From: Candidatus Amesbacteria bacterium
GTDB lineage: Bacteria > Patescibacteriota > Microgenomatia > CAZETR01 > Amesbacteraceae
Length of the DNA: 64,000 nucleotides
Assembly: GCA_963736875.1 (NCBI GenBank)
Contig: CAVTQH010000004.1
Coordinates: 88,050-152,049, forward strand
Direction: 5' to 3'
This document shows positions 1 through 64,000 of the stretch, one piece after another. The notes under the pieces were generated by a model that was not told the DNA's origin, did not search any database, and worked only from the letters and a program-made list of their open reading frames with translations. Both the position numbers and the translations under genes were made by a program. How positions within the stretch are numbered: the stretch's first letter is position 1; every line of letters starts with the position of its first letter.

Positions 1-1064
1 TATTCAATGAACCCAATCACGCTAAAGAATGGGGAAATGAAGTTTCCCCGGGGGATTACACCTCAATATTAAACGATGCCAGAGACATATTTTTATCAAG
101 GTCGCCGGATTTCTTTCTTATCTCTGCGGGTTTGGACATGTCGGCCCCCACAAATCAGACTTCGCTTGATGCCTTAAGATTTTACAAAACAATGACAAAC
201 GCCAATCCTTCCTGGTACCGGGCTATAGACGGCCTGGGTGTTCATGCATACCCCAATCCCGGATTTGTCTCATCTCCGTGGTCAAAAAGCAGATTTGGTA
301 TTACAAGTTACCAATATGAAGTTAAATATCTAAAATCACTGGGCTTTTCTTCAAAACCTGTTTTTATCACTGAAACAGGATACCTGGGACAAGAGGATTT
401 TTATACTGTCTCATTAAATAAAATCTGGTTGGATAAAAATATTGTTGCCATTACTCCATTTGTTTTATTTGCAGGTGATGGAGATTTTATTCAATTTTCA
501 CTACTGGATCTTTCACACCAACCCAAAAAAACATATCTTTCCATTCAGAAACTCCCAAAAATTCAGGGAAGCCCGTTGTTAAATGACATAATTGCCCCTT
601 TACCCGTAAATTCATCTGATTTCGTTTCCGCTTCGGTGTCAGCCGCTTCAAAACCCGATATTATTACCCGCTTAAAAAATATCCTCTTTCCTCCTCAGCC
701 TTCACTCTTAATCGGTCAAAATACTGTAAAAGTGGAAATTGTCCGGTCTGCGGAAGATCAAAGTCGGGGTTTATCCAATAGATCCTTCCTACCCTCCGGT
801 TCAGGTATGCTTTTTATATTTGATAAACCGCAAATTCGGTCTTTTTGGATGAAAGATATGCTGTTTCCCTTAGATTTTATCTGGATAAATGACTTACAGG
901 TTGTTCAGATCGACGAAAATGTTCAGCCTCCCGAAAATAAATTTGCTCCGCCTTCTGTAATCAACTCCCGACAGCCTGTTGATTGGGTGCTGGAGGTCAA
1001 TGCCGGATTTGCCGCAGTCAATTCTGTTAAAGTTGGTGACAGGGTTGTGCTAAACTCACCATAA
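1..1064 (+). CDS. Glycoside hydrolase family 5-like catalytic region fused to a C-terminal DUF192 domain; 5' end lies outside the window
   Basis: Frame is open from nt 3. It carries the GH5 acid/base motif FNEPNHAKEWG and nucleophile motif FITETGY. The C-terminal part (MLFIFDKPQ...FPLDFIWIN) is DUF192-like. Confidence 0.5.
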   Translation, partial: FNEPNHAKEWGNEVSPGDYTSILNDARDIFLSRSPDFFLISAGLDMSAPTNQTSLDALRFYKTMTNANPSWYRAIDGLGVHAYPNPGFVSSPWSKSRFGITSYQYEVKYLKSLGFSSKPVFITETGYLGQEDFYTVSLNKIWLDKNIVAITPFVLFAGDGDFIQFSLLDLSHQPKKTYLSIQKLPKIQGSPLLNDIIAPLPVNSSDFVSASVSAASKPDIITRLKNILFPPQPSLLIGQNTVKVEIVRSAEDQSRGLSNRSFLPSGSGMLFIFDKPQIRSFWMKDMLFPLDFIWINDLQVVQIDENVQPPENKFAPPSVINSRQPVDWVLEVNAGFAAVNSVKVGDRVVLNSP

Positions 1065-1073
1065 AGAAAGGGG

Positions 1074-1331
1074 GTGAAATTTGTGACCAATCTCAAAATC
1101 GGATCAGTCTCGCACTATTACCCAAAAATTGGCGTAGCTGTAATTGATTTGGTTTCTTCCGTTCACACGGGAGACAAGATATCTTTTTCGGGTTCAACAA
1201 ATTACGTTCAAACCATAGAGTCTATGCAAATTGAACATGAATCCATCAGCGGGGCCAAAAAGGGCCAAACAATCGGATTAAAAGTTGATCAGCCAGTTCG
1301 TCCCGGAGACGAAGTTAGCAAAGCTTCATAG
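1074..1331 (+). CDS. Small hypothetical protein, possibly a beta-barrel domain
   Basis: 85-aa ORF tightly packed after the upstream gene. No motif recognised. Confidence 0.3.
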   Translation: MKFVTNLKIGSVSHYYPKIGVAVIDLVSSVHTGDKISFSGSTNYVQTIESMQIEHESISGAKKGQTIGLKVDQPVRPGDEVSKAS

Positions 1332-1741
1332 ATTCTTGAAGTCAAAATATGATTTGGCATCAGGCGCCGGATGTATTACGTCGGGTAAAATTCCTTTCAT
1401 CTCACTTAAACTTGGACCACATTATTCCCAGTCAGGTATTTTGCTTCAGAAGTCGGGGTTCTTCCGGCAGGGCGACAGCCCGTATCTGGAGTCTGCCGAA
1501 AATATGGCAGCAGGCGCTAAATGTATCTCCCGGATATTGCCTTGAGGTTATCAGTGAGAAATATGACAGACTTACCGAAGCCCAGAAGGAAAAGGTTGTT
1601 ATTCATGAGTTGTTACACATTCCCGGAACATTTTCCGGCAGTCTCAGTCCTCACCGCAATATTCGCCGCAGGACTTTTCTTCATTATCATGACCAAGTAG
1701 AAAGACTTTTTCACTCTTTAGTTAAAAAATCTTACGAATAA
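1285..1741 (+). CDS. Putative zinc metallopeptidase (HExxH, SprT/DUF45-like); two overlapping ORFs in different frames, apparent frameshift
   Basis: HELLH...H motif in the 1349..1741 ORF. The overlapping 1285..1545 ORF in another frame looks like its N-terminal part. Confidence 0.35.
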
Positions 1742-1744
1742 AAT

Positions 1745-2395
1745 ATGTTGGTAATTCACGGAAAAAATCAGGTTGCTTCAAGAGCTCAATATATTTCTCT
1801 TAAAAAACAGGAAATATTAAAAAATAAACAAATTCTGGAACTGTCGGGGTCCTCAATTACTTTTTCTCAGTTGAAGTTATCAGTGCAATCGGGGACATTG
1901 TTTGGTGATTCCACAGGCATTTTCATTCAGGACTTTTTTTCCTCCAGGCCATCAGCGGAAAAAAAATCAATTATTAAATTTTTGCTCGCTGATCCTGAAA
2001 TCGGAATAGTTTTCTGGGAAGGTAAGGATGTATCAGATCAGTTAAAAGAATTTCCACAAAATATTTATCAAAAATTTGATTTACCAAGAAGTACATTTAA
2101 TTTTTTAAATACGTTTTCTCTTTTGGATTTAACAAATTCATTACAAACATCCCCCCCGGAACAGATTTTGAATTTACTTATTAATCACCTGCATTCCCTG
2201 ATACTTGAAAAAGAGCATCTGGGTGAACCTTCCGGCTGGAAATCAGAAAAACTAAACAAGCAGTCATCAAAATATTCACTATTAAAATTAACGGAGTTAT
2301 ATTTGGATCTTTTAGACCTTGATTACAAAAATAAAACCTCTTCTTTTCCATACAACCTGGTTTCTGGGCTTGAACTTTGGGTATCCAGGCTTTAG
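1745..2395 (+). CDS. holA: DNA polymerase III delta subunit-like protein
   Basis: Size and N-terminal pattern (YISLKKQ...LFGDSTGIFIQ) resemble HolA. Weak. Confidence 0.35.
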   Translation: MLVIHGKNQVASRAQYISLKKQEILKNKQILELSGSSITFSQLKLSVQSGTLFGDSTGIFIQDFFSSRPSAEKKSIIKFLLADPEIGIVFWEGKDVSDQLKEFPQNIYQKFDLPRSTFNFLNTFSLLDLTNSLQTSPPEQILNLLINHLHSLILEKEHLGEPSGWKSEKLNKQSSKYSLLKLTELYLDLLDLDYKNKTSSFPYNLVSGLELWVSRL

Positions 2396-2407
2396 GATTA
2401 ATATTCA

Positions 2408-3424
2408 GTGGATTCTTTAAACGTTTATCAATCGCTTTTGGATTTTCCCAAACAGTGCTCTCAGGTTATCTCTGAAATATCCGAAACGACATTACCTTCT
2501 GATTGTGATTCTGTTAATAATATAGTCGTTTCAGGTATGGGCGGATCGGCATTAGGCGGAAGAGTTATCCAATATCTGGAACGAAACAGTTTAAAAACCC
2601 CCATTGTCATATCAACAGAGTACTTTTTACCGGAATTTGTGAACAAGGACAGCCTGGTAATAATTTCCAGTTATTCGGGTAATACTCAGGAAACAGTTTC
2701 TTCATTTAAAGATGCCATCAAACGCCGGGCAAAAATATTTGTGATAGCTACCGGTGGTGAAATTGCAAAAATGGCTAAGGAGGCGAACATTCCGGGTTAC
2801 ATATTTGATCCCCGTTTTAATTCCTGCTCCGAACCCAGAATGGGTCTTGGTTACAACATTATGTCGATCATCTGTACTTTGGACAGGTGCCGTTTGACAA
2901 AACCATTGGAGAATCTGGAATCTTTAACCGGTTATCTGACTCAAAAGCAATCGGACAATGAAAAATATCAACAACTGGCTGAGGAATTATCAGGAAAAAT
3001 TCCGCTGTTTATTGCCAGCGAGCACCTGACGGGAGCCTTGCACTGTATCAAAAATCAATTTAACGAAACCGCCAAGAATTTTTCCTTGTATTTTGATCTT
3101 CCGGAACTTAATCACCACCTTCTTGAGGGTTTGGCATACCCACCTTCCAATCCCGAAAACCTAATTTTTGTTTTGGTAAATTCAAAATATTATCATCCCG
3201 AAGTAGCCAAAAGATATCCTGTTTCTTTAGAAATTATTCAAAAACAACACTTTATTACCCAAGAGATCAAACTCGATGGTCCTTCCCCGCTTTTTGAAGT
3301 AATGGAGTTGATTCAAATGGGTGCTTTCTGCGCTTATTATCTTTCCCAGCTAAACCAGGTCGATCCGGGGGTTATTCCGTGGGTAGATTATTTTAAGAAA
3401 GCTTTTTCCTCTCCAAGCGGGTAA
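2408..3424 (+). CDS. pgi: Bifunctional phosphoglucose/phosphomannose isomerase (SIS domain, archaeal type)
   Basis: VVSGMGGSALGG SIS motif, 338 aa, GTG start. Confidence 0.8.
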   Translation: MDSLNVYQSLLDFPKQCSQVISEISETTLPSDCDSVNNIVVSGMGGSALGGRVIQYLERNSLKTPIVISTEYFLPEFVNKDSLVIISSYSGNTQETVSSFKDAIKRRAKIFVIATGGEIAKMAKEANIPGYIFDPRFNSCSEPRMGLGYNIMSIICTLDRCRLTKPLENLESLTGYLTQKQSDNEKYQQLAEELSGKIPLFIASEHLTGALHCIKNQFNETAKNFSLYFDLPELNHHLLEGLAYPPSNPENLIFVLVNSKYYHPEVAKRYPVSLEIIQKQHFITQEIKLDGPSPLFEVMELIQMGAFCAYYLSQLNQVDPGVIPWVDYFKKAFSSPSG

Positions 3425-3453
3425 ACAATATTGTATACTTTTCCTACTGCCCT

Positions 3454-5751
3454 ATGAAATTTGTCAAATGGTTTGAAGATTTATCTAAAGAAGATGTCAA
3501 TATTGCCGGAGGCAAAGGAGCAAATCTCGGGGAATTAACCAAGGCTAAAATTCCCGTTCCTCCCGGTTTTGTAGTTCTTTCTTCAGCTTATTTTCATTTT
3601 CTGGAGTTTAATAAACTTCGTCCTCATATCCACCATATTTTATCCAATTGTGATGTTCTGGACCCTAATCAGCTGGAAACCGCCTCCCATAAAATTCAGG
3701 ATCTTTTGGATAAGTCGGAAATTCCGGATGACATTTCTTCTGAAGTATTTGCTTCCTATCAAAAATTGTGCGAGCAAAATCCATTATTTCATTCTACCCT
3801 GCCAGTAGCTGTCAGGTCATCAGCTACGGCAGAAGATTTGCCGGATGCTTCTTTTGCGGGACAGCAGGAGTCATATTTAAACATATCGGGAGACGCTAAT
3901 GTTTTACTTAAAGTTAAAGACTGCTGGACATCTCTTTTTGGTGCAAGAAGTATTTTTTACCGTGAGCAGCAGAAATATGATCATTTCAAAGTAGGTATCG
4001 CCGTTCCTGTGCAAAAAATGGTTCAGTCAGACGTGTCCGGGGTAATGTTTACGGTTGATCCCATATCCCAGGATAAAGACCGGCTGGTGATTGAGGCAGG
4101 ATACGGCCTTGGAGATTATATTGTTCAGGGTGTCATCACCCCTGACCATTACGAGGTATCAAAATCAGATCTCAAAATTGTTAATAAACAGCTTCATAGT
4201 CAGGAAATAATGGAAATCAGAAGCCTGCATGGCGTGAAACAACAAAAAGTTCCTGCAAAAATTCAGTCCAGGCAAAAATTGTCAGACAGTCTGATTGTCG
4301 AATTGTCACAGATTGGAAAAAAAATTCATCATCATTATTTTTTCCCCCAGGATATTGAGTGGGCTTTGGAAAAAGGTAAATTGTATATTACGCAGTCCAG
4401 ACCAATTACCACTCTGGATACTAATTCTCAAACTGCTTTGGCAGGTGCGGTTGTTAAACCAATAATAAATCTCGAAAAAATTCTTTCAGGAGCCCCTGCT
4501 TCACCCGGTGTTGTTGTCGGCCCCGTAAAAATTGTTCCTGATGTCAAACATCTGGATAAGGTTAAAAATGGTGACATTATGGTTACGGACATGACCACGC
4601 CGGATTTTGTGCCGGCCATGAAAAGGGCTACCGGAATCATTACCAACCGGGGAGGTCTGACTTCGCATGCAGCCATCGTATCCCGGGAACTGGGAGTAAC
4701 TTGTGTGGTCGGTACTTCAAATGCCACAAAAATATTAAAGGACGGAATGGTAGTAACTGTCGACGGAGGAAGTGGGGAAATATATAAGGGGGGAGCACCT
4801 AAATCATCCATTTCCGTCATACCTCATCCTGTATATAAGGAAGATAAAAATGTCGATACTGCCACCAAAATATATGTAAACCTGGCGGAAACGGAATTAG
4901 TTAAAGAAATCTCTGAGCGTCATGTCGATGGTGTCGGACTTCTTCGTGCAGAATTTATGATTGCCGGAATCGGTGTCCATCCCAAAAAATTGATTCATGA
5001 CCACAAGGAACACGAATTTATCAATAAACTTGCTCACGATATCTCTATTTTCTGCAAAGGTTTCAATCCCCGGCCTGTCATCTACAGAGCCACTGATTTT
5101 AAAACCAATGAATACCGCGCCCTTAAGGGAGGAGAAAAATACGAACCGGAAGAGAGTAACCCGATGCTGGGATTTCGGGGTGCCTACCGTTATATAAAAA
5201 CCCCTGAAGTGTTTAATCTTGAGTTGGAAGCTATTAAAAAAGTCAGAAACAAAATGGGGTATAAAAATCTTCACCTGATGATTCCTTTCGTATCTACGGT
5301 TGATGAAATGATTGAAGTAAAAAAATTAGTGGCAGCATCCGGACTTTACCGTTCTTCACAATTTAAACTATTTATGATGGTGGAAATACCCGCCAACGTA
5401 ATTCTTTTAGAAGATTTTATTGATATCGGAATTGACGGAGTATCGATAGGCAGTAATGACCTTACCATGCTGATTCTCGGCATCGACCGCGATAACAGTG
5501 AAGTGGCACCGGTATTTAATGAGCGCAATCCGGCAGTCCTCTGGGCGCTGGAAAGAATTATCAAAACCTGTGTCAAGAAAGGCATAGCCTGCGGTATCTG
5601 CGGTCAGGCACCGTCCGAATATCCGGAACTGGTGGAAAAATTGGTCAACTGGGGAATTACCAGCATTTCCGTTAACCCTGATGTTATTGCCAGAACCCGT
5701 GAAATTGTATACCATTGTGAAGAGAGGTTAATAGAAAATGCCAAAAATTAA
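3454..5751 (+). CDS. ppsA: Phosphoenolpyruvate synthase (PEP-utilising enzyme)
   Basis: N-terminal GGKGANLGEL motif, mobile-domain motif GGLTSHAAIVSRELGVTCVVG, C-terminal PEP-utilising TIM barrel. 765 aa. Confidence 0.9.
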   Translation: MKFVKWFEDLSKEDVNIAGGKGANLGELTKAKIPVPPGFVVLSSAYFHFLEFNKLRPHIHHILSNCDVLDPNQLETASHKIQDLLDKSEIPDDISSEVFASYQKLCEQNPLFHSTLPVAVRSSATAEDLPDASFAGQQESYLNISGDANVLLKVKDCWTSLFGARSIFYREQQKYDHFKVGIAVPVQKMVQSDVSGVMFTVDPISQDKDRLVIEAGYGLGDYIVQGVITPDHYEVSKSDLKIVNKQLHSQEIMEIRSLHGVKQQKVPAKIQSRQKLSDSLIVELSQIGKKIHHHYFFPQDIEWALEKGKLYITQSRPITTLDTNSQTALAGAVVKPIINLEKILSGAPASPGVVVGPVKIVPDVKHLDKVKNGDIMVTDMTTPDFVPAMKRATGIITNRGGLTSHAAIVSRELGVTCVVGTSNATKILKDGMVVTVDGGSGEIYKGGAPKSSISVIPHPVYKEDKNVDTATKIYVNLAETELVKEISERHVDGVGLLRAEFMIAGIGVHPKKLIHDHKEHEFINKLAHDISIFCKGFNPRPVIYRATDFKTNEYRALKGGEKYEPEESNPMLGFRGAYRYIKTPEVFNLELEAIKKVRNKMGYKNLHLMIPFVSTVDEMIEVKKLVAASGLYRSSQFKLFMMVEIPANVILLEDFIDIGIDGVSIGSNDLTMLILGIDRDNSEVAPVFNERNPAVLWALERIIKTCVKKGIACGICGQAPSEYPELVEKLVNWGITSISVNPDVIARTREIVYHCEERLIENAKN

Positions 5752-6997
5752 TCGCGTTTACGGCCGGGAGATTATTGATTCCAGAAGTAATCCCACTATT
5801 GAAGCCATTGCGGTTCTGGACGACGGCAGTTTTGGTATGGCCTCGGTCCCTTCGGGCAGTTCTACCGGGGCTTATGAATGCATCGAGTTGCATGACGGCG
5901 ACCCCAACCGCTATTTTGGCAAAGGCGTGCTTAAATCCGTAAATTTTATTAACAACGACATTAATAAAGCTCTTTCCGGACAATCAGCTGATTCTACCCA
6001 GCAGGTAGATAAACTACTTCTGGATTTGGACGGTACTGCCAATAAAAGTCACTTCGGAGCCAATACTCTTCTGGGTGTTTCCATGGCCATCACCAAAGCC
6101 CTGGCACTTTCTCATAAGATGCCCCTTTATAAATATATCGCTGCCTTATCAGACAATAAACAGACCCTTTTTATCCCCACTCCCGTATTTAATATGATTA
6201 ATGGCGGCAAACACGGTGCCGGCAATCTGGATTTTCAGGAATTTCATGTCATCCCTACCAGAAATACTTCTTTTTCTTCCATGCTTCAGACGGGGGTGGA
6301 AATTTATCAAACCATAAAGAATCTGCTCTCCCGTCGCGGTGCCATTCATAGCGTGGGAGATGAAGGCGGATTTGCTCCGAATCTTTTTACTAATCTGGAC
6401 GCTTTGGAAATACTGGTGGAATCCGTAAACGAATGCCACCGAAAGTTGACAATCGACGTTGAGCTGGGTCTGGATGTCGCTGCTAACACATTTTTTAAAG
6501 ATGGAAAATATACCATTAAAGACAGAAGCAGTGCCATGGATACGTCGGAATTTGTGGATTATTTACGTGATCTGAACAAGCAATATCATTTACAGCTTTT
6601 GGAGGATCCTTTACATGAAAATGATTGGAAAGGCTGGTCCAGTCTGACCGCTGAATTGGGGGGCAGTACCATTGTAATAGGTGATGATCTGCTGGCAACA
6701 AACAAGGACAAAGTTACCAAGGCTATCGCTGAAAAAGCCTGTAACGGAATTATTGTCAAACCCAATCAGATCGGAACGGTTACCGAATCCATCGCCGTCG
6801 TCAAACAGGCACACGCCGCCGGATGGAAAACCAATGCCTCCCACCGTTCCGGTGAAACCGTCGATACTTTTATTGCGGATTTTGCTGTCGGTGTGGGGGC
6901 TGATTATGCCAAATTCGGAGCCCCTGCCCGCGGTGAAAGGGTAGTCAAATACAACCGTTTCTTAGCCATAGAATCGGAATTGTCTGCTTCTTCATAA
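5738..6997 (+). CDS. eno: Enolase
   Basis: SHRSGETVDTFIADFAVG and other enolase signature blocks. Start overlaps the ppsA stop by 14 nt. Confidence 0.95.
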   Translation: MPKINRVYGREIIDSRSNPTIEAIAVLDDGSFGMASVPSGSSTGAYECIELHDGDPNRYFGKGVLKSVNFINNDINKALSGQSADSTQQVDKLLLDLDGTANKSHFGANTLLGVSMAITKALALSHKMPLYKYIAALSDNKQTLFIPTPVFNMINGGKHGAGNLDFQEFHVIPTRNTSFSSMLQTGVEIYQTIKNLLSRRGAIHSVGDEGGFAPNLFTNLDALEILVESVNECHRKLTIDVELGLDVAANTFFKDGKYTIKDRSSAMDTSEFVDYLRDLNKQYHLQLLEDPLHENDWKGWSSLTAELGGSTIVIGDDLLATNKDKVTKAIAEKACNGIIVKPNQIGTVTESIAVVKQAHAAGWKTNASHRSGETVDTFIADFAVGVGADYAKFGAPARGERVVKYNRFLAIESELSASS

Positions 6998-7003
6998 GAA
7001 TTT

Positions 7004-8647
7004 ATGCCTTTATCCTCCCGAGCCAAACCAGTAGTTTTGGCCATACTTGATGGTTGGGGTATTGCCCCCTCCGGACCCGGAAACTCCATCTCTCTTGCGT
7101 CAACCCCCAATATCACCTCTTACTGGAACAACTATACCCATACTCAGATTATTGCCCACGGAGAATCTGTCGGTTTACCCAAAAGGGAACCGGGTAACAC
7201 CGAAACCGGACATTTAAATCTCGGTGCCGGCAGTGTGGTTTATCAGGATCTTCCCAGAATAAATATGTCTATAGCTGACGGTAGTTTTTTCCAAAATCCC
7301 AGCCTTTTAGCTGCCGCCAAGCATGTTCTTGAAAATTCTTCTCAAATGCATTTAATGGGATTGGTGGGAGGAGGCGGGGTACATTCCGATCTTTCGCATT
7401 TCTATGCTCTTTTAAGGTTTTGCCATCAACAGCAGTTATCCCGTGTTTTTATTCATATTTTTACCGACGGCCGTGATTCCCCTCCCACATCAGCTTTAAC
7501 TTATATTCATCAGCTGCAATCTGTAATGTCGCGTGAGGGGGTAGGTACAATTGCCACAGTTATGGGTAGGTATTACGCCATGGACCGGGATTTCCGCTGG
7601 GACAGAACCCAGAAAGCCTATCTTTGCCTGACAAAATCGGTGGGTAAGACTGCGCCGAATATCGAAACTGCGGTGCAACAGGCCTACGATCTAAAACAAA
7701 CCGACGAATTTGTTGAACCAACAGTGATACTTGATTCCCAAAATCAGCCAATTTCTTCAATTAAATCAGGCGATGCCGCGGTTTTTGTTAACTTCCGCAT
7801 CGATCGTCCCCGGGAGCTGACCAAGGCATTTGTTCTGGATAATTTTGAAAAAACGGCCAATATTATTGGATTTGATCCCTATTCAATCGAATATCTGAAA
7901 AAGCACGATATCTCGGGTATTCAAATATCACAACAGCCTCCTTTTTCCCGGCCTGAAAAAATCGCAAATTTGTATTTCGTTACTATGACCGAATATGAAA
8001 AAAATCTTCCGGTTCACATTTCTTTTCCACCTCTGGCCGTGGAAAATCCGATTGGAAAAATCATATCCGAACACGGGTTGTCACAACTGCGTGTTTCCGA
8101 ATCTGAAAAAGAAAGATTTGTTACTTATTATTTTAACGGTCTCAAAGAAACTCCTTTTTCCCGCGAAGAACGGATAATCATTCCTTCCCCGAAAGTACCT
8201 ACTTACGATAAAAAACCCGAAATGTCTGCTTATGAAACCACCAAACGCCTGATTGAAGCCATTAAATCAAATAAATACGATTTTATCGTAATTAACTATG
8301 CTAATCCTGACATGGTGGCTCATACCGGAAATATCAAGGCAGCAGTCAAAGCCGTAGAAACAACCGATACCTGTATCGGCCAGCTTGTACCGGTAATTTT
8401 GGAATGCGGAGGAGTACTGCTTATCACCGCCGATCACGGAAACGCTGAGGAAATGGTTAATGTTGCCACCGGAGAGGTGGATACGGAACACAATGCCAAT
8501 CCTGTTCCGCTTATAATTATCGGTAACAATTTTAAGACCGGTGCTCAAATCAGCCAGGGAATTCTGGCCGATATTGCTCCAACGATTCTTAATCTTTTGC
8601 AGATACCCTTACCTTTTACCATGAATGGACGTAATCTTATTCCCTAG
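7004..8647 (+). CDS. gpmI: 2,3-bisphosphoglycerate-independent phosphoglycerate mutase
   Basis: N-terminal ILDGWGIAPSGPGNSI and the C-terminal metal-binding blocks of iPGM. 547 aa. Confidence 0.9.
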   Translation: MPLSSRAKPVVLAILDGWGIAPSGPGNSISLASTPNITSYWNNYTHTQIIAHGESVGLPKREPGNTETGHLNLGAGSVVYQDLPRINMSIADGSFFQNPSLLAAAKHVLENSSQMHLMGLVGGGGVHSDLSHFYALLRFCHQQQLSRVFIHIFTDGRDSPPTSALTYIHQLQSVMSREGVGTIATVMGRYYAMDRDFRWDRTQKAYLCLTKSVGKTAPNIETAVQQAYDLKQTDEFVEPTVILDSQNQPISSIKSGDAAVFVNFRIDRPRELTKAFVLDNFEKTANIIGFDPYSIEYLKKHDISGIQISQQPPFSRPEKIANLYFVTMTEYEKNLPVHISFPPLAVENPIGKIISEHGLSQLRVSESEKERFVTYYFNGLKETPFSREERIIIPSPKVPTYDKKPEMSAYETTKRLIEAIKSNKYDFIVINYANPDMVAHTGNIKAAVKAVETTDTCIGQLVPVILECGGVLLITADHGNAEEMVNVATGEVDTEHNANPVPLIIIGNNFKTGAQISQGILADIAPTILNLLQIPLPFTMNGRNLIP

Positions 8648-9341
8648 GTATATAGACCAATATTGTCACCTCACCTCTGAATGTTTTTTCATCATCCGGA
8701 CCGATATATTCAAATATTTTTGTCATTTCACGGGCTACAACAATCTGCGCACCGGGATATCGGTCTTTTATGTCTGTTAAAGTTATTTTAATTCTTTTTG
8801 GTGATTCGTAAATTATGGTAGTGGTTTCTTCCGGAATTTCCCATTTTTTCGATAAATATCCCAGAAATAAAAATTTGTTTGTCGGCAAACCTGCAGCACT
8901 CAATGCGGCGGTCACAGCCGACGCTCCCGGGATAGGAACAACACTAAAACCATGTTCTTTAGCCGATTTCACAACTTTATAACCGGGATCAGAAATAAGG
9001 GGAGTACCCGCATCCGAGACAATCGCCAGATCGGTCTTTTCCAGGATTTCCAAGACTTTTTGAACTTGACCCGCTTCATTCCAGTCACGTACGGAAATAT
9101 ATTTTGGGTTAATTTGACCCGTAATATTTAATAATCTGGAATATTTCTCTTCTAAAATTGTAATCAACTGGCCTGTCCTTCTGGTATCTTCACAGGCAAT
9201 GACCGGTACACTGAGTAACACTTTTATGGCTCTGATGGAAATATCCTCCAGATTGCCAATCGGAGTTGCTACTACGTATAATGTTCCCATATGGAGATTA
9301 TAAGTTATGTCGTTGATTTTATCCTTCATATCGATATTCAT
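8637..9341 (-). CDS. rsmI: 16S rRNA (cytidine1402-2'-O)-methyltransferase RsmI (tetrapyrrole-methylase fold)
   Basis: GTLYVVATPIGNLEDIS motif. The true start may be the internal Met at ~9290, which abuts the dedA ATG (CATATG). Confidence 0.8.
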   Translation of the reverse strand: MNIDMKDKINDITYNLHMGTLYVVATPIGNLEDISIRAIKVLLSVPVIACEDTRRTGQLITILEEKYSRLLNITGQINPKYISVRDWNEAGQVQKVLEILEKTDLAIVSDAGTPLISDPGYKVVKSAKEHGFSVVPIPGASAVTAALSAAGLPTNKFLFLGYLSKKWEIPEETTTIIYESPKRIKITLTDIKDRYPGAQIVVAREMTKIFEYIGPDDEKTFRGEVTILVYIPRE

Positions 9342-9938
9342 TTAGGGAGTCTGATTTCCGCTTACGGCAATTTCGTATATGCAATTCTGTTTCTGATTAT
9401 TTTTCTTGAAACCGGACTGGTAATTACTCCGTTTTTACCTGGAGACAGTTTGGTATTTGCCGCAGGTGCTTTTTCAGCCTTAGGTTCGCTTAATGTCTTT
9501 CTTGTATTTTTATTACTGTCTTTTTCCGCCATTTTGGGAGACACCGCAAATTACTGGATAGGTTATTTTTTCGGAAAAAAAATTCTCAGCCATCCCAAAT
9601 TACCTATCAATCAGGAACATATAGACAAAACCAATGCCTTCTTCAAAAAGCACGGAGGAAAAACCATTATTTTGGCCAGATTTATGCCTTTTATCAGAAC
9701 TTTTGCCCCTTTCGTAGCAGGTATAGGCAAAATGAACTATAAAAATTTTATCTTTTATAATTTTATCGGTGGTATTTTATGGGTAGGTATGTTCACATTT
9801 GTCGGATATTTTTTCGGCAATGTGCCTTTTGTAAAACACAATTTTTCCCTGGTTATAATCGCGATTATCCTTCTTTCAGTTTCTCCCGCTTTCTATGAAT
9901 TTATCAGACACAAAATTAAAAAAACCTCTAATTACTAA
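9291..9938 (+). CDS. dedA: DedA/SNARE-associated family membrane protein
   Basis: ETGLVITPFLPGDSLVFAAGA motif, multi-TM. Confidence 0.8.
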   Translation: MEIISYVVDFILHIDIHLGSLISAYGNFVYAILFLIIFLETGLVITPFLPGDSLVFAAGAFSALGSLNVFLVFLLLSFSAILGDTANYWIGYFFGKKILSHPKLPINQEHIDKTNAFFKKHGGKTIILARFMPFIRTFAPFVAGIGKMNYKNFIFYNFIGGILWVGMFTFVGYFFGNVPFVKHNFSLVIIAIILLSVSPAFYEFIRHKIKKTSNY

Positions 9939-10569
9939 TACCGTACTTCCGGATTACTCCTACAACTTTTCCCTGAATTCTAACCTTGTCTCCGGCCACA
10001 AAAATCGGTGACATTGTAGAATTTGCAGGTTCCAGCCGTACCCTTGTAGCTTCTTTAAAAAATCTTTTCAGTGTAGCAAAGCCGTTGTCGAGTAACGCCA
10101 CTACCACTTCACCGTTACTGGCGGTTTCCGTTTGTTCGATCACCACATAATCTTTATCAAATATTCCTGCTTCGATCATCGAATCACCTTTTACCTGAAG
10201 AACGAAACAACGTTTCTTGGGATTTACCATACTCGGAGGGACGCTGAATATGGAGTTCGGGTCGGTATAAGGTTCAATTGGTGATCCTGCGGCAATAAAA
10301 CCAAGAACCGGTAATTCTATAGCCGCTTCACTGGAAGTTCTTTCCGCGGCATTTTTGTCCAGTATTTCCAGACCTCTGACAGAACCCTCGTATTTCTTAA
10401 TAACTCCTTTTTTAACCATTGCCTGTAAATGTTCATGTACGGTAGCCAGTGAACTTACTCCCAAAGCCTTGGCAATCTCCTGTAAAGTAGGGGAATACCC
10501 ATTTGCCTGAATATACTGTGCCACAAAATCCAGAATTTGCCTTTGCCTGTTGTATAAAGTTACCGGCAT
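9928..10569 (-). CDS. lexA: LexA repressor (S24 peptidase)
   Basis: N-terminal wHTH (QRQILDFV...LQEIAKALG), and the C-terminal GDSM...K catalytic Ser/Lys dyad. Confidence 0.9.
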   Translation of the reverse strand: MPVTLYNRQRQILDFVAQYIQANGYSPTLQEIAKALGVSSLATVHEHLQAMVKKGVIKKYEGSVRGLEILDKNAAERTSSEAAIELPVLGFIAAGSPIEPYTDPNSIFSVPPSMVNPKKRCFVLQVKGDSMIEAGIFDKDYVVIEQTETASNGEVVVALLDNGFATLKRFFKEATRVRLEPANSTMSPIFVAGDKVRIQGKVVGVIRKYGISN

Positions 10570-10582
10570 ACATATAATCTAA

Positions 10583-10605
10583 CCGAAGAAAACACAAATG
10601 TCAAG
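10583..10605. promoter_or_regulatory. Candidate SOS operator / lexA -35 region shared by the divergent lexA and uvrB promoters
   Basis: CCGAAGAAAACACAAATGTCAAG. On the lexA strand this gives TTGACA-17-TAGATT. The same 23-nt layout (CCGAA-N9-AATGTCAAG) recurs upstream of the Y-family polymerase cassette at 54320..54342. Confidence 0.3.
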
Positions 10606-10608
10606 CCT

Positions 10609-12624
10609 ATGTTTAAACTTAACGCTTCATATAAACCAACCGGAGACCAGCCGGAGGCCATCAAAAAATTAATTTCCGGTATCAAATCAGGGACGAGACA
10701 TCAGGTGCTTTTGGGTGTCACCGGTTCCGGTAAAACGTTTTCGGTGGCAAATGTTATAGCTTCGGTACAAAAGCCCACTCTGATCATATCCCATAACAAA
10801 ACTTTGGCGGCTCAGCTTTACCAGGAGTTTAAGGAATATTTTCCCGACAATGCAGTCTCATATTTTGTTTCCTATTACGATTACTACCAGCCTGAAGCTT
10901 ATATTCCACAAACTGATACCTATATTGAAAAGGAAACCGATATTAATTCAGAAATTGATAAATTACGTCTCGCGGCTACTACCAATCTCCTTACCCGGAA
11001 AGATGTCATAGTGGTGGCATCCGTCTCCTGTATTTACAACCTGGGTTCTCCAGCGGAATACGGTAAAACCATACTAGAACTGGTTACCGGCTTCAAAGTC
11101 TCCCGTCAGCAAATTATTATGCGTCTAAATGACCTTCAGTATTCCAGAAGCGATTATGATTTTCACCGCGGGACATACCGGATCCGCGGTGAAGTTATCG
11201 ACATTTATCCGGCATATGAAGATACCGCGGTCAGGGTTCATCATGATGGTTTAAAAATCACCGGTTTGGAAAGACTCAATGCCTTGACAGGTGAAAATAT
11301 ATCAGAATATGGCAAACAAAATATCGCCATATATCCGACCAAACATTATATAGCTTCCAAGGATAATCAAAATCAGGTTATTTCTCAAATACACAGTGAC
11401 ATGTTAAACCGTTACGCAGAATTACAATCTCAAAACAAACCCCTTGAAGCACACCGGATTAAACAGCGTGTGGAATACGATATGGAAATGATCAGGGAGT
11501 TGGGGTATGTCAATGGTATCGAAAATTATTCCCGTTATTTCGACGGGCGTTCTCCCGGAGATCCCCCGTATTCTCTTTTGGATTATTTTCCCGAAGATTA
11601 TCTTCTAATAATTGATGAATCTCACATTACCGTTCCCCAGATCAGAGGCATGTATAACGGTGACAGGTCCCGCAAACAAACACTTATTGATTATGGATTC
11701 CGTCTCCCCAGTGCGTTGGATAACCGACCTTTAAAATTTCTTGAATTCGAACGTCGTATGGGACAGACTATTTATACATCGGCAACACCTGATGAATGGG
11801 AGATTTCCCAATCGATCCCCTATATTGTTGAGCAGTTAATCCGTCCTACCGGTCTGGTTGATCCCCAAATCGTGGTCAAACCGACAACCGGTCAAATACC
11901 TGATCTGATAACCGAGATTCAAAGCCGGGTTGGGAAAGGCCAACGGGTGCTGGTCACAACCCTAACAAAAAGAATGGCTGAAGATTTATCTGAATTTCTA
12001 AAAGATAAAGGATTAAAAGTTCATTATTTACATTCGGATATCGATACCTTGGAACGGCTGGATATTCTTTCTGATCTGCGAAGCGGAACATATGATGTGG
12101 TTGTAGGTATAAATCTGCTTCGTGAAGGACTGGATTTACCTGAAGTCTCATTGGTAGCAATTCTGGATGCCGATAAAGAAGGTTTTCTGCGTTCCCGGAC
12201 ATCTCTGGTTCAGACAATGGGCCGTGCGGCCAGGCATGTAGACGGGTCGGTCATTATGTATGCAGACCGCATAACCAACTCCATGGAAAAGGCAATTTCT
12301 GAGGTTAAAAGACGAAGAGAAGTACAAATCAAATATAACCATGACCATCATTTAATCCCGTTGTCTATAACCAAACCCATTCGCGAAAGGATTGTAGAAA
12401 AGACAGTGGACGAGCCGGTAAAACTTGACCCCAAACAAATTTTTTCCGGCCATGCTCTGGATGCCTCTGCGGTAGACTCCGATCTTGTTTCTCAGTTAAC
12501 TCCTCAAGATTTATCCAAACTCATTGGTTTGATCACCCGGCAAATGAATGCTGCTTCCAAACAGCTTGATTTCGAGCTGGCAGCCAAACTCCGTGATAAG
12601 ATAATTGAAATCAAAAATATCTGA
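10609..12624 (+). CDS. uvrB: Excinuclease ABC subunit B
   Basis: Walker A GVTGSGKT, helicase motifs, C-terminal UVR domain. 671 aa. Confidence 0.95.
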   Translation: MFKLNASYKPTGDQPEAIKKLISGIKSGTRHQVLLGVTGSGKTFSVANVIASVQKPTLIISHNKTLAAQLYQEFKEYFPDNAVSYFVSYYDYYQPEAYIPQTDTYIEKETDINSEIDKLRLAATTNLLTRKDVIVVASVSCIYNLGSPAEYGKTILELVTGFKVSRQQIIMRLNDLQYSRSDYDFHRGTYRIRGEVIDIYPAYEDTAVRVHHDGLKITGLERLNALTGENISEYGKQNIAIYPTKHYIASKDNQNQVISQIHSDMLNRYAELQSQNKPLEAHRIKQRVEYDMEMIRELGYVNGIENYSRYFDGRSPGDPPYSLLDYFPEDYLLIIDESHITVPQIRGMYNGDRSRKQTLIDYGFRLPSALDNRPLKFLEFERRMGQTIYTSATPDEWEISQSIPYIVEQLIRPTGLVDPQIVVKPTTGQIPDLITEIQSRVGKGQRVLVTTLTKRMAEDLSEFLKDKGLKVHYLHSDIDTLERLDILSDLRSGTYDVVVGINLLREGLDLPEVSLVAILDADKEGFLRSRTSLVQTMGRAARHVDGSVIMYADRITNSMEKAISEVKRRREVQIKYNHDHHLIPLSITKPIRERIVEKTVDEPVKLDPKQIFSGHALDASAVDSDLVSQLTPQDLSKLIGLITRQMNAASKQLDFELAAKLRDKIIEIKNI

Positions 12625-12860
12625 TGGAATAAACTTTTGATGTCTGTAATAATTGAAAGCGAAATCATATTTTCAAAGAAAAATCACAAAAATAATTCTC
12701 AGCCATATCAACGCGCTGAAATACCCAAAAAGATAGTCCCCCCTCCTCCTCACTGTAATAATAATTGCCTCAAAAAACACATACCATCAGACGGAAAGCG
12801 AAGAATAAAATAAGGCCTTATCGGGTCTTGAATAAAACCCGAAACTTCTGGTACAATGGT

Positions 12861-15731
12861 ATGTTTATGAATGACGAAATTGTAGTCCACGGAGCCCGCG
12901 AACATAACTTAAAAAATATTGATGTAACCATTCCCAAAAACAAACTGGTGGTTTTTACCGGCCTCTCGGGTTCGGGTAAAAGTTCTCTGGCTTTCGATAC
13001 TATATATGCTGAAGGACGCCGACGTTACGTGGAATCCTTAAGTTCTTATGCCCGTCAATTTCTTGGGGTGCTTGATAAGCCGGACGTGGATCAGATTGAC
13101 GGTCTTTCTCCGGCCATCTCCATTGATCAAAAATCCGCTTCACATAATCCGCGCTCGACGGTAGGAACAGTCACGGAAATTTACGATTATCTGCGTTTGC
13201 TCTTTGCACGCATCGGCCATCCGCATTGTCAGATTTGTGGTCGTGAAATTTCCCGGTTATCCGTTGAGCAAATTGTAAATTTTATAATTCTCACTCTTGA
13301 AAATTCTATTAAAACCAACAAATCCAAAAATGTCCGTTTTCTGATTCTGTCTCCTGTAATCAGAGACAGAAAGGGTGAATTTATCGATCTTTTCTCTTCT
13401 TTAAGGCAAAAAGGTTACACCCAGGTCAGGGCTGACGGCAAAATAATCGGTCTGGACGAGGACATTTCATTACTTAAAAATAATAAGCATTCGATAGATG
13501 TTGTCATTGACAGAATAATCGTCGATAAAAAATATTTGAATTTTTCTCTTTCTGATTTACGAACCAGATTGTTTGAAGCCGTCGAAAGTGGAATTAAACT
13601 ATCGGACGGATTATGTATCTTTTCCGAAATAAAAGATATAGTATTCGACTTACCCCGGATCCCCAAAATTCTGGAGGACCATTTGTTTTCCGAACGTTTT
13701 TCCTGTCCGATAGATAATCTTTCTCTGCCTGAGATTGAACCGAGGATGTTTTCTTTTAACTCTCCGCACGGAGCTTGCCCCACCTGTACAGGTTTGGGAA
13801 CCCTTCTAAAAATTGATGAGCAGCGGATACTCAGTCCGAATTTAACGATTTCCGAGGGAGGGGTATTGCCTTATGCAAACACTTTTGCCTACGACTCCTG
13901 GTTTGCTCAAAAAGTATCACAATTTATATCTATCCGCATCCCTATTAAAGACTTAACCGACGATCAGCTCCAGATTTTATTATACGGTACTGCAGACGGA
14001 TTTGAAGGTTTGATTCCGAATTTGGACAGAAGATACAAACAGACCGAATCCGATTTTGTCCGGGCGGAAATCGAAAAATATATGCGTAAGGAAATTTGCC
14101 CCACCTGCCGGGGGAAGCGTTTGAAACCGGAAGCCTTAAATGTAACATTGGAAGATAAATCCATTATCGAATTTACCCAGATTCCGATAAGTGAACTGTT
14201 CTCCTTATTAAATAATTTATCTAATTTAAATAACCGGGAAAAATCTATTTCCACCCCTATCCTCAAGGAAATACTGTCCCGTTTGGGTTTTTTGAAATCC
14301 GTGGGCCTGGATTACCTTACTCTGGATCGCGGAGCAAATACTCTTGCCGGCGGGGAAGCCCAGCGTATTCGTCTGGCCAGTCAGATAGGCAGTGGTTTAT
14401 CGGGAGTTCTTTATGTTTTAGACGAACCCTCTATCGGTCTTCATCAGAGAGATAACGGGAGGTTGATTACTACCCTTAAAAGATTGCGTGATCTGGGAAA
14501 TTCAGTCATTGTAGTTGAACACGATCGGGAAATGATGGAAGAATCCGATTGGATCATTGATTTCGGTCCCGGAGCGGGTGAACACGGAGGAGAAATAATT
14601 TCCAGCGGCACACCCGGTCAGATTAAAAAAGACCCCAAATCTTTAACCGGAAAATATCTATCCGGTCAAAAACAAATTCAAATTTCATCTTCAGAAAACC
14701 TTTTTCCGGATCATAATAAAAAACTTGTTCTTACCGGAGCCGGTGAACATAATCTGAAAAATATTAAGGTTGAATTTCCTCTGGGAAAACTGATAGTAAT
14801 TGCCGGAGTTTCAGGATCAGGCAAGTCAACCTTATTAATCGATATTATTTATCAGGCTTTGGAAAGTATTTTGAACACTGAGTATAAGGAAAAACCCGGA
14901 AAATATTCCGATTTATATATAACCGGCCCTGATCAGGAGAAAAATCCTTATATTCCTGACACTATTAATCGCGTAATCCTGGTTGATCAGTCTCCCATCG
15001 GCAGGACTCCACGCTCGAATCCTGCTACTTATACCGGCCTATTTACATATATTCGTGACATATTTTCACTCACTCCCGAATCCCGTGTACGCGGATATTT
15101 ACCAGGACGATTTTCTTTCAATGTCCGCGGAGGCAGATGTGAGAATTGTCAGGGAGAAGGTCAAATAAAAATTGAGATGCAATTCTTACCTGATGTTTAT
15201 GTCACATGCGAAGTCTGTAAAGGATCCAGATATAATTCTGAAACACTTGAGGTTCATTATAAGGGAAAAAATATCAGTGAGGTTCTGAATTTCACGGTAG
15301 AAGAAGCTTTGGAATTTTTTAAAGTCGTTCCTGCAGCTTTGGATAAACTATCTACGTTAAAGGATGTAGGGCTGAACTATATCCGCCTGGGTCAGCCTGC
15401 TCCGTCTTTGTCAGGGGGGGAAGCCCAAAGAGTTAAACTGGCGACGGAGCTTTCAAAAAGATCTACCGGAAAGTCTTTCTATATCCTGGACGAACCCACA
15501 ACCGGCTTGCATTTTGCTGATCTGGAAAAATTGCTAAATGTCTTAAAACGTCTGGTAAAAAGCGGTAATACGGTAGTGGTCATAGAACATAACCTTGATG
15601 TTATAAAAAATGCAGATTGGGTAATTGAGTTAGGCCCCGAAGGCGGAGATAGGGGAGGGCGGATTATCGCTTCGGCTACCCCAAAGAATCTGGCAAAAAT
15701 TTCCAGTTCCCCCACAGGGTCGTTTCTCTAG
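12861..15731 (+). CDS. uvrA: Excinuclease ABC subunit A
   Basis: Two ABC ATPase modules (GLSGSGKSSLAFDT; GVSGSGKSTL) and zinc-finger Cys clusters. The ORF-table start at 12765 is probably 5' extended; the MFMNDEIVVHG start at 12861 fits UvrA. Confidence 0.95.
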   Translation: MFMNDEIVVHGAREHNLKNIDVTIPKNKLVVFTGLSGSGKSSLAFDTIYAEGRRRYVESLSSYARQFLGVLDKPDVDQIDGLSPAISIDQKSASHNPRSTVGTVTEIYDYLRLLFARIGHPHCQICGREISRLSVEQIVNFIILTLENSIKTNKSKNVRFLILSPVIRDRKGEFIDLFSSLRQKGYTQVRADGKIIGLDEDISLLKNNKHSIDVVIDRIIVDKKYLNFSLSDLRTRLFEAVESGIKLSDGLCIFSEIKDIVFDLPRIPKILEDHLFSERFSCPIDNLSLPEIEPRMFSFNSPHGACPTCTGLGTLLKIDEQRILSPNLTISEGGVLPYANTFAYDSWFAQKVSQFISIRIPIKDLTDDQLQILLYGTADGFEGLIPNLDRRYKQTESDFVRAEIEKYMRKEICPTCRGKRLKPEALNVTLEDKSIIEFTQIPISELFSLLNNLSNLNNREKSISTPILKEILSRLGFLKSVGLDYLTLDRGANTLAGGEAQRIRLASQIGSGLSGVLYVLDEPSIGLHQRDNGRLITTLKRLRDLGNSVIVVEHDREMMEESDWIIDFGPGAGEHGGEIISSGTPGQIKKDPKSLTGKYLSGQKQIQISSSENLFPDHNKKLVLTGAGEHNLKNIKVEFPLGKLIVIAGVSGSGKSTLLIDIIYQALESILNTEYKEKPGKYSDLYITGPDQEKNPYIPDTINRVILVDQSPIGRTPRSNPATYTGLFTYIRDIFSLTPESRVRGYLPGRFSFNVRGGRCENCQGEGQIKIEMQFLPDVYVTCEVCKGSRYNSETLEVHYKGKNISEVLNFTVEEALEFFKVVPAALDKLSTLKDVGLNYIRLGQPAPSLSGGEAQRVKLATELSKRSTGKSFYILDEPTTGLHFADLEKLLNVLKRLVKSGNTVVVIEHNLDVIKNADWVIELGPEGGDRGGRIIASATPKNLAKISSSPTGSFL

Positions 15732-15745
15732 GGTAGAATAACCTG

Positions 15746-17071
15746 ATGCGCTATATTCTGCTTTTACTTCCGCTGATTACTATTTCCCTTTTTTCCCCTT
15801 TTTCAGTCGCGGCAAACAAAAATTTCAGTACTCAAGTCCTGGTTACCTACACTTATGACTCTGAGGGAATATGCCTGGTGGAAAAACAATTTACCGTCAC
15901 AAATCTGACATCTGATCAGATGATTTCCAGTTATGAATTATATTTTTTTGGACCGCTTCCCCCCGATCTTCGGGGATTCGACAGCCGCGGTAAACTAAAT
16001 TTTCAGACGGAGCCTTCCGGTCAGGGAACCAGAGTACGCATCATTTTCAATACCGTAGCCGCCGGAAAAAATGAGAAATTATCGTTCAATATATTTTACA
16101 GCGGTACTTCAGCTTCCCAAATCGGAAATCGATGGGAAATGAGTTTACCGAAAACGGACACACTTGAACAGATTGATCAGTCAATATTAAAACTTATTGT
16201 TCCTGATTCATTCGGAAACCTGGTATATTCTTCTTATTCTCCTGATTCGACAAATACCGACGGATCTTCAAGTACTTTCACCTTTTTGAATTTTTTATCA
16301 AACAATGAGGACATCCATTCAATATTCTCCCGTGATAATATTTGGGGATTCCGCATATTCTATGATTTATTACGTTACGAGGTGATAAACCTTCCCTCTG
16401 ACACTTTAAGTCAAAAAGTAATATTCAAATCAATATCTCCCCAACCCGAAAACATTTTCTTAAACGGTACAGGTCAATGGCAGGCTTCATTTATGCCTAC
16501 TCTTAAATATCCGGTAAAAATCATATTAACCGGTCAGTTTCAATTCGCTTCATCGAGTCCTGAATTTAATTATTTTTCAGCAGGTGTCAATCCTTCATCC
16601 CGCGATTATTTTCCGGAACCATTTATCCTTCCGAAAACCAATTTAAGCCTTACTGTAAAAATTCCCTGGCAAATACTGCCAATATATCCCCAAAATATCG
16701 TATTGAAAATCAACAATAACGGTAATGCCGCCGCTTATAAAATTCCTCTGGCGGTATCCTCACATGGTTTTAATTACCTTATTGATACCGACGAAATTAA
16801 TGTTATCCCTCCTGGGGGATACATCAGTATTCCTTTGTCATCTGAATTTCCTCTCAGTTCCATATTTTCGAAGAAATATCTGGTGATAAACGCAGGCGAA
16901 CTGGTTATGACTTATAATATTCCTGCTAATCATTTACTGGTTTTATATGGAACACCTACAATTATCTTCACAGTCTCATTCATCTCTTTTGCCTTCCTTG
17001 CCCACTACGCCTGGAGTATATATCTTCAAAAATCTTCAGGCAAAAGTAATATACATCGGAAAAGCAAATAA
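15746..17071 (+). CDS. Hypothetical secreted protein with signal peptide and C-terminal TM anchor
   Basis: N-terminal MRYILLLLPLITISLFSPFSVAA signal, C-terminal hydrophobic segment. It sits between uvrA and uvrC. Confidence 0.4.
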   Translation: MRYILLLLPLITISLFSPFSVAANKNFSTQVLVTYTYDSEGICLVEKQFTVTNLTSDQMISSYELYFFGPLPPDLRGFDSRGKLNFQTEPSGQGTRVRIIFNTVAAGKNEKLSFNIFYSGTSASQIGNRWEMSLPKTDTLEQIDQSILKLIVPDSFGNLVYSSYSPDSTNTDGSSSTFTFLNFLSNNEDIHSIFSRDNIWGFRIFYDLLRYEVINLPSDTLSQKVIFKSISPQPENIFLNGTGQWQASFMPTLKYPVKIILTGQFQFASSSPEFNYFSAGVNPSSRDYFPEPFILPKTNLSLTVKIPWQILPIYPQNIVLKINNNGNAAAYKIPLAVSSHGFNYLIDTDEINVIPPGGYISIPLSSEFPLSSIFSKKYLVINAGELVMTYNIPANHLLVLYGTPTIIFTVSFISFAFLAHYAWSIYLQKSSGKSNIHRKSK

Positions 17072-18242
17072 CCTCAGGAAACGTATCTCCTCATATTTCA
17101 GGCCTCCGGTAAAACTTGGTCCCAAAACAGAAAAATTAGTGAAAAATATTTCTACCGTTGAATATATTAGTGTAAATTCGGAAATCGAAGCATTGCTTCT
17201 TGAAAGTAGATTAATTAAAAAATTTAAACCTTTTTACAATTTTTTATCAAAGGATGATAAATCACCTTTTTACATCCACATTACCGATGAATTATTTCCC
17301 AAACCTCTGATTAATCATAATCCTCAAAATTCTTTTTCAGGCCCATTTATAAACAGTCTTACTCCGCAAAGAATATTAAAAAGTTTCAGACCTGTTACAC
17401 CGTATTGCGGTTCAACCCGACCGGTTAAAAAACCTTGTTTTTATTCTCATATCGGTTTATGCCGCCCATGTCCAGGATCAGGCGAGTCTGAAGAAATAAT
17501 TCATACCTACCGGGAAAATATATTCCGTCTGAAAAAATTATTAAAAGGAAATTTCTTCGGAGTTACATCCGGTCTTAAGAAAGATATGGTATCAGCCACA
17601 AAAAAGCAGGATTTTGAAAATGCTGCAAAAATTCGTGACCAGTTGACTGCTTTGTCATATATTCTTAAATCTCCCGTCAGGCCGGAAGAATATTTAATTA
17701 ATCCGAATTTAATTGACGACCGGAACCGTGAAGCAGTTACTGAACTTCAAACTATATTAGAACCGTATTTTCCGGCACTCGGAAACCTTTCCCGCATAGA
17801 AGCGTATGATGTATCGCATTTATCCGGCACGTTCGCCACAGCTGCAATGGTGGTTGCCGAGAACGGTTACCTGAAACCGGATGAGTATAGGCATTTTAAT
17901 ATTAAGTATTCTCAATCTGATTCAGATACTGCCATGATGTCCGAAGTAATAATCCGCCGTTTTAACCGCATAGATTGGCACAAACCGGATTTGCTGCTTC
18001 TTGACGGGGGAATACCCCAACTGTCATCGATAACGTCATTAACTTCCGTTCAGATTCCTCCGGTAATTTCATTGTCTAAAAAAATTGAATCTATTAATAT
18101 TCCGACAAAAGCAGGTTTTAAAGAAATTCAATTACCTAAAGATAATCCTGCATTAAAACTATTAATGAATTTGCGTGATGAAGCCCACCGGTTTTGCCGG
18201 CGTCTGCACCATCATGGCCGTGCTAAAATAATCCTGACATGA
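16947..18242 (+). CDS. uvrC: Excinuclease ABC subunit C, short form (GIY-YIG + UVR + central domain; no C-terminal RNaseH-like/HhH region)
   Basis: GIY-YIG block PGVYIFKN...VIYIGKANNLRKRISSYF, UVR domain (ENAAKIRDQLTAL), RDEAHRF motif. Only 431 aa. The start is uncertain because it overlaps the previous ORF by ~125 nt. Confidence 0.75.
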   Translation: MEHLQLSSQSHSSLLPSLPTTPGVYIFKNLQAKVIYIGKANNLRKRISSYFRPPVKLGPKTEKLVKNISTVEYISVNSEIEALLLESRLIKKFKPFYNFLSKDDKSPFYIHITDELFPKPLINHNPQNSFSGPFINSLTPQRILKSFRPVTPYCGSTRPVKKPCFYSHIGLCRPCPGSGESEEIIHTYRENIFRLKKLLKGNFFGVTSGLKKDMVSATKKQDFENAAKIRDQLTALSYILKSPVRPEEYLINPNLIDDRNREAVTELQTILEPYFPALGNLSRIEAYDVSHLSGTFATAAMVVAENGYLKPDEYRHFNIKYSQSDSDTAMMSEVIIRRFNRIDWHKPDLLLLDGGIPQLSSITSLTSVQIPPVISLSKKIESINIPTKAGFKEIQLPKDNPALKLLMNLRDEAHRFCRRLHHHGRAKIILT

Positions 18243-18649
18243 TACGGCTCATACTTCGTTCCTTAGCCATAAATATTGCCAGTGTATATATCACATTCCA
18301 AATACTTTCAGGCATTATTAGCTATGTTGGCGGTGTTCAGACATTAGTCCTGGCTGCTGTATTGATAGCTGTGTCAAATTTACTGGTAAAACCGTTAATC
18401 AATCTTTTTTTGTTACCTATTCATCTTTTAACATTGGGTATTTCCCGCTGGGTGGCAAACCTGATAACTTTATACCTGGTAACTCTATTGATTCCTTCTC
18501 TTTCCATCCACAGTTTTACTTCTCAGAAGTTAGATTTGATATATTTGATTATTCCGTCTATTCACTTTTCAGCTTTCGGAGCTTTTATTGTAGCAACACT
18601 GACATTAACCGCCGTATTTCATTTTCTTTATTGGCTCCTTCAGGACTAA
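18239..18649 (+). CDS. Hypothetical small polytopic membrane protein
   Basis: Hydrophobic 136-aa ORF. Confidence 0.35.
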   Translation: MIRLILRSLAINIASVYITFQILSGIISYVGGVQTLVLAAVLIAVSNLLVKPLINLFLLPIHLLTLGISRWVANLITLYLVTLLIPSLSIHSFTSQKLDLIYLIIPSIHFSAFGAFIVATLTLTAVFHFLYWLLQD

Positions 18650-18678
18650 TATCCGGCATTTAAGGTATAATACACTGG

Positions 18679-18891
18679 ATGAAAAACATCCTGATTATTG
18701 TCCAGATAATTGTAGCTTTAGCTGTTTCCTCTCTGATTTTATTACAGGCCAAAGGTACGGGTTTGGGAAGAGCTTTTGGCCAGTCCACATACCACTCCAA
18801 AAGGGGAGTTGAGTTCATTGTATTTCGTCTTACAATTGCTCTGGCAACAATTTTTGTTTTGGTATCATTAATCAGTCAGATATTGATCTGA
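18679..18891 (+). CDS. secG: Preprotein translocase subunit SecG
   Basis: 70 aa, two TM helices, LLQ-KGTGLG-FG motif typical of SecG. Confidence 0.6.
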   Translation: MKNILIIVQIIVALAVSSLILLQAKGTGLGRAFGQSTYHSKRGVEFIVFRLTIALATIFVLVSLISQILI

Positions 18892-18903
18892 TACCCGTTC
18901 TTC

Positions 18904-20268
18904 ATGTACAAAAAATTCAGATTCTACCTGCGCTTTCTTTCCGCATTTACCTCAAAATATTTATGGTTAATACTTTTCGGTATGTTTTTAGCCGGTTTAA
19001 GTTCATGGCTTGTTTCAAAAAGCTATACTCTAATTCCCCAGCTGAAAACCACTCGTCATATAGGCTTGATTGGACGTTTTACCGTCACCGATCTTCCTTC
19101 TTCGATAATGCAGAAAATCAGTTTGGGTCTGACCACGGTTGACTCTTTCGGTAACGTATCCCCGGGTTTGGCATCATCCTGGGAAGTATCTTCAGATGGA
19201 AAAACATTCATTTTTAGACTGAATGATCAACTCAGGTGGCAAAATGGTGAAATCATTAAAAGCCCGGACATTCAATATCAATTCCGGGATGCAAAGATCG
19301 AATACCCGGATGATCAGACAATTTCCATTAAACTTCAGGAACCTTTTGCTCCTCTTCCGGTACTTCTTTCCCGTCCGGTTTTGAAGATCAAGTCTTCACG
19401 TTTTCTTTCACAGACTAAATTTATCGGTGCGGGAAGTTACGTTCTGTCAAAATTTTATTCTAACGGGTCAACCTTGGAAAGTCTGACTTTAATTCCCGCT
19501 CAATTGAATTCCCAGCTTCCAATTCTTAAATATTACTTTTATCCTTCACCCCAGGCTTCAAGAACTGCGTTTAAATTGGGTTTATTAAACGAAATCGAAG
19601 ATTTACCTGATGTAGGGGATTTGGAAAATTGGCCTAATACCGAAATTTCCGCTCAACCTATATTTAGCCGTTATGTAGGCCTATTTTTTAATACCCAGGA
19701 TAGCCAATTCAGTGGCCAGTCCGGAAAAACATTACGTACGGCACTGTCTTATGCCATAGATAAATTAGTATGGGAAAACCGGGCATTTGGTCCGATAAAT
19801 ATAAATTCCTGGGCTTTTTTCCCCGATGTCAAAAAATATGAATTCGACCTTAAAAAAGCCGGGGATTTACTGAAAAAAGCTGAAAATATACCTGTTATTT
19901 TAAAAATTTCTACTGTTCCTGCATATGTTAATGTAGCCGAACAGATAAAAAAGGACTGGGAAAAGCTGAATATTAATACCGAGATTTCGGTTTCCCCTGA
20001 CATTCCATCGGATTTCCAGATTCTATTAGTTGCCCAATCAATTCCCGTTGACCCCGATCAGTACAGTCTGTGGCATTCGACGCAGGAATCAACTAATTTC
20101 ACCCGCCTCAATAATCCCCGGATTGATAAATTACTTGAAGACGGACGCAAAACCTATGATATTAATGCCCGCAAAAAAATCTACCAGGATTTTCAAAAAT
20201 ATTTGGTTGAAGAAGCTCCGGCTGTTTTTCTATTTTATCCCCATTCTTATACTATAATACGTAAATGA
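18904..20268 (+). CDS. ABC-type substrate-binding protein, family 5 (oligopeptide/nickel type), membrane-anchored
   Basis: N-terminal TM, then a SBP_bac_5-like block LTTVDSFGNVSPGLASSWEVSSDGKTFIFRL. Confidence 0.5.
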   Translation: MYKKFRFYLRFLSAFTSKYLWLILFGMFLAGLSSWLVSKSYTLIPQLKTTRHIGLIGRFTVTDLPSSIMQKISLGLTTVDSFGNVSPGLASSWEVSSDGKTFIFRLNDQLRWQNGEIIKSPDIQYQFRDAKIEYPDDQTISIKLQEPFAPLPVLLSRPVLKIKSSRFLSQTKFIGAGSYVLSKFYSNGSTLESLTLIPAQLNSQLPILKYYFYPSPQASRTAFKLGLLNEIEDLPDVGDLENWPNTEISAQPIFSRYVGLFFNTQDSQFSGQSGKTLRTALSYAIDKLVWENRAFGPININSWAFFPDVKKYEFDLKKAGDLLKKAENIPVILKISTVPAYVNVAEQIKKDWEKLNINTEISVSPDIPSDFQILLVAQSIPVDPDQYSLWHSTQESTNFTRLNNPRIDKLLEDGRKTYDINARKKIYQDFQKYLVEEAPAVFLFYPHSYTIIRK

Positions 20269-20933
20269 ATTTAACCCTTCCGGTAGTCACCACGGCTGCG
20301 CTTCTGGACAGCATTAATCCCTGTGCTGTCTCTGTTTTATTTTTAACCATCGGCTTTCTGATCAGTCTGAATTCTACCCGAAAGAAAATACTATCCATTA
20401 CCGGTCTTTATATTCTGGGCATTTATCTTGTTTACATCATTATTGGTTTGGGTATTCTTAAAACTCTGACATTTTTCGGAGTTCCTCATTTTTTGACCAA
20501 ATTCGGGGCTTTAATACTAATAATATTCGGAGTATTAAACCTTCTGGAATCCTTAATCCCGGATTTTCCTCTTAAACTGGGAATTCCCAAATATATTAAA
20601 CCCCAGATCGCCCGGCATATGTACCAAGCTACCTCTGTCTCTGCCTTTCTGATGGGTATTTTGGTAGGTCTATTTGAATTTCCCTGTACCGGAGGTCCCT
20701 ACTTATTAATTCTCAGTCTTCTTCACGATAAATCGTCCTGGTCGACCGGTTTTTTATATCTGATTTATTACAATTTGATATTTGTTTCTCCTCTTATTGC
20801 AGTTATCCTGATTACTACCAATCCACGGTTAACCTCAAAACTAGCCGTATGGCGCCATGATCATTCGCGCCAGGTTTCAATATTTTCATCTCTGGCTACG
20901 ATTTTTCTCGGTTTTGTGATATTCTTGCTCTAA
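20265..20933 (+). CDS. ccdA: Cytochrome c biogenesis CcdA/DsbD-family thiol-disulfide transporter
   Basis: Two conserved Cys motifs in TM segments (LDSINPCAVSVL; FEFPCTGGPYLL). Confidence 0.75.
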   Translation: MNLTLPVVTTAALLDSINPCAVSVLFLTIGFLISLNSTRKKILSITGLYILGIYLVYIIIGLGILKTLTFFGVPHFLTKFGALILIIFGVLNLLESLIPDFPLKLGIPKYIKPQIARHMYQATSVSAFLMGILVGLFEFPCTGGPYLLILSLLHDKSSWSTGFLYLIYYNLIFVSPLIAVILITTNPRLTSKLAVWRHDHSRQVSIFSSLATIFLGFVIFLL

Positions 20934-20937
20934 ATTT

Positions 20938-21444
20938 ATGTCATCTATTCCGGATTTCCAATCATTGATTACCAAGATTAACCAGATGAAAAATTCTGGA
21001 GCATTGGATTTGTCCCTTGAAGAAGATCTGAGTATTGCAGTGATGAATCTGATTAGCCTCGAAGAACATTTCTTCTTCACATCCCAGAAAACCGGTAAAG
21101 ATACATATCTTGATTTACTCAAACAAATCCGGGAAATCAGGAAAAAACTACTGGCTCGTCTGATTAACAGTCACGAAGGTGAAACCTGGTGTATAACCAA
21201 GCATTTACTGGCTACTACCATGCGCATGATGGAAGTGGCCACAAAGCTTCTCGGAGAGGGTAAAAATAAAGAGGCCAAAGAGATGTTTTCTTTAAGCTAT
21301 CAGGTTTACTCATTATTTTGGGCTCTGCGTCTTAAATTGCTTGATTTAAAAGGACTTAAGTCTCCTGAATTATTCCCCTCAGACGGTAAATCCTGGACAA
21401 TGTCGGATATTGTTACCAAACTGGTTGACTGCTGCAAAGAATAA
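20938..21444 (+). CDS. Hypothetical protein
   Basis: 168-aa ORF between ccdA and the thioredoxin-like gene. Confidence 0.3.
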   Translation: MSSIPDFQSLITKINQMKNSGALDLSLEEDLSIAVMNLISLEEHFFFTSQKTGKDTYLDLLKQIREIRKKLLARLINSHEGETWCITKHLLATTMRMMEVATKLLGEGKNKEAKEMFSLSYQVYSLFWALRLKLLDLKGLKSPELFPSDGKSWTMSDIVTKLVDCCKE

Positions 21445-21820
21445 TATGAACAAAAAGGTGGGTATATCTATTATTGTTGCTACACTACTCTTCACTGTCG
21501 CAGGAATTTTTCTGGTAGCCCGGAGTCAGCAACCGGTTGACACGGGGTTGGACGAGTTTGCCAAGTGTTTAACTGCTAAGGGAGCTGTAATGTACGGTGC
21601 TGCCTGGTGTGCCCATTGTCAGAAAGTAAAAGCTGCTTTTGGATCCTCTTTTAAATATATCGACTATGTTGAATGTCCCGTAAATGCACAAAAATGCGTT
21701 AGTGAGGGAATAACCGGATATCCGACCTGGAAATTTTCGGACGGTTCAAGGCTGGAAGGGGAGCAACCACTGGAAAAAATCTCTGAATTTACAGGCTGTT
21801 CTTTGCCTGTAAACAAATGA
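21410..21820 (+). CDS. Membrane-anchored thioredoxin-like protein (WCAHC active site), resembling the VKOR-associated Trx-like domain
   Basis: N-terminal TM, YGAAWCAHCQK...GYPTW motif. Confidence 0.65.
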   Translation: MLPNWLTAAKNNMNKKVGISIIVATLLFTVAGIFLVARSQQPVDTGLDEFAKCLTAKGAVMYGAAWCAHCQKVKAAFGSSFKYIDYVECPVNAQKCVSEGITGYPTWKFSDGSRLEGEQPLEKISEFTGCSLPVNK

Positions 21821-22470
21821 TTTTTTCTGCTTTATTTATTGTTTCCGCATTAACTCTGGCACCATGGTATTTTCCTCTGGATGATTATTACGCGAGACCG
21901 AGTTTAAAATATTTCAGTCAATATATTGACCGGAATTACTACATCGGAAAAGAAAACCAATTTCCCAATCAGTTTACCGGGTACCATGCAGGCACTGACT
22001 TGGAAATACTTCCGGGAGAAGAAAATATATTAGTTCCTGTCTACGCTATTACGACAGGAAAAATAATATTTTCAGGCCCGGTTTCGGGTTACGGTGGTGT
22101 CATCCTGCAGACTCTTTATAACAACAGTCTTACTGCTTTATATGGGCATATCAAAATTGGTTCATTTAATTTTAGGGTCGGTGATACAATTAATGCCGGA
22201 ACTTTCCTGGCATATCTCGGAGAAGGATTTTCTGATCAGACGGGCGGTGAACGTAAACATCTTCACTTTGGAATATATAAAGGCTCAGAACGGTATTTCC
22301 ATGGTTATGAAACAAATTTAAATCTTTTACAGCAGCGTTGGGTTGATCCGGTAAAATTTCTTAATGATAAATCTGCAATATCAGTTCCCATTCCCGCTTC
22401 TGCAACCACACCATCAGCTTCTTTATTAATATATTTATTCTCGCTCCTGAAAACAATTTTCAGGTTCTGA
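21817..22470 (+). CDS. M23 family metallopeptidase (LytM-like)
   Basis: YHAGTDLE ... GHIKIG ... HLHFGIY motifs. Its ATG overlaps the TGA of the upstream gene. Confidence 0.8.
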   Translation: MIFSALFIVSALTLAPWYFPLDDYYARPSLKYFSQYIDRNYYIGKENQFPNQFTGYHAGTDLEILPGEENILVPVYAITTGKIIFSGPVSGYGGVILQTLYNNSLTALYGHIKIGSFNFRVGDTINAGTFLAYLGEGFSDQTGGERKHLHFGIYKGSERYFHGYETNLNLLQQRWVDPVKFLNDKSAISVPIPASATTPSASLLIYLFSLLKTIFRF

Positions 22471-22474
22471 CCAG

Positions 22475-22545
22475 CTACCGGGCTAGGATTCGAACCTAGA
22501 TACACAGATCCAAAGTCTGTGGTCCTACCATTAGACGACCCGGTA
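22475..22545 (-). tRNA. tRNA-Gln (anticodon TTG)
   Basis: Cloverleaf folded by hand: acceptor TACCGGG/CCCGGTA, anticodon loop CTTTGGA, T-loop GGTTCGAATCC. Coordinates approximate. Confidence 0.8.
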
Positions 22546-22582
22546 ATACACTCAATTTTACCCTAATTTACCAAAAATATAT

Positions 22583-23336
22583 TTATTCTTTTCTATAGTT
22601 TCGTGGCAATTGTGCCCTGATTAGACCATAAACTATTTTATCAGCCCCCTCAAAATCTTCTGCGTTCTTAATCTTCTGTTCTATCAGTAGTTTTTGTATC
22701 TCAGCAGCCGAAATTGGTTCTCCGTATTTTAAAGTATATCCGTAAAAATTTAAATCGTACACGTCCTCGGGATTTTTATCTTTTACCCACATCCCCACAG
22801 GCACCACGTATGGATTTTCATCCTGGGTTAATTTCAATAAAGCTTGCATCGCAATATTTTCCTTACCCGGTTCACCCATAGGCCCCTTTACTCTTGTAAC
22901 CTGAGGCCATATTTCTACAACTCCTCCATTATTTATTATTTTTTTAGATTTTTTTAAAAATTCCAATAATCCTTCGCCTCTTCTACCTTGATATTTCTTC
23001 TCTGAACTTTTCATTTTTTGTTTCAATGTATGGAGTAACCACGGCTGTTATTCCTAAATTTAATTTAAATCTTTTATTTAGAAATTGTACGTATACATAC
23101 AGGTAGTGTGTAACTGCCAGTTCAATATCTCTGTTTCTTATGCTTTTAAATCTTAAAGAATCTCCAACGCCATGTGGCCCGTCCGGTAAACCAAAATGAT
23201 TATGGGCAAATATCAATGGTTTGCCTTCCAGTTTATCAAGATTTTCGTCAGTTTCTGAAAAATTTTCAATTACATCCCATTTACCAAATATCTTACCGAC
23301 AGCCTCCCTGCCTTTAATTGTTTCTTTTGATGGCAT
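22583..23336 (-). CDS. plsC: Lysophospholipid (1-acyl-glycerol-3-phosphate) acyltransferase, PlsC-like; split into two ORFs by an apparent frameshift
   Basis: HX4D motif (HNHFGLPD) in the 22983..23336 ORF; FPEGTR-like block (EIWPQVTR) in the 22583..23026 ORF. The two overlap in different frames at an A6/T6 run. Confidence 0.55.
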
Positions 23337-23366
23337 ATTTTAATAGGCAGGATTATATACTTTTTG

Positions 23367-23438
23367 TGGGCTCGGAGGGAATCGAACCCTCAGTCGTCTT
23401 CTTAAGAGGAAGCTGCTTTGCCGTTAAGCTACGAACCC
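23367..23438 (-). tRNA. tRNA-Lys (anticodon CTT)
   Basis: Hand fold: acceptor GGGTTCG/CGAGCCC (one G-U pair), anticodon loop CTCTTAA, T-loop TTCGATT. One G-A mismatch in the anticodon stem. Confidence 0.75.
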
Positions 23439-23513
23439 TGGCGCCCCTGGGAGGAATCGGACCTCCATCTTATCCTTAGAGGGGATTTGCTCTGTCCATT
23501 GAGCTACAGGGGC
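23439..23513 (-). tRNA. tRNA-Arg (anticodon TCT), CCA encoded
   Basis: Hand fold: acceptor GCCCCTG/CAGGGGC, discriminator G then CCA, anticodon loop CCTCTAA (C at position 33 is unusual). It abuts tRNA-Lys with zero spacer. Confidence 0.65.
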
Positions 23514-23552
23514 TTAGCTGCGATTTTACCTCATCCTGCGGTTTAATCTAAA

Positions 23553-25472
23553 TTATTTCCCCTGAGTCGTACTCAAACTCATCAGAATAATTTGTCTTAA
23601 CTGTTCGGTAGAATAATTGCTTTCAATAATAGATCTTAAGCCTCCGTTACCATCGGATTCTATTCTGAAAGATATACTTAAATTAGCCGGCAGAGGAATA
23701 CCATTAGGTAAATTCTCATTTATTTTGATTTCAAAATCGGAATTATCGGGATTTTCACTCAGGCTTGATGAATTTATGGAAATTTCGTCATTAGGCATCC
23801 CCGGATAATAGCTATGGGGAATCAGACTGACTTCAAAAACGGCATTTCCCCAAATCTCGCTTCCATGAATCTGACGAAGCTTTTCATAAGGCAATCCCAA
23901 TTGATTTGAATAAGCCAGAACGGATCTGTTTAAAAGTGTAGCTACATCACAGGCTCCTCCTCCTACGGGAAAATCGCTGCCGTTAATCCATTCTTCACCG
24001 GAAAAGTAATTATTGGATTTTAAAAACGAGTATTCACTTCCCGGAATTAAATAATTACTTTCAAAATAATTATTGACATTTCTTACAGCCGTATCGACAT
24101 TCTGCAAGGTGCCGTTTTTTATCTCAGTACTTTCGAATGTGGCTGCTAAAAATTCCGATTGCCCCAGTCTTTCAATGCTGACCAGATCGACTGACATGAT
24201 TGTCCTGTGGGTGTGCATTGATACCCCTTCTCCATTTACCATACCTCCGCATACCACAGTATCTATTCCCGGATTCTCCAGGTTGTTATCCTGTATCAGG
24301 CTGGCGATATCCCTCATCATCGGCCTTTTGGGATCTGAAAACACTCTGGCAGCTGAGTTATAATCTTCTACCGTTACGGTATTTAGCGCAACTATTCTAA
24401 AATGGTAAACCTCATTTCCCTGGATAAATGATTTCTCCTCTCCAATCATCAAATCATGGTACCAGGCAGCGTTTTTGACCCAGTTGCAGGGCCATTCTAT
24501 ACCGGCAACTGATCCGCTGTGACAGTAAATAATCGCCCTGCCGTTGTTTCCCTGTTCTACTGCGGTGGTATTCATATCAATATTTAATAACGGATTTTCA
24601 AATCCGTTACCCCAACCGGCTTCCGCTGCTTGCTGGGCATTATTGTATCTGTTGACATCAATATTTTTAGCTTCCAGTTGCAGTTGGTTCCCGTAACCCA
24701 TGACACTTGCGATCTTTTCTGAAGCCTTCATAATAAACGGTTGGCTTAAATCCAGATTACCTCCCAAAGAAGTAGTCGGGTTCAGCCATTCATAATAATT
24801 AATTTTTGTTTCTGTGGGTGTGGGTACGGAGGTTTCTTTTAACCCTGCCGTGGGTAAAATTGTTGGCCTTACTGTAGCTGCGGATTCCCTTACCCCTGTA
24901 TTTTCGAAAGTGTGAATTAAAGTTACCCCGGATGTTTCAACAACCCGGGTATTTTCCTGTTTTAGTATTTCCCGGCCTGAATTATTATCAAAATCTCCCA
25001 ATAGATTCAAACCCAGACAGGCAACAGGTATCACTGATATTAGCGAAGCCGAAAAAGCAAGCTTTACCTCCCTGCTTTTAAGTTTTTTCGAGAAATCTCT
25101 TATTTTGGCAAGTCCCAGACATGCCACAGCCGTAATTTTTTCAATCTCTTCTTTGAACAATAATTCTGCTTTTGGTTGATAATTATCCATCACCGTCTCG
25201 GAAAACTCTATAACTCTTTTTCTTTGCTTTTCTTTATCTTCTGAATCCGGCCATTTTCCAACAGTCAATTGCGTTTGTATAAAATTACGGTAATCCTGCC
25301 GGGCGATCTCCTGTTTTTCTGCTGATTTACATAAATCTCCGGGATTTATTACTTTCAAAGCCATGTCAGACTGCAGTTCTTCCTGCCACCTGATTACCTG
25401 ATGGGCGGCATATATTTTAGCCAGATTTCTTGTTTTTTTCAAACTCCGGAGTAAATTTTCGTTTGTTTCCAT
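23553..25472 (-). CDS. Large hypothetical membrane-anchored protein with a VanW-like C-terminal domain
   Basis: 639 aa, one TM segment. GGGACDVATLL resembles the VanW G.GVCQ.STTL motif. Confidence 0.35.
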   Translation of the reverse strand: METNENLLRSLKKTRNLAKIYAAHQVIRWQEELQSDMALKVINPGDLCKSAEKQEIARQDYRNFIQTQLTVGKWPDSEDKEKQRKRVIEFSETVMDNYQPKAELLFKEEIEKITAVACLGLAKIRDFSKKLKSREVKLAFSASLISVIPVACLGLNLLGDFDNNSGREILKQENTRVVETSGVTLIHTFENTGVRESAATVRPTILPTAGLKETSVPTPTETKINYYEWLNPTTSLGGNLDLSQPFIMKASEKIASVMGYGNQLQLEAKNIDVNRYNNAQQAAEAGWGNGFENPLLNIDMNTTAVEQGNNGRAIIYCHSGSVAGIEWPCNWVKNAAWYHDLMIGEEKSFIQGNEVYHFRIVALNTVTVEDYNSAARVFSDPKRPMMRDIASLIQDNNLENPGIDTVVCGGMVNGEGVSMHTHRTIMSVDLVSIERLGQSEFLAATFESTEIKNGTLQNVDTAVRNVNNYFESNYLIPGSEYSFLKSNNYFSGEEWINGSDFPVGGGACDVATLLNRSVLAYSNQLGLPYEKLRQIHGSEIWGNAVFEVSLIPHSYYPGMPNDEISINSSSLSENPDNSDFEIKINENLPNGIPLPANLSISFRIESDGNGGLRSIIESNYSTEQLRQIILMSLSTTQGK

Positions 25473-26031
25473 CGATATTCTTTTATCCAGGTCCTTCTGT
25501 CCTCAAATCGACTGCTGTTTCCCACACCGTGTGCCAGACATTATTTTCCTGTTTCATATCATTATAAGTTTCTTTAAAGCGAACATGATAGGCACGCGAA
25601 ACCTTCCTCCCAGGGGAGTTTTTTCCACTCTGCATATCTGAAATCTGATTCCATATCATTTTTTTAGTTTTTCGCTCTGCCATAAACTCTGGAGAGCTCA
25701 TCAGTCCGGATTTTCCGGAGAAACTAAGGAGATGGTGCGGTGGTAATTGGGAAAGGATTGGTTGGGGGAAATTTATTTTTTTAGAATAAATTTATAATTG
25801 CAAATGCAATTTCCCTGATCCAACATCACTTTCTTACTTACTCACACACACTCATCTCCTATTAATCCTCATTAAAAACTTTCGGCAATAGCCAAATATG
25901 ATCGCATTGATCAATAGGCGAGTGCCTAAGTTTAAAAATGGGGAAGAGAAGAGAGTTTTTGGGTTCCTCGAGAGGGCGTACATCCTATTAGGATATCTTT
26001 AGCCCCCCCGAGGTTCCTATTTAGTTAAAAT

Positions 26032-27309
26032 TTAACCCACCTTTTTTCGAATTATCGCTTTAACAAAATATATTGGTAAACCAATCACCAGAAATATAAT
26101 CACTCCGCAAACAATAATTATTGGCAGAAGATTATCTTCTACACCTGTATTTGGAGCGGGTTGTACTTCTGGTTTAGGTGTTTCTTGTTGTGTAGGTATA
26201 GCTGTAATCGTTGGATTTGGAGGAGGTGTGCCAGTTTGAGTTGGAGGGGGATTTGTAGCCGTAGGTGTTGGTGTATCAGGAATAGTGCAATTTAGTTCTT
26301 CACTAAAATCTTTTCGAACAATTAATTGCCCCTGATATGAGATTTCTATCCACTCGGTCACAGTACCAACAAACAACTCCGGCATATCCCCTTCAGGTCC
26401 ACCCCACTCACCAGGAGGAACTTCTTGATATTGAGGAGGCACCCTTGATACCAAATAATTTGCGGCCCAAATTTCACCTTCCACGTGTATATCAACCTGA
26501 TTAATGTTTTTTACCCTTAACCATGGCTGGACGCAATTGATATCTTGTGACCATTCAAAGTTCCATCCGGGAGGTTGGGTAACGGTAGGTGTGGGTTGGG
26601 GAGCGCAATTCAATGTTTCAGGTCCAAAAGATTGTGTTTCTATTACCTCTCCATTGAAAGATAATTCTAACTCTCCACCAACGGTTCCCTGAAAATCAGT
26701 AAACCAATCACCAAGAGTTTCCTCTGGTCCGCACCATCCGTCTATAGGGCATACTGATCCTGGAGGCATTTCTCCAATTACTACTTTATCTCCGTCAACC
26801 GGCTGAGCCCACACATTTCCTGAAATACCAATTTCAACATCCGAAAGGTTGTGAGCTTTTGCTCCAACATGTTGACAATTTGCTTGCCATTCAAAATCGA
26901 ATAAAAATGTTGGTGGTTCGGTCGGAGTTGGAGATGGTTCCGGTGTATTAGTTGGGGTTGGTTCTGGGGTTGGACATTGTACTTGGTATACGACTAAGTA
27001 GCTTATATCGGGTATTTGCCCTCCATCATTGGTCCAATCCACATCCCATCCACCGGATAGCCAAAACTTTTCGCTGTTTTCTGTACCTGCTTTAACACAG
27101 ATTTCGGCTTCTCCGTTGGATACCTCCACATGATGTCCTGACCAGTCTATGACGACACCGTCAATTACTTCGTTGCCTTCACCAGAATCGAACTTGGTTC
27201 CGCCTTCAGGGCAATGTTGATCTTCTGGTGGTGCAGCTACTGCAACATTTACAACAAACAAAAACATTATTGTGAATACCAAAACAAATACAATTTTTTT
27301 AGCGTCCAT
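26032..27309 (-). CDS. Secreted Pro/Thr-rich surface protein with two ~100-aa internal repeats and a sortase-like C-terminal sorting signal (APNTG + TM + RKK)
   Basis: Signal peptide. Repeats begin DFEWQANCQ... and NFEWSQDINC... and are separated by PTPEPTPT linkers. The C-terminus is APNTG-hydrophobic-RKKVG. Confidence 0.5.
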   Translation of the reverse strand: MDAKKIVFVLVFTIMFLFVVNVAVAAPPEDQHCPEGGTKFDSGEGNEVIDGVVIDWSGHHVEVSNGEAEICVKAGTENSEKFWLSGGWDVDWTNDGGQIPDISYLVVYQVQCPTPEPTPTNTPEPSPTPTEPPTFLFDFEWQANCQHVGAKAHNLSDVEIGISGNVWAQPVDGDKVVIGEMPPGSVCPIDGWCGPEETLGDWFTDFQGTVGGELELSFNGEVIETQSFGPETLNCAPQPTPTVTQPPGWNFEWSQDINCVQPWLRVKNINQVDIHVEGEIWAANYLVSRVPPQYQEVPPGEWGGPEGDMPELFVGTVTEWIEISYQGQLIVRKDFSEELNCTIPDTPTPTATNPPPTQTGTPPPNPTITAIPTQQETPKPEVQPAPNTGVEDNLLPIIIVCGVIIFLVIGLPIYFVKAIIRKKVG

Positions 27310-27896
27310 TTTTTCCTCTCTTTTGTTTTTTCTCTTTTTCTTTTTTAAACAATTCTCTTACCACATGATTAATACAATGTTGTTTATTTTTTTTACACAT
27401 GGGTAGACTCCTTAAAAAAATGGATTCAATTGCTACATCTCTCCTGGAGAACACAAATGGATAAATTCACAAATGAAAAAGTTCATGAGAGATCAGATTG
27501 GAAACAACATATCCGATTCCATATCCGGCCAAAAATACAAAAACTGTATTCGCTTATCCCTCAACCAAAATTCCCTTGATTGTTGCGAACTGGGTTAACT
27601 TTAAAACTCTCCTGCGTTTATAAGACGCGCAGAAGGCCCGGCACACCAACCCTAGCACAAGATGGTGATAATAAACCCGGACCCTCGACGCGTCTCACAA
27701 CCCACAAGAAAGATTATTATTCAAACTCTCTTACTCTCTGTTTTTAATGTGCTAGAAAACAAAAAGACTTCGGCCAGACAATTGTCTTGCGTTATAAGAC
27801 TATGGCTAGCCAGTCTCGTGAGCAATAATATCGTATTACAGGCCTCCTGTCAACCAGTCTCTGGTACCCGGTGCTTATTGCCTATATAATGAATTT

Positions 27897-30077
27897 ATGG
27901 CTTTAAAAGTCCTGTCTTTGCGTGTACCCCGGGAGTCGGAAAACACTCCCGAGCAAACCGCCCAGCTTCTGGCTTCCCTTGCCCGTGCCACTAAAGGCGC
28001 TGATTTTCTGGGGCGAATCTCCGGTATTAAACCCATCTACCTCTCATTTGAAGTCACCCTGGTTCACGGTCAAATAACTTTTGCCATTGTTTACCCTGAA
28101 CAATTAGCCTCATTTGTGCAGTCCCAGGCTCTCGCTACATATTCCGACGTGGTAATGTCCGAAATCAAAGATTATCTGCCTGATTGGTTTTCTGATGATA
28201 AACAAGTCTATTGCTCCGCCATCCGCCAGTCGTATGCCCCTTATTATCCACTCCGTGATTATGCCGACTACAAAGAAGTCGACCCCATGCTTCCTCTTCT
28301 GGGTGTGCTCTCCAAAGCCGGACCTGACGATAAAATACTCATCCAGTTTGTGGTCAGACCTGCACCCGGAAATATTACCCGTCAGGCATACAACTACCTG
28401 CACCCCAAAAGCCGGGTTGATTCCCAGGGCAGGACAATCAGGGAAGTTACACCTGAAGGCAAGAAAATTATTGAAGACAAACTATCCCATCCCCTGGTAG
28501 GGGTTTCCATCCATTTTGCTGCTACCCGCCGTGAACTTCTTCACGATCTGAAAGGTGCAATTTCTGTTTTGGATCGTCCTGACGGCAATTCTCTGGTACC
28601 CGCCAGAATCAACCCCTGGCGTAAATACCGTCTCCAACACTGTATTATAAGCCGTGAGCCTTTTACCACCTTCTCGGTGCCTTACACGGTCTTAAACGTG
28701 ATGGAATTATCCTCTCTCTGGCACCTTCCCGGAGTCTATACCAAGCTGCCCAATGTCGCCTGGTCAGTCTCTGCGTCTTTTTCCGAAGCTCCTGAAAACC
28801 TGCCTGTCTATGACAGGGGAGCCAAAGACCAGGAACTAACAACTAACGACGAAATAAACTTCTTTGCAGCTACCACCTTTAAAAATCAGCCTGCCACTTT
28901 TGGAATCCGGCTGGAAGACCGGCTCCGTCATATGTATATTCTGGGAAAGTCCGGTACCGGTAAATCCACGCTTCTGGAAAATATGGCAGTGGATGATTTT
29001 AAAAAGGGCAGGGGAGTAGCTTTCATCGATCCTCACGGCGACAGTGCCGAAGTCCTTTTAAACTATATTCCCTCTCACCGGATAAACGATGTTATTTACT
29101 TTAATCCGGCAGATAGGGAAAATCCGATTTCCTTAAATATTCTTGAGGTTTATAACCCTGATCAGGCAGAGCTGGTTACTTCAGGTATTGTGGCCATATT
29201 TCACAAGCTTTACGGACACTCGTGGGGTCCCCGCCTTGAATATATCCTCCGAAATACACTTTTGACACTTACCCAGATTCCCGGCTCAACCCTTCCCGAC
29301 GTGGTCAGAATGCTTACCGACACCGACTTTCGTAAGGGAAATTACAAAAAAATTGCCAATAGCCAGCTTCTGTCTTTTTGGCAGAATGAATACGACAAAC
29401 TGGACGAAAAAACCCGGACTGAACAAATCAGCAGTATTCTCAACAAAGTCGGTCAGTTTGTAAATTCCCCGCTTATTCATAATCTTATCTGTCATCCCAA
29501 ATCATCCATAAATCTTGAGGATCTTTTAAATTCCGGTAAAATCCTCATCGCCAACCTTTCCCAGGGAAAACTCGGCGAAGACAATGCCGCACTTTTGGGA
29601 GCCATGTTTATCACCAAGCTGCAGCTGGCTGCCATGAACCGGGTGGATCTGCCCAAAGAAAGCCGCCGGGAATTTTTCCTCTACGTTGACGAGTTTCAGA
29701 ATTTTGCCACCGAAAGTTTTATCAAAATCCTGTCTGAAGCCAGAAAATTCCATCTGGGCCTGATACTTGCAAATCAGTATATCGCCCAGATCCCCGAACC
29801 GATTCAGAAAGCCATTTTCGGTAATGCCGGCACCACCATCTGTTTTGTTTTGGGTTCGGAAGACGCCCGGGTGATGGAGGCTGAATTCGGTGGTGCCTTT
29901 TCGGCAGCCAATCTTGTCAGTCTGCAGAAATATCAGATCGCTTTAAGAATGACTATTGAAGGAGCTGTTTCCCTTCCCTTTTTAGCAGTTACTCTTCCCC
30001 CTCACAAATCCCAAAATCAAAACCGCGAAAAAGTTCTTCAATCCTCACGCCAAAGATATTCATTAAAAATCAAGTAA
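27897..30077 (+). CDS. P-loop ATPase of the TraG/TraD/VirD4 coupling-protein (TraG-D_C / FtsK-HerA-like) type
   Basis: Walker A GKSGTGKST, Walker B FFLYVDEFQNF, C-terminal LILANQYIAQ block. The N-terminal ~250 aa have unknown function. This gene and its neighbours are GC-richer than the local average. Confidence 0.5.
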   Translation: MALKVLSLRVPRESENTPEQTAQLLASLARATKGADFLGRISGIKPIYLSFEVTLVHGQITFAIVYPEQLASFVQSQALATYSDVVMSEIKDYLPDWFSDDKQVYCSAIRQSYAPYYPLRDYADYKEVDPMLPLLGVLSKAGPDDKILIQFVVRPAPGNITRQAYNYLHPKSRVDSQGRTIREVTPEGKKIIEDKLSHPLVGVSIHFAATRRELLHDLKGAISVLDRPDGNSLVPARINPWRKYRLQHCIISREPFTTFSVPYTVLNVMELSSLWHLPGVYTKLPNVAWSVSASFSEAPENLPVYDRGAKDQELTTNDEINFFAATTFKNQPATFGIRLEDRLRHMYILGKSGTGKSTLLENMAVDDFKKGRGVAFIDPHGDSAEVLLNYIPSHRINDVIYFNPADRENPISLNILEVYNPDQAELVTSGIVAIFHKLYGHSWGPRLEYILRNTLLTLTQIPGSTLPDVVRMLTDTDFRKGNYKKIANSQLLSFWQNEYDKLDEKTRTEQISSILNKVGQFVNSPLIHNLICHPKSSINLEDLLNSGKILIANLSQGKLGEDNAALLGAMFITKLQLAAMNRVDLPKESRREFFLYVDEFQNFATESFIKILSEARKFHLGLILANQYIAQIPEPIQKAIFGNAGTTICFVLGSEDARVMEAEFGGAFSAANLVSLQKYQIALRMTIEGAVSLPFLAVTLPPHKSQNQNREKVLQSSRQRYSLKIK

Positions 30078-30085
30078 CTGATACT

Positions 30086-30766
30086 TTATATTCCCGGGGC
30101 TGTCCAGATCCTGGCTTTCGATTTCAATTCTTCAACCCACTTGTTGGCTTCCGTCTGTAATTTAGATACTTTCAGCATGTCCGTTGCTTCTTTTCTTTTA
30201 GCCTCATCCGTCGCGGAAGTCATCAGACTTTTATTCTGTGACAGATAAGCGTCCAATTCAGTTTCTGAAACCGCAATCTTATCACTCAATATTTTCTCGA
30301 TCCCGATCCTAAGTTCCAGCTGCTTGCGAAAATCCGTCAGATTCGTACCGTTAGCCGCCAAAACCTCTTCCAGATTGCTGTTTTCTCCCAAAGTAGACTT
30401 AATCTCTTCCACTTTGGCATCAATTTCAGACTGCGTAACTTTGATGTTGTTCTTTTTCAATTCACCGTCAATTAATTTCCTGGTAATTAAATCGTCAACC
30501 ACTGCTTTCCCTCCCTGTTTAAACAATTCCTTGGAAACCTCATATCTGGTAATCGGTTTCATGCCGACAATGGCCACAATTGGCCAGGTAGATGTTTTGT
30601 ACCAGAACAACACAAAAACCACCAAAACTGCCAGTACACCAATAATTAAAGATGTTTTCTTATTTTTACCGGGATTTGCGGAATTCCCGAAGACCTCACT
30701 TTTCACAACTTCTCCGAAATCGGGAGTTACGGTTTTTCTTATCCTTTTAACGGCCATAACAATCAT
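30086..30766 (-). CDS. Membrane-anchored SurA N-terminal-domain-like chaperone (no PPIase domain)
   Basis: TM anchor then a helical domain resembling SurA_N/PpiD N-terminus. Weak. Confidence 0.35.
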   Translation of the reverse strand: MIVMAVKRIRKTVTPDFGEVVKSEVFGNSANPGKNKKTSLIIGVLAVLVVFVLFWYKTSTWPIVAIVGMKPITRYEVSKELFKQGGKAVVDDLITRKLIDGELKKNNIKVTQSEIDAKVEEIKSTLGENSNLEEVLAANGTNLTDFRKQLELRIGIEKILSDKIAVSETELDAYLSQNKSLMTSATDEAKRKEATDMLKVSKLQTEANKWVEELKSKARIWTAPGI

Positions 30767-30801
30767 GTTATCATGAGTAAAACCTATCGTCCAGTAGATA
30801 A

Positions 30802-31203
30802 ATGAGCCTCTCAGTACATCCCAATTTCATAGATAAATTTTATTTAAAGATTTATCCTTCGTATCTTTATCCGGGACAGCTCTGCCAGCCGCTTTCCACG
30901 ATTAATGTGGGTATCCTTCATAAATTACCGGATATTACCCCTGTCTGGAAAATAATGGATTACGTATATCTCAAAAAAGAAACCATACTTAAATTTTTAG
31001 GCTTAGCAAAGAAATTGCACTTTAGTGACGATATTCAGCCTGTATTTACCATTCTTGAACTGGTAAACCCGGTCATTGACGAGAGCAAGTCATTCGGCAA
31101 GCATCTCTCTCCGGGAGACATGATCACCTTGACTCCGTTTGACCGTAAGTTTATTATTGCCGCTCCTCCTGCCGAACTTCCCCGGCCTTATATCATTCCA
31201 TGA
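30802..31203 (+). CDS. Hypothetical protein
   Basis: 133-aa ORF. Confidence 0.3.
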   Translation: MSLSVHPNFIDKFYLKIYPSYLYPGQLCQPLSTINVGILHKLPDITPVWKIMDYVYLKKETILKFLGLAKKLHFSDDIQPVFTILELVNPVIDESKSFGKHLSPGDMITLTPFDRKFIIAAPPAELPRPYIIP

Positions 31204-31937
31204 CATTGAACAGACTATTACATAAAAATAATATCACTCTCATACAGGACGTTTATAACGCCTGTAAAGAGGGGATTAGGCTGATGTCAAAAAGCCCTGA
31301 TCCTCTTCACAATCACCACCACATCTTAAACATGCTCAAAGACTTGGATCTGATGCTTTCTAATGATCATGAAATTAATTGGAAAAAAGTAAATTTCAAT
31401 GTTCTTCTTCTGTCTATTACCTGGCACGATATCTGGAAATCACAGCGTTTACCCAAAAGTCGTAAGAAACTGGTTTACCACTGGTTTGCTGAGGGTATCG
31501 GATCCATGCGTTTATTCTCCAAAGAAACCAAAAAGTATCATTTTGACCCGATGATCACCAAAAAAGTCCGTTACGCCATACGCAAACATCCATATTTCCA
31601 ATTACTTCCCAAAAGAACCATTGAATCCAAAATTCTGAAGTCTCTTGATGAGTTGGAAGACTTTTCGATTGACAGATTTAAGGAAGGTTTGAATTCAATT
31701 CACGAACTTTCCGAAGTCAGTCCCCGTCTCGCATCTCTTTTTAGATTCTACTATCAGCATTGGATCAGCCGTAAAAACGGTTACGGCAGTAAATACTCCT
31801 GGTCACGAATCGAATATCAAAAAAGAAAGCACGTCTTTTTCACTCAAATTTGGCCGGTACTTAAAGTGTATTTAAAGGGTTTTTCCAAAACCAAGCCTCT
31901 ACCTCATATGTTTCTGCCTGCAAAGAACCAACTATGA
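31200..31937 (+). CDS. Hypothetical protein, possible HD-domain phosphohydrolase
   Basis: Spaced H...HD...H...D residues (HNHHH, WHDIWK, RKH, LDELED). Weak. Confidence 0.3.
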   Translation: MTLNRLLHKNNITLIQDVYNACKEGIRLMSKSPDPLHNHHHILNMLKDLDLMLSNDHEINWKKVNFNVLLLSITWHDIWKSQRLPKSRKKLVYHWFAEGIGSMRLFSKETKKYHFDPMITKKVRYAIRKHPYFQLLPKRTIESKILKSLDELEDFSIDRFKEGLNSIHELSEVSPRLASLFRFYYQHWISRKNGYGSKYSWSRIEYQKRKHVFFTQIWPVLKVYLKGFSKTKPLPHMFLPAKNQL

Positions 31938-32494
31938 CAACCAATCCTCCTCTTCCTCCCGCCCAAACGACAAATCCCATAACGGATCTGCTGACTCTCA
32001 TCAGTAATCATAAACCTGAAGAACCCAAAATCCCGGCCCCTTTAACTTCCCGTTTCAGGACTTTTTTTGAGTTTTATACCGACGAGCTGCAAAAAGCAAA
32101 ACTTAGTTTTACCCCCATCAACGTTGATGAAATTGCCTCACATCTGTCCCGTTTCTATGAAATGATTCGTAAAGTTATAGATTGGAAAGAAGATAATGCC
32201 CTTAGACGCGGAGCCATTTCCCGTATTCTGAAACGGATTCTTTTTCCGTATCTCTCCGGTCTTACCACGGAACATTTGGAGACTTCGGAAATGGCTGAAA
32301 CCATCACTCTGGAACTGATCCGCGGGGGCCATCTCCCAAATAACGCTATACCTCAGGAAAGAATCGCCTCAGTCGCCGAAGCACTGGAAAAATATCTGAC
32401 CCTGATATCCGGCAGTTCTCTCCGTAAAACGGTTTCCGGAGTCAAAACCAAAATAAACTATACAACTTTCATTCTTGGAAATCGCCGTTTGTGA
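31934..32494 (+). CDS. Hypothetical protein
   Basis: 186-aa ORF with a 4-nt overlap to the upstream gene. Confidence 0.3.
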   Translation: MTTNPPLPPAQTTNPITDLLTLISNHKPEEPKIPAPLTSRFRTFFEFYTDELQKAKLSFTPINVDEIASHLSRFYEMIRKVIDWKEDNALRRGAISRILKRILFPYLSGLTTEHLETSEMAETITLELIRGGHLPNNAIPQERIASVAEALEKYLTLISGSSLRKTVSGVKTKINYTTFILGNRRL

Positions 32495-33659
32495 AATCGA
32501 GGAAATTCTGACCCACCCCGTCAAAGAGTACGCTCTGATGTCGATTATGACCGATCTTTTGGATGACCGCATTAAAATCAAACCTTCCAATGCCGTATCC
32601 GAAGTTAACAAACGTAAATATATTTTCATAGCTGTTTGCCGGACCCTTTATGACCTGGATGACAATTTCATCAGTTACAAGTTGTTAAAGCAGCTTTATC
32701 CGCATTGGCATCATCCTTCCCCGGATCAGATCCATGAATTAGGTCAAAATCTACCCCATTTATGGAAAAAACTTTCCGAAGAGATGGATTCACCCGTACT
32801 TCGGAAATTTGTCGCCGTGGCGGAACGGATAGATACTGCATTTGTCCTGATCGATGATTTTCTGGAAGAATTCAAAGATCATTCCACTGATATTATTCCG
32901 GTTTCGGAGGACAAGGAAAATTTCACCAGGATAATTACTTCCAAATATGAAAAACGCTTCAAAACACTTAAAACCCGCTTGTTTCGCTTGGCCGTCTTTT
33001 CCACCCTTTCGGTATTCCTATCTAACTGGGTTACGTTTTTCATCGTTGAGGTTCCTTTAGCTCATTTATTTTATGAAGGCTTCAATACTTACGCGGCCAT
33101 CGCTGATTTTCTGATTCCCACAATGGTCATGTTTCTATTGGTGGTAATTATTCGGCCTCCTAACAAGAAAAATCTTGCTCGTGTATTGTCTACCACTCTC
33201 GGTTTTGTATATGAAGATGAAAAACAGGAAAACTATCAGATCCGGATGGACAATAACCGCCATATGTTTTTCCGCGTTCTGTCTCTAATCATTTATATTC
33301 TCACGGCTTTAACGGTATTTTACGTTACAGCTTCGGTCTTTATCTGGGCCCGGCTACCGATGACTTCGGTTATCTTTGATACGTTTACCATAGCTCTAAC
33401 GGTTTTTGCGGCAGTTACCATCCGCAACAAATCCAAGGAACTGTCAGTTAATGAACAAACCACTGTATACGACTTTTTCCTTGATATGTTTTCCGTACCC
33501 ATTGCCAAAGTGGGATCCGTTCTGGCTGCGAAATGGAAAGAATATAACGTTGTCGCGATATTGTTTAACTTTTTAATCGAGATGCCTTTCACTCTGATCC
33601 TGAATTTTATTGAACACTGGAGCGAGTTTATAAAAGAACGCCGTGCCGAACTGCACTGA
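32475..33659 (+). CDS. Hypothetical integral membrane protein
   Basis: 394 aa, several TM helices in the C-terminal half. Confidence 0.35.
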   Translation: MEIAVCEIEEILTHPVKEYALMSIMTDLLDDRIKIKPSNAVSEVNKRKYIFIAVCRTLYDLDDNFISYKLLKQLYPHWHHPSPDQIHELGQNLPHLWKKLSEEMDSPVLRKFVAVAERIDTAFVLIDDFLEEFKDHSTDIIPVSEDKENFTRIITSKYEKRFKTLKTRLFRLAVFSTLSVFLSNWVTFFIVEVPLAHLFYEGFNTYAAIADFLIPTMVMFLLVVIIRPPNKKNLARVLSTTLGFVYEDEKQENYQIRMDNNRHMFFRVLSLIIYILTALTVFYVTASVFIWARLPMTSVIFDTFTIALTVFAAVTIRNKSKELSVNEQTTVYDFFLDMFSVPIAKVGSVLAAKWKEYNVVAILFNFLIEMPFTLILNFIEHWSEFIKERRAELH

Positions 33660-33660
33660 A

Positions 33661-33921
33661 CTACTGCGGTTCCGGCTTTTTATATCCTTCAAACTTAACC
33701 GCAGCGTCAGCATTTACCGATTTTAAAGTCTCAATTACCTTCATATGTAAATCATATGATTTAATCATTCCATCCTCGGCTACGGTTGACAGCCACAGTT
33801 CCACCCCTTCGGCCACTTTATCAGCCTCTTCCTGTGTAGCTCCCGAGCTGATCACTCCCGAAATTACTTTTTTCCATTCAAAATCCTGGACACTTCCATC
33901 TTTTTTCAAAACTTTATACAT
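33661..33921 (-). CDS. Stand-alone ATP-cone domain protein
   Basis: MYKVLKKDGSVQDFEWKKV... matches the ATP-cone pattern (xIKRDGxxExFDxxKI). 86 aa. Confidence 0.5.
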   Translation of the reverse strand: MYKVLKKDGSVQDFEWKKVISGVISSGATQEEADKVAEGVELWLSTVAEDGMIKSYDLHMKVIETLKSVNADAAVKFEGYKKPEPQ

Positions 33922-33969
33922 ACTCTTAAAAAGAGCATACAGACAAACTTTTATCGTGTCAAACCGAAG

Positions 33970-34218
33970 TTAAAAGGTTGATGCCAGGCTTAACAGGAAG
34001 ATAAAGGTAAGTATTCCCCCCATGACAAAACCCAAAATAAAACCGTTTCTTTTTTCCCTGAATATAAAGTCTTCATACTGGCGTCTGAATTCCCTCCAGT
34101 TTTTTGATCGTGACGTCTGAATCACGGCTTCATCAAGCTTCACATCCCGCAGCTTCTCTTCTAATGATTTTTTACTTTTTTCTGTTTTACCCTTCATGTT
34201 CGCACTATTGTACAACAA
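33970..34218 (-). CDS. Small hypothetical membrane protein
   Basis: 82 aa with a C-terminal TM. Confidence 0.3.
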   Translation of the reverse strand: MLYNSANMKGKTEKSKKSLEEKLRDVKLDEAVIQTSRSKNWREFRRQYEDFIFREKRNGFILGFVMGGILTFIFLLSLASTF

Positions 34219-34241
34219 TATTTTTAAAATTCTACAAGTTG

Positions 34242-35249
34242 TTAATTCTTCTGTAGTTCCCTTAATTCAAACATTTTCAGAACGGGTATAGCTGCATTTC
34301 GGAATGCGTTTTCAACAGATTCACTTCTCATACCTGATTTCAGGCTGTCTTTTGCATTGCTTACAGGCAATCCGTTTTCGTCAAGCAATACATGGTCAAA
34401 ATTACTTGCCCCCCGGGTATAAGCAAAACCTACTGAAGTTTTATAAGCTTTATTCCACCAGGAAACTACATTACCGGCTGCAATCGATTCCATTGAGGTG
34501 ATAATTACCGTATCTTCGGGTTTTTTCTTCAATAAGTCGGAAGCCATTGTTCTGGCCCGGAGGTCAGATTGAAAATCATGCCAAAACAAATCCCCGGATA
34601 TTTCCATGACATTCCCTCGGCCCCCATACTTTAAAATCCGGATTTATTCTTCCTGACGCAGCATACAATTCCTCAGCCAGTGCGGTATCCATATATAAAC
34701 GGCTGGCCGGGTTGGGATCATCACTGCTCCAGAATTCCGGTTTCACTTCCCGGGTCAAAGCCTGATCTGCGCCATAGTACTGTAAATCGTAATCAGCCGA
34801 AATTGAATTAATACATACATCTCCGATTGCCGCACCTTTATTTGAAGATATTCCCCCGATTCCGCTTAATATCACTTCTTTAATCCGGTTTTGATAAACC
34901 TGCATAATATTTGTCATACAGGCGGTAGTTTTCACTTTACCGATACCGCTGACTACAACCAACACTGGTTGCCTGTGTATATATATCCCATATACCCCTT
35001 ATCGCACAGTGGGATCATTGCACTTACATCAGACTCTTTCTCAATTGTATTCATAAACGGTGCTGTTTCTCCCTGCCATATACCCAAAATATTTTTTGAT
35101 CCGAAAGGAGAGACTATTACCGACACCTGATCCGCCACATCGACTTTTTTCAACGATCCGGGTTTGACTCCGACAAAAATAATCCCTGTAATCAAGGCCG
35201 TAATTAGTAATACAAAAATCCCTACTTTTCTCATATGCAATAGCTTCAT
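34242..35249 (-). CDS. mtnN: 5'-methylthioadenosine/S-adenosylhomocysteine nucleosidase-like (PNP_UDP_1 family) with N-terminal signal/TM; broken into three ORFs in this assembly
   Basis: Three pieces, N to C: 34953..35249 (ILGIWQGETAPF ~ GAMEEE block), 34576..34965 (SGIGKV...SGIGGISS ~ GIGKV/GTAGG) and 34242..34607 (TSMESIAAGNV ~ MEGAAVA). Confidence 0.55.
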
Positions 35250-35333
35250 TATATCCTATAGTAGCATTTATGGCAATTTGTTATCCCATTTACATTGACA
35301 TTACAAAAATCTCGTATATTATAGGACCATAAT

Positions 35334-35846
35334 ATGAATATTGACCATGACAACAGGGTGGAGTTGTTCAGGCAAAGTTCAAATTTCGTCAGTGACGGAG
35401 AGGTCATCAGATGTTCCGGTCTTGATGATAAAAAACAGTGTTCAAGTCCGTATGCACTAATATATTTCGACTGCACGGCTTGCGAAGCGGTGGACATTCT
35501 ATCCACACATTTTAAATACATAGAATTAATTGGACCCGGACTAATCAAATTAACTGAAAAAGGTATTCAGGAAAAAGAGAGGTATTACTATTACGAAAGA
35601 TTTCTTCGAAGAAATCAAATCGCATCTTTATTAAAAGGAACAAAGGATCATCAGAAACAAATATCTAAACTCATGCCTTTATACTCTTCTGTTTTGCTGG
35701 ATTTAGGTAATATGCTTGGGGGAAGAGTAAAACTTGAGGATCAAAATAATAGTCAAGTAAAAGTATTAGTAAATTCTGTTATAGACGACACCCTAAAGAT
35801 CACCAAAATCAGGAATGAAATCGAAAACAGTCCTCGTAAAAAATAA
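35334..35846 (+). CDS. Hypothetical protein
   Basis: 170-aa ORF in an AT-rich region. Confidence 0.3.
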   Translation: MNIDHDNRVELFRQSSNFVSDGEVIRCSGLDDKKQCSSPYALIYFDCTACEAVDILSTHFKYIELIGPGLIKLTEKGIQEKERYYYYERFLRRNQIASLLKGTKDHQKQISKLMPLYSSVLLDLGNMLGGRVKLEDQNNSQVKVLVNSVIDDTLKITKIRNEIENSPRKK

Positions 35847-37214
35847 GGAATTATTGAATTTTTCCTGAATAGACTTTTCTCGTATTAAGAATTTTATAAC
35901 CGATTTCGTTGGCGGATTTATTAATCTCCTCTATTTTCTTTAATATGTCATCGGAAAGAAACGATCCCCAGTAAATTTGCTTAAACCTACCTATTGTCCA
36001 ATCAGTTGATTCATTATTCAATAAATTATTTTTATCTGAGACTATACTTATGAGCATAAAATACTTTCTTTCCTGCATAAGCTTAAGTTACTTCTTAATA
36101 CCCGTTAAATCAATGTCGAACAAGTTTATCTAGCTGGACACCATCTAATTGTCAGACGAAATAGAATCTGATATCAAGGATCACGGGCGAACGACGTATT
36201 GCCCCGGCTTCTATTTCCGCTACATACATAAATACCGTATAGATACGTAAAAAGGTTGATGGAGATAGAATAGGGAATTGCATTAAATATCTTGAGAAAA
36301 TATTACTTTGTAAACCAATAAAACATTAACCACCACGACCCCCATAAAACAAACAAAATTCGAAATAATATTAATATGCCTATCCAACTATAGATAATCA
36401 CTCTTGATAGACTCCACTGTTTCTTAAATCCCACAACTGCCATTAGCCACATTATTATCACCGGTGGTAAGAAGGCTGTTAAAACGTCAAGTCGATAAAC
36501 GAATAAACCGTTAGACAATTTTTTAAAGGACTGGGTAAATCTTTATATATTCGCGTGCATTCAAAATAACTTTCGCTAAAAGAACCTATAAACCTCCTGT
36601 CCAGATAATTAAATAGCCACACACACCCCACACTAAACTTCAATCCTAAATTAGTCCAAATGCACTGCCTAGTCATAATCTTAATATATTGCATGTCCTG
36701 ACATTAATAATTAATCAAATATTGTGAAAAGTAAGAATATTCTTTATCACCTAAACGTACAATTACCTCTGAAAAAAATAATCTTTTCAATATGGGTCCC
36801 TTAGCGGACGATGTTAGGAATTACTTCATGGCCAAAGAGAATCAACCGGAAATAAACCAGACTTAAAATATTTCTCTTACCTGCTTATTCCAAAGTTAGC
36901 GAATTTCCCGAGATCCATGACTCACAAAACCATTGGGGCATAGTTCTGGAATTTGCCTCATGATGATACGATCTTCCTTATAATCTTCATCCGAAGGTAA
37001 CCTTCCCAATTTTGCTTCTAGCTCTGCCGGTGTACAAATTGCATGAAGACCGTCTTTTTCAGTTTTAAATCCTACAGCAGAACAGTTTTCACAGACTTTA
37101 CGTTCCTCCTGGGAAAATCTGCCTAAATCAATTGTCGGAAACATATTGTCGTATTATAGGTTTAAACACTTAAAAGTCAAGTTACGGATCTTTCCATGTT
37201 AGATGTCTAACATC

Positions 37215-37293
37215 TGGGGTGGATGAGCGGATTTGAACCGCCGGCCTCCTCGTCCACAGCGAGGCGTTCTAACCAGGCTGAACTACATCCACC
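37215..37293 (-). tRNA. tRNA-His (anticodon GTG) with encoded G-1 and CCA
   Basis: Hand fold: G-1 plus GTGGATG/CATCCAC acceptor, discriminator C then CCA, anticodon loop CTGTGGA, T-loop TTCAAAT. Confidence 0.8.
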
Positions 37294-37318
37294 ATAAGCT
37301 ATATTTTATCTTATATTG

Positions 37319-37390
37319 CGCCCCTGAGAGGAATCGAACCTCTATCAACTGTTCCGAAGACAGTCACTCTATCCGTTGAGCTACAGGGGC
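37319..37390 (-). tRNA. tRNA-Arg (anticodon TCG)
   Basis: Hand fold: acceptor GCCCCTG/CAGGGGC, anticodon stem ACTGT/ACAGT with loop CTTCGGA, T-loop TTCGATT. No encoded CCA. Confidence 0.8.
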
Positions 37391-37549
37391 TGAATATACC
37401 ATAAATTTTAACACTTAAGCTTGTTTGCAACCCTCTAATATGTATACAATTAGGTAGTGATTTCCATCCTGCCTCTGTTTGTATCATTTTTTGCGCTGTT
37501 AAACATATTCATATTTTCCCCGCCATCCGGCTGTTCCTGCTCTACCGAT

Positions 37550-40500
37550 ATTGCCTCCGGCTGTTCTGGGTATTTCAAATTACGCCCCTACCGTCTATAT
37601 CAGTAATACTTCCGACGGTTACAATGCGGGGGGTGTTTTAAGTCAATCCAGCCTTGATGAACCTGCCATAAATCTCTCCACATACAATTCCACCGGTCCG
37701 GCTTCGCTTGATATTTATCAGGCTTCAATAAATGATGTTTTATCTTTTTTAACCTACGATTCCGAAAGCAAACAAAAACTTATGTTTGATTCTTCTCAAC
37801 TTTCCAAAGTTACTACTTTAACCACCAATATTTCTTCCTCCGGAGACAACCGCCTGCTTTTACCGATACAGGGAGAGGGTATTTGGTTTCTGAAAGATTA
37901 AATTCGGCCAAAACGAAAATTCCGCTTTTTTAATCCGTTCGGAAATCGAAGCCGTTGTAAAAGAAGGCGACAACAAGCTTCTTTTCTGGGTTCAAAATCT
38001 GACTACAAAAAAAACTGTTACCTCCGGTGTCTTAGAATTATTCAACCTTCTTGATTCTCCCCGGTCCCTGATCAAATCCGGTCTGGACGGTAAAGGTGTA
38101 ACAAGCATTTCTTACTCTCCTCAAACTTACGATGTCGCAATACTAACTTCCGATAATCACACCACCCTTATACCCATAAATATGCGTTATTTAAATTTCG
38201 GAGACCGTTACAATCAGTTTCTTCCCAGAAGCCGCATGTCACGGTATTTTATTTTTACCGACCGTCCGCTATATAAACCCGGTGATACGGTATATTACAA
38301 AGCCGTCATCCGGGATGATAACGACGTCCGATATTCCATACCAAAAGGCTTGGCTACAGTCCGGGCTTTTAAAGACTGGAATGTTCAAAGCGCATTTTTT
38401 TCCCAGACTCTCCCCGTCTCCGATAAAGGCACCATTACCGGACAATTCACTCTTCCGGTCGCCCAGGGAACGGGACACTTCCAAATCTCAATCCAAACCC
38501 AAAACCCCGGTGTCACATCCGGTGATTGGGAATATGAATCTTTCGGACAGGACAGTATCGGTTTTCAGGTCGAATATTTCCGAAAACCGGAGTACACCCT
38601 TGACGTCTCAACCCCCTATACTGAATATCGTCGCCGGTGATCAAATCGAGTTTACGGTCTCGGGTGCTTATTTTTCCGGTGCCCCGCTTAACCAGCAAAA
38701 CGTAAAATATTCACTTTACTCATCAAATTATTACGAATATGAATACCTTTTCAATAACCAAAATCTGCCGTCCGGCAGCAAATATTACGGCTACTGGAAC
38801 GGAAATAAAATCCAGGATGGTGAACTGACTTTAAACGGTACGGGACAGGCCAGCTTTTTAGTTCCTTCTTCCGACGGCAGATATAAATCCTCACGTTCAC
38901 AAATATTTTCCTTTGAAGTCCAATTTACTGACGAATCCGGAAATCCCGTACTGGCCAGAAAAAATATTCTGGTCTATCCCGCAGAGTTTAATATTTACCG
39001 CCGGAGTGGCTTTTATACCGGTCAAACAAACCGGCCGTTTGTCCTTCCGATAATTGTAAAAAGTATTCGCGGCAGTCGGATCAACGATCTCCGACTGACC
39101 GCCGGCATTCTCCGTGAAAGCTGGATTGCTCTTCCTTTGACACCAGGTCAAAAATATCCCACTTATGTAAAAGAAACCGAAAATCTTTCCTCATCTGTCC
39201 GCCATCACCAACTCCCTTGGTGAAGCCCAGTTTTCTTTTACTCCGGTAAAGACCGGTTCTTATACCTTTACCATCAGCGGTACTGATCAGAAAGGAAATG
39301 TTGTATCCAAAAACATGTACATTTGGATATCCGATACTACCCGCCCCACCCCAACCGGTCAGTATTATGAGGAGTTAAAGATAGAAACCGATTATCCCTC
39401 CTATCAGCCTGCGGATAAAGTAAATTTAAAAATTTGGTCTGATATCCCGGACCGGGATTTCCTGCTCACCTGGGAACGCGGCCGTGTCAATCGCTGGCAG
39501 ATCGTTAAGCTTTCAGGGCAATCCTCAAGCTTTACGCTGCCTCTGGAATATACCGATATTCCCAATATCTATATCACTGTCTCCGGTTTTTCTGAAAGTT
39601 CTTTCCTTTCGGATACCGTTAATGTAGATGTTTCTCCGGAAAGCCAGCGCTTAAATATCAGTCTTTCTCCCAACCTGAGCAGATACGGCCCCGGTCAGTC
39701 GGTAGTCCTTGACGTTAAGACCACTAATCAGCTTGGCAAACCTGTATCCGCTGACCTTGCCGTTTGGGCTGTTGATAAAGCCATATTCGAGCTTTCTGAC
39801 TCAAACGTCAGCGATATTTTTAATCGTTTTTGGTCAACCAGGGGCAATCAGACCAGCACCGGCCATTCACTTGAAAATATTTTGGTAAACACAGCTGAGG
39901 GAGGCGGCTGTTTTACAGCTGATACTAAAGTTTTAATGTCCGGTGGTTTTACCAGATCCATTGAAGACGTCAAACCTGGTGATACCATCCTGACCCGGGT
40001 ATCGGCAAACGATTCCCGCCTGACAAAAGCCAGGGTTCTGTCCACCCATTCTGCTACCGTTGACGGAATAATTATTTTAAATTCCCGTCTGAAAGTTACC
40101 CCCAATCATCTGCTTTGGGTAAATAATTCCTGGAAGACAGCGTCTCAAATCAAAAAGGGAGATATTCTTTCCAACTTTTCGGGCTCGTCAAACATTGTTA
40201 CTTCCGTTGAATGGCAAGCCGGTAAAATCCCCGTCTACAACTTAAAAATTGCAGATTTCCATACATATTTTGCCGAAGGAATCTGGGTCCACAATGACAA
40301 GGGAGAAGGAAGCGCCCGCTCGATATTTAAAGACACGGCATACTGGAATCCCACAGTTACCACCGACAGACTGGGTCAGGCCCAGGTAGTATTTACTCTT
40401 CCGGACAATCTCACTACCTGGACAATTGCTGCAGTCGGATCCACTGCAGACACCCAGGTGGGTCAGACTACGACGGAAATTATCTCATCAAAGGAAGTCA

Positions 40501-42539
40501 TTGTCAGACCGGTTCTTCCCAACCTGATTCGTATAGGAGACAAACTTCGGATTTCGGCTCTGGTGCACAATTTTACTGATGTTACTCAGGATTTTACCGT
40601 CGGCCTCAATTTTGACTCCGGCCAGATTACTCCTCCAGCCACTCATCAGCCAGTATCCATCTTACCCAATAATTTCCGCAGTTTTAGCTGGATTATTTCA
40701 CCGGATTCCGTAAATCCCGTCCGCCAAACTTACATTTTCGGCCCAAACCGCATCCGGTAAATCCGATTCTGTGCAGTCTGTTCTTGCCGGTCATCCCCTT
40801 CGGTTTTATGGAAACCAGTGCCCGGATCGGAAACGGAAATCAATCATATTCCGTCGAATTTCCCCCTGACGCGGATTTATCCCAATCTTCAATTACTCTT
40901 TCACTTGGCTTCAAACATTTTGGGAACCTTGCCTGCGGCTATGAAATACCTCATCGGTTATCCCTATGGATGTATCGAACAAACCACCAGCCGTCTGGTC
41001 CCGGCCATAATTACCAAAGCCAACCTGGATATTTTTTATGACGCTCTTGATCAGAAAGATATTACAAAAATTATTTCTGCCGGTCTTAACCGGTTATCCG
41101 CATTAAAATCCGTTGACGGCGGTTGGGGTTGGTGGCACTCTGTTCAAAATTCTGATCCTTTTATTACTTCGTATGTTCTGGAATATTTGTTCCTGGCCAA
41201 ATCTTCCGGCATCGAAATACCCGATGAACTTATAAAACCGGCTGTAAATTTTCTCAAGTCTTACAATCCCAAGGACGAAAATTCCCGTGTTTACAAGATT
41301 TACGGACTTAAATATTGCGGGTGAATCGGAAGGAAAAGAAAAATTAACAAATTTCGATGCTTATTCACCGGTATCTTTGGCATATGCCGTTATAAGCAAT
41401 GCCAAAAACGGAGACCAGAATCCCGATACCAACGGTTTAAAAAATCTTTTGTCCCGCTATAAAACCAGCGGGGACAATATTTATTGGGAAGCCGATTCTC
41501 AAAGTACTTTTCCTTCTTTGGAAGCCTCTACCGCCGTTTCGATCCGGGCAATTATCCAAGGAGGAGGGAACAGGGAACTGGCAGTCAAAGCCGCCCGTTA
41601 TCTGTCTGGGCAACCGCAAAAATAATTATTGGGCTAACACCTTCGCCACTGCTCAGATTATCAGAAGTATTACTGATCTTCACCGCACCGGTGGTGAAGC
41701 TGATCCCAATTTTTCTTATACGTTTAAATTTAACGACAGTTTGATAACCTCTGCCCAGATCACTTCCTCTGTCCAGCTTATTAAAGATATCGTTATTCCC
41801 GCCGCTTCAATAAAAATCGGATCAAATAAGTTCGATCTGTCATTCACCGGTACGGGACAAATATACAGTACGTTACTCCAAAATATCTGGCGTACTGATA
41901 AGAATGCCTCTCCCCAATCACATACAATTTCTTTATCCCGAAAATATGTAAACGACAAAGGAGAAGACTACACACTGGGAGTCGGTGACAGTGTTTCGGT
42001 TATTCTGACCGTTATCGGGTTTACCTCCTGATGCCCGTTATTTGGTCATCGAGGACTATCTTCCGTCCGGTTTGATACCTGTAAACACCAATCTCTTAAA
42101 CGAAAAGGCTGATAATGATTATTCCGTTTCCAAAGAGTATACGGCAAACGGTGCAATCATGTTTTCCCCGGTAATCGGTAACACGACATCATATTCATAC
42201 AAAGCCCGGGTAATTTCCCAGGGAGAATCAGTAGCCCCTCCCGCTATGGCGCAATTGATGTATCAGCCTGAAGTAAATGCCCTTAGCGAAACCAGTACTC
42301 TGATTACGGAGGAATTCAGCCGTTCTACCAAAACCCCGGTTGAAAATATCACCCGGTCAATTAAAAAATTCAGCCTTATCATTACCCCAAATTATTATTC
42401 TGGGATTATTAATTATCATTCCCCCTCCCTTCATCTTTTTAGACGATCAGAATCATCAAAAATCGTCACCCACCCCATCCTATTGAGTAAATTGAAAGCT
42501 GTCCAGTATTTTCCCAAAAGGCACCAACTCTTCATCTGA
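37550..42539 (+). CDS. Alpha-2-macroglobulin family thioester-containing protein (~1650 aa) with a Hint/intein-like insertion; reading frame changes ~9 times in this assembly
   Basis: MG-domain motif FIFTDRPLYKPGDTVYYKAV. Post-bait motif FKDTAYWNPTV...LPDNLTTWTI (equivalent to FPETWIW...PDTITEW). Thioester motif YPYGCIEQTTSRLVP. The ORF pieces 37551-37901, 37894-38640, 38282-39223, 39171-40760, 40818-41324, 41287-41625, 41741-42031 and 42042-42539 are collinear with A2M. Confidence 0.7.
39909..40295 (+). other. Hint (intein / bacterial intein-like) domain, 129 aa, inserted in the A2M bait region
   Basis: N-terminal CFTADTKVLM (block A), VTPNHLLWV (block B, TxxH), C-terminal VYNLKIADFHTYFAEGIWVHN (blocks F/G ending HN). 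The +1 residue is Asp, not Cys/Ser/Thr. Confidence 0.7.
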
Positions 42540-43125
42540 TAAACTTCCGTTTCCCATCATATTCACATAATAATTAATTTTATCTTTGATAAACCAGGTG
42601 GTCACACTCCACCAGCTTTGTTTGATATCTTCCGTTACCATATCCACTTCCGCAATTCTCACGGCCGGTAAACCCGCAACTTCTTCATTTTTCAATTTTA
42701 TGGTACCCGTGCCTGAAGCTATTTCATCGGGTTTATACCTCCAATCCATAAATTCACTGTACTTTGAAAAAGGTTGGTTTGCGGCTGGGGGAGGCTACTG
42801 CCGTTACTGATATTTCTCCGATATTTCCTACCAGATGATCTACAGTTCTTTTTATTACAGTTCTGGCTACAAAACCCGCCTCATCACTGGCTTCGACCAC
42901 AAACCACCCCACGGGAACCCTCACACTATAACCGGCTTTCAGATTCTTATAATCCTTGTATTCGATTGTTTTAACCACGTTTGGCTTCTCTTTTTTGAAA
43001 TTTACCCAGACTCCCCATCCCGCAGCAACCGCCAAAAATATTGGGATCAGTATCCAAACCCGCTTTTTCATAATAAAATTATTATAAACAAATTTTAAAG
43101 ATTTGTTATACTCACTGTTATGCAA
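42480..43125 (-). CDS. Hypothetical secreted protein (two ORFs, possible frameshift)
   Basis: MKKRVWILIPIFLAVAAG signal peptide. ORFs 42754..43125 and 42480..42749 are adjacent in different frames. Convergent with the A2M 3' end. Confidence 0.3.
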
Positions 43126-43809
43126 AAGCCTTGGATAGTTGTTTTACTCTCATTATTTGCCGCCGCACTGCTTCTGGGAATTATCATTTTTTCTCTTAAA
43201 CCTGATTCCGCAAATATCGTTAATGATCAGGTCCAAAAGACCGGATTAAATGATACAATTACTCCAACCATAACTATGCCGACTCCCGCAATAAATCCGA
43301 ATATCCAATATTTCGCAACTCTTAATACTTCGGAAGGAAAAATTGAAATAAAATTTAATCTGGGACAAACTCCTCAAACAGTAGGAAACTTTATCAAATT
43401 GGCCAAATCCGGTTTCTATAACAATACCGTTTTTCACAGAGTGATCTCGGGTTTTATGATCCAGGGCGGCGATCCTAAAGGAGACGGCACAGGAGGTCCG
43501 GGGTATACCTTTGCTGATGAACCGTTTACCGGTGAATACACTCGGGGAACTGTAGCGATGGCCAATGCCGGTCCCGATACCAACGGCAGTCAGTTTTTTA
43601 TTATGCATCAGACCCGTCCTCTGCCTAAAAACTATGTTATTTTCGGACAAGTAATTTCGGGTTTGGAAACTGTAGATAAAATTGCTTCCGCACCGGTTAC
43701 TGCCGGAAAATCCGGTGAAAATTCATCACCCGTAAATCCCGTAAAAATTCTTACGATAGATATCTCCGAAAAACCTGTCGCTTCCCCTTCTGCTGCCGTA
43801 TCCCCATAA
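43120..43809 (+). CDS. ppiB: Peptidyl-prolyl cis-trans isomerase, cyclophilin type, membrane-anchored
   Basis: FHRVISGFMIQGGDP...GTGG cyclophilin signature, N-terminal TM. Confidence 0.85.
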   Translation: MQKPWIVVLLSLFAAALLLGIIIFSLKPDSANIVNDQVQKTGLNDTITPTITMPTPAINPNIQYFATLNTSEGKIEIKFNLGQTPQTVGNFIKLAKSGFYNNTVFHRVISGFMIQGGDPKGDGTGGPGYTFADEPFTGEYTRGTVAMANAGPDTNGSQFFIMHQTRPLPKNYVIFGQVISGLETVDKIASAPVTAGKSGENSSPVNPVKILTIDISEKPVASPSAAVSP

Positions 43810-43833
43810 CCGAAAAAGAGTATACTGACACAT

Positions 43834-43992
43834 ATGGCAAAGAGATCAACCGGTGTCGGCAGACAAAAAATGTCCCATCCTCACAAGACCGCGAAACGTC
43901 TTGAAACCAAACGCCAGATGCTTTTACTGAAAAACAGCAAACACCGAAAACACAACAGAACCATCAGTGCCGGAAAGTTGAGACCAAGATAG
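43834..43992 (+). CDS. Small highly basic ORF (52 aa), possibly a ribosomal-protein-like peptide
   Basis: MAKRSTGVGRQKMSHPHKTAKRLETKRQ... Lys/Arg/His-rich. Below the ORF-table cutoff. Not matched to a specific family. Confidence 0.25.
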   Translation: MAKRSTGVGRQKMSHPHKTAKRLETKRQMLLLKNSKHRKHNRTISAGKLRPR

Positions 43993-44005
43993 GACGTTTA
44001 GAAAA

Positions 44006-44076
44006 TTATCCTTGAGCGGGTAAGGGGAATCGGACCCCTGTATTCAGTTTGGAAAACTGACGCCCTGCCATTGAGC
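44006..44076 (-). tRNA. tRNA-Gly (anticodon TCC)
   Basis: Hand fold: acceptor GCGGGTA/TACCCGC, anticodon stem TCAGT/ACTGA with loop TTTCCAA, T-loop TCCGATT. Confidence 0.8.
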
Positions 44077-44114
44077 GATACCCGCAGGTCTTCTGATTAT
44101 ACCTAAAAATATAT

Positions 44115-44825
44115 TTAAAGAAGAATAAAACTCATCAGGCTGGCGTCCAACTGCCCTTGATATTTTTCCCAGGCTGAATTCAAGGCCGTGGCGGTAATTA
44201 CATAAGCCTTACCCTTATCAATAAGTATCAGCTGCAGATTATGTAACGGATATACCCCCATGTCATACCTTGCCTCCAATATGACTCCGTCTTTTCCCCC
44301 GATTGTTTTTCTTTGTTCATTTATCAACTGATAGTTTGAAAATGACTTTGTCAAAACTTCTTTGCTGGCTGCAAGATAATCATCCAAAGTTACATCGACA
44401 GCCGCTTCGGATACGACATTGATATTTACGGAAAATTTATTTCCCGAGTCATCGTCGCTGACTGTATTAGCCACACTCACCAATGTTCCGAAGGACCCGC
44501 TTTCATCAACCCTCCAATCTTTAGGATGAGATATCTTAAATCCTCCCTTGCTGCTGGTAAATTGTTTTAACTCAACATCTCCGGTTACCGTCAAACCGCT
44601 GTCCGTAGCTTCACTAACCGGCGATAACAGTTGATTCTCTCCGGAAGGAAGGGGGGTTTCAACTTTCGATTTCTTAATATTACCCGCGATTAACTTGCTG
44701 ATCATCCATATCCCTGCTATTACGCCGGCCAATCCTACAATCCCCAGAATTATCCAGATTATCATTGCTGATTTTTCTTTGACTTCAGACTTATCGGTTT
44801 TCAAATCATAAGCATTCTTTATCAA
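44115..44825 (-). CDS. Membrane-anchored PsbP/DUF1795-like protein
   Basis: N-terminal TM after a short cytoplasmic tail. The C-terminal domain pattern (F.I.HP.DW...GS) is PsbP-like. Starts with TTG. Confidence 0.35.
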   Translation of the reverse strand: MIKNAYDLKTDKSEVKEKSAMIIWIILGIVGLAGVIAGIWMISKLIAGNIKKSKVETPLPSGENQLLSPVSEATDSGLTVTGDVELKQFTSSKGGFKISHPKDWRVDESGSFGTLVSVANTVSDDDSGNKFSVNINVVSEAAVDVTLDDYLAASKEVLTKSFSNYQLINEQRKTIGGKDGVILEARYDMGVYPLHNLQLILIDKGKAYVITATALNSAWEKYQGQLDASLMSFILL

Positions 44826-45119
44826 AATCCGATTTTGTTTCTGTAATCTCGGCTTTATCGGCTATCCCCAAGTCAAATTTGCTGGTTCCGCTGGCATCAC
44901 CGGTTGTCACAGCGACCGAACCGTCAGATTCCAAACCCGGTACTTTCAGCGCCTGGAATGCCTTTTCAATATCTTCATCTGCCCAACCGCTTTCAGCCAA
45001 TATTTTCCTAATTTCCGGATCAGTTATTCCGGCTTTAAGTTGCTCCCTGATATAGTCTACTAACTCCTGGTTCACTTCCTCAAGTTTATCATGAAAACTT
45101 TCCCAATTCCCGTATTTTG
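44806..45119 (-). CDS. Hypothetical small acidic protein
   Basis: The ORF-table ORF 44806..45222 runs into tRNA-Pro, so the real start must be downstream of 45120 (non-ATG start likely). Confidence 0.25.
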
Positions 45120-45191
45120 TCGGAGACGAGGGAATTGAACCCTCTACCTCTCGGTCCCAAACCGAGCGTTCTACCGATGAACTAGTCTCCG
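45120..45191 (-). tRNA. tRNA-Pro (anticodon TGG)
   Basis: Hand fold: acceptor CGGAGAC/GTCTCCG, anticodon stem CTCGG/CCGAG with loop TTTGGGA, T-loop TTCAATT. Confidence 0.85.
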
Positions 45192-45195
45192 TATG

Positions 45196-45280
45196 TGCCG
45201 AAGGCGGGACTCGAACCCGCATGAAGTGTTATCTTCGGGGGCTCTTAAGGCCCCTGCGTCTACCATTTCGCCACCTCGGC
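45196..45280 (-). tRNA. tRNA-Leu (anticodon TAA), type II
   Basis: Hand fold: acceptor GCCGAGG/CTTCGGC, anticodon stem GGGGC/GCCCC with loop CTTAAGA, long variable arm, T-loop TTCGAGT. Confidence 0.8.
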
Positions 45281-45303
45281 ATATACAAATTATATTATAA
45301 TTA

Positions 45304-45389
45304 TGTCGGTAATGGGCGAGTGCTGAAATTGGTATACAGGCATGCTTGAGGAGCATGTGGCCTTAATCGGCCGTGCAGGTTCAAGTCCT
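45304..45389 (+). tRNA. tRNA-Leu (anticodon GAG), type II
   Basis: Hand fold: acceptor GGGCGAG/CTCGCCC, anticodon stem CATGC/GCATG with loop TTGAGGA, long variable arm. Confidence 0.8.
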
Positions 45390-45391
45390 GT

Positions 45392-45409
45392 CTCGCCCAC
45401 CGCCTGCCG
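45392..45409. repeat. GC-rich hairpin element GCCTGCC-GGCG-GGCAGGC; its exact reverse complement recurs at 63168..63185
   Basis: 18-nt near-palindrome between tRNA-Leu(GAG) and tRNA-Leu(CAG). The inverse-orientation copy lies after rplT. Confidence 0.5.
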
Positions 45410-45425
45410 GCGGGCAGGCCCATCC

Positions 45426-45511
45426 GGGCGGATGGCGGAACGGTAGACGCGCTAGCTTCAGGAGCTAGTGACCTTAAAACGGTCGTGGAGGTTCAAATCC
45501 TCTTCCGCCCA
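45426..45511 (+). tRNA. tRNA-Leu (anticodon CAG), type II
   Basis: Hand fold: acceptor GGGCGGA/TCCGCCC, anticodon stem CTAGC/GCTAG with loop TTCAGGA, long variable arm. Confidence 0.8.
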
Positions 45512-45531
45512 CAGTACAATTGCTATAATAT

Positions 45532-45605
45532 GGACGATTAGCTCAGCTGGTTAGAGCGCCTCTCTTACACAGAGGAGGTCGGGGGTTCGAGCCCCTCATC
45601 GTCCA
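45532..45605 (+). tRNA. tRNA-Val (anticodon TAC)
   Basis: Hand fold: acceptor GGACGAT/ATCGTCC, anticodon loop CTTACAC, T-loop TTCGAGC. Confidence 0.85.
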
Positions 45606-45629
45606 CAAATAAAAAGCAAACAATCTCAA

Positions 45630-45702
45630 GCCGAGATAGCCAAGGTGGTCACGGCGGGCGCCTGAAGAGCGTCAGATTGAGGTTCGACTCCTCATCTCGG
45701 CA
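45630..45702 (+). tRNA. tRNA-Phe (anticodon GAA)
   Basis: Hand fold: acceptor GCCGAGA/TCTCGGC, anticodon stem GGCGC/GCGTC with loop CTGAAGA, T-loop TTCGACT. The D-arm is atypical (3-bp stem, 11-nt loop). Confidence 0.75.
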
Positions 45703-45737
45703 CACCCTAATTTAGCTTTGTTTATGTGTTATATTAG

Positions 45738-46454
45738 ATGTATATGGAAGAGAATACTTCCAGCGGTAGAGAATCTCCAGAAAAGATCAAGAATGATGGT
45801 TGGTTAACATATGTCAAATTAATTTTTCTCATAGCTTTATTCCTAACGATAGGAGGACTAGGAGGCTTCTCATTAGGATTCACTAGCACTAAGAAGTTAA
45901 CAGCTAGTAACCCTGCTATTTCACCCACCCCTGCTCCTTGTCCTTATGTAAGTCATATTAAGAATAATGGGTATTTGATAACAGAAAAAGAAGTTGAGGG
46001 GGGACGAATTGCTGCGTATCGCCTTGGTGATAACTTTTCAGATGATCCAGGTGTGTTCGCAATTATGTTAGATGCCGGCTCATTGCATAAACCCGTTATA
46101 TTTTCCGTCTCAAGTCCAGATTTCTCACAAGATAATTTATTTCAAATAATCGGCAAGGAATTGTGGGTGGTTAACGGCCAAACAAATAATATTGACGTTT
46201 ATTCCTATCAGGTTGAAAAGAGAAGTGGAAACTCCTTACAACTAAGTTCCTTAATCTATTTAAATTCAATAAATTTACCTAAATACAAAATTGGTGTTAT
46301 CTATTCGATATCTTGTGATGAAAAAATCTGTAACATCACTAGTGCTTTCCATCAAGAATCTGGGTGTAGGATGAACTTAAATATAAACACCAGGCAATTC
46401 TCAAATATAAATTGTGGAGGTTTAGGCGGAGACTTTAATCCAGAACCGCTCTGA
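45738..46454 (+). CDS. Hypothetical secreted/membrane-anchored protein
   Basis: 238 aa with an N-terminal TM/signal. It is the only ORF between tRNA-Phe and the duplicated tRNA-Phe 3' fragment. Confidence 0.35.
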   Translation: MYMEENTSSGRESPEKIKNDGWLTYVKLIFLIALFLTIGGLGGFSLGFTSTKKLTASNPAISPTPAPCPYVSHIKNNGYLITEKEVEGGRIAAYRLGDNFSDDPGVFAIMLDAGSLHKPVIFSVSSPDFSQDNLFQIIGKELWVVNGQTNNIDVYSYQVEKRSGNSLQLSSLIYLNSINLPKYKIGVIYSISCDEKICNITSAFHQESGCRMNLNINTRQFSNINCGGLGGDFNPEPL

Positions 46455-46500
46455 TATTAAACTCTTATTTGAATTTCTTATTGTTTTAGCCTCAAAATAG

Positions 46501-46540
46501 GTTCGACCTTACTCCAATTCTCGGCACACCCTAAATTAGA
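46501..46540 (+). repeat. Degenerate direct repeat of the tRNA-Phe 3' end and trailer (att-like)
   Basis: GGTTCGACCTTACTCCAATTCTCGGCACACCCTAAATTAG compared with the tRNA-Phe 3' end GGTTCGACTCCTCATCTCGGCACACCCTAATTTAG. TCTCGGCACACCCTAA is identical over 16 nt. Confidence 0.5.
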
Positions 46541-46614
46541 TTCATTTAATGTAAAATTAACGGGGTATGAAGAAAGGATTGTTCTTCTTCTGCATATTGG
46601 GTATTTGTTTTTGA

Positions 46615-47404
46615 TTAAATTACTTCATTCATCATTCTCTTAGTTATTCTCTATTAAACTCAATTATTTTTCTGCTGGGAATTTGGCAACTTTTTAAGTC
46701 ATCAAATATTATTTATTTACTGGGATTGGCAATAATGCCGATTTTGACATGGTACAGCAGTTCGCTTATTCCCGGTTTGGGGGTTCTTGCTTTTGAAGTG
46801 ATTATGATATGGGGGTCAAAAAGTAAAGGCGTTATCCGGACAAGTCTTCTTACCTTCTCTGCCATGATATTTTTTATATCTATGTTGCTGACCAGCGGCA
46901 TCCTGCGCTATGAGGGTTCAAAATCCGGAACTGTTAACAGAGAACAATTGTTTTTTTATCAGACCGATTCGGTAACTGCGTTGGAAAAAACTACTGGTAC
47001 TTTTCAAACAGATTTATGGGGTAAAGGAATACCTTTTACCAGGTCTAAATACGTTCATAATATGCCTGTGAGTATTTTGAACCGGTTTTTCAGAAACCTG
47101 ACCGAATTTTTATATCTGCCGAATTTTTATCAGACAATATTACTGGCAAATCTTTATCTTATCTTACTGGGAATAATCCGGACAAATAGTATTCAGGCTA
47201 AAGACATAAAAATATTACTGTATGCAGTTTTCGTCCATATTTTTAATCGTCGTGGGAGCATCATTGCACATAGGGAAAAATGCAGCGATTTACCCGCTGA
47301 TTCCCGTACTAATATTTCTTGCAGGACAGGGGAGTGCTAAAAGCAAACTGCCGGTTTATATGGGACTCTTAATATTTCAGTTACTGTTTTTGGGATGGGG
47401 ATAG
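46615..47404 (+). CDS. Polytopic membrane protein, Wzy/O-antigen-ligase-like; interrupted by an in-frame TGA upstream and a frameshift near 47230
   Basis: Hydrophobic ORFs 46615..47340 and 47222..47404. A short MKKGLFFFCILGICF peptide lies upstream in the same frame and ends at TGA 46612..46614. Confidence 0.3.
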
Positions 47405-47407
47405 TTT

Positions 47408-49015
47408 ATGAAATCTAAATTCGTTACTTTGACTTTCATTATATTTATCGTGGCATTATTTATTCGAATTGTCGGAATGGGCAAAGTACCTCCCCACTTA
47501 TCTAATGATGAGATTTCCATTGCTTACGATGCTTACTCCCTGCTTCATACCGGCCGTGACGAACATAACCACTTATTTCCGTTGTCATTTCAGTCACACA
47601 ATACATATAAAGCGCCTCTCACGGCTTATCTGCTGATTCCAACCACGGCTATTTGGGGACCTTCGGAATTGGCATCTAAATTACCTTCAGCAACACTGGG
47701 GTCGTTAACCGTTTTGATGCTGATAATCATGACATGGCAAATATTTCGTTTAAAATCTTTGGCATTATTTTCAGGAACCGTTTTAGCCATAACACCATGG
47801 CATATTTACACTTCACATATGATTTTAGAATCAAATATTGCCTTATTCTTCGTAATCACCGGAATATCATTATTTTTTAAATATCAGGAAAACCGGAAAT
47901 TGAATGTTTTAATATTTTCCATGATTTTCTTTTCTCTTTCGGTTTACAGCTATCATACGGAGTGGCTTTTTACCCCGTTGTTACTGGCGGGGATGGGATT
48001 AATATTCCGGATTAACTTAAAGTTAAAAGATATTATTACGGGAGGTTTGGTTTTCGGAATTTGCATTTTACCTCTGGTAATTGATACATACCGGCAAATC
48101 GGACAGAGCACCCGGGGTAATACCGAAGCCATCATTTACGAACCTACCCTGCAGGAGACACTGAATAATCCGCGACTTTCGCTTACATCAAAAACCCGTA
48201 CTTTGGTAAATGCCGTTATCAGCAATTATGCAAATTATTTTAATTTTGGATATCTGTTTTCGTATGGATTGGATATTCCGCCAAAACCGTTAACCACACA
48301 GTCGGGTCTATTTTTAGGCATTTTTTTACCGTATTTTTGATTGGTTTATATTCTCTATCCAGAATATCCGGGAAAAGAAAAATACTTTTTAATATTATTT
48401 CTTTTACTCGCACCGGTGATACCAGCAATGACTAAGGGCGGATCTAACTTCGTCCGGGCATTGGTGATGGTGTTACCGCTTTCCATGGTTATCGGCTCTG
48501 GGATTAATTATGTCTGGAAAAAAACAAATGATATAAAATTCAAAATCTGTCTGATAGTTCTGCCTATTGCCATCACTTTCGGATATTTCAGCCTGCTATA
48601 TTATTTTCACTATCCAATACATGCCGGTGAGAATTTTGCATATGGTTACAAACAGATAGCTGATTACATTAATTCTCATCCCGGCCAATACCAAAAAATT
48701 GTGGTTGATCCGAAATTCGGTACAAATTACGAATTTGTAGGCGTACCTCACTTATATCTCGCATATTTTACCCATTATGATCCGGAAAGATTTCTCCTTG
48801 AAAGAAAAGATTTACCTACCGGACTTTACTTTTCACCTTTCGAGATCAGGGAAATCAATTGGGGAGCAGAGAAACCCACCGTTAAAGCTTTATACATTTC
48901 TCCAACAGCAAACTTACCTGCAAATAATCGCGGGGATTTATTATCAGTCAAAACAATTTATTACCCCGATGGCCATGCGGCGTTTGAAATATTTGAAGGA
49001 ATTGCGAAGCCGTAA
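47408..49015 (+). CDS. GT39/GT83-family (PMT/ArnT-like) membrane glycosyltransferase; two collinear ORFs in the same frame separated by an in-frame TGA at 48338..48340
   Basis: N-terminal DE..Y motif (SNDEISIAYDAYSLLHTGRDE) and a multi-TM core. 47408..48340 and 48341..49015 are in the same frame (both positions are 2 mod 3), and the combined 534 aa matches the family size. Confidence 0.6.
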
Positions 49016-49020
49016 TTGAA

Positions 49021-50340
49021 TTACTTTGTCAAAATTTCTATCCAGGGTGACCAAACGGAGAGGGCATAGGTAACCGGAGTAGTCAATAAAAACCCTAGTA
49101 CTATCAATGCCATATATCCCTGTCTTACCCATTTACCCCATTTATGCATACCGAATTCGATTACTATCGGAACTAATAAATACCCGCACAATAATGCGGA
49201 AAAATAATGATACATAAAAACAACTCTGCCCACGAATAAAAATGGAACAAAAAATAATATAAATCCCAATATTGCCACTGACAGATGCTCTTTACTAATA
49301 CTCAGCCATTTTTCCCGTCGTGTACCGGACAAGATCACCCACCCGAACAACAATGCCCCCGGAACAGTTAACCATCCGATTTGATTTCCCGACAGTACAA
49401 TCACTGCATTTTTTGCCGAGTTAATAAATATCGGAATTTTTCCCAGACCCAATAACCATTCCCAGGGATGACTTGCTGATTCATGCTGCTGGTAAACTGT
49501 ATTTGCAGCAAACATGTGTACGAAGTGAGCGGGTAAATATTTAATTACATCAAATTTATTATTCATAGCCGGATACTCTATCTGAACGTAAAGTTTTTCA
49601 TAGATCGAAAACGGAATATTTTGCCTGACAGGTAACCTTCCGAAAAATATCATCCAGATTCCTAAATGAACTACCGTAATTACTGCCAGCATGACCAAAG
49701 CCTGTCTGAATTTTTTTTTATTCCCCAGTACTGCCAATGCCATGACCACAAATCCTAAGGCTATCCACTTAACGGAAATCGCAATTCCCAAAAATATTCC
49801 CGCTCCGAACAAAATCCAATTCCTGCGCCGGAATGTTTTTTTTAAAATATACAATAAAACCAGCATAACTCCTGTCATCCCGGTAAATAGCATCAGATTC
49901 TCGGGTAATATTAACCTTGAATATAAGACAAACGCATTATCCCAAGTAATCAACCAGGCTGGTATTAAAGCTAAATAGGTATTTTTATACAGTAATTTTG
50001 CCAGAATAAAAACAACTGCCGGAATCAGACAACCGATCAGTGCATTGACAATTCTCAGCGGTATATACGGAAAGTCACCGAAAATTTCATCACGGTTGAT
50101 TATTTTATTCTGATATGAAGGTGTATTACCGATACCTGCTACGGTAGAAAAAAACATTTGCGCAAAGGGGGGATGAACATCAAAATAGGGTCTTTTATAA
50201 AGATATTCAAGTATAAATGTGACACTCGCTCTCTCGTCAAAAATTATTGAATTCGGGTAATCAATTCTCGGAAATCTCAGACATCCTGCCAAAATCACAA
50301 TTATCAAAATTACTGCATAATCAATTCTTGACCACCCCAT
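49021..50340 (-). CDS. GT39-family dolichyl-phosphate-mannose-protein mannosyltransferase-like glycosyltransferase
   Basis: FDERASV...FDVHPPFAQ (the DVHPP hallmark of PMT/GT39), ~11 TM helices, 439 aa. Confidence 0.7.
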   Translation of the reverse strand: MGWSRIDYAVILIIVILAGCLRFPRIDYPNSIIFDERASVTFILEYLYKRPYFDVHPPFAQMFFSTVAGIGNTPSYQNKIINRDEIFGDFPYIPLRIVNALIGCLIPAVVFILAKLLYKNTYLALIPAWLITWDNAFVLYSRLILPENLMLFTGMTGVMLVLLYILKKTFRRRNWILFGAGIFLGIAISVKWIALGFVVMALAVLGNKKKFRQALVMLAVITVVHLGIWMIFFGRLPVRQNIPFSIYEKLYVQIEYPAMNNKFDVIKYLPAHFVHMFAANTVYQQHESASHPWEWLLGLGKIPIFINSAKNAVIVLSGNQIGWLTVPGALLFGWVILSGTRREKWLSISKEHLSVAILGFILFFVPFLFVGRVVFMYHYFSALLCGYLLVPIVIEFGMHKWGKWVRQGYMALIVLGFLLTTPVTYALSVWSPWIEILTK

Positions 50341-50376
50341 GACTTTTATTATAAATCTGTTCTGTTAAAATATTTC

Positions 50377-50429
50377 TACTGCGGGAGTAGGGGAGATGCT
50401 TCGCATCTTAACTACTCCTCCGGTAAACT
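50377..50429 (+). repeat. Duplicated 5' fragment of tRNA-Gly (CTGCGGGAGTAG) embedded in a nested hairpin upstream of the intact tRNA
   Basis: CTGCGGGAGTAG occurs at ~50379 and again at the tRNA 5' end (~50428). The intervening sequence folds as GGAGTAG...CTACTCC with an inner GATGC-TTC-GCATC hairpin. Confidence 0.45.
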
Positions 50430-50501
50430 GCGGGAGTAGTTCAGCAGTAGAATGTCTCCTTGCCAAGGAGAAGGTCGCGGGTGCGAATCCCGTCTCCCGC
50501 T
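50430..50501 (+). tRNA. tRNA-Gly (anticodon GCC)
   Basis: Hand fold: acceptor GCGGGAG/CTCCCGC, anticodon stem TCTCC/GGAGA with loop TTGCCAA, T-loop TGCGAAT. Confidence 0.85.
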
Positions 50502-50504
50502 CTT

Positions 50505-51087
50505 ATGAAATCGCTTTTACCGGTTTTAGTATTTTTTGCAGTCACGCCTGTTATTATTTTTCTTTCCGCTTCGCTTCTCCTTTCTTACTCTCAATCCGGC
50601 AATTATCCGGTATCACCTTCACCCAATAATGTATTTTCTGCCGTGGACGAAAAACCCTTTCCTGCCACCAATATTTTAGGTTACTTTTCAACGAGTGATG
50701 CCAGAGTATATATAGTAAAAAACTATCTTAAGAAATATTCATCTCCGTTAGAACCATACTCTCAAAACTTAATAAATATTTCTGATAAATATTCACTCGA
50801 TTATCGACTGCTGGTAGCCATTGCCCAACAGGAGTCCAATCTATGTAAAAAAATCCCGGAGTTATCCCATAACTGCTGGGGATATGGTATTTACGGTGAT
50901 AAAATCACCCGCTTTGACAACTATCCGCAGGCAATGGATATTGTCGCAGGTACTCTTAAGTCACAAATATATAGATATTGGGCTGGATACACCGGAAAAG
51001 ATAATGGCTAAATATACCCCGCCGTCTCTCGAAAAGGGCGGGCCATGGGCCAAAGGTGTAAACCAATTTATGAGCGATCTGGAATAA
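50505..51087 (+). CDS. Secreted peptidoglycan-hydrolase-like protein (glucosaminidase/transglycosylase-like AIAQQESN...NCWGYGIYG block); apparent frameshift near 51000
   Basis: Signal peptide MKSLLPVLVFFAV. The ORF-table ORF 50460..51011 starts inside the tRNA. The C-terminal continuation is in the +1 frame (50821..51087). Confidence 0.4.
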
Positions 51088-51095
51088 ATATTCTC

Positions 51096-51711
51096 ATGGC
51101 GGCTCACTACGACGACTCTCTCTTTTCCTACCCCGACTATTGGATCGGACGCGATTATGAACATACAAGTGAAATTCTCGCTCTTAAACATCTGTTAAAT
51201 AAGTGATCATTTTGAGTCTGCTGCAGATATCGGAGGAGGGTATGGACGGTTAATCCCTCTATTACAGAAATACGCCGGAAAAATTTCTTTGGTGGAACCT
51301 TCTCTCAAACAGCGACGTCAGGCTAAAAATTATCTCGACCCCCGAGCCAAAATATCCATTATTTCCGGATCTGCCCAAAAAACAGGACTTAAAGATAATT
51401 CCCAGGATCTGGTCGTTATGATCCGGGTGATGCATCATTTACCCCAGCCCCAGCCGGTCCTTCAGGAACTCCATCGGATTTTAAAACCAGGCGGAAAACT
51501 AATTCTGGAATATGCAAATTCCCATCATTTCAAAGCCCGTCTGAAAAGCCTTATAAACGGGCAGCCTCTGCTTCTTACCCCGATTGAAAAACGCAGTCTG
51601 ATAAATATCAAAAAACATACAATTTCTTTTGTAAATCACAGTCCTGTCTCCATTCAAAAACTGCTTTTTACAATCCGGATTTACCGTTATCACCACTCTC
51701 TCCGTATCTAA
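51096..51711 (+). CDS. Class I SAM-dependent methyltransferase; apparent frameshift near 51200
   Basis: N-terminal piece MAAHYDD...ALKHLLNK ends at a TGA. Motif I DIGGGYGR and the downstream VVMIRVMHHL...LKPGGKLILE continue in another frame. Confidence 0.5.
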
Positions 51712-51839
51712 TCTCAGATCTCCTTTTCTTAAAAAATTTATTCCTTATCCGATTCTTACAAACCTGGAACGGATTATTCAGCCTGTTCTCGGAAAAATTA
51801 ATTTCGGTCCTAGTATCTTTATTCTGGCCAGTAAAAATC

Positions 51840-52775
51840 CTAAACTGAGAATATTTGACTTTTTGGAAGACCCATAGTAATATACGACCAGGTTTCGTAG
51901 CTTAGCTTAACCGCTTTGCTGTGAGATTTTAAAAGCCTCGGCACTGGGCAGGAGCCGGGGCTTTTTTTGTGCCTAAATTTCATACTATAATCAAACTGTG
52001 CGCCTCGTGGTGAAATGGTATACACGCAGGCTTTAGGAGCCTGTCCCAGCGATGGTGGTAGGAGGTTCGAGTCCTCTCGAGGGCACATTACAAACTTACT
52101 TTCCTGGCTTCTTTCCATTACTCTGAAATTATTATTCCCTGGATTATTTACCAAATCAGCCACCCGGTAAGCTTCCATTTTATCCGTTTCATTAGGTTCC
52201 ATTATTTTCTTGAGTCTTTCGATATCAAAAAATTTATTATTCAGCCAATCCTCTTCATCTTCTGTATTTAGTATTACCGGCATCCGGTCGTGAATTTCCA
52301 TCATTGTCTTATTTGCCTTTGTAGTCACAATTGAGAATGTCTTAATCTCAAACCCCTGGGCATCTTTCCAGATATCAAAAATTCCGGCAAAACCGAATAT
52401 TCTTCTTTCAACAAGCCTGATCCAATATGGAATTTTAAGTACTTTTCCCCGATCGGAAACTTTTCTCCACTCAAAAAATCCGCTGGCCGGTACCAGACAT
52501 CGCTGCTGTCTGAAAGCTTTTCTGAAAGCCGGTTTAACTTCTATCTCCTCGCTTCTGGCATTAATTGTGCTGTAGCTGATACGCGGATCCCTGGCCCAGA
52601 ACGGAATCAAACCCCATTTCATTTTTTCCACCTTTTTGGGGCTTTTCATGGTTACCACCGGCATTATCATTCCCGGTGCCACGTTATATTCCGGTGACAT
52701 TTCCACCTCGCGGTTTTCAATTTCAAACCGGTCATAAAAATCTTTTTCCGGTATAAATCCGTATCTTCCGCACAT
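51840..52775 (-). CDS. yedK: SOS-response-associated peptidase (SRAP/YedK/HMCES family) abasic-site processing protein
   Basis: N-terminal MCGRYG (Cys2 nucleophile) and SGFFEWR motifs. The family length (~230 aa) implies an end near ~52100, but the ORF stays open to 51840 and reads antisense through tRNA-Leu(TAG). Confidence 0.75.
   Translation of the reverse strand: MCGRYGFIPEKDFYDRFEIENREVEMSPEYNVAPGMIMPVVTMKSPKKVEKMKWGLIPFWARDPRISYSTINARSEEIEVKPAFRKAFRQQRCLVPASGFFEWRKVSDRGKVLKIPYWIRLVERRIFGFAGIFDIWKDAQGFEIKTFSIVTTKANKTMMEIHDRMPVILNTEDEEDWLNNKFFDIERLKKIMEPNETDKMEAYRVADLVNNPGNNNFRVMERSQESKFVMCPREDSNLLPPSLGQAPKACVYTISPRGAQFDYSMKFRHKKSPGSCPVPRLLKSHSKAVKLSYETWSYITMGLPKSQIFSV
51935..51968 (+). 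terminator. Rho-independent terminator (9-bp GC stem + T7), A-tract on the other side
   Basis: AAAAGCCTCGGC-ACTGGGCAGGA-GCCGGGGCTTTTTTT. Confidence 0.6.
52001..52085 (+). tRNA. tRNA-Leu (anticodon TAG), type II; the first two acceptor-stem pairs are mismatched
   Basis: Anticodon stem CAGGC/GCCTG with loop TTTAGGA, long variable arm, T-loop TTCGAGT. The 3' acceptor CGAGGGC faces 5' CGCCTCG (C1-C72 and G2-G71 unpaired). Confidence 0.6.
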
Positions 52776-52784
52776 ATTCCGATT

Positions 52785-54042
52785 TTAACTCATAACTATC
52801 TCCTCCAGCTCTTTTATCCCTCCGAACGCTATCCGGTCAGGTACCAGATCCGCCGCTCCCAACATCAGAGCCGGAGTCAGCACAAAATTTCCCCATCTTT
52901 CGTTTACCTTATCCACCGCCGCCACCAGACTTTCCTTTTTTGCTACCTCCTCCAAAAATGTTGTTTGCAAAACGCCTTGTTTTACTAAATCAAATCCTGA
53001 TACCGCCAGTGTATGCACGGGTTTCCGATACGGGGAAGAGACCATTATCCGCCTGGCTGCCTTATAAATATCCCTGCTGTCAAAGATCGGATCGGGCTGC
53101 ACCTGCCCATGATGCCACCAGGAAAAATCACGGTACAGCATCCCCACATGCACTCCCCGGGCCCGATACCCGGCCCGCCGCATTCTCATCCCCATCTTAA
53201 AAACCAGTTTGTGCAAAATCGGCGACAATTCTTCAGGGCAGGAAACCGGTTTGGGCAAAGCATAACTGTTCCCGTAGCTTCTCCGGGCAAACACCACATC
53301 GTCAACCTCAAACCCCCTCAGACGTAAATACCAATAGTATCCCAGTACCGAACCAAACGCAGCTTTCAGAACAGTTGCCCGCGCTGCCCAAAAATCAACC
53401 ACGGAAAATATTCCGAAATAATTCAGACGGGCTGCGTTATTACCCTTGATTCCGCACAAATCCGCCAGTTTCAAACCCATATAAATTGTCAGAAAATTAC
53501 CTTTGTCAATCACATCCAGCCCGTCCGGTTTGTGCAGAGAAGCTCCGGTTTTGGCCAGCCACCGGTTGGGAGCAATCCCCACCGACACCCGCAAAAAATC
53601 CCCCACTTCCTCTCTGACCCTTTTTTTAATCTCCGTCGCCACCTCCACCATCCCCCTGCGCCGACAGGGGGCTCCCTCCAAATCCATCACAAATTCATCT
53701 ATCGACTTGGGTGTCACTTTATCGGTATAAGTCCCCAACAAGCTGCTTCAGTTTAAGATGTACCGACCGGTATTTATTCGGATCCGGCGGTATCACTATC
53801 AGTTCGGGTACCAGCATTCTGCCGTCTTTCACCCGCATTCCCACCCGTACCCCCAGCTTCTTGGCTTCCACCGAAGGAGCAATAATGCATCCCCCGGGGG
53901 TCGTATATGCCGCCACCGCCACCGGTTTACCCCGGAGGAGGGGATTGGCCTGCTGTTCCACACTGGCAAAGCAGGAATTCAGGTCCAAATGGATAATCGT
54001 CGGCTCTTTTGAATTAAAAGACAAATCAGTCAGCTTCTCCAT
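52785..54042 (-). CDS. dinB: Y-family DNA polymerase (DinB/UmuC-like, Pol IV/V class); N-terminal 107-aa and C-terminal 318-aa ORFs split by an apparent frameshift
   Basis: N-terminal IIHLDLNSCFASVEQ motif (the conserved DxxxFFAxVE block). C-terminal VGIAPNRWLAKTGASLHKPDG and the little-finger region. Noticeably GC-richer (~57%) than its neighbours. Confidence 0.8.
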
Positions 54043-54286
54043 CGCTTATCTCCTCCAAAGTCCAAAAAAGATTATCCGTATCCAGAACCAGGCGGAAAAA
54101 AAGGCTTTCGGACACTACCGAAAACACATGCAGCAAGGTCCTCCCCTGGCGGAATACGTGGTGATACCCCACCCGGCGTATCAGATAGTCCCGTCCGTCA
54201 AATACCACCCTCACGGGGCCTACCTGCCGTTTCCGGTGATCATAAAGCGTCTCTACTGTCACCGGAACTTTCAACTTTTGTATCAT
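54026..54286 (-). CDS. Hypothetical small protein encoded first in the Y-polymerase/SRAP operon, possibly a polymerase accessory factor
   Basis: 86-aa ORF overlapping the polymerase start by 17 nt. No motif recognised. Confidence 0.3.
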   Translation of the reverse strand: MIQKLKVPVTVETLYDHRKRQVGPVRVVFDGRDYLIRRVGYHHVFRQGRTLLHVFSVVSESLFFRLVLDTDNLFWTLEEISDGEAD

Positions 54287-54319
54287 AGCTACTCTGCTGG
54301 CCCTCGTCTTTATTCATAC

Positions 54320-54342
54320 CCGAATATTACCCGAATGTCAAG
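54320..54342. promoter_or_regulatory. Candidate promoter/operator of the polymerase cassette, sharing a motif with the lexA/uvrB region
   Basis: CCGAATATTACCCGAATGTCAAG. On the cassette strand this gives TTGACA-17-TATGAA with TTCGG elements in the spacer, 34-56 nt upstream of the first start codon. Confidence 0.3.
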
Positions 54343-54393
54343 AGATACAAAACATATCATGGGATTTCTTCATGACATCCGTCTAATAGTCAC

Positions 54394-54792
54394 ATGGAAA
54401 TTCCCCGTCACTGGCGCTTAAAAAAACAAAGATACGCTCTGATCGGAGAAATCTGTCCCCATTGTGATGCCAAACTTTTCCCTCCCCGGGACATTTGTCC
54501 GCAATGCAAAAAGGAGGCAAAAACACCTTTCCAATTTTCCGGAAAAGGAGAAATTTACTCACACACAACCATGCATGAAGGTCTCCCTGACGGTTATCAG
54601 GGTCTTGTTCCGCTTTCTATCGCCCTCATCAAACTGGAAGAAGGTCCTATTATTACTGCCCAACTTACCGATCTGGGGGATAAAAAGCCGGAAATCGGTA
54701 TGCCGGTGGAAATGGTAACCCGCAGGTTACAAGATAACAGTGACGAACAGGGAATTATTGTTTACGGTTATAAATTCCGTCCTGTACTGTAA
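54394..54792 (+). CDS. DUF35-family Zn-ribbon + OB-fold protein (COG1545)
   Basis: CPHCDAK...CPQCKK zinc ribbon followed by an OB-fold-like C-terminus. 132 aa. Confidence 0.55.
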   Translation: MEIPRHWRLKKQRYALIGEICPHCDAKLFPPRDICPQCKKEAKTPFQFSGKGEIYSHTTMHEGLPDGYQGLVPLSIALIKLEEGPIITAQLTDLGDKKPEIGMPVEMVTRRLQDNSDEQGIIVYGYKFRPVL

Positions 54793-54822
54793 ATTCTTCA
54801 TTCCATGTAGTATTATCGGCCT

Positions 54823-55418
54823 ATGAGATTGACTCCTCCCCGTATACTTGCCGCTGTTTTTGTTGTTCTGGCAGTTGCGTTTTATTTAAATTCCCGTCAC
54901 AACCGTCTTCTTCCCACCGGCAAAATATCTCAAACCGAACCTGTAAACCTGGGTGCTTCCGACATTTCCCAGGCGGTTATTTCCGGTCGTCCCCAGGTGG
55001 AAATCACCACATCCAGGGGAAAATTTGTCGTTGAACTCCGGCCTGATCTGGCTCAAAACACTGTTATCAATTACATGCAAAAGTGGGTTGCGGGTTACTG
55101 CAACTCTCTTACCTTTCACCGGGTGGAAGATTGGGTTATCCAGGGGTGTGATCCCAGCGGTAACGGTACCGGTGGGAGAGGATGATCTTCCGACGGAAAT
55201 CTCAAGTCAAAATTTTATCAGCCGGAAGCGTGGGTGTTGCCCGTAAACCTTCTTCCGAAGACAAATCAAATTCTTCCCAGTTTTTTATCGTTAAAAAAGA
55301 CTCATCCTTTCTTAACGGGGAATACACTTACTTTGGTCAGGTAATTTCCGGTATGAATGTAGTAAATTCTATTACATCCGGAGATAGGATTATCTCCACC
55401 GAAATCCTCACAAAATAA
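54823..55418 (+). CDS. Second cyclophilin-type peptidyl-prolyl isomerase; split by an apparent frameshift at ~55185
   Basis: ORF 54823..55185 carries FHRVEDWVIQGCDPSGNGTGG. ORF 55182..55418 carries SSQFFIVKKD...YTYFGQVISGMNVVN. Together they are collinear with the gene at 43120. Confidence 0.7.
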
Positions 55419-55423
55419 CCATT

Positions 55424-56140
55424 ATGCCGGACTCCATCATCCGCCACGATAACGGCACAATATCGCTCAAAATTGTTATTCCCTGGGCACAGATCGATGA
55501 AGCCTATAAAAAACAGGTTTCACAGGCCCTGAATAAAACCGAAGTTCCGGGTTTTCGTAAGGGCAAGGCACCGGAAAAGGTTGCCCAGGAAAAATTGGAT
55601 AAATCACATCTGATGTCCCTGGCTCTCAGCGAACTTCTGCCTCCGGCTTATTCCCAATTGGTCAAAGCCAACAATCTTAAACCAATACTCTACCCCCAAA
55701 TCCAGATCGACAAAGGCGTGTCGGGTCAGGATTTTGAATTTACGGCTACCACCTGCGAGGCTCCTGTTGTTAATTTGCCCGCCAACTTCCGGGACGAAAT
55801 TTCAAAGCTGAAACCCCCGGAAACCGGTCCGAAATTTGATTCCATCGCCCACTATCTCCGGCAGAATTGCCGTATAAACGTTCCCGACATTCTGATAAAT
55901 GAGGAGGTTAACCATCGTCTGTCATTATTGGTGGAAAATCTTACCAAATTAGGCCTCGACATCCCCAAATATCTGCAAACCAAGAAATTATCCCCCCAGG
56001 ATCTTAAGGATCTTACCGCCAAAGAAGCCAGAGCCGATCTTGAGATGGAATTAATTCTGACCGAGATCAAATTACAGGAAAAGTTGCCTGATAAAACCAA
56101 AACCGTCGACTATCTGCTGCACCTCTTGCCAAACGGCTAA
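55424..56140 (+). CDS. tig: Trigger factor, short form (ribosome-binding N-domain + C-terminal arm, no obvious PPIase domain)
   Basis: PGFRKGKAP ribosome-binding signature near the N-terminus. 238 aa. Confidence 0.6.
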   Translation: MPDSIIRHDNGTISLKIVIPWAQIDEAYKKQVSQALNKTEVPGFRKGKAPEKVAQEKLDKSHLMSLALSELLPPAYSQLVKANNLKPILYPQIQIDKGVSGQDFEFTATTCEAPVVNLPANFRDEISKLKPPETGPKFDSIAHYLRQNCRINVPDILINEEVNHRLSLLVENLTKLGLDIPKYLQTKKLSPQDLKDLTAKEARADLEMELILTEIKLQEKLPDKTKTVDYLLHLLPNG

Positions 56141-56161
56141 TATATAATATAATAACCAAAT

Positions 56162-56797
56162 ATGGCTACGACCTATAGTAATTCAAGCAGAGCCGGACGT
56201 CAAAAAGTTCAGTCCCCGGAAAATTTTCTGGAAGCGTTGCGGGGTTTGGGAAAAAGTACCGTTTCCGAAGCTAAATCACAAGCCAGAAAAGCGGTTGTCA
56301 GCGATATCCCGGAATCATTCGGTTTTGGCCCGAGCGGGACCTTAAAACCCAACGAATCGCTTACTGTCAACGATCTGCAAAACGCCCAGGAAAGGGGATA
56401 CCGTGAAGCTGAATCAGACTACTCCCGCCAGCTGTTTCAAATGCGGGAGCGTGAACATTCACATCTCATGCAACAGGAAACTGCTGCCAAACAGCAAATT
56501 ATCGGGATCCAGCAGGAAATTCGGTCTCTGGCCAAAAGCCTGGGTGATTTTGCGCAGGAAGTTGAAGTCGCCACCATCCAGACCCCGGTTAACCCCGGTA
56601 TCTATCACAAAAACTTCTACGCTCATTTACGGTCGGTAATTTCCCTTCTGCGCCAGAAGGTAGAATCATCCAAGAATTGGCTGGCTGCCACTAATACCAG
56701 AGCCCAAAAGAAAGGTTTTTACTGGTCCCAGGTAGGTAAATCCGGAACAAAATTCATGCTTTCCTCGGAAAGATATATGGTTACCAGCACCGGATAG
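56162..56797 (+). CDS. Hypothetical protein
   Basis: 211-aa ORF, coiled-coil-rich middle. Confidence 0.3.
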   Translation: MATTYSNSSRAGRQKVQSPENFLEALRGLGKSTVSEAKSQARKAVVSDIPESFGFGPSGTLKPNESLTVNDLQNAQERGYREAESDYSRQLFQMREREHSHLMQQETAAKQQIIGIQQEIRSLAKSLGDFAQEVEVATIQTPVNPGIYHKNFYAHLRSVISLLRQKVESSKNWLAATNTRAQKKGFYWSQVGKSGTKFMLSSERYMVTSTG

Positions 56798-56883
56798 TAT
56801 CCGCTTGCACTCAAACCCGATTCCGGGATAGAATAAATTATCAATATCAAGCCTTATTTATTCATATGATAAATATAATTTCC

Positions 56884-58275
56884 GATGAACCTCCCCTTAA
56901 ACGTTCTTACCGATTTTTTACGGATTCCTTCCGTTTCCACCCAGCCTGAACAGGCGGGTGAATGTCTTCGGGCTGCAAATTATATTTCAGATCATCTTTC
57001 TTCTCTTGGGTTTCTCTTCCCGGCTTCTTCCCGGTAAAGTCCATCCCTCAGTCTTTGCCCAACTAACATCCGCAGCGGAAGACATCCGACAGTCTTAATT
57101 TACGGCCACTACGATGTCCAGCCGGCAGGAGCTCCCAGCCAATGGACTACCCCTGCTTTTGAACCGGATATCAGAAAAGGACGTATTTATGCCCGGGGAG
57201 CCACCGATAACAAAGGTCAGCTGATGGTTCAGATTCATGCGGTCAGCCAACTTATTAATAAGTACGGTCAAAATAATTTACCTCTGAATATTAAATTTCT
57301 GATTGAAGGTGAAGAAGAAATCGGCAGCCCGAGCGTTATGGATCAACTGACCGCATATCCCGAACTGTTTCGATACCGACTATGTAATTATTTCAGACAC
57401 CGAAATGCTGGGAGCCAACCGGCCGACTCTTGACGTCTCGTTAAGAGGTGTTATGGACATAGAAATTTCTGTTCAGACCGGATCTCATGATATCCATTCC
57501 GGCCAATTCGGAGGTTTGGCACCAAATCCGGCTTTTATTATGTCTCACTTATTGTCGCTTCTGAAAAATGGCCGTGACCGGGTATTAATTTCGGAATTTT
57601 ATTCGGATATTATTCCACCTACACCCAAAGAACTCGACGATCTGCGCCGTCACGCTCCCGATGTCAAAGATGTTCTTAAAGAAGGTCATTTTTTCTATCT
57701 TGGAGGCGGAGAACCTCATTTACCCATCAATCGTCGCCGTTGGTATGAGCCGACTCTGGACATTACCGGTCTCGATTCCGGTTATACCGGACATGGTACC
57801 AAAACAATTATTCCCGGCCGGGCCGATGCCAAACTTTCAATCCGACTTGGTCCCGTACCAGAATCCGCAAAAAATCTACTCCAATTTGGTTAATTTCCTG
57901 CAAAAACACGTCTCCAAAAATGTTGTTTTATCAGTTTCCCGTTCGGAAATTGCCCTGCCGTACCGGGCTCCTATAGAACATCCGGTTTACCACTTGGCGG
58001 GTCAGTGTCTGGAAAGCATTTTCGGCCACCCGGCAGCCTTTGTCGGTCAGGGCGGATCCATAGGTTTCGTCCCGGTTTTGGCTAAATCTTTAAACGTTCC
58101 CTGTGTCCTGATTGGTTTTGGTTTACCCGATGAAAATCTTCATGCCCCCAATGAACACTTTTCATTGTTCAACTTTTCCAGGGGTATTGAAGCTATGACT
58201 TTGTTTTACTCCCGTCTCGCCGATTTAAAACCTGTAGCATTAAAAAATCAGGAGACTAACAACTCACCCGAATAA
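56884..58275 (+). CDS. M20-family metallopeptidase (ArgE/DapE/dipeptidase-like); fragmented into at least five frames in this assembly
   Basis: PTVLIYGHYDVQPAG...WTTPAF...GRIYARGATDNKGQ metal-binding block, plus later M20 dimerisation and C-terminal blocks spread over ORFs 57224..57433, 57405..57893 and 57661..58275. Confidence 0.65.
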
Positions 58276-58313
58276 CCGCTCTGATGATATAATTTAACCG
58301 CCTTACCGGGCGC

Positions 58314-58390
58314 GGACTCGTAGCTCAGTTGGCTAGAGCGTCGCATTGACATTGCGAAGGCCACAGGTTCGAATCCTGTCGGGTCCACCA
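58314..58390 (+). tRNA. tRNA-Val (anticodon GAC), CCA encoded
   Basis: Hand fold: acceptor GGACTCG/CGGGTCC (one G-U), anticodon stem TCGCA/TGCGA with loop TTGACAT, T-loop TTCGAAT, discriminator A plus CCA. The final A is the A of the downstream ATG. Confidence 0.85.
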
Positions 58391-59363
58391 TGAAAAAAGC
58401 TTGGTTTGCGGTGCCGGAGGATTTATCGGCAGTCACCTGGTCAAAAGGTTAAAAAAAGAAGGATATTATATCCGGGGAGCGGATCTGAAAAAACCGCAGT
58501 ACAGCCCGACTGCAGCTGACGATTTTTTACTTCTCGATTTAAGAATCAGAGTCAATTGTAAAAAAGCTTTGACCATTCCCGGCGGATTTGACGAAGTTTA
58601 TCAGTTGGCAGCCGACCGCGGGGGAGCCGGTTACATGATTCCCGGCGAATGCGACATGATGGAAAATAACGCCCTGATTAATATTTATATGATTTCCGAA
58701 GCCGTAAAACTGCCTGAACTTCCCGAATATTTCTTTTCCTCGTCTGTCTGTGTTTACAAAGATATGTCTGTCGGAGCACCTGCCATTAAAGAGAGCAGTG
58801 CCTACCCCGCTAATCCTGAAAATGAATACGGCTGGGAAAAACTTTACACTGAAAGAATGCTCTCAGCTTTCAGCCGCCGTTTCCGTATACCTGTAAGAAT
58901 TGCTAGGTTTCATACCACTTATGGTCCGGAGACCAATTGGGAAGGCGGGCGGGAAAAAGCCGCTGATGCAATTTGCAGAAAAGTAGCTTTAGCCGAAAAC
59001 GGTCAATCAGTAGAAGTCTGGGGAGACGGAAAAGCTGTCAGGGTATTTACATATATCGATGACCTTATTTCCGGTATCAGAAAACTTATGCAGTCGGATC
59101 TAAAAGGTCCGACAAATATCGGCAGTCCCCAATATGTCACTGTTGACGAACTGGCAAAAACCATCATCAGGGTTTCAGGAAAAAATCTGAAAATCAAACA
59201 TGTCTCCGGACCGGTTGGTGTTCATGCCAGGAATTTCAGTAATCAAAAAATCTACACTACGGGTTGGAGGTCAAAATATTCCCTTGAAGACGGTGTTAAA
59301 ATCCATTATCCGTGGGTCAGATCACAAGTCGAAAAAAAATATTTCAAAATGAAAGGTAAATAA
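58390..59363 (+). CDS. NAD-dependent sugar-nucleotide epimerase/dehydratase (SDR family)
   Basis: GAGGFIGSHLV Rossmann motif and a Y..K catalytic region. The ATG at 58390 (MKKA) is in the +1 frame relative to the body; an A7 instead of the observed A6 would give MKKSLVCGAGGFIGSHLV. Confidence 0.8.
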
Positions 59364-60190
59364 TGCACCTTGGAGCTCATGTTTCCATTGCCGGAGGTCT
59401 TTATAAAAGCCTGGATCGGATAACCGATCTCGGGGGTAATACCCTGATGACTTTCGCTTCCTCTCCGCGTTCACTTCGTACAAACAAACATATGACAAAT
59501 GAAATTCAGAAATACCTGCAAAAGAAAGCAGAACTAAACCTTGGACCGCACTTTTTTCATGGAGTTTACTTAATTAATCTGGCTTCCGATTCCAAAAGTC
59601 TTCTCAAAGCCGGCATGGATTCGCTCATTTACTATCAGCAACTGGCCGGAGAAATTGGAGTTGTAGGAACAATATTTCATATCGGAAGTCACAAAGGCCA
59701 GGGACTTGCTGAAACGCTCAACCAAATTGTGGCCTCAATTAATTTTATCCTCGACAGTTCACCCAAAGGTACCAGGTTGATTCTGGAAAATGCCGCCGGT
59801 CAGGCCGGAACCATCGGCCAGACTTTTGAAGAACTGTCTCAAATAATCAGCCGTATCGGGGATAAACCTAAAATCGGCGTCTGTCTGGATACCCAGCATG
59901 CATTCGCCTCCGGATATCCTTTGGACACCGTGCTTGATAAATTTGACAGGGCTATAAATTTAAAACACTTATCTGTTATTCACCTCAACGATTCTTTAAC
60001 GGATTTCAATTCTCACATCGATCGTCATGCAAATTTGGGTAAGGGAAAGATCGGTTTGGATGCCATTAAAAAATTTTTAAATGATCCCCGTCTCAAAAAT
60101 GTTCCGGTTATTTTGGAAACGCCTGGAGAAAACAATTCCGGTCCCCGTAAACAGGACATTGCTTTACTCAAGTCCCTGGTAGTACAATAA
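59363..60190 (+). CDS. nfo: Endonuclease IV (AP endonuclease family 2)
   Basis: MHLGAHVSIAGG N-terminus, HxxxD/E metal sites of the xylose-isomerase-like TIM barrel. 275 aa. Confidence 0.8.
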   Translation: MHLGAHVSIAGGLYKSLDRITDLGGNTLMTFASSPRSLRTNKHMTNEIQKYLQKKAELNLGPHFFHGVYLINLASDSKSLLKAGMDSLIYYQQLAGEIGVVGTIFHIGSHKGQGLAETLNQIVASINFILDSSPKGTRLILENAAGQAGTIGQTFEELSQIISRIGDKPKIGVCLDTQHAFASGYPLDTVLDKFDRAINLKHLSVIHLNDSLTDFNSHIDRHANLGKGKIGLDAIKKFLNDPRLKNVPVILETPGENNSGPRKQDIALLKSLVVQ

Positions 60191-60310
60191 ATAAAATTAA
60201 TCCGGTCGCAGACCTCACCAATCTGCCCCAAAACCGGAAAATATATAATTAAGCCACCATAGTAGTCAGATGGAACCCCGGGTCTGACGAAGAGGTGGAT
60301 TTTTGTTTAT

Positions 60311-62059
60311 ATGAATTACCAAGATTCAGAACATCTCAACCATTCCTGCTCGCATTTGCTGGCAGCTGCAGTCATTAATCTTTGGCCTCACGCGTTACCC
60401 ACCCTCGGACCGGCTATCGAAAACGGCTTTTATTACGACTTTGATTTTGGCCAAACTAAAATTTCGGAAGAGGACTTTCCCCAAATTGAATCCAAAATGC
60501 ACGAAATTTCGTCTTCCTGGAAAAAGTTTGAAAAAATTGAAATCACACCGTCAGATGCCAGGAAAAAGTTTACCAAAGATCCCTATAAATTAGAGTTGAT
60601 AGATGAAATTATTAAAAGAAAGGAATCTTTGACTTTTTACCAATCCGGTGAATTTGTTGATCTTTGCCGCGGTGGTCACGCGGATTTAACAACCCAACCT
60701 CTCAATCATTTCAAATTGCTTTCTGTTGCCGGGGCATATTGGCGTGGAAATGAAAAAAACAAAATGCTGACACGTATTTACGGCACCTGCTGGCCTACTC
60801 AAAAAGAGCTTGACGATTATTTACATCTTCTCGAAGAAGCCAAAAATCGCGACCACCGTAAACTTGGTAAAGCCCTCGATTTGTTCACCTTTTCCGATCT
60901 TATCGGTTCCGGTCTTCCTCTTTATACTCCCAAAGGAGCGCTTCTTCGCCGTCTTGTAAACCAATACGTAGAAGACGTCCAATCTAAAAATGGTTACCTG
61001 CAAGTTTGGACACCCCAAATAGCCAAGGCCGCTTTATTTAAGGTTTCCGGACATTACGACAAATACAAAGACGATATGTTCCGCGTTTTTTCCCATTACT
61101 CCGACGAGGAATTTTACTTAAAACCCATGAATTGCCCCCAGCATACCCAAATTTATGCCGGTCAACCCCGAAGTTATCGTGATCTGCCATTGCGCTATAC
61201 CGATTTTGCCATGCTTTACCGTGACGAAAAACCGGGAGAACTGAATGGTCTGGCCCGGGTCAGATCTTTCTCCCAGGATGATTGTCATATTTTCTGCCGT
61301 GAAGACCAGGTGGATGCCGAAATAGATATGGCTTTGTCCATGATCAAAGAAATTATGTCTACTTTCGGCTTTAAATACCGTTACCGTCTTTCCACCCGTG
61401 ATCCGGCTCATCCCGAGAAATATTTAGGCCATCCGGAAACCTGGGATAAAGTAGAAAAATGGGCTGTAGAGATAATGGAGCGAAATCACATTGATTACTA
61501 TCCTGCACCCGGTGAGGCAGCTTTTTATGCTCCTAAAATGGATCTTATGGCTACCGATGCTTTAGGTCGTGAATGGCAACTGTCTACAATCCAAATCGAC
61601 TACGTTATGCCGGAGCGTTTTCAGCTTGCGTTTATCGATCGTGACGGTCAAAAGAAGACTCCGATCATGATTCATCGGGCAATAATCGGTTCGCCTGAAA
61701 GATTTTTAATGGTCTTAATCGAACAATTTGCCGGTGCCTTTCCCACCTGGTTATCACCCGTTCAGGTCAAAGTATTGCCTATTACCGACAAACATTTGGA
61801 TTATGCCCGATCTATCCACCAAAAACTGCTTGAAGCCGGCATCCGATCCGAATTGGATGAGCGGAATGAACCCCTAACCGGCCGGATTCGCGATGCCCAG
61901 TTGGAAAAAGTTTCCTATATGTTGGTGGTGGGGGATAAGGAAATAGCATCTAATACTGTAACTGAGCGTGCCAGAAACGGTAAATCCGACGGACCATTTC
62001 CGATCGAAACTTTTATTTCTAAAATCAAAAAGGAAATAGACGGTAAATTAATTGTTTGA
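60311..62059 (+). CDS. thrS: Threonyl-tRNA synthetase lacking the N-terminal TGS domain
   Basis: Starts at the editing-domain block HSCSHLLAAAV. Class II motifs follow, then the anticodon-binding C-terminus. 582 aa. Confidence 0.9.
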   Translation: MNYQDSEHLNHSCSHLLAAAVINLWPHALPTLGPAIENGFYYDFDFGQTKISEEDFPQIESKMHEISSSWKKFEKIEITPSDARKKFTKDPYKLELIDEIIKRKESLTFYQSGEFVDLCRGGHADLTTQPLNHFKLLSVAGAYWRGNEKNKMLTRIYGTCWPTQKELDDYLHLLEEAKNRDHRKLGKALDLFTFSDLIGSGLPLYTPKGALLRRLVNQYVEDVQSKNGYLQVWTPQIAKAALFKVSGHYDKYKDDMFRVFSHYSDEEFYLKPMNCPQHTQIYAGQPRSYRDLPLRYTDFAMLYRDEKPGELNGLARVRSFSQDDCHIFCREDQVDAEIDMALSMIKEIMSTFGFKYRYRLSTRDPAHPEKYLGHPETWDKVEKWAVEIMERNHIDYYPAPGEAAFYAPKMDLMATDALGREWQLSTIQIDYVMPERFQLAFIDRDGQKKTPIMIHRAIIGSPERFLMVLIEQFAGAFPTWLSPVQVKVLPITDKHLDYARSIHQKLLEAGIRSELDERNEPLTGRIRDAQLEKVSYMLVVGDKEIASNTVTERARNGKSDGPFPIETFISKIKKEIDGKLIV

Positions 62060-62077
62060 TATAATTAAGCCCACTCA

Positions 62078-62596
62078 GTGAGCGTTCAACTCTACCGCAT
62101 CAATCATCAAATCAAGGCTAATGAAGTTCGCCTGCTTCGCGAAGATGGAACCCAAATCGGAATTGTCCCTCTCCAGGATGCTCTGACTCAGGCCAGCAGT
62201 CAGGGTGTTGATGCCGTCGAAATCGCTCCCCAGGCAAATCCGCCGGTGGTAAAACTTATTGATTACAAAAAGCTTTTATATCAGATTGCCAAAAAGGAAC
62301 GGAAAGAAAAAGCCGCAGCTAAAAAAGTTGATATCAAGGAAATCCGCCTGACTCCTTTTATGGCCGAGAATGATTTTCAGGTCCGTCTTAACCGGGGCCG
62401 TGAATTTTTATCGGAAGGTAATAAACTCCGGGTAACCGTCAAATTTGTCGGCCGCCAGCTTTCCCGCAAGGAATTTGGTGCCGTCATGATGGAAAAAACT
62501 ACCACTGCCCTGGCAGATTTCGGCACCATTGAGCAATCAGCCAAGTGGATCGGTCGTCAGTACACCGCAACTCTTACTCCTACCAAGAAAAAGTAA
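62078..62596 (+). CDS. infC: Translation initiation factor IF-3
   Basis: INHQIKANEVRLL...VDYGK-like N-domain and C-domain. GTG start. Confidence 0.85.
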   Translation: MSVQLYRINHQIKANEVRLLREDGTQIGIVPLQDALTQASSQGVDAVEIAPQANPPVVKLIDYKKLLYQIAKKERKEKAAAKKVDIKEIRLTPFMAENDFQVRLNRGREFLSEGNKLRVTVKFVGRQLSRKEFGAVMMEKTTTALADFGTIEQSAKWIGRQYTATLTPTKKK

Positions 62597-62617
62597 TTTC
62601 TTGTATAATTCACTTCT

Positions 62618-62815
62618 ATGGCCAAAGCCAAATCTCACAAGTCAGCTGTACGTCGTTTCAAAATCACCTCTACCGGTAAGGTAATGCGCCGGGTAGCTTT
62701 CGGCCGTCATCTCCGCCGGAAAAAATCCGCATCACAATTACGCCGCTACAGAAAAAATGTTCTGGTCACCGGCAAAATTGCCCGCCGGATTAAGCGTCGT
62801 ACCGCATTATCCTAA
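62618..62815 (+). CDS. rpmI: 50S ribosomal protein L35
   Basis: MAKAKSHKSAVRRFKITSTGKVMRR... bL35 signature in the infC-rpmI-rplT arrangement. Confidence 0.85.
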   Translation: MAKAKSHKSAVRRFKITSTGKVMRRVAFGRHLRRKKSASQLRRYRKNVLVTGKIARRIKRRTALS

Positions 62816-62816
62816 T

Positions 62817-63167
62817 ATGCACGTCAAATCCCCCCGCCGTCAGAGGCACAACAAAATTCTCAGGCTCGCCCGTGGCTATCGTATGACCAAGCACCGGTTG
62901 TATAAAGTCGCCCATGAAGCCGTAGTTCATGCCGGCCAGTATGCCTTTGCCGGTCGCCGGCTTCGCCGTCGGGATTTCAGGGCTTTATGGATTGTCCGCA
63001 TCAACGCCGCTCTGGATTCATTCGACATTAGTTATTCGCTATTTATCTCAGCTCTCAAAAAAACCAAAATCCAACTCGACCGGAAAATTCTTTCCGAATT
63101 AGCCACTAACCAGCCTGAAGTTTTCAAAACTATTGTCAAAACCGCAGGCTTTAAACTCCCGAAGTAA
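62817..63167 (+). CDS. rplT: 50S ribosomal protein L20
   Basis: MHVKSPRRQRHNKILRLARGY...RDFRALWIVRINAA. The ORF-table start at 62757 is 5' extended; the ATG at 62817 gives a 116-aa bL20. Confidence 0.9.
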   Translation: MHVKSPRRQRHNKILRLARGYRMTKHRLYKVAHEAVVHAGQYAFAGRRLRRRDFRALWIVRINAALDSFDISYSLFISALKKTKIQLDRKILSELATNQPEVFKTIVKTAGFKLPK

Positions 63168-63235
63168 GCCTGCCCGCCGGCAGGCGGGGGAGTAATCCAG
63201 TATTTACCGGCTCCCCGAAAAGGGAGCTTTTTTCA
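63168..63235 (+). terminator. Tandem hairpins after rplT: GC-rich element (inverse copy of 45392..45409), then a rho-independent terminator GGCTCCC-CGAAAA-GGGAGC-T6
   Basis: GCCTGCCCGCCGGCAGGC at 63168..63185, then GGCTCCCCGAAAAGGGAGCTTTTTT at 63209..63235. Confidence 0.6.
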
Positions 63236-63253
63236 TATATAATCGATTAAAAT

Positions 63254-64000
63254 ATGCGCGACAAACTTCAATATCTCAAAAATGAAGCATTGGCTCAGAT
63301 TATTGGCTGTTCAAGCGCCGAAGATCTGGAAAGAATCCGGATCCAGTATTTGGGTAAAAGCGGCCAATTAAATGAAATCGCCAAATCCTTCAAAGATCTT
63401 AAACCTGAAGAAAAAACCGAAATCGGAGTTCTTTTTAATGATGTCAAATCCTCCATATCCAACGCCATATCCTCCTCCAAGCTTATAACTTATAACTCAT
63501 CAAAAATAATCGATTTCGATCCTACCTTCCCCGGCAAAAAACCTGTTATCGGCCATCTTCACCCGGTAACCCGGGCCATTTCGGAAATCAGTGATATTTT
63601 TTCCCGGATCGGTTTTACTCGTGTCCGTTATCCGGAAGTTGAATGGGACTGGTACACTTTCGGAGTATTAAATTTTCCCGAAAATCATCCGGCCCGCGAC
63701 GAATGGGAAACTTTTTGGATTGATACCAAAGAGGACAAAAAATTCGGCCGGATGCTTTTAACCCCGCATACCAGCAGCGGTCAGGTCAGAGAAATGGAAA
63801 GAGTGGGAAAACCGCCTGTCAGGATGATAAACATCGCCAAATGTTACCGCCGCCAATCCGATATTTCACATACCGTAATGTTTCACCAGTTTGAGGGTCT
63901 GGTCATCGACAAAGGCATCAGTATTGTCCATCTGCGGGGAACCATCGAGTATTTCGTAAAAAGTTTTTTTGGTCCGAAGCGCACTTCCCGACTCCGCCCG
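63254..64000 (+). CDS. pheS: Phenylalanyl-tRNA synthetase alpha subunit; 3' end outside the window
   Basis: N-terminal helical arm and class II motif region (FPENHPARDEWETFWI, TPHTSSGQVR). Open to the window edge. Confidence 0.9.
   Translation, partial: MRDKLQYLKNEALAQIIGCSSAEDLERIRIQYLGKSGQLNEIAKSFKDLKPEEKTEIGVLFNDVKSSISNAISSSKLITYNSSKIIDFDPTFPGKKPVIGHLHPVTRAISEISDIFSRIGFTRVRYPEVEWDWYTFGVLNFPENHPARDEWETFWIDTKEDKKFGRMLLTPHTSSGQVREMERVGKPPVRMINIAKCYRRQSDISHTVMFHQFEGLVIDKGISIVHLRGTIEYFVKSFFGPKRTSRLRP

Follow-up and report, generated by a model that had tools for sequence, protein, structure and literature searches.

A probable shared LexA-controlled region between the divergent genes lexA and uvrB of Candidatus Amesbacteria

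The gap of 39 nucleotides that lies between lexA and uvrB in a genome of Candidatus Amesbacteria probably constitutes a compact two-way SOS control region in which one LexA box represses both genes. The predicted operator, a 17-bp direct repeat, exactly fills the 17-nt spacer of the lexA promoter and at the same time covers the predicted start of uvrB transcription. Features of the window, i.e., of the whole stretch of 64,000 nucleotides that was analyzed, are listed in Table 1.

Table 1. Genes, promoter elements and predicted LexA boxes in the window.
Feature	Position	Strand	Basis or remark
lexA coding sequence	9928..10569	-	213 aa; ATG 10569-10567
uvrB coding sequence	10609..12624	+	671 aa
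lexA -35, TTGACA	10599..10604	-	promoter scan and relatives
lexA -10, TAGATT	10576..10581	-	promoter scan and relatives; 17 nt from -35
Predicted LexA operator, TTTGTG-ttttc-TTCGGT	10582..10598	-	repeat 1, 10598-10593; repeat 2, 10587-10582
uvrB -10, TATAAT	10573..10578	+	kept in relatives; overlaps lexA -10 by 3 bp on the opposite strand
Possible uvrB -35, TTGTAT	10550..10555	+	in lexA codons 5-7; 17 nt from -10; weak, uncertain
Partial LexA box, TTCGGGTTTTATTCAAG	12827..12843	-	11.1 bits; overlaps uvrA promoter
uvrA promoter, TTGAAT, 18 nt, TGgTACAAT	12828-12833 (TTGAAT); TGgTACAAT ending 12857		promoter scan; ATG 12861 or 12867
Consensus LexA box, TTCGGGTAATATTCGGG	54319..54335	-	directly after TTGACA 54341-54336
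Box-associated operon	51840..54286	-	86-aa protein, Y-family polymerase, SRAP/YedK
86-aa conserved hypothetical protein	54026-54286	-	first gene of operon
Y-family polymerase, frameshift-split	53719-54042 and 52785-53741	-	Pfam IMS, IMS_C
SRAP/YedK	51840-52775	-	Pfam SRAP

With regard to the two genes, the sequence and the list of open reading frames bear out the 39-nt separation (10570..10608) and the divergent orientation described in a first-pass annotation of this DNA, and Pfam domains uphold the gene names given there. The lexA product contains the domains LexA_DNA_bind (PF01726, 5.5e-18) and Peptidase_S24 (PF00717, 6.4e-31) that mark a LexA repressor and aligns over its full length with the LexA structures of Escherichia coli and Thermotoga. 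In the alignment with the E. coli protein, IAAGSP corresponds to VAAGEP at the Ala-Gly cleavage site, while GDSM matches GMSM at the serine and LKRF matches VKRL at the lysine of the Ser/Lys dyad. Judged by these residues and by its winged helix-turn-helix and S24 domains, LexA is intact. It shares 73-89% identity with LexA from Candidatus Amesbacteria, and its nearest counterparts beyond the CPR stem from Firmicutes (42-45% identity). UvrB comprises the domains UvrB_inter, Helicase_C, UvrB and UVR, and its start, MFKL, aligns with residue 1 of the proteins from relatives.

The lexA promoter was listed by a scan for sigma-70-like sites with 10 of 12 matching positions. Its TTGACA is invariant across the Amesbacteria alignment. 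Of 97 non-redundant lexA promoters from relatives, 63 have this hexamer at 0-2 nt upstream of the box, and most of the others have TTGACN. The -10 hexamer ends 6 nt before the ATG, a distance that amounts to 4-9 nt in 56 of the 97 relatives with a mode of 6 nt. A leaderless gene is expected to have its -10 element at about 5-9 nt from the start codon, too close for a Shine-Dalgarno sequence to fit in between, and lexA conforms to this arrangement. Because the -10 hexamer ends so close to the ATG, transcription is predicted to start at its A (10569), and the mRNA would be fully leaderless rather than near-leaderless as first annotated. Of 46 larger genes, only 7 are preceded by a Shine-Dalgarno-like core, and a genome-wide leaderless signal, sought in 35 genes, was too sparse to call. 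Rfam returned tRNAs only and no match in the lexA/uvrB control region.

The comparison set consisted of about 115 related Microgenomates loci. An unbiased Gibbs sampler applied to 107 non-redundant lexA upstream regions converged on TTCGGGTWWTRTTYGK (20.6 bits), which is found in about 100 of them. The motif is a direct repeat with an 11-bp period that resides within the -35/-10 spacer of the conserved TTGACA promoter; matrix positions 1-6 (TTCGGG) and 12-16 (TTYGK) have the same orientation and are 11 bp apart, making it non-palindromic. It is thus located in the promoter of lexA itself and conserved there in relatives, as is typical of an autoregulatory SOS operator. With a matrix built from the lexA promoter sites of 99 relatives, to which it contributes one of the 99 sites such that circularity is negligible, the instance in the gap reaches 14.3 bits; the p value is 2.7e-6 for each position, and 1.3e-4 sites of this kind would be expected by chance in the 39 nt. 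In the Amesbacteria alignment, it falls on two invariant blocks, CCGAA and CAAA. Since this box is the weakest in the clade (the median over all training sites is 22.7 bits) and has a T at position 5, where 98 of the 99 sites have G, repression of lexA and uvrB may be leaky.

In the first-pass annotation, the 23-mer CCGAAGAAAACACAAATGTCAAG (10583-10605) had been put forward as a site at which a single repressor could shut off both genes. Both this placement and the notion that a single repressor acts on the two genes are sound, since the 23-mer covers 16 of the 17 operator positions. The extent of the site has to be revised: the predicted operator is the 17-bp direct repeat TTYGKK-N5-TTCGK, and the TGTCAA portion of the 23-mer is the -35 hexamer of lexA. 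Motif discovery in relatives, suggested there as a check, finds the motif conserved upstream of lexA, and matches to its matrix also lie before other SOS-type genes.

All four promoter hexamers lie where they had originally been placed, and the relatives support the interleaving of the two divergent promoters, given that they keep the TTGACA of lexA, its -10-to-ATG distance and the TATAAT of uvrB, the latter in 10 of 12 Amesbacteria. Transcription of uvrB is predicted to start near 10585, inside the operator. For the uvrB promoter TTGTAT-17-TATAAT as annotated, the placement and the conserved -10 hexamer hold, while the -35 hexamer is weak; it matches TTGACA at three of six positions and is absent from the list produced by the promoter scan. 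The bases TTGTA are invariant in 11 of 12 relatives, but they are also the reverse complement of LexA Tyr-Asn/Lys codons, and their conservation is confounded because the Tyr-Asn codons constrain the same bases. The codon TAC is used for Tyr6 in 12 of 13 Amesbacteria vs. 34% genome-wide. As the sequences compared are related, this bias is suggestive of a uvrB -35 element without being decisive, and we rejected it as proof.

The weak -35 hexamer would fit a different explanation, namely that the box regulates lexA only and that uvrB is adjacent merely through the compactness of the genome, being expressed constitutively or from a start that LexA does not block, for example from an antisense promoter located farther inside lexA. 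The arrangement in relatives bears on this explanation in both directions. At least 57 of 114 loci show the divergent arrangement of lexA and uvrB. A single box is present where the gap is compact (36-55 nt), and two are usual in gaps of 78-113 nt, the second lying on the uvrB side. In two loci from Amesbacteria, L089 and L081, in which lexA and uvrB are 350 and 385 nt apart, uvrB is preceded by a separate TATAAT and box in the order TATAAT-t-(A/G)CCGAA...CCCAAA, which ends 4 nt before the ATG. This second copy is difficult to account for other than as the promoter and operator of uvrB, and the second box in the wider gaps likewise speaks against control of lexA only. In the window, moreover, no other -10 hexamer lies 10 nt or less from the uvrB ATG. 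On the other hand, uvrB genes more than 200 nt away from lexA have their own box in only 5 of 19 loci, and because of this low number LexA control of uvrB, as judged by the occurrence of boxes, is not universal in the group. In the Amesbacteria-like locus L083, the uvrB ATG is preceded, at a distance of 7 nt, by a plain TAGAAT promoter that lacks a box, and conservation of the TATAAT may in part reflect constraints from the -10 element and start of lexA, the TAGATTATA block being kept also where uvrB is farther off. Weighing both sides, we regard control of lexA alone as unlikely and favor joint repression of lexA and uvrB.

Joint repression by LexA is also consistent with the distribution of the motif elsewhere in the window. 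The top match is the consensus box at the head of the operon for the 86-aa protein, the Y-family polymerase and SRAP/YedK (24.9 bits, 5e-4 expected window-wide), and together with the box between lexA and uvrB it forms the pair of best-scoring sites, both of them in SOS-type promoters. For an independent test, loci L162-L166 were fetched via the 86-aa protein and not via lexA. In each, the sole site of at least 12 bits sits at the matching position in the promoter of the homologous operon, with scores of 23.8 bits in L162, 25.6 bits in L163 and L164 and 16.2 bits in L165 and L166. The partial box before uvrA probably controls this gene as well; here, a block TTGAAYAAAACCCGAAA followed by TACAAT is kept in the window and in L002, L082 and L085. 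The motif is therefore found before further repair and translesion genes, i.e., before the Y-family polymerase/SRAP operon, in partial form before uvrA, and before uvrB in relatives. Matches of 9.5-13.4 bits at 2674, 16677, 20366, 22083, 29999, 36348 and 49804 lie in coding sequence or between convergent genes and were considered background, as was a site at 45604 that adjoins a tRNA gene in a tRNA cluster. Signature searches of the 64-kb window did not detect recA, ruvB, recN or ribonucleotide reductase.

Could the direct repeat be the site of another regulator or a specialized promoter element, e.g., one read by an alternative sigma factor? The operator is assigned from sequence, and the repeat always lies within or beside sigma-70-like hexamers, which would suit such an element. 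However, the repeat is present in essentially every lexA promoter examined, as would be the case for an autoregulated repressor, and its further occurrence before the Y-family polymerase/SRAP operon, uvrB and uvrA matches the canonical SOS set. Furthermore, the box is situated in the spacer at the lexA and dinB promoters and downstream of the -10 hexamer at uvrB of Amesbacteria. At Woesebacteria-like uvrB it covers the -35 hexamer together with the spacer, and at uvrA it covers the -35 hexamer in inverted orientation. Because position and orientation vary relative to the promoter hexamers, the box behaves as an operator, unlike a promoter element. A remark in the literature also reports a direct-repeat LexA motif for the superphylum (PMC7739468). 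Recognition by something other than LexA thus appears highly improbable. Least credible of all, to the point of being negligible, is the notion that neither the hexamers nor the 23-mer have a regulatory role and that all are fortuitous matches within an AT-rich gap: hexamers alone do not exceed chance, because the scan of positions 9000-13000 gave 11 sigma-70-like sites vs. 10.9 expected in shuffled sequences, and we rejected the scan as evidence for this reason, but the very low expectation for the motif in the gap and the blocks kept across 12 Amesbacteria while neighboring synonymous codon positions vary already contradict it.

From these features we infer the following course of regulation. 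A LexA dimer, or an array, would bind the direct repeat. Because the repeat leaves no part of the spacer between TTGACA and TAGATT free, bound LexA would keep RNA polymerase off the lexA promoter, resulting in autoregulation; because the box also covers the predicted uvrB start region, spanning about -3 to +14, the same repressor would block initiation at uvrB. The operon for the 86-aa protein, the Y-family polymerase and YedK would likewise be under control of the box. Upon DNA damage, activated RecA would trigger self-cleavage of LexA at the Ala-Gly site, the box would become empty, and both genes would fire. Since the overlapping -10 hexamers on opposite strands would admit only one polymerase at a time, the two promoters may then compete. 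The lexA mRNA would begin at the ATG and be translated without a leader, and that of uvrB would carry about 24 nt ahead of its start codon, with no Shine-Dalgarno sequence among them.

A more far-reaching reading, in which the SOS control region of Amesbacteria has shrunk to a minimal module, combines four propositions, and for all four to apply together we see somewhat less than an even chance. First, the 17-bp box would be at once the whole spacer of a leaderless lexA promoter and the +1 region of divergent uvrB. Second, the overlap of the -10 hexamers would make polymerase binding mutually exclusive and thereby couple resynthesis of the repressor and excision repair by promoter competition. 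Third, L089 and L081 would present the module after duplication and resolution into two promoter-operator units. Fourth, the 86-aa protein, an all-beta protein restricted to Patescibacteria and without known fold relative, would belong to the core of the LexA regulon as a partner of the Y-family polymerase.

To our knowledge, CPR bacteria/Patescibacteria cannot be grown in pure culture, and because of this nearly all that is known of their regulation comes from sequence. The locus is very small, consisting of 39 bp with one box and two promoters, and could serve as a defined object for LexA binding and transcription assays in vitro. A Gram-positive-like LexA with a direct-repeat box bears on the question of how a palindrome-type dimer reads tandem half-sites, and the locus illustrates how operators are shared, duplicated and lost during genome shrinkage. 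Existing knowledge is not changed: this is a canonical SOS system, and a motif of this class has already been published for the superphylum.

Sanchez-Osuna, Barbe and Erill reportedly analyzed the SOS network and the LexA-binding motif of Patescibacteria in 2017 (Environ Microbiol 19:3465). Their study is cited, in a remark in a later paper, among cases in which LexA evolved recognition of direct repeats (PMC7739468), and on that account the statement in the first-pass annotation that the LexA operator of CPR bacteria is not established is out of date. As far as the remark goes, superphylum, regulator and direct-repeat architecture are the same as here; the box accordingly is a new, compact instance of an operator type on record for the SOS system of Patescibacteria, with the direct repeat recovered from scratch in our analysis. 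The alphaproteobacterial LexA box, given as GTTC-N7-GTTC in the literature (PMC4951493; PMC8565304), is likewise a direct repeat and not a palindrome, its period is also 11 bp, and it has the trinucleotide TTC in common with the box described here; it differs in that its unit is GTTC, TTCGG and TTYG being invariant in the present box. Identity with it was ruled out, since GTTC-N7-GTTC with at most one mismatch occurs neither in 10570-10608 nor at 54319-54335 and, with 37 matches vs. 47 by chance, is below expectation window-wide. LexA of Firmicutes and Actinobacteria binds the Cheo box GAAC-N4-GTTC, an inverted repeat whose half-site GTTCG has the bases TTCG in common with each repeat unit of our motif. 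The repeats here are direct, although the nearest LexA proteins outside the CPR are from Firmicutes, and the recognition-helix region SSxATVHEHL resembles the stretch SSSTVHGHL of Bacillus subtilis LexA. Identity with the Gram-positive box was ruled out as well, since the gap contains no GAAC-N4-GTTC with at most one mismatch and such matches do not exceed chance in the window (18 vs. 23 expected).

With regard to the logic of the control region, the divergent, overlapping promoters of E. coli bioA and bioBFCD under one BirA operator offer an analogy: a single operator covers interleaved promoters and one repressor shuts off both, albeit with another regulator and in another pathway, such that the analogy is one of logic only. 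E. coli uvrB, which is LexA-controlled, and the divergent lexA-yneA pair of B. subtilis resemble the present case in having uvrB as an SOS gene and lexA sharing a divergent control region with an SOS gene, respectively. Unlike in these systems, one predicted box here would serve both genes within 39 bp and exactly fills the spacer of the lexA promoter; further differences are the overlap of the -10 hexamers and the predicted lack of a leader on the lexA mRNA.

lexA and uvrB are, as the first-pass annotation had stated, divergently transcribed across a very short gap. Both genes are identified by their domains (table below). These identities are solid. The window LexA aligns over its full length with solved LexA structures, retains the Ala-Gly motif for cleavage (IAAGSP) together with the catalytic serine in GDSM and the lysine in LKR, and has its closest database relatives, with 73-89% identity, among LexA proteins of Candidatus Amesbacteria (Microgenomates, Patescibacteria/CPR).

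The four promoter hexamers named earlier for the two genes were all located at the coordinates reported for them. By themselves, such hexamers are not above chance: a consensus scan of positions 9000-13000 yielded 11 promoter-like sites vs. 10.9 in shuffled sequences, with the lexA promoter listed (10/12) and the uvrB promoter, the -35 element of which is a 3/6 match, absent from the list. The case therefore depends on comparison with relatives. TTGTAT as the uvrB -35 element is less secure. It is the reverse complement of Tyr-Asn/Lys codons of LexA. For this Tyr, 12 of 13 Amesbacteria use TAC, compared with 44% for other Microgenomates and 34% across the genome, with variable adjacent synonymous sites; as the sequences are mutually related, this preference is no more than suggestive of the -35 assignment.

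Features of the lexA-uvrB region and of other loci in the window
Feature	Position	Strand	Remarks
lexA	9928-10569	-	213 aa; LexA DNA-binding and S24 peptidase domains
uvrB	10609-12624	+	671 aa; complete UvrB domain set
lexA-uvrB gap	10570-10608	divergent	39 nt
uvrB -35, TTGTAT	10550-10555	+	proposed; 3/6 match, less secure
uvrB -10, TATAAT	10573-10578	+	predicted
lexA -35, TTGACA	10604-10599	-	
lexA -10, TAGATT	10581-10576	-	
Predicted LexA box, lexA-uvrB	10582-10598	-	reads TTTGTGTTTTCTTCGGT; whole 17-nt lexA promoter spacer
Third intergenic site	12827-12843		11.1 bits; over -35 of TTGAAT-18-TGgTACAAT promoter directly before uvrA
Predicted box, polymerase operon	54319-54335	-	TTCGGGTAATATTCGGG; operon: 86-aa protein, Y-family polymerase (IMS, IMS_C), SRAP/YedK protein
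Y-family polymerase gene	52785-54042	-	two ORFs
SRAP/YedK ORF	51840-52775	-	311 aa
tRNA gene	52002-52085	+	
tRNA cluster	45120-45702	both	seven tRNA genes in ~600 nt

The comparison comprised lexA loci of 38 Microgenomates from genome assemblies (L001-L038) and 80 from metagenomes (L081-L160). A Gibbs sampler run with no prior on 107 non-redundant lexA upstream regions of 150 nt returned a single motif, present in almost all of them. The consensus derived from 99 instances, T-T-C-G-G-G-T-W-W-T-R-T-T-Y-G-K, holds 20.6 bits of information, with positions 1, 4, 5 (98/99), 12 (98/99) and 15 invariant or almost so. Its two units, TTCGG and then TTYG, recur with a period of 11 bp as a direct repeat and not as a palindrome. 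TTGACA, exact in 63 of 97 promoters and replaced by TTGACT, TTGACG or TTGACC in most others, ends 0-2 nt upstream, such that the motif occupies the spacer between -35 and -10. Some lexA promoters (L130, L141) carry three tandem 11-bp units (TTCGGGTAATC TTCGTATATTG TTTGTA), which points to a half-site that can be repeated in arrays and to possible binding of several LexA dimers.

In the window gap, the box scores 14.3 bits (p = 2.7e-6 per position; expected 0.35 window-wide and 1.3e-4 in the gap). The earlier proposal of a single operator between the two genes was largely right; its boundaries, formerly those of a 23-mer, are sharpened to the 17-bp direct repeat. At position 5, which is G in 98 of 99 sites, the window box has a T, and it is the weakest of its clade; for these reasons lexA and uvrB may be less tightly repressed in this genome than in relatives. 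Alternatively, the T could be an assembly error.

On the other side of the gap, at least 57 of the 114 loci have uvrB in divergent orientation to lexA. Gaps of 36-55 nt with one box each are found in the window and in L085, L082, L087, L086 and L002, all Amesbacteria-like; in L085 a single nucleotide lies between the uvrB ATG and the lexA -35 element. Gaps of 78-113 nt (Woesebacteria-like and others) mostly contain an additional box, oriented like the first, on the side of uvrB; in L154, for example, the box is located immediately 5' of TGcTAGAAT, which lies 7 nt before the uvrB ATG. In an alignment of 12 Amesbacteria, the conserved blocks are CAAATGTCAA, CCGAA, TATAAT (10/12), CAT and TTGTA. 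Two Amesbacteria have expanded gaps (L089, 350 nt; L081, 385 nt), in which lexA retains TTGACA-box-TAGATTATA and uvrB has a separate copy, TATAAT-t-(A/G)CCGAA...CCCAAA, 4 nt before the ATG. Judged from sequence, these two loci represent a natural dissection in which TATAAT and box move together with uvrB. Because both travel with the gene, they support TATAAT as the predicted uvrB -10 element in the window and the box as its putative operator, spanning roughly -3 to +14 relative to a predicted start close to 10585. Where uvrB is more than 200 nt away from lexA, only 5 of 19 loci have a box, and hence LexA control of uvrB would not be universal.

Within the window, 6 nt separate the end of the lexA -10 element from the ATG, so that the A of this codon is the expected first transcribed base. 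This distance is 4-9 nt in 56 of 97 non-redundant relatives, with a mode of 6, and leaderless lexA, as predicted, would be the prevailing arrangement of the group. The predicted uvrB leader comprises about 24 nt without a Shine-Dalgarno sequence. A Shine-Dalgarno-like core precedes only 7 of the 46 larger window genes. TATAAT-like hexamers occur 6-8 nt before the start codon of several genes, e.g., upstream of 9291, 15746, 27897, 43120, 49021 and 50460, a hint from a small sample that leaderless mRNAs may be common in this genome.

The top match of the window scan (24.9 bits, 5e-4 expected) is located immediately after TTGACA at the promoter of the polymerase operon. As for the third intergenic site, TTGAAYAAAACCCGAAA followed by TACAAT is kept in all four Amesbacteria loci that reach uvrA. 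The remaining matches (9.5-13.4 bits) were rejected, lying within coding sequence or between convergent genes; the one at 45604 adjoins a tRNA gene of the tRNA cluster, where small ORFs called over the tRNA genes by a greedy listing are spurious. For a test independent of lexA, a search was performed with the 86-aa protein, giving 53 homologs, all uncharacterised, and four homolog contigs were retrieved. In L162-L166 the sole site of at least 12 bits within 1-7 kb lies in the promoter of the operon for the 86-aa protein and Y-family polymerase (23.8, 25.6, 25.6, 16.2 and 16.2 bits, respectively), and L161 has a variant with changed spacing below 12 bits. Relatives therefore keep the motif in front of SOS genes, one of the points on which the first-pass annotation had made its proposal depend.

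The polymerase gene in the window is broken near 53731-53741 by one extra T (GACTTATACC vs. GACTATACC implied by relatives, in which the protein is single and of 405-418 aa), and is either a real pseudogene or the product of a sequencing or assembly error. The SRAP domain of the SRAP/YedK ORF extends to residue 212, one relative having 221 aa, and the extra C-terminal part runs antisense across the tRNA gene at 52002-52085; loss of the genuine stop codon or over-extension of the ORF may account for this.

Similar short palindromic insertions, e.g., CCCCTCTTAGATTAAGAGGGG and CCCTCTCCTTGATTAAGGAGAGGG, occur between genes at more than one place in related Amesbacteria, namely in the lexA-uvrB gaps of L090 and L001 and in the uvrA leader of L002, and have the look of a small, mobile palindromic element. 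In non-Amesbacteria Microgenomates, a hairpin or palindrome, CC(A/G)(C/T)CGG-N4-6-CCG(A/G)(C/T)GG, is conserved in the uvrA leader between a TATAAT-like -10 element and the ATG (L013, L015, L019, L020, L021, L029, L114, L132, L135, L137, L138, L141 and L148, all outside the window). One pair covaries clearly (U-A in 6, C-G in 4), a search for an Rfam match found none, and the structure may act as an RNA element or, alternatively, as an operator for some other regulator.

The view that CPR bacteria have no established LexA operator is outdated: Sanchez-Osuna, Barbe and Erill reportedly analysed the SOS network of the Patescibacteria in 2017, and PMC7739468 cites that study among the cases of LexA having evolved to recognise a direct repeat. 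Though of modest interest, the locus is useful as a minimal substrate on which to test, for a CPR bacterium, how LexA recognises direct repeats and how promoters compete. Neither the Gram-positive palindrome GAAC-N4-GTTC nor the alphaproteobacterial GTTC-N7-GTTC, both as quoted in passages of PMC4951493 and PMC8565304, was found in the lexA-uvrB gap. The window motif resembles the alphaproteobacterial box in architecture, i.e., a direct repeat with an 11-bp period, and the window system resembles the Gram-positive type in the TTCG core and in the protein, Bacillus LexA being 42-45% identical. On sequence grounds, the locus appears to be an unusually compact case of a known system, a LexA-autoregulated promoter the box of which is common to a divergent excision-repair gene.

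Follow-up and report, generated by a model that had tools for sequence, protein, structure and literature searches.

The forward strand of the 64-kb window (the whole stretch of DNA that was analysed) carries, from 37457 to 42490, a gene of about 5 kb that encodes a thioester alpha-2-macroglobulin (A2M) with a Hint domain inserted in its bait linker. As deposited, the A2M has no single uninterrupted coding sequence, there being 12 +1 frame breaks along its length. Deletion of 12 single bases yields one ORF of 1,673 codons with a GTG start, a TAA stop and no internal stops, and a C-terminal membrane anchor is regained. In building this ORF, base 38612 was removed for the third insertion; its later placement at 38623–38626 alters about four residues and leaves the length the same. 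The limits of the gene differ from the 37550 and 42539 first proposed. The actual start is the GTG at 37457, the context of which is conserved in L079, a contig from a related species, and the true stop is the TAA at 42488–42490, the stop at 42539 belonging to an out-of-frame tail. An upstream ATG at 37440, combined with an extra 2-nt insertion, was considered as the start and rejected, since L079 shows both this ATG...TAG arrangement and the GTG start.

Pfam searches of the fragments of the gene identified MG2, A2M_BRD, PT-HINT/Hint, A2M, TED_complement and bMG10, and the corrected protein contains the same set in the order MG2, A2M_BRD, Hint, A2M, TED, bMG10. The original prediction of a region of about 5 kb collinear with A2M/ECAM-type protease traps is thus borne out, with PF01835, PF07703, PF00207 and PF07678, and additionally PF17973, recovered from the corrected translation. 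A putative N-terminal signal or anchor peptide, MISILPLFVSFFALLNIFIFSPP, is encoded at 37457–37525, and both this peptide and its start context are also found in L079; the signal-like N-terminus that had been predicted, MISILPLFVSFFALLNIFIF, begins at the GTG at 37457. The MG2 domain (PF01835) lies at 38245–38526 and was detected in both the fragment (E 3e-14) and the corrected protein (E 5e-13), and the predicted MG-domain motif FIFTDRPLYKPGD is present at 38248–38286. The N-terminal region aligns with residues 277–524 of SaA2M. The bait-region domain (PF07703, 39375–39794; E 2e-16 in the corrected protein) precedes the A2M domain (PF00207, 40335–40601; E 3e-19). The two further motifs that had been quoted are also present, FKDTAYWNP before the A2M domain with LPDNLTTW (40398–40421) inside it, and GCIEQ, the thioester motif, at 40968–40982 in the TED domain (PF07678, from about 40926; E 6e-9). 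The C, E and Q of CxEQ are found without exception in the 26 family members compared. A bacterial MG10 domain follows (PF17973, 41933–42272; E 1.6e-16 in the corrected protein), and a C-terminal membrane helix, QIIILGLLIIIPPPFIF, with a basic tail and the true TAA stop (42388–42490) is seen only once insertions 11 and 12 are removed. The corrected sequence is collinear with SaA2M (4u48) and ECAM (5a42), with E ~1e-25, and an AF2 model matches A2ML1, SaA2M, ECAM and C3–C5. No Cys follows the signal peptide of the A2M as in a lipobox, a C-terminal transmembrane anchor being present instead, and no pbpC-like gene lies beside the A2M, which is adjoined by tRNAs, a DcrB-like gene and a cyclophilin gene.

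A flexible bait linker (39855–39908; model pLDDT <50, residues 181–196) ends in Gly-Gly-Gly just 5' of Hint Cys1. The Hint/BIL-like domain, the presence of which in this A2M was correctly anticipated, occupies 39909–40295 and comprises 129 aa from Cys1 to His-Asn (PF07591 on the corrected protein, E 8e-12). Its modelled fold resembles that of the BIL2 domain 6y75 (TM 0.81, rmsd 2.1 Å). All 26 family members compared have Cys1, TxxH and the C-terminal His-Asn, and the junction in which Gly-Gly precedes Cys1 is likewise invariant throughout the family. The +1 residue after the Hint domain is Asp in this protein, and across the family it is Q, D, E, N or G, never C, S or T. Canonical splicing is therefore not expected, there being no +1 Cys/Ser/Thr nucleophile, and the domain resembles a BIL-type cleaving domain rather than a canonical intein. 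Homologues that lack the domain have AERGGG|GGxxxR at the site of its insertion. The predicted self-cleaving Hint occupies the exact place of the protease bait in other A2Ms, and this suggests a trap that may open or activate itself, or that may bear an additional reactive (thio)ester.

Intact homologues of about 1,700 aa number at least 293 and come chiefly from Microgenomates/Patescibacteria, with hosts that include Gottesman-, Davies-, Woese-, Roizman-, Beckwith- and Woykebacteria; among the 120 matches listed, nearly all have the same Hint insertion. In 30 GTDB loci the gene is one unbroken frame as far as the contig extends, and the 21 complete genes encode 1,641–1,744 aa. The expectation that an A2M would be uncommon in a CPR genome was thus mistaken: the gene at this locus is an ordinary member of a widespread and conserved protease-trap family of the CPR (Microgenomates). 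A search of the literature for Hint or BIL domains in A2M found nothing relevant, and the A2M-Hint family of the CPR is large, conserved and apparently undescribed. Of 21 other loci, 16 have a Memo-like gene after the A2M; the present locus lacks it.

Comparison at the DNA level was made with four contigs from related species (L076–L079, from JGI and ENA), which are 82–84% identical in nucleotide sequence over the A2M gene. When GTDB genomes and JGI metagenomes were scanned with A2M peptides, no relative exceeded 57% identity; the close relatives came to light only among members of the 90% and 50% clusters that contain neighbouring genes and fragments. On the relatives' contigs, the 5' 386 and the 3' 586 codons of the A2M gene are each in one frame, and the L079 A2M has one in-frame TAA. 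Within the A2M coding sequence, the differences in length from the relatives are nine single-base insertions and a 3-nt indel that keeps the frame, and no others; at nine of the 12 breaks, the single extra base is missing from the relatives.

The frame of the A2M gene changes repeatedly, as originally predicted, although 12 times, giving 13 segments, rather than across about nine frames. Each change is +1 (frame k to k+1), and the breaks are far from random, the same sign in 12 of 12 having a two-sided p of ~5e-4. Insertion 1 (T, 37526, frame 2 to 0) is absent from L079 in the DNA alignment, as is insertion 2 (G, 37896, frame 0 to 1), for which stops in two frames limit the shift to 37894–37898. 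The next three have inferred positions. Insertion 3 (frame 1 to 2) is one base in GAAT at 38623–38626; L079 is in frame through STPYT to 38622 and the homologues resume with IVAGD at 38627. It was initially placed in a run of five Cs (38612–38616), but L079 is still in frame beyond this run. Insertion 4 (one base at 39183–39194, frame 2 to 0) is placed by a gapless join of KETENL and LSAIT against homologues P0001–P0005, and insertion 5 (one base in CCCG at 40716–40719, frame 0 to 1) by a gapless join of SVNP and SAKL against homologues. Insertions 6 (T, 40784) and 7 (A, 40903) are not in L077; insertions 8 (C, 41307), 9 (G, 41604) and 10 (A, 42014) are in neither L077 nor L076; and insertions 11 (C, 42374) and 12 (A, 42443) are in none of L077, L076 and L078. 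The run of eight As that had been proposed as a shift site, at 38007–38014, lies within a single frame unbroken from 37894 to 38637.

Every junction at first seemed compatible with a +1 expansion of a run. Homopolymer slippage was rejected, however, because different bases flank nine of the 13 insertions mapped by alignment to the relatives, and none of the 10 homopolymers of at least 6 nt in the A2M gene carries an insertion. The insertions are distributed 4/5/6 over the codon phases, with no pattern in base or phase. A sequence motif of the methylation or restriction type, for which CCGG was a candidate, was also discarded, as 4-mers were not significantly enriched (6 observed against 3.3 expected), and the emission of both alleles at synonymous SNP sites was not supported, the phases showing no third-position excess. 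Insertions that lie off homopolymers, with mixed flanks, even phase and no 4-mer, do not fit replication slippage.

About 22 breaks were counted over the window, about 10 of them in the A2M gene and its immediate neighbours. Six genes are broken in all, a cyclophilin, an M20 peptidase and a DcrB-like gene being among the five others, and all 15 differences in coding length from intact orthologues are insertions (14 of 1 nt and one of 2 nt). The M20 peptidase gene has five or six insertions, yet its dN/dS is 0.058. Indels in intergenic DNA, relative to the same relatives, are all opposite in sign to the coding insertions, which indicates a lineage without a natural insertion bias. Trigger factor and DUF5660 (55424–56797), which have the broken cyclophilin on one side and the broken M20 peptidase on the other, are unbroken (P ~0.015 at the local density). 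A further 50 kb or so of ORFs in the window is clean, and all large housekeeping ORFs are intact. Over 9 kb, the contig and an independent k-mer assembly show no indel and 14 differences, 13 of which are synonymous SNPs; the assembly is therefore not poor overall. Contigs of Logan run ERR12040022, assembled independently from the same population, are 99.8–99.9% identical to other parts of the window. Neither the A2M-region proteins nor six fragments of broken genes (four from the A2M, one from the M20 peptidase and one from the cyclophilin) were present when sought in this Logan assembly, and the six fragments are on record from the NCBI/ENA contig only, which speaks for errors in that contig.

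The original prediction rightly asked whether the gene is a decaying pseudogene or an intact one with indel errors. Twelve frame breaks in one gene might be taken to indicate an old pseudogene. After removal of the insertions, however, dN/dS is 0.074 for the 3' part of the A2M and 0.11 for the 5' part, compared with 0.079 for the intact adjoining PPIase and 0.04–0.11 for other neighbours. The corrected A2M retains 125 of 126 family-invariant residues and departs from 10 of 239 near-invariant columns, placing it mid-range among 25 intact homologues, and it has no stops, no deletions, no rearrangements and no excess of amino-acid change. Neutral decay with 12 indels predicts about 120 substitutions and about five stops, none of which is seen (P ~0.007 at a 1:10 ratio). 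The absence of stops and deletions, the low dN/dS and the single changed invariant argue against a decaying pseudogene, which is very improbable, and favour an intact gene with indel errors. Programmed +1 recoding, whether by ribosomal frameshifting or by four-base decoding, at 12 sites to give a full-length protein would explain why every shift is +1 and why the downstream frames are still constrained. It is nevertheless scarcely credible, as there is no frame change at these sites in the 30 GTDB loci or the four close-relative contigs, the A2M junctions share no slippery motif and have no adjacent stop, the 15 tRNAs of the window are ordinary, and 12 shifts in series would leave next to no product.

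It is possible, though unlikely, that the insertions are real, and that the A2M and the five other accessory genes were very recently inactivated by a burst of single-base insertion, the dead genes then being hit further. The restriction of multiple breaks to six genes, with adjacent genes and the large housekeeping ORFs intact, is in keeping with this; breaks that track genes rather than regions are the pattern expected from selection on real mutations, and count against sequence error. The cyclophilin and DcrB-like genes are plausibly dispensable because they have intact paralogues in the window (43120–43809 and 44115–44765), the contig otherwise lacks indels against the independent assembly, and the Memo-like gene is missing. 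The usual residual errors of ONT, HiFi and Ion sequencing are centred on homopolymers and occur in both signs, and the mismatch with the insertion-only, off-homopolymer breaks likewise counts against sequence error. Real insertions would, however, have to have occurred with no deletions, no nonsense codons and no rise in amino-acid change, at sites other than homopolymers and with none such in intergenic DNA, and would require an indel-to-substitution ratio of at least about 0.3, with 100% insertions. Deletion bias is the rule for bacterial indels, and we know of no natural bacterial mutation spectrum with such an insertion-only, high-indel pattern. The burst might stem from mutagenic end-joining with one-base addition or from a polymerase prone to insertion. 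That a burst of untemplated single-base insertions, without deletions, substitutions or homopolymer preference, has just disabled six accessory genes, including a surface A2M, is doubtful; if true, it would be a sign of mutagenic repair or replication of an unusual kind, such as one-base addition during end-joining.

The A2M gene is probably intact and the insertions errors in the public contig. We infer a technical origin, the extra bases being most likely consensus errors of the assembly; candidate causes are a polishing fault, or insertion noise that persisted in segments of low depth or bridged by long reads. The organism most probably makes the full-length A2M-Hint protein, predicted to be a cell-surface thioester A2M that begins with a signal sequence, is anchored in the membrane at its C terminus and carries a Hint/BIL-like autoprocessing domain within the bait linker. 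From what is known of the families, opening of the bait region would allow the CxEQ thioester to trap proteases, and the Hint domain would cut between Gly-Gly and Cys. In annotation, this locus is best recorded as a single A2M-Hint gene in which sequence errors are suspected; it should neither be split into nine or more small ORFs nor be read as a sign of genome decay, and at least five other genes of the contig call for the same caution. The breaks in frame are probably not a biological feature. If real, the insertions would be the trace of a mutational process that only inserts, and no such process is, to our knowledge, known in bacteria.

Single-base indels likewise split genes into adjacent ORFs in error-prone metagenome assemblies, where the translations are homologous to intact orthologues; the present indels differ in being insertions only, off homopolymers and in six genes of an otherwise clean contig. 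The early pseudogenes of host-restricted bacteria such as Buchnera also have single-base indels and little further damage. These indels occur in long A/T homopolymers and include deletions, whereas the present events are all insertions and spare the long runs.

The protein shares with ECAM/YfhM of Escherichia coli (PDB 5a42, 4ziq, 4rtd) and SaA2M of Salmonella (4u48) the order of MG domains, bait region, A2M domain, thioester CxEQ and MG10, and the model of residues 619–1099 matches their folds. In ECAM, the thioester becomes exposed once the bait is opened, and the protease is then bound covalently (PMC4498604). By analogy, the same mechanism would be expected of the present protein. It differs in that its bait is a short Gly-rich linker bearing the 129-aa Hint domain and, unlike the ECAM subtype, it has a signal peptide and C-terminal membrane helix in place of a lipobox and no pbpC-like neighbour. 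Its host also differs in being a CPR bacterium, expected to lack an outer membrane. The Hint fold is common to the present domain and BIL2 of the Tetrahymena BUBL1 locus (PDB 6y75). In BUBL chemistry, Gly-Gly stands before Cys1 in ubiquitin-like substrates, and the present family has Gly-Gly in the same place. In contrast to BIL2, the putatively cleaving Hint domain described here is situated in the bait region of an A2M and is followed by Asp, Gln or Glu at +1.

On the + strand at 37.4–42.7 kb, ORF listing and three-frame translation reveal a single long coding region, split among alternating frames. Pfam searches on its pieces recovered MG2, A2M_BRD, PT-HINT/Hint, A2M, TED_complement and bMG10 domains in the order of a bacterial alpha-2-macroglobulin (A2M), which bears out the original prediction of a 5 kb gene collinear with this family. 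The motifs quoted there were all located by sequence inspection: FIFTDRPLYKPGD at 38248–38286, LPDNLTTW at 40398–40421 and the thioester motif GCIEQ at 40968–40982 (all + strand). The corrected protein, translated after deletion of 12 extra bases, aligns collinearly with Salmonella SaA2M and Escherichia coli ECAM/YfhM (E about 1e-25). In an AlphaFold model of the 481 aa ORF as it stands in the window (mean pLDDT 82.8), MG-type beta-sandwiches that match A2ML1, SaA2M, ECAM, C3–C5, TEP1 and CD109 enclose a Hint domain; confidence is low in both linkers flanking the Hint domain and in the out-of-frame tail. This gene adds one more member to a family that is already known and widespread.

At least 293 homologues of the stitched translation were found, and almost all of the best 120 are 1650–1780 aa long and share its Pfam domains, Hint among them; where hosts of these 120 are named, they are Gottesman-, Davies-, Woese-, Woyke-, Roizman- and Beckwithbacteria and the 'Patescibacteria group'. 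GTDB species representatives hold 30 A2M loci, each one open frame wherever the contig permits, with 21 complete genes of 1641–1744 aa. A2M, suggested at the outset to be uncommon in CPR genomes, is therefore common in them, and the contig studied here stands alone in its frame breaks. In 16 of 21 other loci (within L003–L029, which carry A2M homologues), a membrane-anchored Memo-like gene (PF01875) lies 3' of A2M on the same strand, and a CapA/PGA_cap protein is encoded nearby in seven of the 21 genomes; both are absent from the window and from the closest relatives.

The frame path of the gene (coordinate mod 3) is 2,0,1,2,0,1,2,0,1,2,0,1,2, i.e. 12 changes, each from k to k+1 and equivalent to one extra nucleotide. 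The repeated change of frame had been recognized correctly, the count of about nine frames had not, and the A8 run offered as an example (38007–38014) lies inside the unbroken frame 37894–38637. Every junction joins without a gap against the five closest homologues. Contigs of related species, reached through cluster mates of window proteins, allowed mapping at the DNA level: L079 (JGI) is syntenic with 37382–38622 (82 % identity), L076 (ENA), L077 and L078 (JGI) with 40723–44640 (84 %), and L075 (JGI, 6157 bp) with 54604–60720 (86 % nucleotide identity). Nine inserted bases are absent from the relatives (37526 T, 37896 G, 40784 T, 40903 A, 41307 C, 41604 G, 42014 A, 42374 C and 42443 A, + strand), and three breaks beyond their coverage were placed by homology at 38623–38626, 39183–39194 and 40716–40719. 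Deletion of the 12 bases generates an ORF of 1673 codons, from GTG at 37457 to TAA at 42488–42490, whose product again has, as in the relatives, a membrane helix and a basic tail at its C-terminus. In the relatives, the last 586 codons form a single open frame, as do the first 386 in L079, bar one TAA (L079:826–828, JGI Ga0115028_10208859) aligned to a TAC (Tyr) at 38209–38211; L079 stems from a third related lineage, and its TAA is either a true nonsense mutation or an error of a short, low-coverage contig.

Pfam searches on suspicious ORF pairs, with frame inspection, identified further broken genes. A shift near 51672 divides a SAM methyltransferase (51289–51877, +) between two frames, and a PNP/NUP-like phosphorylase (34245–35255, − strand) is spread over three. 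Downstream of A2M, two small ORFs represent a DcrB-like (DcrB/PsbP-like) gene (42480–43071, −) split by one inserted G at 42783; it is a single 196 aa ORF, intact in L076–L078, and has an intact paralogue at 44115–44765. A second cyclophilin (54823–55418, +; insertions 55174 G and 55218 T) and an M20 peptidase (56885–58275, +; 57004 T, 57079 AA, 57371 C, 57845 A and, doubtfully, 58234 G) are both intact in L075 (197 and 450 aa). All large ORFs, trigger factor, DUF5660 and the 15 tRNAs of the window are intact. Seven of the tRNAs (Pro, Leu x3, Val and Phe) cluster on both strands at 45119–45703. A 726 aa DUF8128/DUF87/TrwB-like ATPase (27897–30077, +) may be a coupling-protein-like NTPase.

Coding length differences from the relatives are insertions only, plus one in-frame 3 nt indel, whereas intergenic indels are all gaps in the window, of opposite sign. 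At 58390–58401, one T present in L075 is missing right after the ATG of an epimerase gene, whose ORF now starts four codons further on, at TTG 58401; no other 1 nt deletion was observed at a coding edge. Flanking bases differ at nine of the 13 precisely mapped insertions, the sites show no enriched 4-mer, codon phases are distributed 4/5/6, and none of the ten runs of at least 6 nt in the A2M gene carries an insertion.

The breaks exist in the deposited record, since pieces of 481, 134, 112 and 96 aa are separate proteins on the public 311 559 bp contig (exact look-ups in NCBI and ENA). Logan contigs L001 and L002 of run ERR12040022, covering 2368–6180 and 27305–32448, are 99.8–99.9 % identical to the window, with 14 SNPs and zero indels across 9 kb; a natural sister strain thus exists, and the window contig is accurate in those parts. 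As 13 of the 14 SNPs are synonymous, this strain coexists in the sample under purifying selection. A search of the same assembly for A2M-region proteins found none.

The original prediction left a choice between a decaying pseudogene and an intact gene mangled by indels. An old pseudogene is very improbable: with insertions removed, the 3' 586 codons share 89 % identity with L077 at dN/dS 0.074, and the 5' 386 codons give 0.11 against L079, compared with 0.079 for the intact PPIase adjoining A2M and 0.04–0.11 for intact neighbours. The values are 0.058 for the M20 gene, which has five or six insertions, and 0.17 for the cyclophilin. Compared with 25 intact homologues, the corrected protein departs from one of 126 invariant columns and from 10 of 239 near-invariant ones, in the middle of their range. 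About 4.1 % of possible substitutions in the gene create a stop, and 12 indels at an indel-to-substitution ratio of 1:10 would be accompanied by about five stops; none was observed (P about 0.007). No sign of decay was thus found in dN/dS, conserved columns or stops. Programmed recoding is equally hard to credit, as the break sites are conserved in no relative and share no motif.

Very recent real inactivation is unlikely, though it deserves some weight. The insertions respect gene boundaries, and not one falls in the 1.4 kb of trigger factor and DUF5660 that separates two broken genes (P about 0.015 at the local density); the broken genes are plausibly dispensable, two having intact paralogues inside the window, and the remaining contig is without indels. 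Against this, the bacterial mutation spectra known to us are deletion-biased and homopolymer-centred, unlike an insertion-only, context-free process without substitutions. What favours an artefact is that the events are random, clean and of one sign, that all broken genes carry them at a similar density (2–5 per kb) and that the gene fragments are absent from the Logan assembly. A2M is therefore probably an intact gene with sequence errors in the contig, and its frame breaks most probably do not reflect biology. The insertions resemble the insertion noise of single-molecule reads, which may have been left in poorly supported segments, or possibly a consensus or polishing fault; the usual nanopore, HiFi and flow-based read errors are of homopolymer type, unlike those seen here.

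The interest of the finding rests on this unexplained insertion-only pattern and on the Hint-in-bait architecture. Pfam, the 481 aa model and a 26-sequence family alignment place the Hint domain in the bait linker (39909–40295, +), and Hint-less members have a clean empty site, AERGGG|GGxxxR, exactly at the insertion point. Gly-Gly-Cys1, TxxH, His-Asn and the thioester CxEQ are invariant among the 26 members, in which the +1 residue is Gln, Asp or Glu and never Cys, Ser or Thr. A literature search turned up no account of such a protein. Among solved structures, the Hint fold comes nearest to the BIL2 domain of Tetrahymena BUBL1 (6y75, TM 0.81). This suggests a BIL-type domain in the bait linker that could use a thioester to cleave the chain at Gly-Gly|Cys and could also cleave it after His-Asn, without canonical splicing; such cleavage may mature the protein, trigger it or provide a second reactive centre. 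The whole protein may be an ECAM-type protease trap anchored at the surface, working as described for ECAM (PMC4498604).

Follow-up and report, generated by a model that had tools for sequence, protein, structure and literature searches.

A predicted BIL-like Hint domain at the bait position of A2M proteins from mostly CPR-labelled bacteria

Results

Organisation of the A2M-Hint gene

The window, by which we mean the whole 64,000-nucleotide stretch of the Candidatus Amesbacteria contig CAVTQH010000004.1 that was analysed, carries on its forward strand a gene for an A2M protein with a Hint domain, and no second A2M or Hint copy was found in these 64 kb. The ORF 39315..40760, on which a preliminary description of this DNA had been based, is one fragment of this gene of about 5 kb, and the frame breaks around it had been missed. 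The gene was reconstructed from three-frame translations and from tblastn with the closest homologue, an intact protein of 1701 aa (L004, locus CAZBTH010000009.1). Residues 52-1687 of L004 matched the window colinearly, in the successive frames 3, 1, 2, 3, 1, 2 and 3. The following features were located:

37457..42486, + strand: whole A2M-Hint gene, reconstructed (three-frame translations, tblastn); GTG start, frame broken repeatedly
37457..37519, + strand: probable N-terminal signal-anchor/TM helix, (V)ISILPLFVSFFALLNIFIFS; frame 2, one +1 shift ahead of the frame-0 body
37896..42020, + strand: nine mapped single-base insertions, each +1, at about 37896, 38626, 39194, 40719, 40783, 40907, 41310, 41605 and 42020
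38245..38526, + strand: MG2 domain (Pfam PF01835, E=3.1e-14)
39375..39794, + strand: A2M_BRD (A2M bait-region domain), N-terminal flank of the insertion (Pfam PF07703, E=5.6e-17; ORF residues 21-160)
39900..39908, + strand: Gly-Gly-Gly directly ahead of Cys1, end of the N-extein (positions -3 to -1)
39909..40295, + strand: Hint domain of 129 aa, of the type-A BIL / PT-HINT class as judged by sequence and predicted fold, Cys1 to Asn129
39909..39911, + strand: Cys1 codon, predicted nucleophile of the N-S acyl shift; invariant in 80/80 aligned Hints
40098..40109, + strand: block B, T64-P-N-H67; Thr64 and His67 invariant in 80/80
40290..40295, + strand: block G, His128-Asn129, predicted site of Asn cyclisation; invariant in homologues
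40296..40304, + strand: C-extein positions +1 to +3, Asp-Lys-Gly
40335..40601, + strand: A2M (MG7) domain, C-terminal flank (Pfam PF00207, E=6.7e-20; ORF residues 341-429)
40971..40982, + strand: thioester motif Cys-Ile-Glu-Gln (GYPYGCIEQT) in the TED (Pfam PF07678, E=6e-9)
42045..42272, + strand: bacterial MG10 domain (Pfam PF17973, E=1.1e-10)
42376..42441, + strand: probable C-terminal TM helix, LSLPQIIILGLLIIIPPPFIFL; frame 1, after the frame-0 body

The domain order of the reconstructed gene is an N-terminal TM segment, MG domains, BRD, Hint, MG7, TED, bMG10 and a C-terminal TM segment, behind which lie a polar tail and the stop codon at 42484-42486. The array of MG domains with BRD, A2M, TED and bMG10 was recognised by Pfam both in the pieces of the window and in the intact L004, and in a fold search the predicted model matched ECAM, SaA2M, C3, C5 and A2M.

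Frame breaks in the window copy

Besides the nine mapped insertions, two further frame breaks are likely near 37520 and 42380, giving 9-11 in total. Deletion of the nine bases yielded an open frame of 1,675 codons with no internal stop, and of 164 positions conserved in the family the corrected protein retains 97%, the median of the intact members being 98.2%. An alternative genetic code was rejected as the origin of the breaks, which are frame shifts and not in-frame TGA or TAG codons; the apparent in-frame stop at 40758 falls where the true frame is frame 1. Homopolymer slippage was not supported either, the sites lying outside long runs and the gene having fewer runs of six or more than the window average.

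The window copy is either mis-assembled or very recently inactivated; being frame-broken, it may be non-functional, or else an error of assembly. We give slightly less than even chances to the reading that the gene is a decaying pseudogene in this organism, the breaks being real mutations and nothing functional being left here. The number of breaks speaks for a pseudogene, as do the splitting of at least two other genes of the window, in which UvrA and further long genes are unbroken, and the existence of other broken copies, for example L001/L002, identical in two samples. However, every break is a single-base insertion in the same direction, and a gene that regains a stop-free frame and its conserved positions once nine bases are removed is unlike an old pseudogene.

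Identity of the Hint domain

The translation of 39909-40295 (CFTADTKVLM...VTPNHLLWV...VYNLKIADFHTYFAEGIWVHN, residues 199-327 of the ORF) is exactly the one in which the preliminary description had recognised a 129-aa Hint domain with Cys1, TxxH, a terminal HN and blocks A, B, F and G. It matches the PT-HINT family PF07591 of Pfam with E=1.8e-13 (51.3 bits against a cut-off of 27.7), far above chance; further Hint-clan models of Pfam match it too, and intact homologues score 30.8-59.3 bits against PF07591. Block A (C1), block B, block F (VYNLKIADFHTYFA) and block G (VHN129) are all present and invariant in 80 homologues. The residue that follows is Asp (HN↓DKGEGSARSIFKDTAYW) and not Cys, Ser or Thr, as had been noted, and the F-x-x-T-x-Y-W motif, just upstream of which the domain had been placed, begins 10 residues past Asn129.

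Among the three profiles proposed earlier for a check of the fold, only PF07591 exceeded its cut-off. Intein_splicing PF14890 reached 31.0 (cut-off 35.8) and Hint_2 PF13403, the type-B BIL model, 22.1 bits (cut-off 28.4); an intein-like His-Asn in block G also sets the domain apart from type-B BILs. In NCBIfam, intein_Nterm TIGR01445 scored 20.0, below its cut-off of 24.5, and intein_Cterm TIGR01443 scored 16.5, just above 15.6. The Hedgehog-type model PF01079 gave 26.8, below 29.7.

The best sequence match in the PDB was the polymorphic-toxin Hint 8w20 (1.9e-8); the BIL domain 2lwy of C. thermocellum (1.2e-6) was another match, as was the Mtu RecA mini-intein. An AlphaFold model of the Hint alone had a pLDDT of 91.4. 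Searched with Foldseek, it reached a TM of 0.86 with Tetrahymena BIL2 and of 0.82-0.86 across BIL domains, ahead of both inteins (0.70-0.78) and Hedgehog Hint domains (0.72-0.76), whereas the 481-aa model as a whole gave A2M/C3/C5 matches only when its fold was searched. Profiles and predicted structure support a place closest to type-A BIL / PT-HINT domains rather than to canonical inteins, in line with the BIL-like character first proposed.

The insertion slot

The Hint sits between the A2M_BRD and A2M domains of Pfam, and alignment with Hint-less relatives places it as a clean insertion in their poly-Gly linker, for example in P0005 (AEGGGGGGESRTVFKDTAYW), so that its assignment to the bait position is upheld. 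The bait linker differs in length and in sequence among the relatives. The 481-aa model shows the Hint with confidence, and the linkers at 185-196 and 329-338 have a pLDDT below 50.

The flanks of the Hint align to C5 residues 568-610 and 766-864, which bracket the chain-processing site and C5a. When the Hint-deleted sequence was used in phmmer, the C-terminal flank matched C5 only, with no ECAM alignment across the bait. On the N-terminal side, ORF residue 175 aligns to ECAM 899, so that by linear extrapolation ORF residue 199 would lie at about ECAM 923; the disordered bait of ECAM is Arg923-Leu942 (PMC4498604). As judged by alignment, the place of the insertion is equivalent to the bait in A2M and, in C5, to the processing-site/anaphylatoxin region.

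What lies downstream bears on the reading of the domain as a pretoxin Hint of the polymorphic-toxin kind, whose sole job would be to release the C-terminal part as a diffusible effector. PT-HINT is indeed the best Pfam family, the best PDB match is a toxin Hint, and one homologue is named 'polymorphic toxin-type HINT domain-containing protein' by NCBI. The part that would be released, however, consists of the ordinary A2M half with MG7, TED and bMG10, in which a toxin domain is absent, and in the thioester class this half ends in a TM anchor of its own. In the established architecture of A2M and C3, sequence from either side of the insertion contributes to MG6, and the two halves should therefore stay associated. 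We regard release of an effector as very improbable.

Distribution and conservation of the family

A genome scan confirmed the Hint-in-A2M arrangement in at least 157 genomes at species level, most of which carry a CPR/Patescibacteria label and belong to uncultured bacteria. The scan used as its pattern the C-terminal motif of the Hint, [TS][YF]FAx[GN][IVF][WY]VH, without the Asn, and conservation at these 10 positions is consequently ascertained. Most of the 80 loci that were fetched have single ORFs, of 1,640-2,300 aa, and about 135 of the best 150 representatives of 50%-identity clusters match flank, Hint and flank contiguously, the proteins being about 1,650-1,800 aa long in most cases. 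Besides L004, the Daviesbacteria locus L008 (JACQIX010000008.1) is an example of an intact homologue. A protein homologue search had given fragments of at most 839 aa, and the idea that all copies are broken was rejected on these mostly full-length results. The homologues in public CPR genomes bear generic annotations only, and in the full-text literature, where Hint, intein or BIL was looked for together with macroglobulin, A2M or CPR, no description was found. The arrangement, for which the preliminary description knew of no earlier account, recurs widely among public CPR genomes and is conserved in them, with no published description found.

Cys1, Thr64, His67, His128 and Asn129 are invariant in the 80 aligned Hints, which measure 127-130 aa and contain no endonuclease domain or remnant. 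Conservation of catalytic residues is equally expected of any intein that has to splice for the function of its host protein. Mean identity is 46% in the Hint and 32% in the two flanks of 200 aa each, and the divergences of Hint and flanks correlate (Mantel r=0.52, p=0.001).

The junctions follow the consensus GG↓CF...[WY]VHN↓[Q/D/E]-K-G. On the N-terminal side Gly-1 is found in 78/79 members and Gly-2 in 72/79; on the other side the +1 residue is Q, D or E in 72/79, with Lys+2 in 77/79 and Gly+3 in 70/79. The +1 counts are Q38, D23, E11, N2-3, G2, A1-2, S1 and C1, hence Cys/Ser/Thr in just 2 of about 80 members, and the Asp of the window is one variant of the family rule [Q/D/E]-Lys-Gly as read from the alignment. 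This C-terminal flank was seen only in A2M-borne Hints, related Hints outside A2M having F, Y, K or I at +1.

The CxEQ thioester motif is present in 64/77 evaluable homologues, and the 13 members without it keep a Hint with intact catalytic residues. An N-terminal TM or hydrophobic segment was found in 62/66 long homologues, and 43/66 have a TM segment at the C-terminus; this topology puts the Hint outside the cytoplasm, and both halves would stay anchored. A close relative without the Hint exists (P0005/L084); the domain is thus dispensable or was lost at least once.

Three observations may be read in favour of a canonical selfish mini-intein that splices without trace and contributes nothing to the A2M: the catalytic Cys1, TxxH and His-Asn are all there, the intein_Cterm model is just passed (intein_Nterm is not) and mini-inteins are good structural matches. 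Excision and ligation would moreover leave a linker of about the same length as that of P0005. Against these stand the scarcity of Cys/Ser/Thr at +1 (Asp in the window), the Intein_splicing score below its cut-off, the absence of an endonuclease and a site in a variable Gly-rich linker instead of a conserved active site; a useless insert should be easily lost from so tolerant a linker, and this one co-diverges with its host and exceeds it in conservation. A selfish mini-intein is, in our estimate, quite improbable. The conserved junction, the rarity of Cys/Ser/Thr at +1, the conservation of the Hint above that of its flanks and the co-divergence argue for a fixed type-A-BIL-like module, predicted to process itself, and not for a canonical intein.

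Nor do we give more than a very small chance to a catalytically dead relic whose only role is that of a bulky spacer or of a loop resembling a bait. That the activity is a prediction and the window gene disrupted would suit such a relic; on the other hand, all catalytic positions are invariant over about 80 sequences at species level, with a flank identity of only about 32%, and conservation extends to Gly-1 and Lys+2/Gly+3, positions that do not belong to the fold.

Discussion

Predicted chemistry and possible outcomes

We consider it likely that the domain is a catalytically competent type-A BIL/PT-HINT, fixed and vertically inherited in a membrane-anchored, mostly CPR-labelled A2M subfamily, where it replaces most of the bait linker in MG6. 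After export and folding, Cys1 would attack the carbonyl of Gly(-1) and give, by an N-S acyl shift, a Gly-Cys thioester; cyclisation of Asn129 would cut the Asn↓[Q/D/E] bond, and the Hint would thereby leave without an external protease.

Three outcomes were considered. The product may well be a nicked two-chain A2M, although we rate this short of even; it would amount to bait or convertase cleavage achieved with no protease, priming or triggering the conformational switch. Possibly, the two halves would be re-joined by aminolysis of the thioester, with either the new alpha-amine (as in type-A BIL splicing) or the epsilon-amine of Lys+2 (an isopeptide, cf. Tetrahymena BIL2) as nucleophile. Transfer of the N-terminal half onto a lysine of another protein seems improbable. 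A protease trap that constitutively nicks itself at the bait would presumably be discharged by doing so. That 64/77 members keep CxEQ despite the predicted self-nicking argues for re-ligation or for regulated processing.

A further proposal, which we hold to be doubtful, treats the Hint as a second autocatalytic warhead: the Gly-Gly thioester formed at the bait would be resolved by a lysine, Lys+2 in cis or one in trans, and self-excision would be a protease-independent trigger. With Lys+2 in cis, the result would be a 'branched splicing' that leaves the A2M halves joined by an isopeptide with a one-residue N-terminal stub. With a lysine in trans, on a bound protease or a host-cell surface, it would be an enzyme-free, ubiquitin-like covalent capture, even without the TED thioester; the bacteria that carry A2M-Hint are thought to be epibionts. 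Self-excision would then be a convertase-like trigger of an A2M/C3-like conformational switch on the bacterial surface.

Members of the A2M/complement family are activated by an external protease that cuts one loop. A thioester-forming, predicted self-cleaving domain in that loop would predict protease-independent processing or activation of a thioester protein, and isopeptide chemistry may be involved, for which the ciliate BUBL system is the sole precedent that we found. For the Hint and intein field, this would be a clear recruitment of a BIL for a host function, with a conserved junction signature and dozens of intact natural variants. In CPR biology, A2M-Hint proteins are among the largest conserved surface proteins, and CPR A2M has been proposed as a defence against host proteases (PMC8080830). 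The rule GG↓C...HN↓[Q/D/E]KG allows spliced and cleaved termini to be searched for by metaproteomics.

Comparison with known systems

Type-A BILs end in His-Asn, have no +1 nucleophile and mainly cleave, with splicing possible by aminolysis (PMC4031507). The A2M-Hint likewise has a C-terminal His-Asn and no nucleophile in its C'-flank, and it lies in a variable region of a surface protein, the bait linker of a protein with an N-terminal TM/signal anchor. With the C. thermocellum BIL (PDB 2LWY; sequence E=1.2e-6, fold TM 0.82-0.85) it shares Cys1, TxxH, the His-Asn end and the block F motif VYN(L/F)K..DFHTY, and both have about 130 aa, no endonuclease and a position in a variable region of a secreted or surface protein. 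Unlike in type-A BILs, the host is a conserved multidomain A2M with the insertion at its activation/bait loop, and the module is fixed and co-diverges across a large group of mostly CPR-labelled genomes.

The best structural match is BIL2 of Tetrahymena thermophila (PDB 6Y75/6TMM; TM 0.86, E=1.6e-11). In BUBL1, BIL2 stands between the ubiquitin-like ubl4 and ubl5 and joins ubl4 to a lysine by an isopeptide bond (PMC8616854). A2M-Hint has Gly-Gly at the end of its N-extein and, at +2, a conserved Lys that by analogy might be a nucleophile; sequence identity is, however, only 21-23%, and BIL2 is a eukaryotic, intracellular, ubiquitin-like conjugation device. Class 1 mini-inteins (Mtu RecA, Ssp/Npu DnaB) have the fold and the catalytic blocks in common with A2M-Hint, which differs in the absence of +1 Cys/Ser/Thr, in not occupying the conserved site of an essential protein and in a distribution that is not sporadic. 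With the Hedgehog-type Hog/Hint only the G↓CF junction is shared, the present domain ending in His-Asn with A2M sequence directly after it.

The known A2M baits are unstructured and serve as substrates that the attacking protease cuts. The slot in A2M-Hint has the same position in MG6/BRD as the baits of human A2M, E. coli ECAM/YfhM and Salmonella SaA2M, with disordered linkers on either side and the CxEQ thioester downstream, but the loop is filled by a folded Hint of 129 aa that is predicted to cleave itself, leaving about 8+6 Gly-rich residues. An unstructured bait is therefore not the sole content of the loop, as it is in the ECAM/SaA2M type, and the anchor is a TM helix, not a lipobox. 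In C3, C4 and C5, it is at the beta/alpha processing site with the anaphylatoxin (ANA) domain that a globular domain occupies the same MG6 loop. The ANA is helical and non-catalytic and is removed by furin and convertases, and in C3 and C5 its loss gives rise to a new N-terminus of the alpha' type, shortly before the conserved R-x-x-F...W strand; the Hint, which is not homologous to it, would remove itself.

Identity and fold of the Hint domain

Translation of the plus strand gave a segment of 129 residues with Cys-Phe at the start and Val-His-Asn at the end, directly followed in the window by Asp-Lys-Gly. This agrees with the preliminary description of a Hint domain with Asp, instead of Cys/Ser/Thr, at position +1.

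39909-40295, + strand: Hint domain, residues 199-327 of ORF 39315..40760

The profile check proposed there, against PF07591, PF13403 and PF14890, placed the segment in the Hint clan. PT-HINT (PF07591) was the top Pfam match (E=1.8e-13, 51.3 bits; gathering score 27.7) and Vint was marginally over its own cut-off, with Intein_splicing, Hedgehog Hint, Hint_2 and Hom_end_hint each under theirs. Relevant matches in a sequence search of the PDB were the polymorphic-toxin Hint 8w20 (E=1.9e-8), the Mtu RecA mini-intein and a bacterial-intein-like (BIL) domain of Clostridium thermocellum, 2lwy (E=1.2e-6), with which the segment has the block-F motif VYN.K..DFHTY in common. The AlphaFold model of the Hint alone was confident (pLDDT 91.4), and Foldseek against the PDB ranked BIL2 of the Tetrahymena BUBL1 locus first (TM 0.86), with the C. 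thermocellum BIL among the best matches (TM 0.82-0.85) and mini-inteins (TM 0.70-0.78) and Hedgehog Hint (0.72-0.76) at lower ranks. This confirms the preliminary observation, at a level far beyond chance.

Position of the Hint domain in the A2M protein

Within the ORF, the Hint lies between two domains of alpha-2-macroglobulin (A2M) matched by Pfam.

ORF 39315..40760 (+ strand), aa 21-160: A2M_BRD (bait-region domain), before the Hint
ORF 39315..40760 (+ strand), aa 341-429: A2M/MG7 domain, after the Hint

MG2, the thioester domain (TED) with GYPYGCIEQT, and bMG10 are encoded in adjoining ORFs. The suggested alignment of Hint-containing with Hint-less relatives delimited exactly Cys1..Asn129 as a clean insertion into a Gly-rich linker: ...AEGGGGGGESRTVFKDTAYW in the Hint-less P0005 corresponds to ...AEGGG, the Hint and then DKGEGSARSIFKDTAYW in the window. 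The model of the whole 481-aa ORF shows a well-folded Hint, and its pLDDT of <50 at 185-196 and 329-338, the stretches that border the domain, suggests flexible linkers.

The whole-ORF model matches C5b, C3, the E. coli (ECAM) and Salmonella (SaA2M) A2Ms, human A2M and CD109. Residues 568-610 of complement C5 align with the N-flank of the Hint, and the R-x-x-F...W motif of the C-flank aligns with C5 from 766 on; the beta/alpha processing site and C5a fall between 610 and 766. In ECAM, whose disordered bait is Arg923-Leu942 (PMC4498604), residue 899 aligns with ORF aa 175, and aa 199 reaches ~923 by extrapolation. Since the C5 and ECAM comparisons locate the slot, insertion of the Hint at the A2M bait position, as first proposed, is supported.

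Conservation of the Hint and its junctions

Scanning a single genome for each GTDB species with a sequence pattern confirmed 157 A2M-Hint loci, and 80 were fetched. Cys1, Phe2, Thr6, Asn58, Thr64, His67, Asp85, VYN109-111, His128 and Asn129 are invariant in 80/80 Hints, ten search-pattern residues being ascertained and Cys1, TxxH, Asn129 and the flanks lying outside the search pattern. The domain is 127-130 aa long throughout the family and is therefore without endonuclease. Its junctions carry Gly-1 (78/79), Gly-2 (72/79), Lys+2 (77/79; Lys at +2 or +3 in 79/79) and Gly+3 (70/79), and +5 to +8 are variable. Position +1 is Gln in 38, Asp in 23 and Glu in 11 of 79, with Ser and Cys found once each; in related Hints not borne by A2Ms it is Phe, Tyr, Lys or Ile.

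The rarity of Cys/Ser at +1 and the PF07591 match favour, on sequence grounds, the BIL-like autoprocessing class put forward earlier over a canonical intein. Both its sequence profile and the absence of a +1 nucleophile make the Hint a member of PF07591/type-A BIL. It falls short of a canonical intein on three defining counts, a +1 nucleophile, a conserved insertion site and a sporadic distribution; it likewise fails as a type-B BIL or Hedgehog Hint, with Hint_2 and the Hedgehog match under the Pfam cut-offs.

A selfish Hint would be expected to be lost or to decay in a linker so tolerant and variable; yet the domain is conserved better than anything else in the region (mean pairwise identity 46% vs 32% in the flanks, 200 aa per side) and tracks its host protein (Hint and flank distance matrices, Mantel r=0.52, p=0.001).

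Two loci, L065 (HN/CKGG) and L029 (HN/SKDG), have a potential +1 nucleophile and could serve as natural test cases for canonical splicing in the same scaffold. Separately, ~750-aa proteins (P0036-P0048, P0055-P0057) carry abutting tandem PT-HINT domains (...THN/CFPAGT...LVHN/FKYG(S)CF...), with 0-8 residues from the terminal Asn of one Hint to Cys1 of the next.

Distribution and architecture of the family

By record title, where many TPA bins have implausible generic labels, almost all loci are from CPR/Patescibacteria (Microgenomates and Parcubacteria lineages, WWE3, Saccharibacteria, Peregrinibacteria). Most hold the Hint in a single uninterrupted ORF of 1,640-2,300 aa. A 50%-identity representative library gave 331 proteins at E<=1e-30. 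Of the best 150, about 135 matched flank, Hint and flank as a single stretch, usually in proteins of ~1,650-1,800 aa. The intact homologue L004 (1,701 aa) reads MG2 - A2M_BRD - PT-HINT - A2M - TED - bMG10. Long members have a hydrophobic N-terminal anchor (62/66) and a C-terminal TM helix with polar tail (43/66, essentially the thioester class). Of the evaluable members, 64/77 have the thioester motif CxEQ; it is absent from a Peregrinibacteria-like group, which keeps the Hint with every catalytic residue. Public annotations are generic, e.g. 'alpha-2-macroglobulin family protein' or 'polymorphic toxin-type HINT domain-containing protein'.

Among 80 loci (L004-L083), conserved same-strand neighbours include a Memo-like (AmmeMemoRadiSam B-type) gene immediately 3' (22/80), a CapA/PGA_cap-like gene (10/80) and, upstream, a class-A penicillin-binding-protein-like gene (6/80), the last reminiscent of the E. 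coli yfhM-pbpC pairing; none of the three adjoins the A2M copy in the window. The closest Hint-less relative, P0005 (L084 7500-11300; 60% flank identity, poly-Gly at the insertion point), is broken into several ORFs on a contig of 2.3x coverage, with a Memo-like gene directly 3', as in L001. At L001 9190-9240 the thioester motif is absent: TAA comes straight after GYPYG, and TTSRF after that. L002, from a second sample, is identical here. A 9-nt deletion within TGT-ATT-GAA-CAA, removing CxEQ and creating the stop, would account for this; the L001 gene also has an upstream in-frame stop and a frameshift.

State of the A2M gene in the window

The A2M gene (37457-42486, + strand) is colinear with L004 aa 52-1687 through frames 3>1>2>3>1>2>3, with three more frame shifts between 40700 and 40930. 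Its nine mapped breaks (probably 11) are all single-base +1 insertions outside homopolymers, one extra base accounting for each mapped break. Deleting nine bases restored one 1,675-codon frame with zero internal stops, and after this correction the protein matches the family at 97% of 164 conserved positions (median of intact members, 98.2%); the N- and C-terminal TM helices lie one additional +1 shift off at either end. With 11/11 shifts in one direction and other damage absent, the gene does not resemble an old pseudogene. The breaks may be local consensus errors or a very recent inactivation, and their directional bias an assembly artefact or an unusual mutational process; on the other hand, UvrA and other long window genes are intact. 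At least two other window genes are split:

~56880-58275, + strand: M20/M25/M40 peptidase gene spread across three or more frames (M20_dimer and Peptidase_M20 matches in overlapping ORFs)
34242-35249, - strand: nucleoside-phosphorylase-like gene, three consecutive overlapping ORFs (98, 129, 121 aa)

Shifts in the peptidase gene are mostly +1, like those of the A2M gene. The three minus-strand ORFs appear to be a single frame-shifted gene; its middle piece has the nucleoside-phosphorylase-like motif 'VVSGIGKVKTTA', and two pieces tested gave no Pfam match.

The 64-kb window also holds 15 tRNA genes, among them seven clustered at 45119-45703 and tRNA-His/tRNA-Arg at 37215-37390 (- strand), directly upstream of the A2M gene. 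The plus strand is far richer in C than in G (14,735 vs 12,009), despite carrying most genes.

Putative mechanism and comparison with known systems

The analysis itself shows how the Hint folds, that it carries conserved catalytic residues, and its position and topology in the host protein; the mechanism below is inferred. An N-S acyl shift at Cys1 would give a thioester with Gly-1, and cyclisation of Asn129 would cut the Asn/[Q/D/E] bond; the lack of a +1 nucleophile rules out a class 1 branched intermediate. Type-A BILs are defined by this lack and give mostly cleavage products, splicing being possible by attack of the freed alpha-amine on the thioester (PMC4031507). BIL2 forms an isopeptide to lysine, conjugating ubl4, one of its two flanking ubiquitin-like domains, to substrates (PMC8616854); given the GG/C junction and the conserved Lys+2, such chemistry is conceivable here.

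A2Ms are untethered and triggered by bait cleavage (PMC4498604), so self-excision of the Hint would be a protease-independent processing or activation, by analogy with the way furin and convertase together remove the anaphylatoxin domain from C3/C5. We rank first a nicked two-chain product, at somewhat under an even chance, then re-ligation by a peptide or Lys isopeptide bond, a rather unlikely outcome, and last trans-conjugation, which seems improbable. That most members retain the TED thioester speaks for a continuing role of the native spring-loaded state, and thus for processing that would be regulated or followed by ligation.

Large A2M-domain membrane proteins of CPR were described as a possible defence against host proteases, with the Hint unmentioned (PMC8080830). 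No paper connecting macroglobulins with Hint, intein or BIL domains turned up in full-text literature searches, and the Hint-in-bait arrangement thus still appears undescribed, as had been suggested. Pretoxin Hints differ by their toxin context, which is missing around the A2M Hint. The host protein is a true bacterial thioester A2M, set apart from that class by a folded, putatively autoprocessing domain filling the bait loop.

Follow-up and report, generated by a model that had tools for sequence, protein, structure and literature searches.

Integron cassettes and CALINs consist of single-ORF units that carry unrelated cargo, possess a recombination site at their distal end only, and stack in tandem from a fixed proximal site. 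CALINs are clusters of attC sites that are devoid of an integrase, and the cargo of integron cassettes is mostly uncharacterised. The IMEX elements at dif and the pdif modules of Acinetobacter plasmids are integrase-less units for which the recombinase is supplied in trans, with dif-like 28-mers as the sites of XerC/D. Among tRNA-linked repeats (TLRs), units such as the 178-bp tyrT repeats are short stretches of non-coding DNA that share homology with each other. In E. coli, TLRs are located downstream of a tRNA or rRNA gene, contain 18-19 bp identical to the 3' end of that gene, and are mostly without a known function (PMC8144298). Integrative elements, as defined for Islander, contain an internal int gene and are 2-200 kb in length (PMC7192596).

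In this study, we analysed a 64-kb window, i.e., the whole 64,000-nt stretch of DNA, which is a chromosomal segment of a CPR Microgenomates bacterium. ARAGORN called 15 tRNA genes in it, and its housekeeping genes include those for enolase, PPDK, UvrABC, LexA, trigger factor, ThrRS, and IF3; the source contig has several apparent frameshifts and in-frame stops. Downstream of a tRNA-Phe gene in this window lies a 0.8-kb segment with a single gene, which ends in a degenerate second copy of the tRNA 3' part. As in the tRNA islands of Islander/TIGER, the locus is bounded by an intact tRNA gene and, on the far side, by a direct repeat of the 3' part of that gene, and the target is a hotspot whose content varies between relatives. 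In contrast to those islands, the locus has no integrase and measures only 0.8 kb, which places it outside the Islander definition with respect to both the int gene and the 2-200 kb range, and its distal repeat is a conserved family element with derived features instead of just a displaced tRNA end. With the IMEX and pdif units it shares the small modules between copies of a short site and the absence of a recombinase of their own, whereas its element of about 57 nt has no similarity to dif. The locus may work most like an integrase-less cassette or module system whose site is recognised in trans. Our best explanation, to which we give about an even chance, is that att-type recombination inserted the 0.8-kb segment at the tRNA-Phe 3' end as a module with one gene and no integrase. 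A limited search of the literature, which does not prove absence, found no description of tRNA-Phe-linked modules of this kind in CPR bacteria.

The tRNA-Phe(GAA) gene, called by ARAGORN and by Rfam RF00005 (58.6 bits), occupies positions 45630-45703 of the forward strand (another call ends at 45702). It is the last member of a Leu(GAG)-Leu(CAG)-Val(TAC)-Phe(GAA) array at 45314-45703 (ARAGORN), does not encode CCA, and has the same sequence in the relatives L007, L166, and L184. The last 8 nt of the gene (acceptor 3' strand and discriminator) together with 8 nt of trailer form the 16-mer TCTCGGCACACCCTAA, which is present exactly twice in the 64-kb window, at 45695-45710 on the forward strand (copy 1) and at 46519-46534, with a start-to-start spacing of 824 bp; no further site with three or fewer mismatches was found across the window. 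The 16-mer of copy 1 is a candidate recombination core. These two exact copies bear out what the first-pass annotation of this DNA had reported, namely that the tRNA-Phe 3' end is duplicated 0.8 kb downstream with 16 identical nt. The longer repeat stretch that it listed, GGTTCGAC...ATTAG, is also present, but at 46500-46539, one base off the coordinates it gave. A gapped local alignment pairs 45668-45736 with 46488-46559, with indels within the T-arm; the similarity starts just 3' of the anticodon (tRNA position ~38) and reaches about 30 nt into the trailer. The sequence that follows copy 2 (46535-46572, forward strand) is identical to the trailer of copy 1 at 27 of 40 positions (p ~0.015 against shuffles) and may represent a weak extension of the duplication.

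The repeat exceeds what chance would produce, and it is peculiar to tRNA-Phe. When a 40-mer comprising the last 25 nt of tRNA-Phe and 15 nt of trailer was compared with 300 composition-preserving block shuffles, the longest same-strand exact matches measured 9-14 nt, as opposed to the 16 nt observed only 0.8 kb downstream of the gene, and none of the other 14 tRNAs of the window gave a direct match of more than 12 nt. A third echo that had been proposed at 27639-27656 has to be given up: it amounts to nine contiguous bases (CGGCACACC), a length that the shuffles also produce (9-14 nt), and it was not recovered by any profile search. One may still ask whether the repeat itself is a coincidence or an assembly artefact, as 16 nt is short and the contig has the apparent frameshifts and in-frame stops mentioned above. 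However, the 16-nt match exceeds the shuffle maximum of 14 nt and is flanked by gapped similarity, and homologous elements occupy the same relative position in independent assemblies. The shuffles and the leave-one-out profile described below effectively refute this reading, whose probability we regard as negligible.

Between the two copies there is exactly one sense-direction ORF of at least 50 aa. It spans 45738-46454 on the forward strand and encodes 238 aa (the public call starts at 45744 and gives 236 aa), and no terminator was predicted between tRNA-Phe and this ORF. As its product has no family match in Pfam or PHROG, the ORF is not an integrase, and the earlier description of a single 238-aa ORF unaccompanied by an integrase thus stands. 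The protein has a predicted N-terminal transmembrane helix (residues 21-41) followed by a beta-rich, cysteine-containing domain. Its AlphaFold model (mean pLDDT 66) likewise consists of an N-terminal helix and a beta-rich domain, for which Foldseek returned weak, partial beta-propeller matches in the PDB (TM 0.3-0.4), and a membrane-anchored extracytoplasmic protein would be a reasonable reading of these predictions. The GC content of the ORF is 0.365 versus 0.418 for the window. Eight homologues with 41-63% identity were found in non-syntenic contexts, and neither a tRNA gene nor the 57-nt repeat was detected in their neighbourhoods; therefore, the cargo gene and the site are not a fixed pair. 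One of the homologues has a BrnT/CopG toxin-antitoxin pair as its neighbour, and an IS200-type transposase is encoded on the same contig.

Scanning public genomes and metagenomes with a 29-nt pattern from the 5' part of this unusual tRNA-Phe gave about 190 loci, labelled Woesebacteria, Amesbacteria, Microgenomates, or Patescibacteria, while an earlier scan with the 24-nt tRNA-Phe 3' end had given none. Each locus was then searched for a second copy of its own tRNA-Phe 3' end, and alignment of these copies revealed a conserved element of about 57 nt, AAAGTACCTTTTGAAGCTnnAAATAGGTTCGACCCCAGACCTATTCTCGGCAC. The element corresponds to tRNA-Phe from the anticodon loop (position ~38) to the 3' end (~76), with 5 nt added to the T-loop segment, an expansion that is common to all copies, that of the window included. 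In the window, the element is copy 2 (46484-46534, forward strand), a degenerate member recognised by leave-one-out nhmmer, alignment, and regex scan. As in the rest of the family, a long T-loop-like segment is followed by the acceptor 3' strand TCTCGGCAC, and the rightmost 16 nt (46519-46534) are identical to copy 1. A profile seeded with the two copies of L089 and those of L184 and L011, the window copy being left out, had a single match in the window, at 46484-46528 (28.5 bits, E 7.4e-8), which begins with position 16 of the model and runs ungapped across the 5-nt expansion. With the same profile, true tRNA-Phe 3' halves scored 21.5 bits or less, and the tRNA-Phe of the window was not reported at all. 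ARAGORN and Rfam do not call copy 2 as a tRNA, and nothing else in Rfam matches it.

The first-pass annotation had taken the repeat for an att-like signature left by a tRNA-targeting element. The tRNA-derived repeat and the hotspot agree with that view, but copy 2 is not merely the displaced end of the resident tRNA from one decayed island, as it belongs to the 57-nt family. Within this family the window copy is the most degenerate member. The box that precedes the element in other copies, of the form AAAGTACC(Y)TTT, is missing, and TTATTGTTTT stands in its place. In the left arm of copy 2, 25-27 of 36 positions agree with the family elements and 23 of 35 with the resident tRNA-Phe, so that even at best (27/36 versus 23/35) the arm has only a small edge in similarity towards the family. 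The two elements of L089, by comparison, are identical to each other at 33 of 36 left-arm positions and to that of L184 at 30 of 36. The inter-tRNA spacers of L184 no longer align with those of the window or L007, where only the tRNA genes themselves can be aligned, and the 30/36 agreement of left arms between L089 and L184 therefore points to constraint or to recent transfer.

The conservation is also one-sided. On the left side of the shared core, about 45 nt are retained from locus to locus, whereas the sequence to the right of it differs. The core itself matches the end of the resident tRNA in each locus; this match is longest in L089 (17-18 nt), followed by the window (16 nt), L011 (12 nt), and L184 (9 nt). 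This is the layout that a crossover junction located in the acceptor-strand/trailer core would be expected to have. Pattern and profile scans found the motif to be confined to tRNA-Phe loci, which speaks against the possibility, raised with the initial observation, of a widespread intergenic motif, and no relative carries the same 0.8-kb segment lacking the repeat. The family is small, comprising four lineages (that of the window and three other Microgenomates) among the roughly 190 loci, and searches of the window, about 200 loci, and viral contigs for further members gave none. Copy 2 was also considered as the 3' exon of an intron-split tRNA and as one half of a split tRNA; both candidates were dropped, the resident tRNA being complete and the T-arm of the copy unpairable.

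All elements are found 0.6-1.0 kb downstream of tRNA-Phe or of a preceding element, with exactly one ORF in between. In L184, whose tRNA-Phe body is identical to that of the window and which diverges after ...TCTCGGCAC, the element is at +783 from tRNA-Phe; in L011, L187, and L190 (Amesbacteria) it is at +788; and L089 has two, at +629 and +1615, which delimit two tandem modules with different genes. Altogether, there are five modules in four lineages, each 0.63-0.99 kb long with one ORF and no integrase pseudogene. The cargo ORFs encode 238 aa in the window (sense), 211 aa in L184 (antisense), 137 and 228 aa in L089 (both antisense), and 193 aa in L190 (sense), i.e., two are in sense and three in antisense orientation. 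These five ORFs are mutually unrelated, and none of their products has a match in Pfam or PHROG. Beyond the last element, the gene content differs as well: the window has GT39-type glycosyltransferases, L089 encodes a 580-aa membrane protein, L184 a transglutaminase-like protein, and L190 GATase and GNAT proteins.

The unrelated contents of the units imply that new DNA was inserted between copies of the site and that the units were not duplicated; simple tandem duplication is thereby ruled out. A broader form of this alternative holds that the repeat is linked to the tRNA independently of any mobile element, the repeat having arisen by illegitimate or unequal recombination or by gene conversion and the gene having arrived through homologous exchange anchored on the tRNAs. 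[quoted passage not shown] The window repeat likewise lies downstream of a tRNA gene and repeats its 3' end (16 bp here). Moreover, short TLR-like duplications exist in the clade itself (in L015, L041, and L072, 18-20 nt from the T-loop to the 3' end are duplicated 30-100 nt downstream of tRNA-Phe), the similarity in the window runs about 40 nt into the trailer, and the recombinase was not found. The TLR identity is immediately downstream of the gene; in the window, the 16 bp are composed of 8 nt of mature tRNA and 8 nt of trailer and lie 0.8 kb away. The modules differ from TLRs in that they are 0.6-1.0 kb long with different ORFs, and that the repeat starts at the anticodon loop and has an expanded T-loop. 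Local duplication predicts homologous units, and the units here are unrelated in content; it does not account for the recurrence of one derived 57-nt sequence among lineages in which the spacers between the tRNAs can no longer be aligned to the window, nor for the two stacked modules of L089 with their different genes. We therefore consider it an unlikely explanation.

The gap in which the module is located has a history of its own. The 0.8-kb module is the tRNA-proximal edge of a variable islet of 4.7 kb (45704-50429; GC 0.372 versus 0.418 for the window), which extends to tRNA-Gly(GCC) at 50430-50502 on the forward strand (ARAGORN) and further contains a 204-aa membrane ORF (46726-47340), a GT39 glycosyltransferase gene with an in-frame TGA (47408-49015; Pfam, homologue lengths), and a PMT-type glycosyltransferase (49021-50340, -). 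The earlier suggestion of a very small cargo island needs to be revised, as the 0.8-kb segment is only the proximal part of this islet. No distal tRNA-Phe fragment that would bound the rest of the islet was found near tRNA-Gly. More distant relatives retain the order Leu-Leu-Val-Phe ... Gly(GCC) ... Leu(TAG) with varying content between Phe and Gly, and dozens of loci keep the gene after tRNA-Gly (50460-51011) beside tRNA-Phe/Gly. Of 146 related loci (redundant ones removed), 68 have the start of tRNA-Gly(GCC) at most 100 nt from tRNA-Phe, and therefore the whole 4.7-kb gap can be regarded as an insertion; in 26 more it is within 500 nt, and in 19 of the 146 there are inserts of 0.5-4.6 kb, with more than 15 unrelated gene families.

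The tRNA-Phe 3' end is demonstrably an insertion and recombination hotspot in this lineage. In L007, the closest relative recovered, 89% DNA identity extends over window positions 44116-45713, after which there is no match to the window; the homology ends about 10 nt past tRNA-Phe, three bases beyond the 16-nt block, and L166 carries the same sequence. Searches through the flanking DcrB-like and GT39 genes for close relatives recovered only L007, L166, and L214, all on short contigs, and L213, which extends in the opposite direction. The best GT39 homologue is 59% identical, and the best ones are named Shapirobacteria, Daviesbacteria, and Microgenomates. Neither a precise empty site for the 0.8-kb module alone among the relatives nor a circular or excised form of the module was seen.

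Direct observation covers the repeat, its membership in the family, the unrelated single genes carried as cargo, the lack of an integrase, and the hotspot. From these we infer that a site-specific recombinase formed the junctions and that the modules are mobile in the manner of cassettes. In our best explanation, site-specific (att-type) recombination would place a one-gene module at the tRNA-Phe 3' end, with copy 2 as the distal junction of the module. The left arm of copy 2 (46484-46518) would stem from a conserved repeat of tRNA-Phe origin which, in Microgenomates, either accompanies single genes as they move or captures them time and again, and a crossover inside the acceptor-strand/trailer core would leave the right part (46519-46534) identical to the resident tRNA end and its trailer. 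Several modules could follow one another in tandem, of which L089 is an example, and their place would be the proximal edge of a variable islet of larger size. The window copy itself is most likely an inactive fossil, given that its AAAGTACC box is gone and that a T-arm-like stem cannot form in it.

As for the recombinase, a search of window ORFs of at least 150 aa for integrase, resolvase, and transposase domains found none (Phage_integrase and Resolvase are absent). Because the enzyme is missing from the module and from the 64-kb window, it would have to act in trans or to have been lost. No recombinase was found near the arrays of L089 or L190, and a regex and phmmer search of 1593 ORFs returned only the integrase of L085/L185. 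This 310-aa protein (Phage_integrase, E 5e-19) is encoded by a 7.4-kb element that is flanked by a hybrid tRNA-Phe copy, with an allele switch at the T-loop, and by an intact copy. Integrases thus do target tRNA-Phe in the clade, and an intact island with a tyrosine integrase at this gene, which the first-pass annotation had suggested looking for in relatives, exists; however, its junction is of a different type, being a crossover in the T-loop and having no 57-nt element. Viral contigs scanned with the 16-mer, with AAAGTACC...GGTWCGAC, and with expanded T-loop patterns gave chance matches in coding sequence or none, and no phage or plasmid attP was found in these scans.

The L085/L185 element brings up the question of whether the module is, as the first-pass annotation mainly proposed, what remains of a conventional multi-gene island or prophage that integrated at tRNA-Phe with its own integrase and in which deletions spared one cargo gene and the distal att site. 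A tRNA gene with a displaced 3' fragment is the classic Islander signature (PMC7192596), an intact integrase element does occupy tRNA-Phe in this clade, and the tiny CPR genomes are presumably prone to deletion. Nevertheless, all five modules have a single ORF and measure 0.63-0.99 kb, and independent decay to the same minimum would be unlikely. Furthermore, the distal sites share the derived 5-nt T-loop expansion and the AAAGTACC box across lineages, which argues that they are not independently displaced host tRNA ends, and the crossover in the T-loop at L085/L185, where the 57-nt element is lacking, is not the junction seen at the modules. We judge this decay scenario to be rather improbable.

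The insertion of a module by att-type recombination also has evidence counted against it: the recombinase was not found, the family is small, cargo orientation is mixed, and no precise empty site or excised form was recovered. In addition, the trailers are identical at 27 of 40 positions, which would equally fit a local duplication; the window copy is devoid of the AAAGTACC box and has a left arm hardly nearer to the family than to the resident tRNA; and the rest of the islet lacks a bounding tRNA-Phe fragment near tRNA-Gly.

A different possibility is that the element functions as RNA, the tRNA-like 3' segment directing 3'-end processing or termination of read-through from the tRNA operon. 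The repeated 3' end of one E. coli TLR has been suggested as an RNase E recognition element (PMC8144298), and the lack of a predicted terminator between tRNA-Phe and the ORF would suit such a role. However, single-strand folds of the five copies (z-scores from -1.6 to +1.2) have no shared structure; three of the five copies have a disrupted T-arm-like stem, that of the window being unable to form it; the element has no Rfam match; and three of the five cargo ORFs are antisense to the element, which therefore cannot be their 3' end. Taken together, a processing signal seems very improbable.

With the module interpretation in mind, the comparison with integrons can be carried further. As in integron arrays, each of the five modules has one ORF, the cargo has no cross-similarity, and two modules are in tandem in L089. 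However, no intI or other tyrosine recombinase was found in the window, the element is derived from a tRNA and, in contrast to attC, has no consistent hairpin in its five copies, the proximal site is the end of a tRNA gene instead of an attI, and, unlike in integron cassettes, the orientation of the cargo is mixed (sense in the window and L190; antisense in L184 and in both modules of L089). A speculative idea, and a quite doubtful one, is that Microgenomates carry an integron-like capture platform, in which the tRNA-Phe 3' end would serve as the fixed proximal site and the 57-nt elements as attC-like distal sites. A recombinase whose gene lies at another place in the genome would insert, stack, and exchange the cassettes, and the window would hold one fossil cassette.

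The genomes of CPR bacteria (Patescibacteria) are tiny, and the route by which they gain accessory genes is poorly understood. If the locus is only the fossil of an ordinary island integration, it still illustrates cleanly how a fragment of a tRNA gene can look, which pipelines for annotation should not take for a tRNA (compare PMC9897764). The window's own copy is probably an inactive fossil, and the interest lies in the family and in the hotspot. Our results point to a recurrent entry point for genes in the gap after tRNA-Phe, which has received more than 15 unrelated gene families across relatives, and to a conserved tRNA-derived site that fences off single genes, with the 57-nt profile as a searchable handle, applicable to uncultured bacteria, for the captured genes and for the recombinase.

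Immediately 3' of the degenerate second copy of the tRNA-Phe 3' end (copy 2, window 46484-46534, plus strand) lies a 15-codon ORF, MKKGLFFFCILGICF followed by a stop codon (window 46567-46614), which starts with GGGG-ATG. The encoded peptide is similar to a truncated signal peptide or the start of a transmembrane segment, and the ORF is possibly what is left of a gene that was displaced. At the other end of the islet, the variable 4.7-kb gap between tRNA-Phe and tRNA-Gly(GCC), the 13-mer ACTGCGGGAGTAG is present twice, at 50378-50390 and at 50427-50439. It contains the first 10 nt of tRNA-Gly(GCC) (50430-50502, plus strand), and the extra copy stands 49 nt upstream of the gene. An imperfect hairpin, GGAGTAGgGGAGATGCttcGCATCTtaaCTACTCC, lies between the two copies, within the divergent intergenic region that separates the PMT-type glycosyltransferase gene (49021-50340, minus strand) from the tRNA gene. 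The pair may be a repeat linked to the 5' end of a tRNA or, alternatively, may reflect a small inserted hairpin. The trailer of tRNA-Leu(GAG), CCGCCTGCCGGCGGGCA (window 45402-45418), is GC-rich and palindromic and has a 17-nt inverted match near window position 814; both may be instances of a common hairpin or terminator-like motif.

Several genes in the window appear broken. The GT39 glycosyltransferase gene (47408-49015) carries one in-frame TGA (48338-48340) that divides it into ORFs of 310 and 224 aa, whereas its homologues are uninterrupted at about 530 aa; the gene could be a pseudogene, or the TGA could be read through or have arisen as a sequencing error. The DcrB/PsbP-like gene (44115-45222, minus strand) encodes 236 aa, as against 319 aa in two 91%-identical homologues (P0010 and P0140). 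Since the missing N-terminus is found in another frame (ORF 44806-45222, extending into tRNA-Pro), this gene appears to be frameshifted. In the M20 peptidase (57405-58275), the M20_dimer and Peptidase_M20 domains fall in separate ORFs that overlap, a further apparent frameshift that suggests either many pseudogenes or assembly indel errors. The alpha-2-macroglobulin-like gene (38182-42539) is seemingly in at least five ORF pieces, across which MG2, A2M_BRD/A2M, TED, and MG10 domains are distributed; a Hint/PT-HINT (intein-like) domain is found within the A2M piece (39315-40760).

The gene for an SOS-response-associated peptidase (SRAP) adjoins that of a Y-family polymerase (IMS) at 51840-53741 on the minus strand. 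The same pair occurs near the tRNA array in three related loci (L008, L089, and L190), and LexA is also encoded in the window (9928-10569).

Two tRNA-Phe arrangements in related loci are also of note. In L120 (4453-4536), a 5' fragment of tRNA-Phe of about 55 nt, reaching the T-stem, is followed directly by a complete tRNA-Phe; either part of the gene was duplicated in tandem or the assembly is at fault here. A 7.4-kb element with a tyrosine integrase is present in L085 (1850-2931) and L185 (1-7480; both oriented with tRNA-Phe on the plus strand); it has an intact tRNA-Phe at one end and a hybrid copy of the gene at the other. Because the 3' strands of its T-stem and acceptor stem come from a different allele, the hybrid tRNA is unable to fold. 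This element is a clean case of T-loop-crossover integration in Microgenomates.
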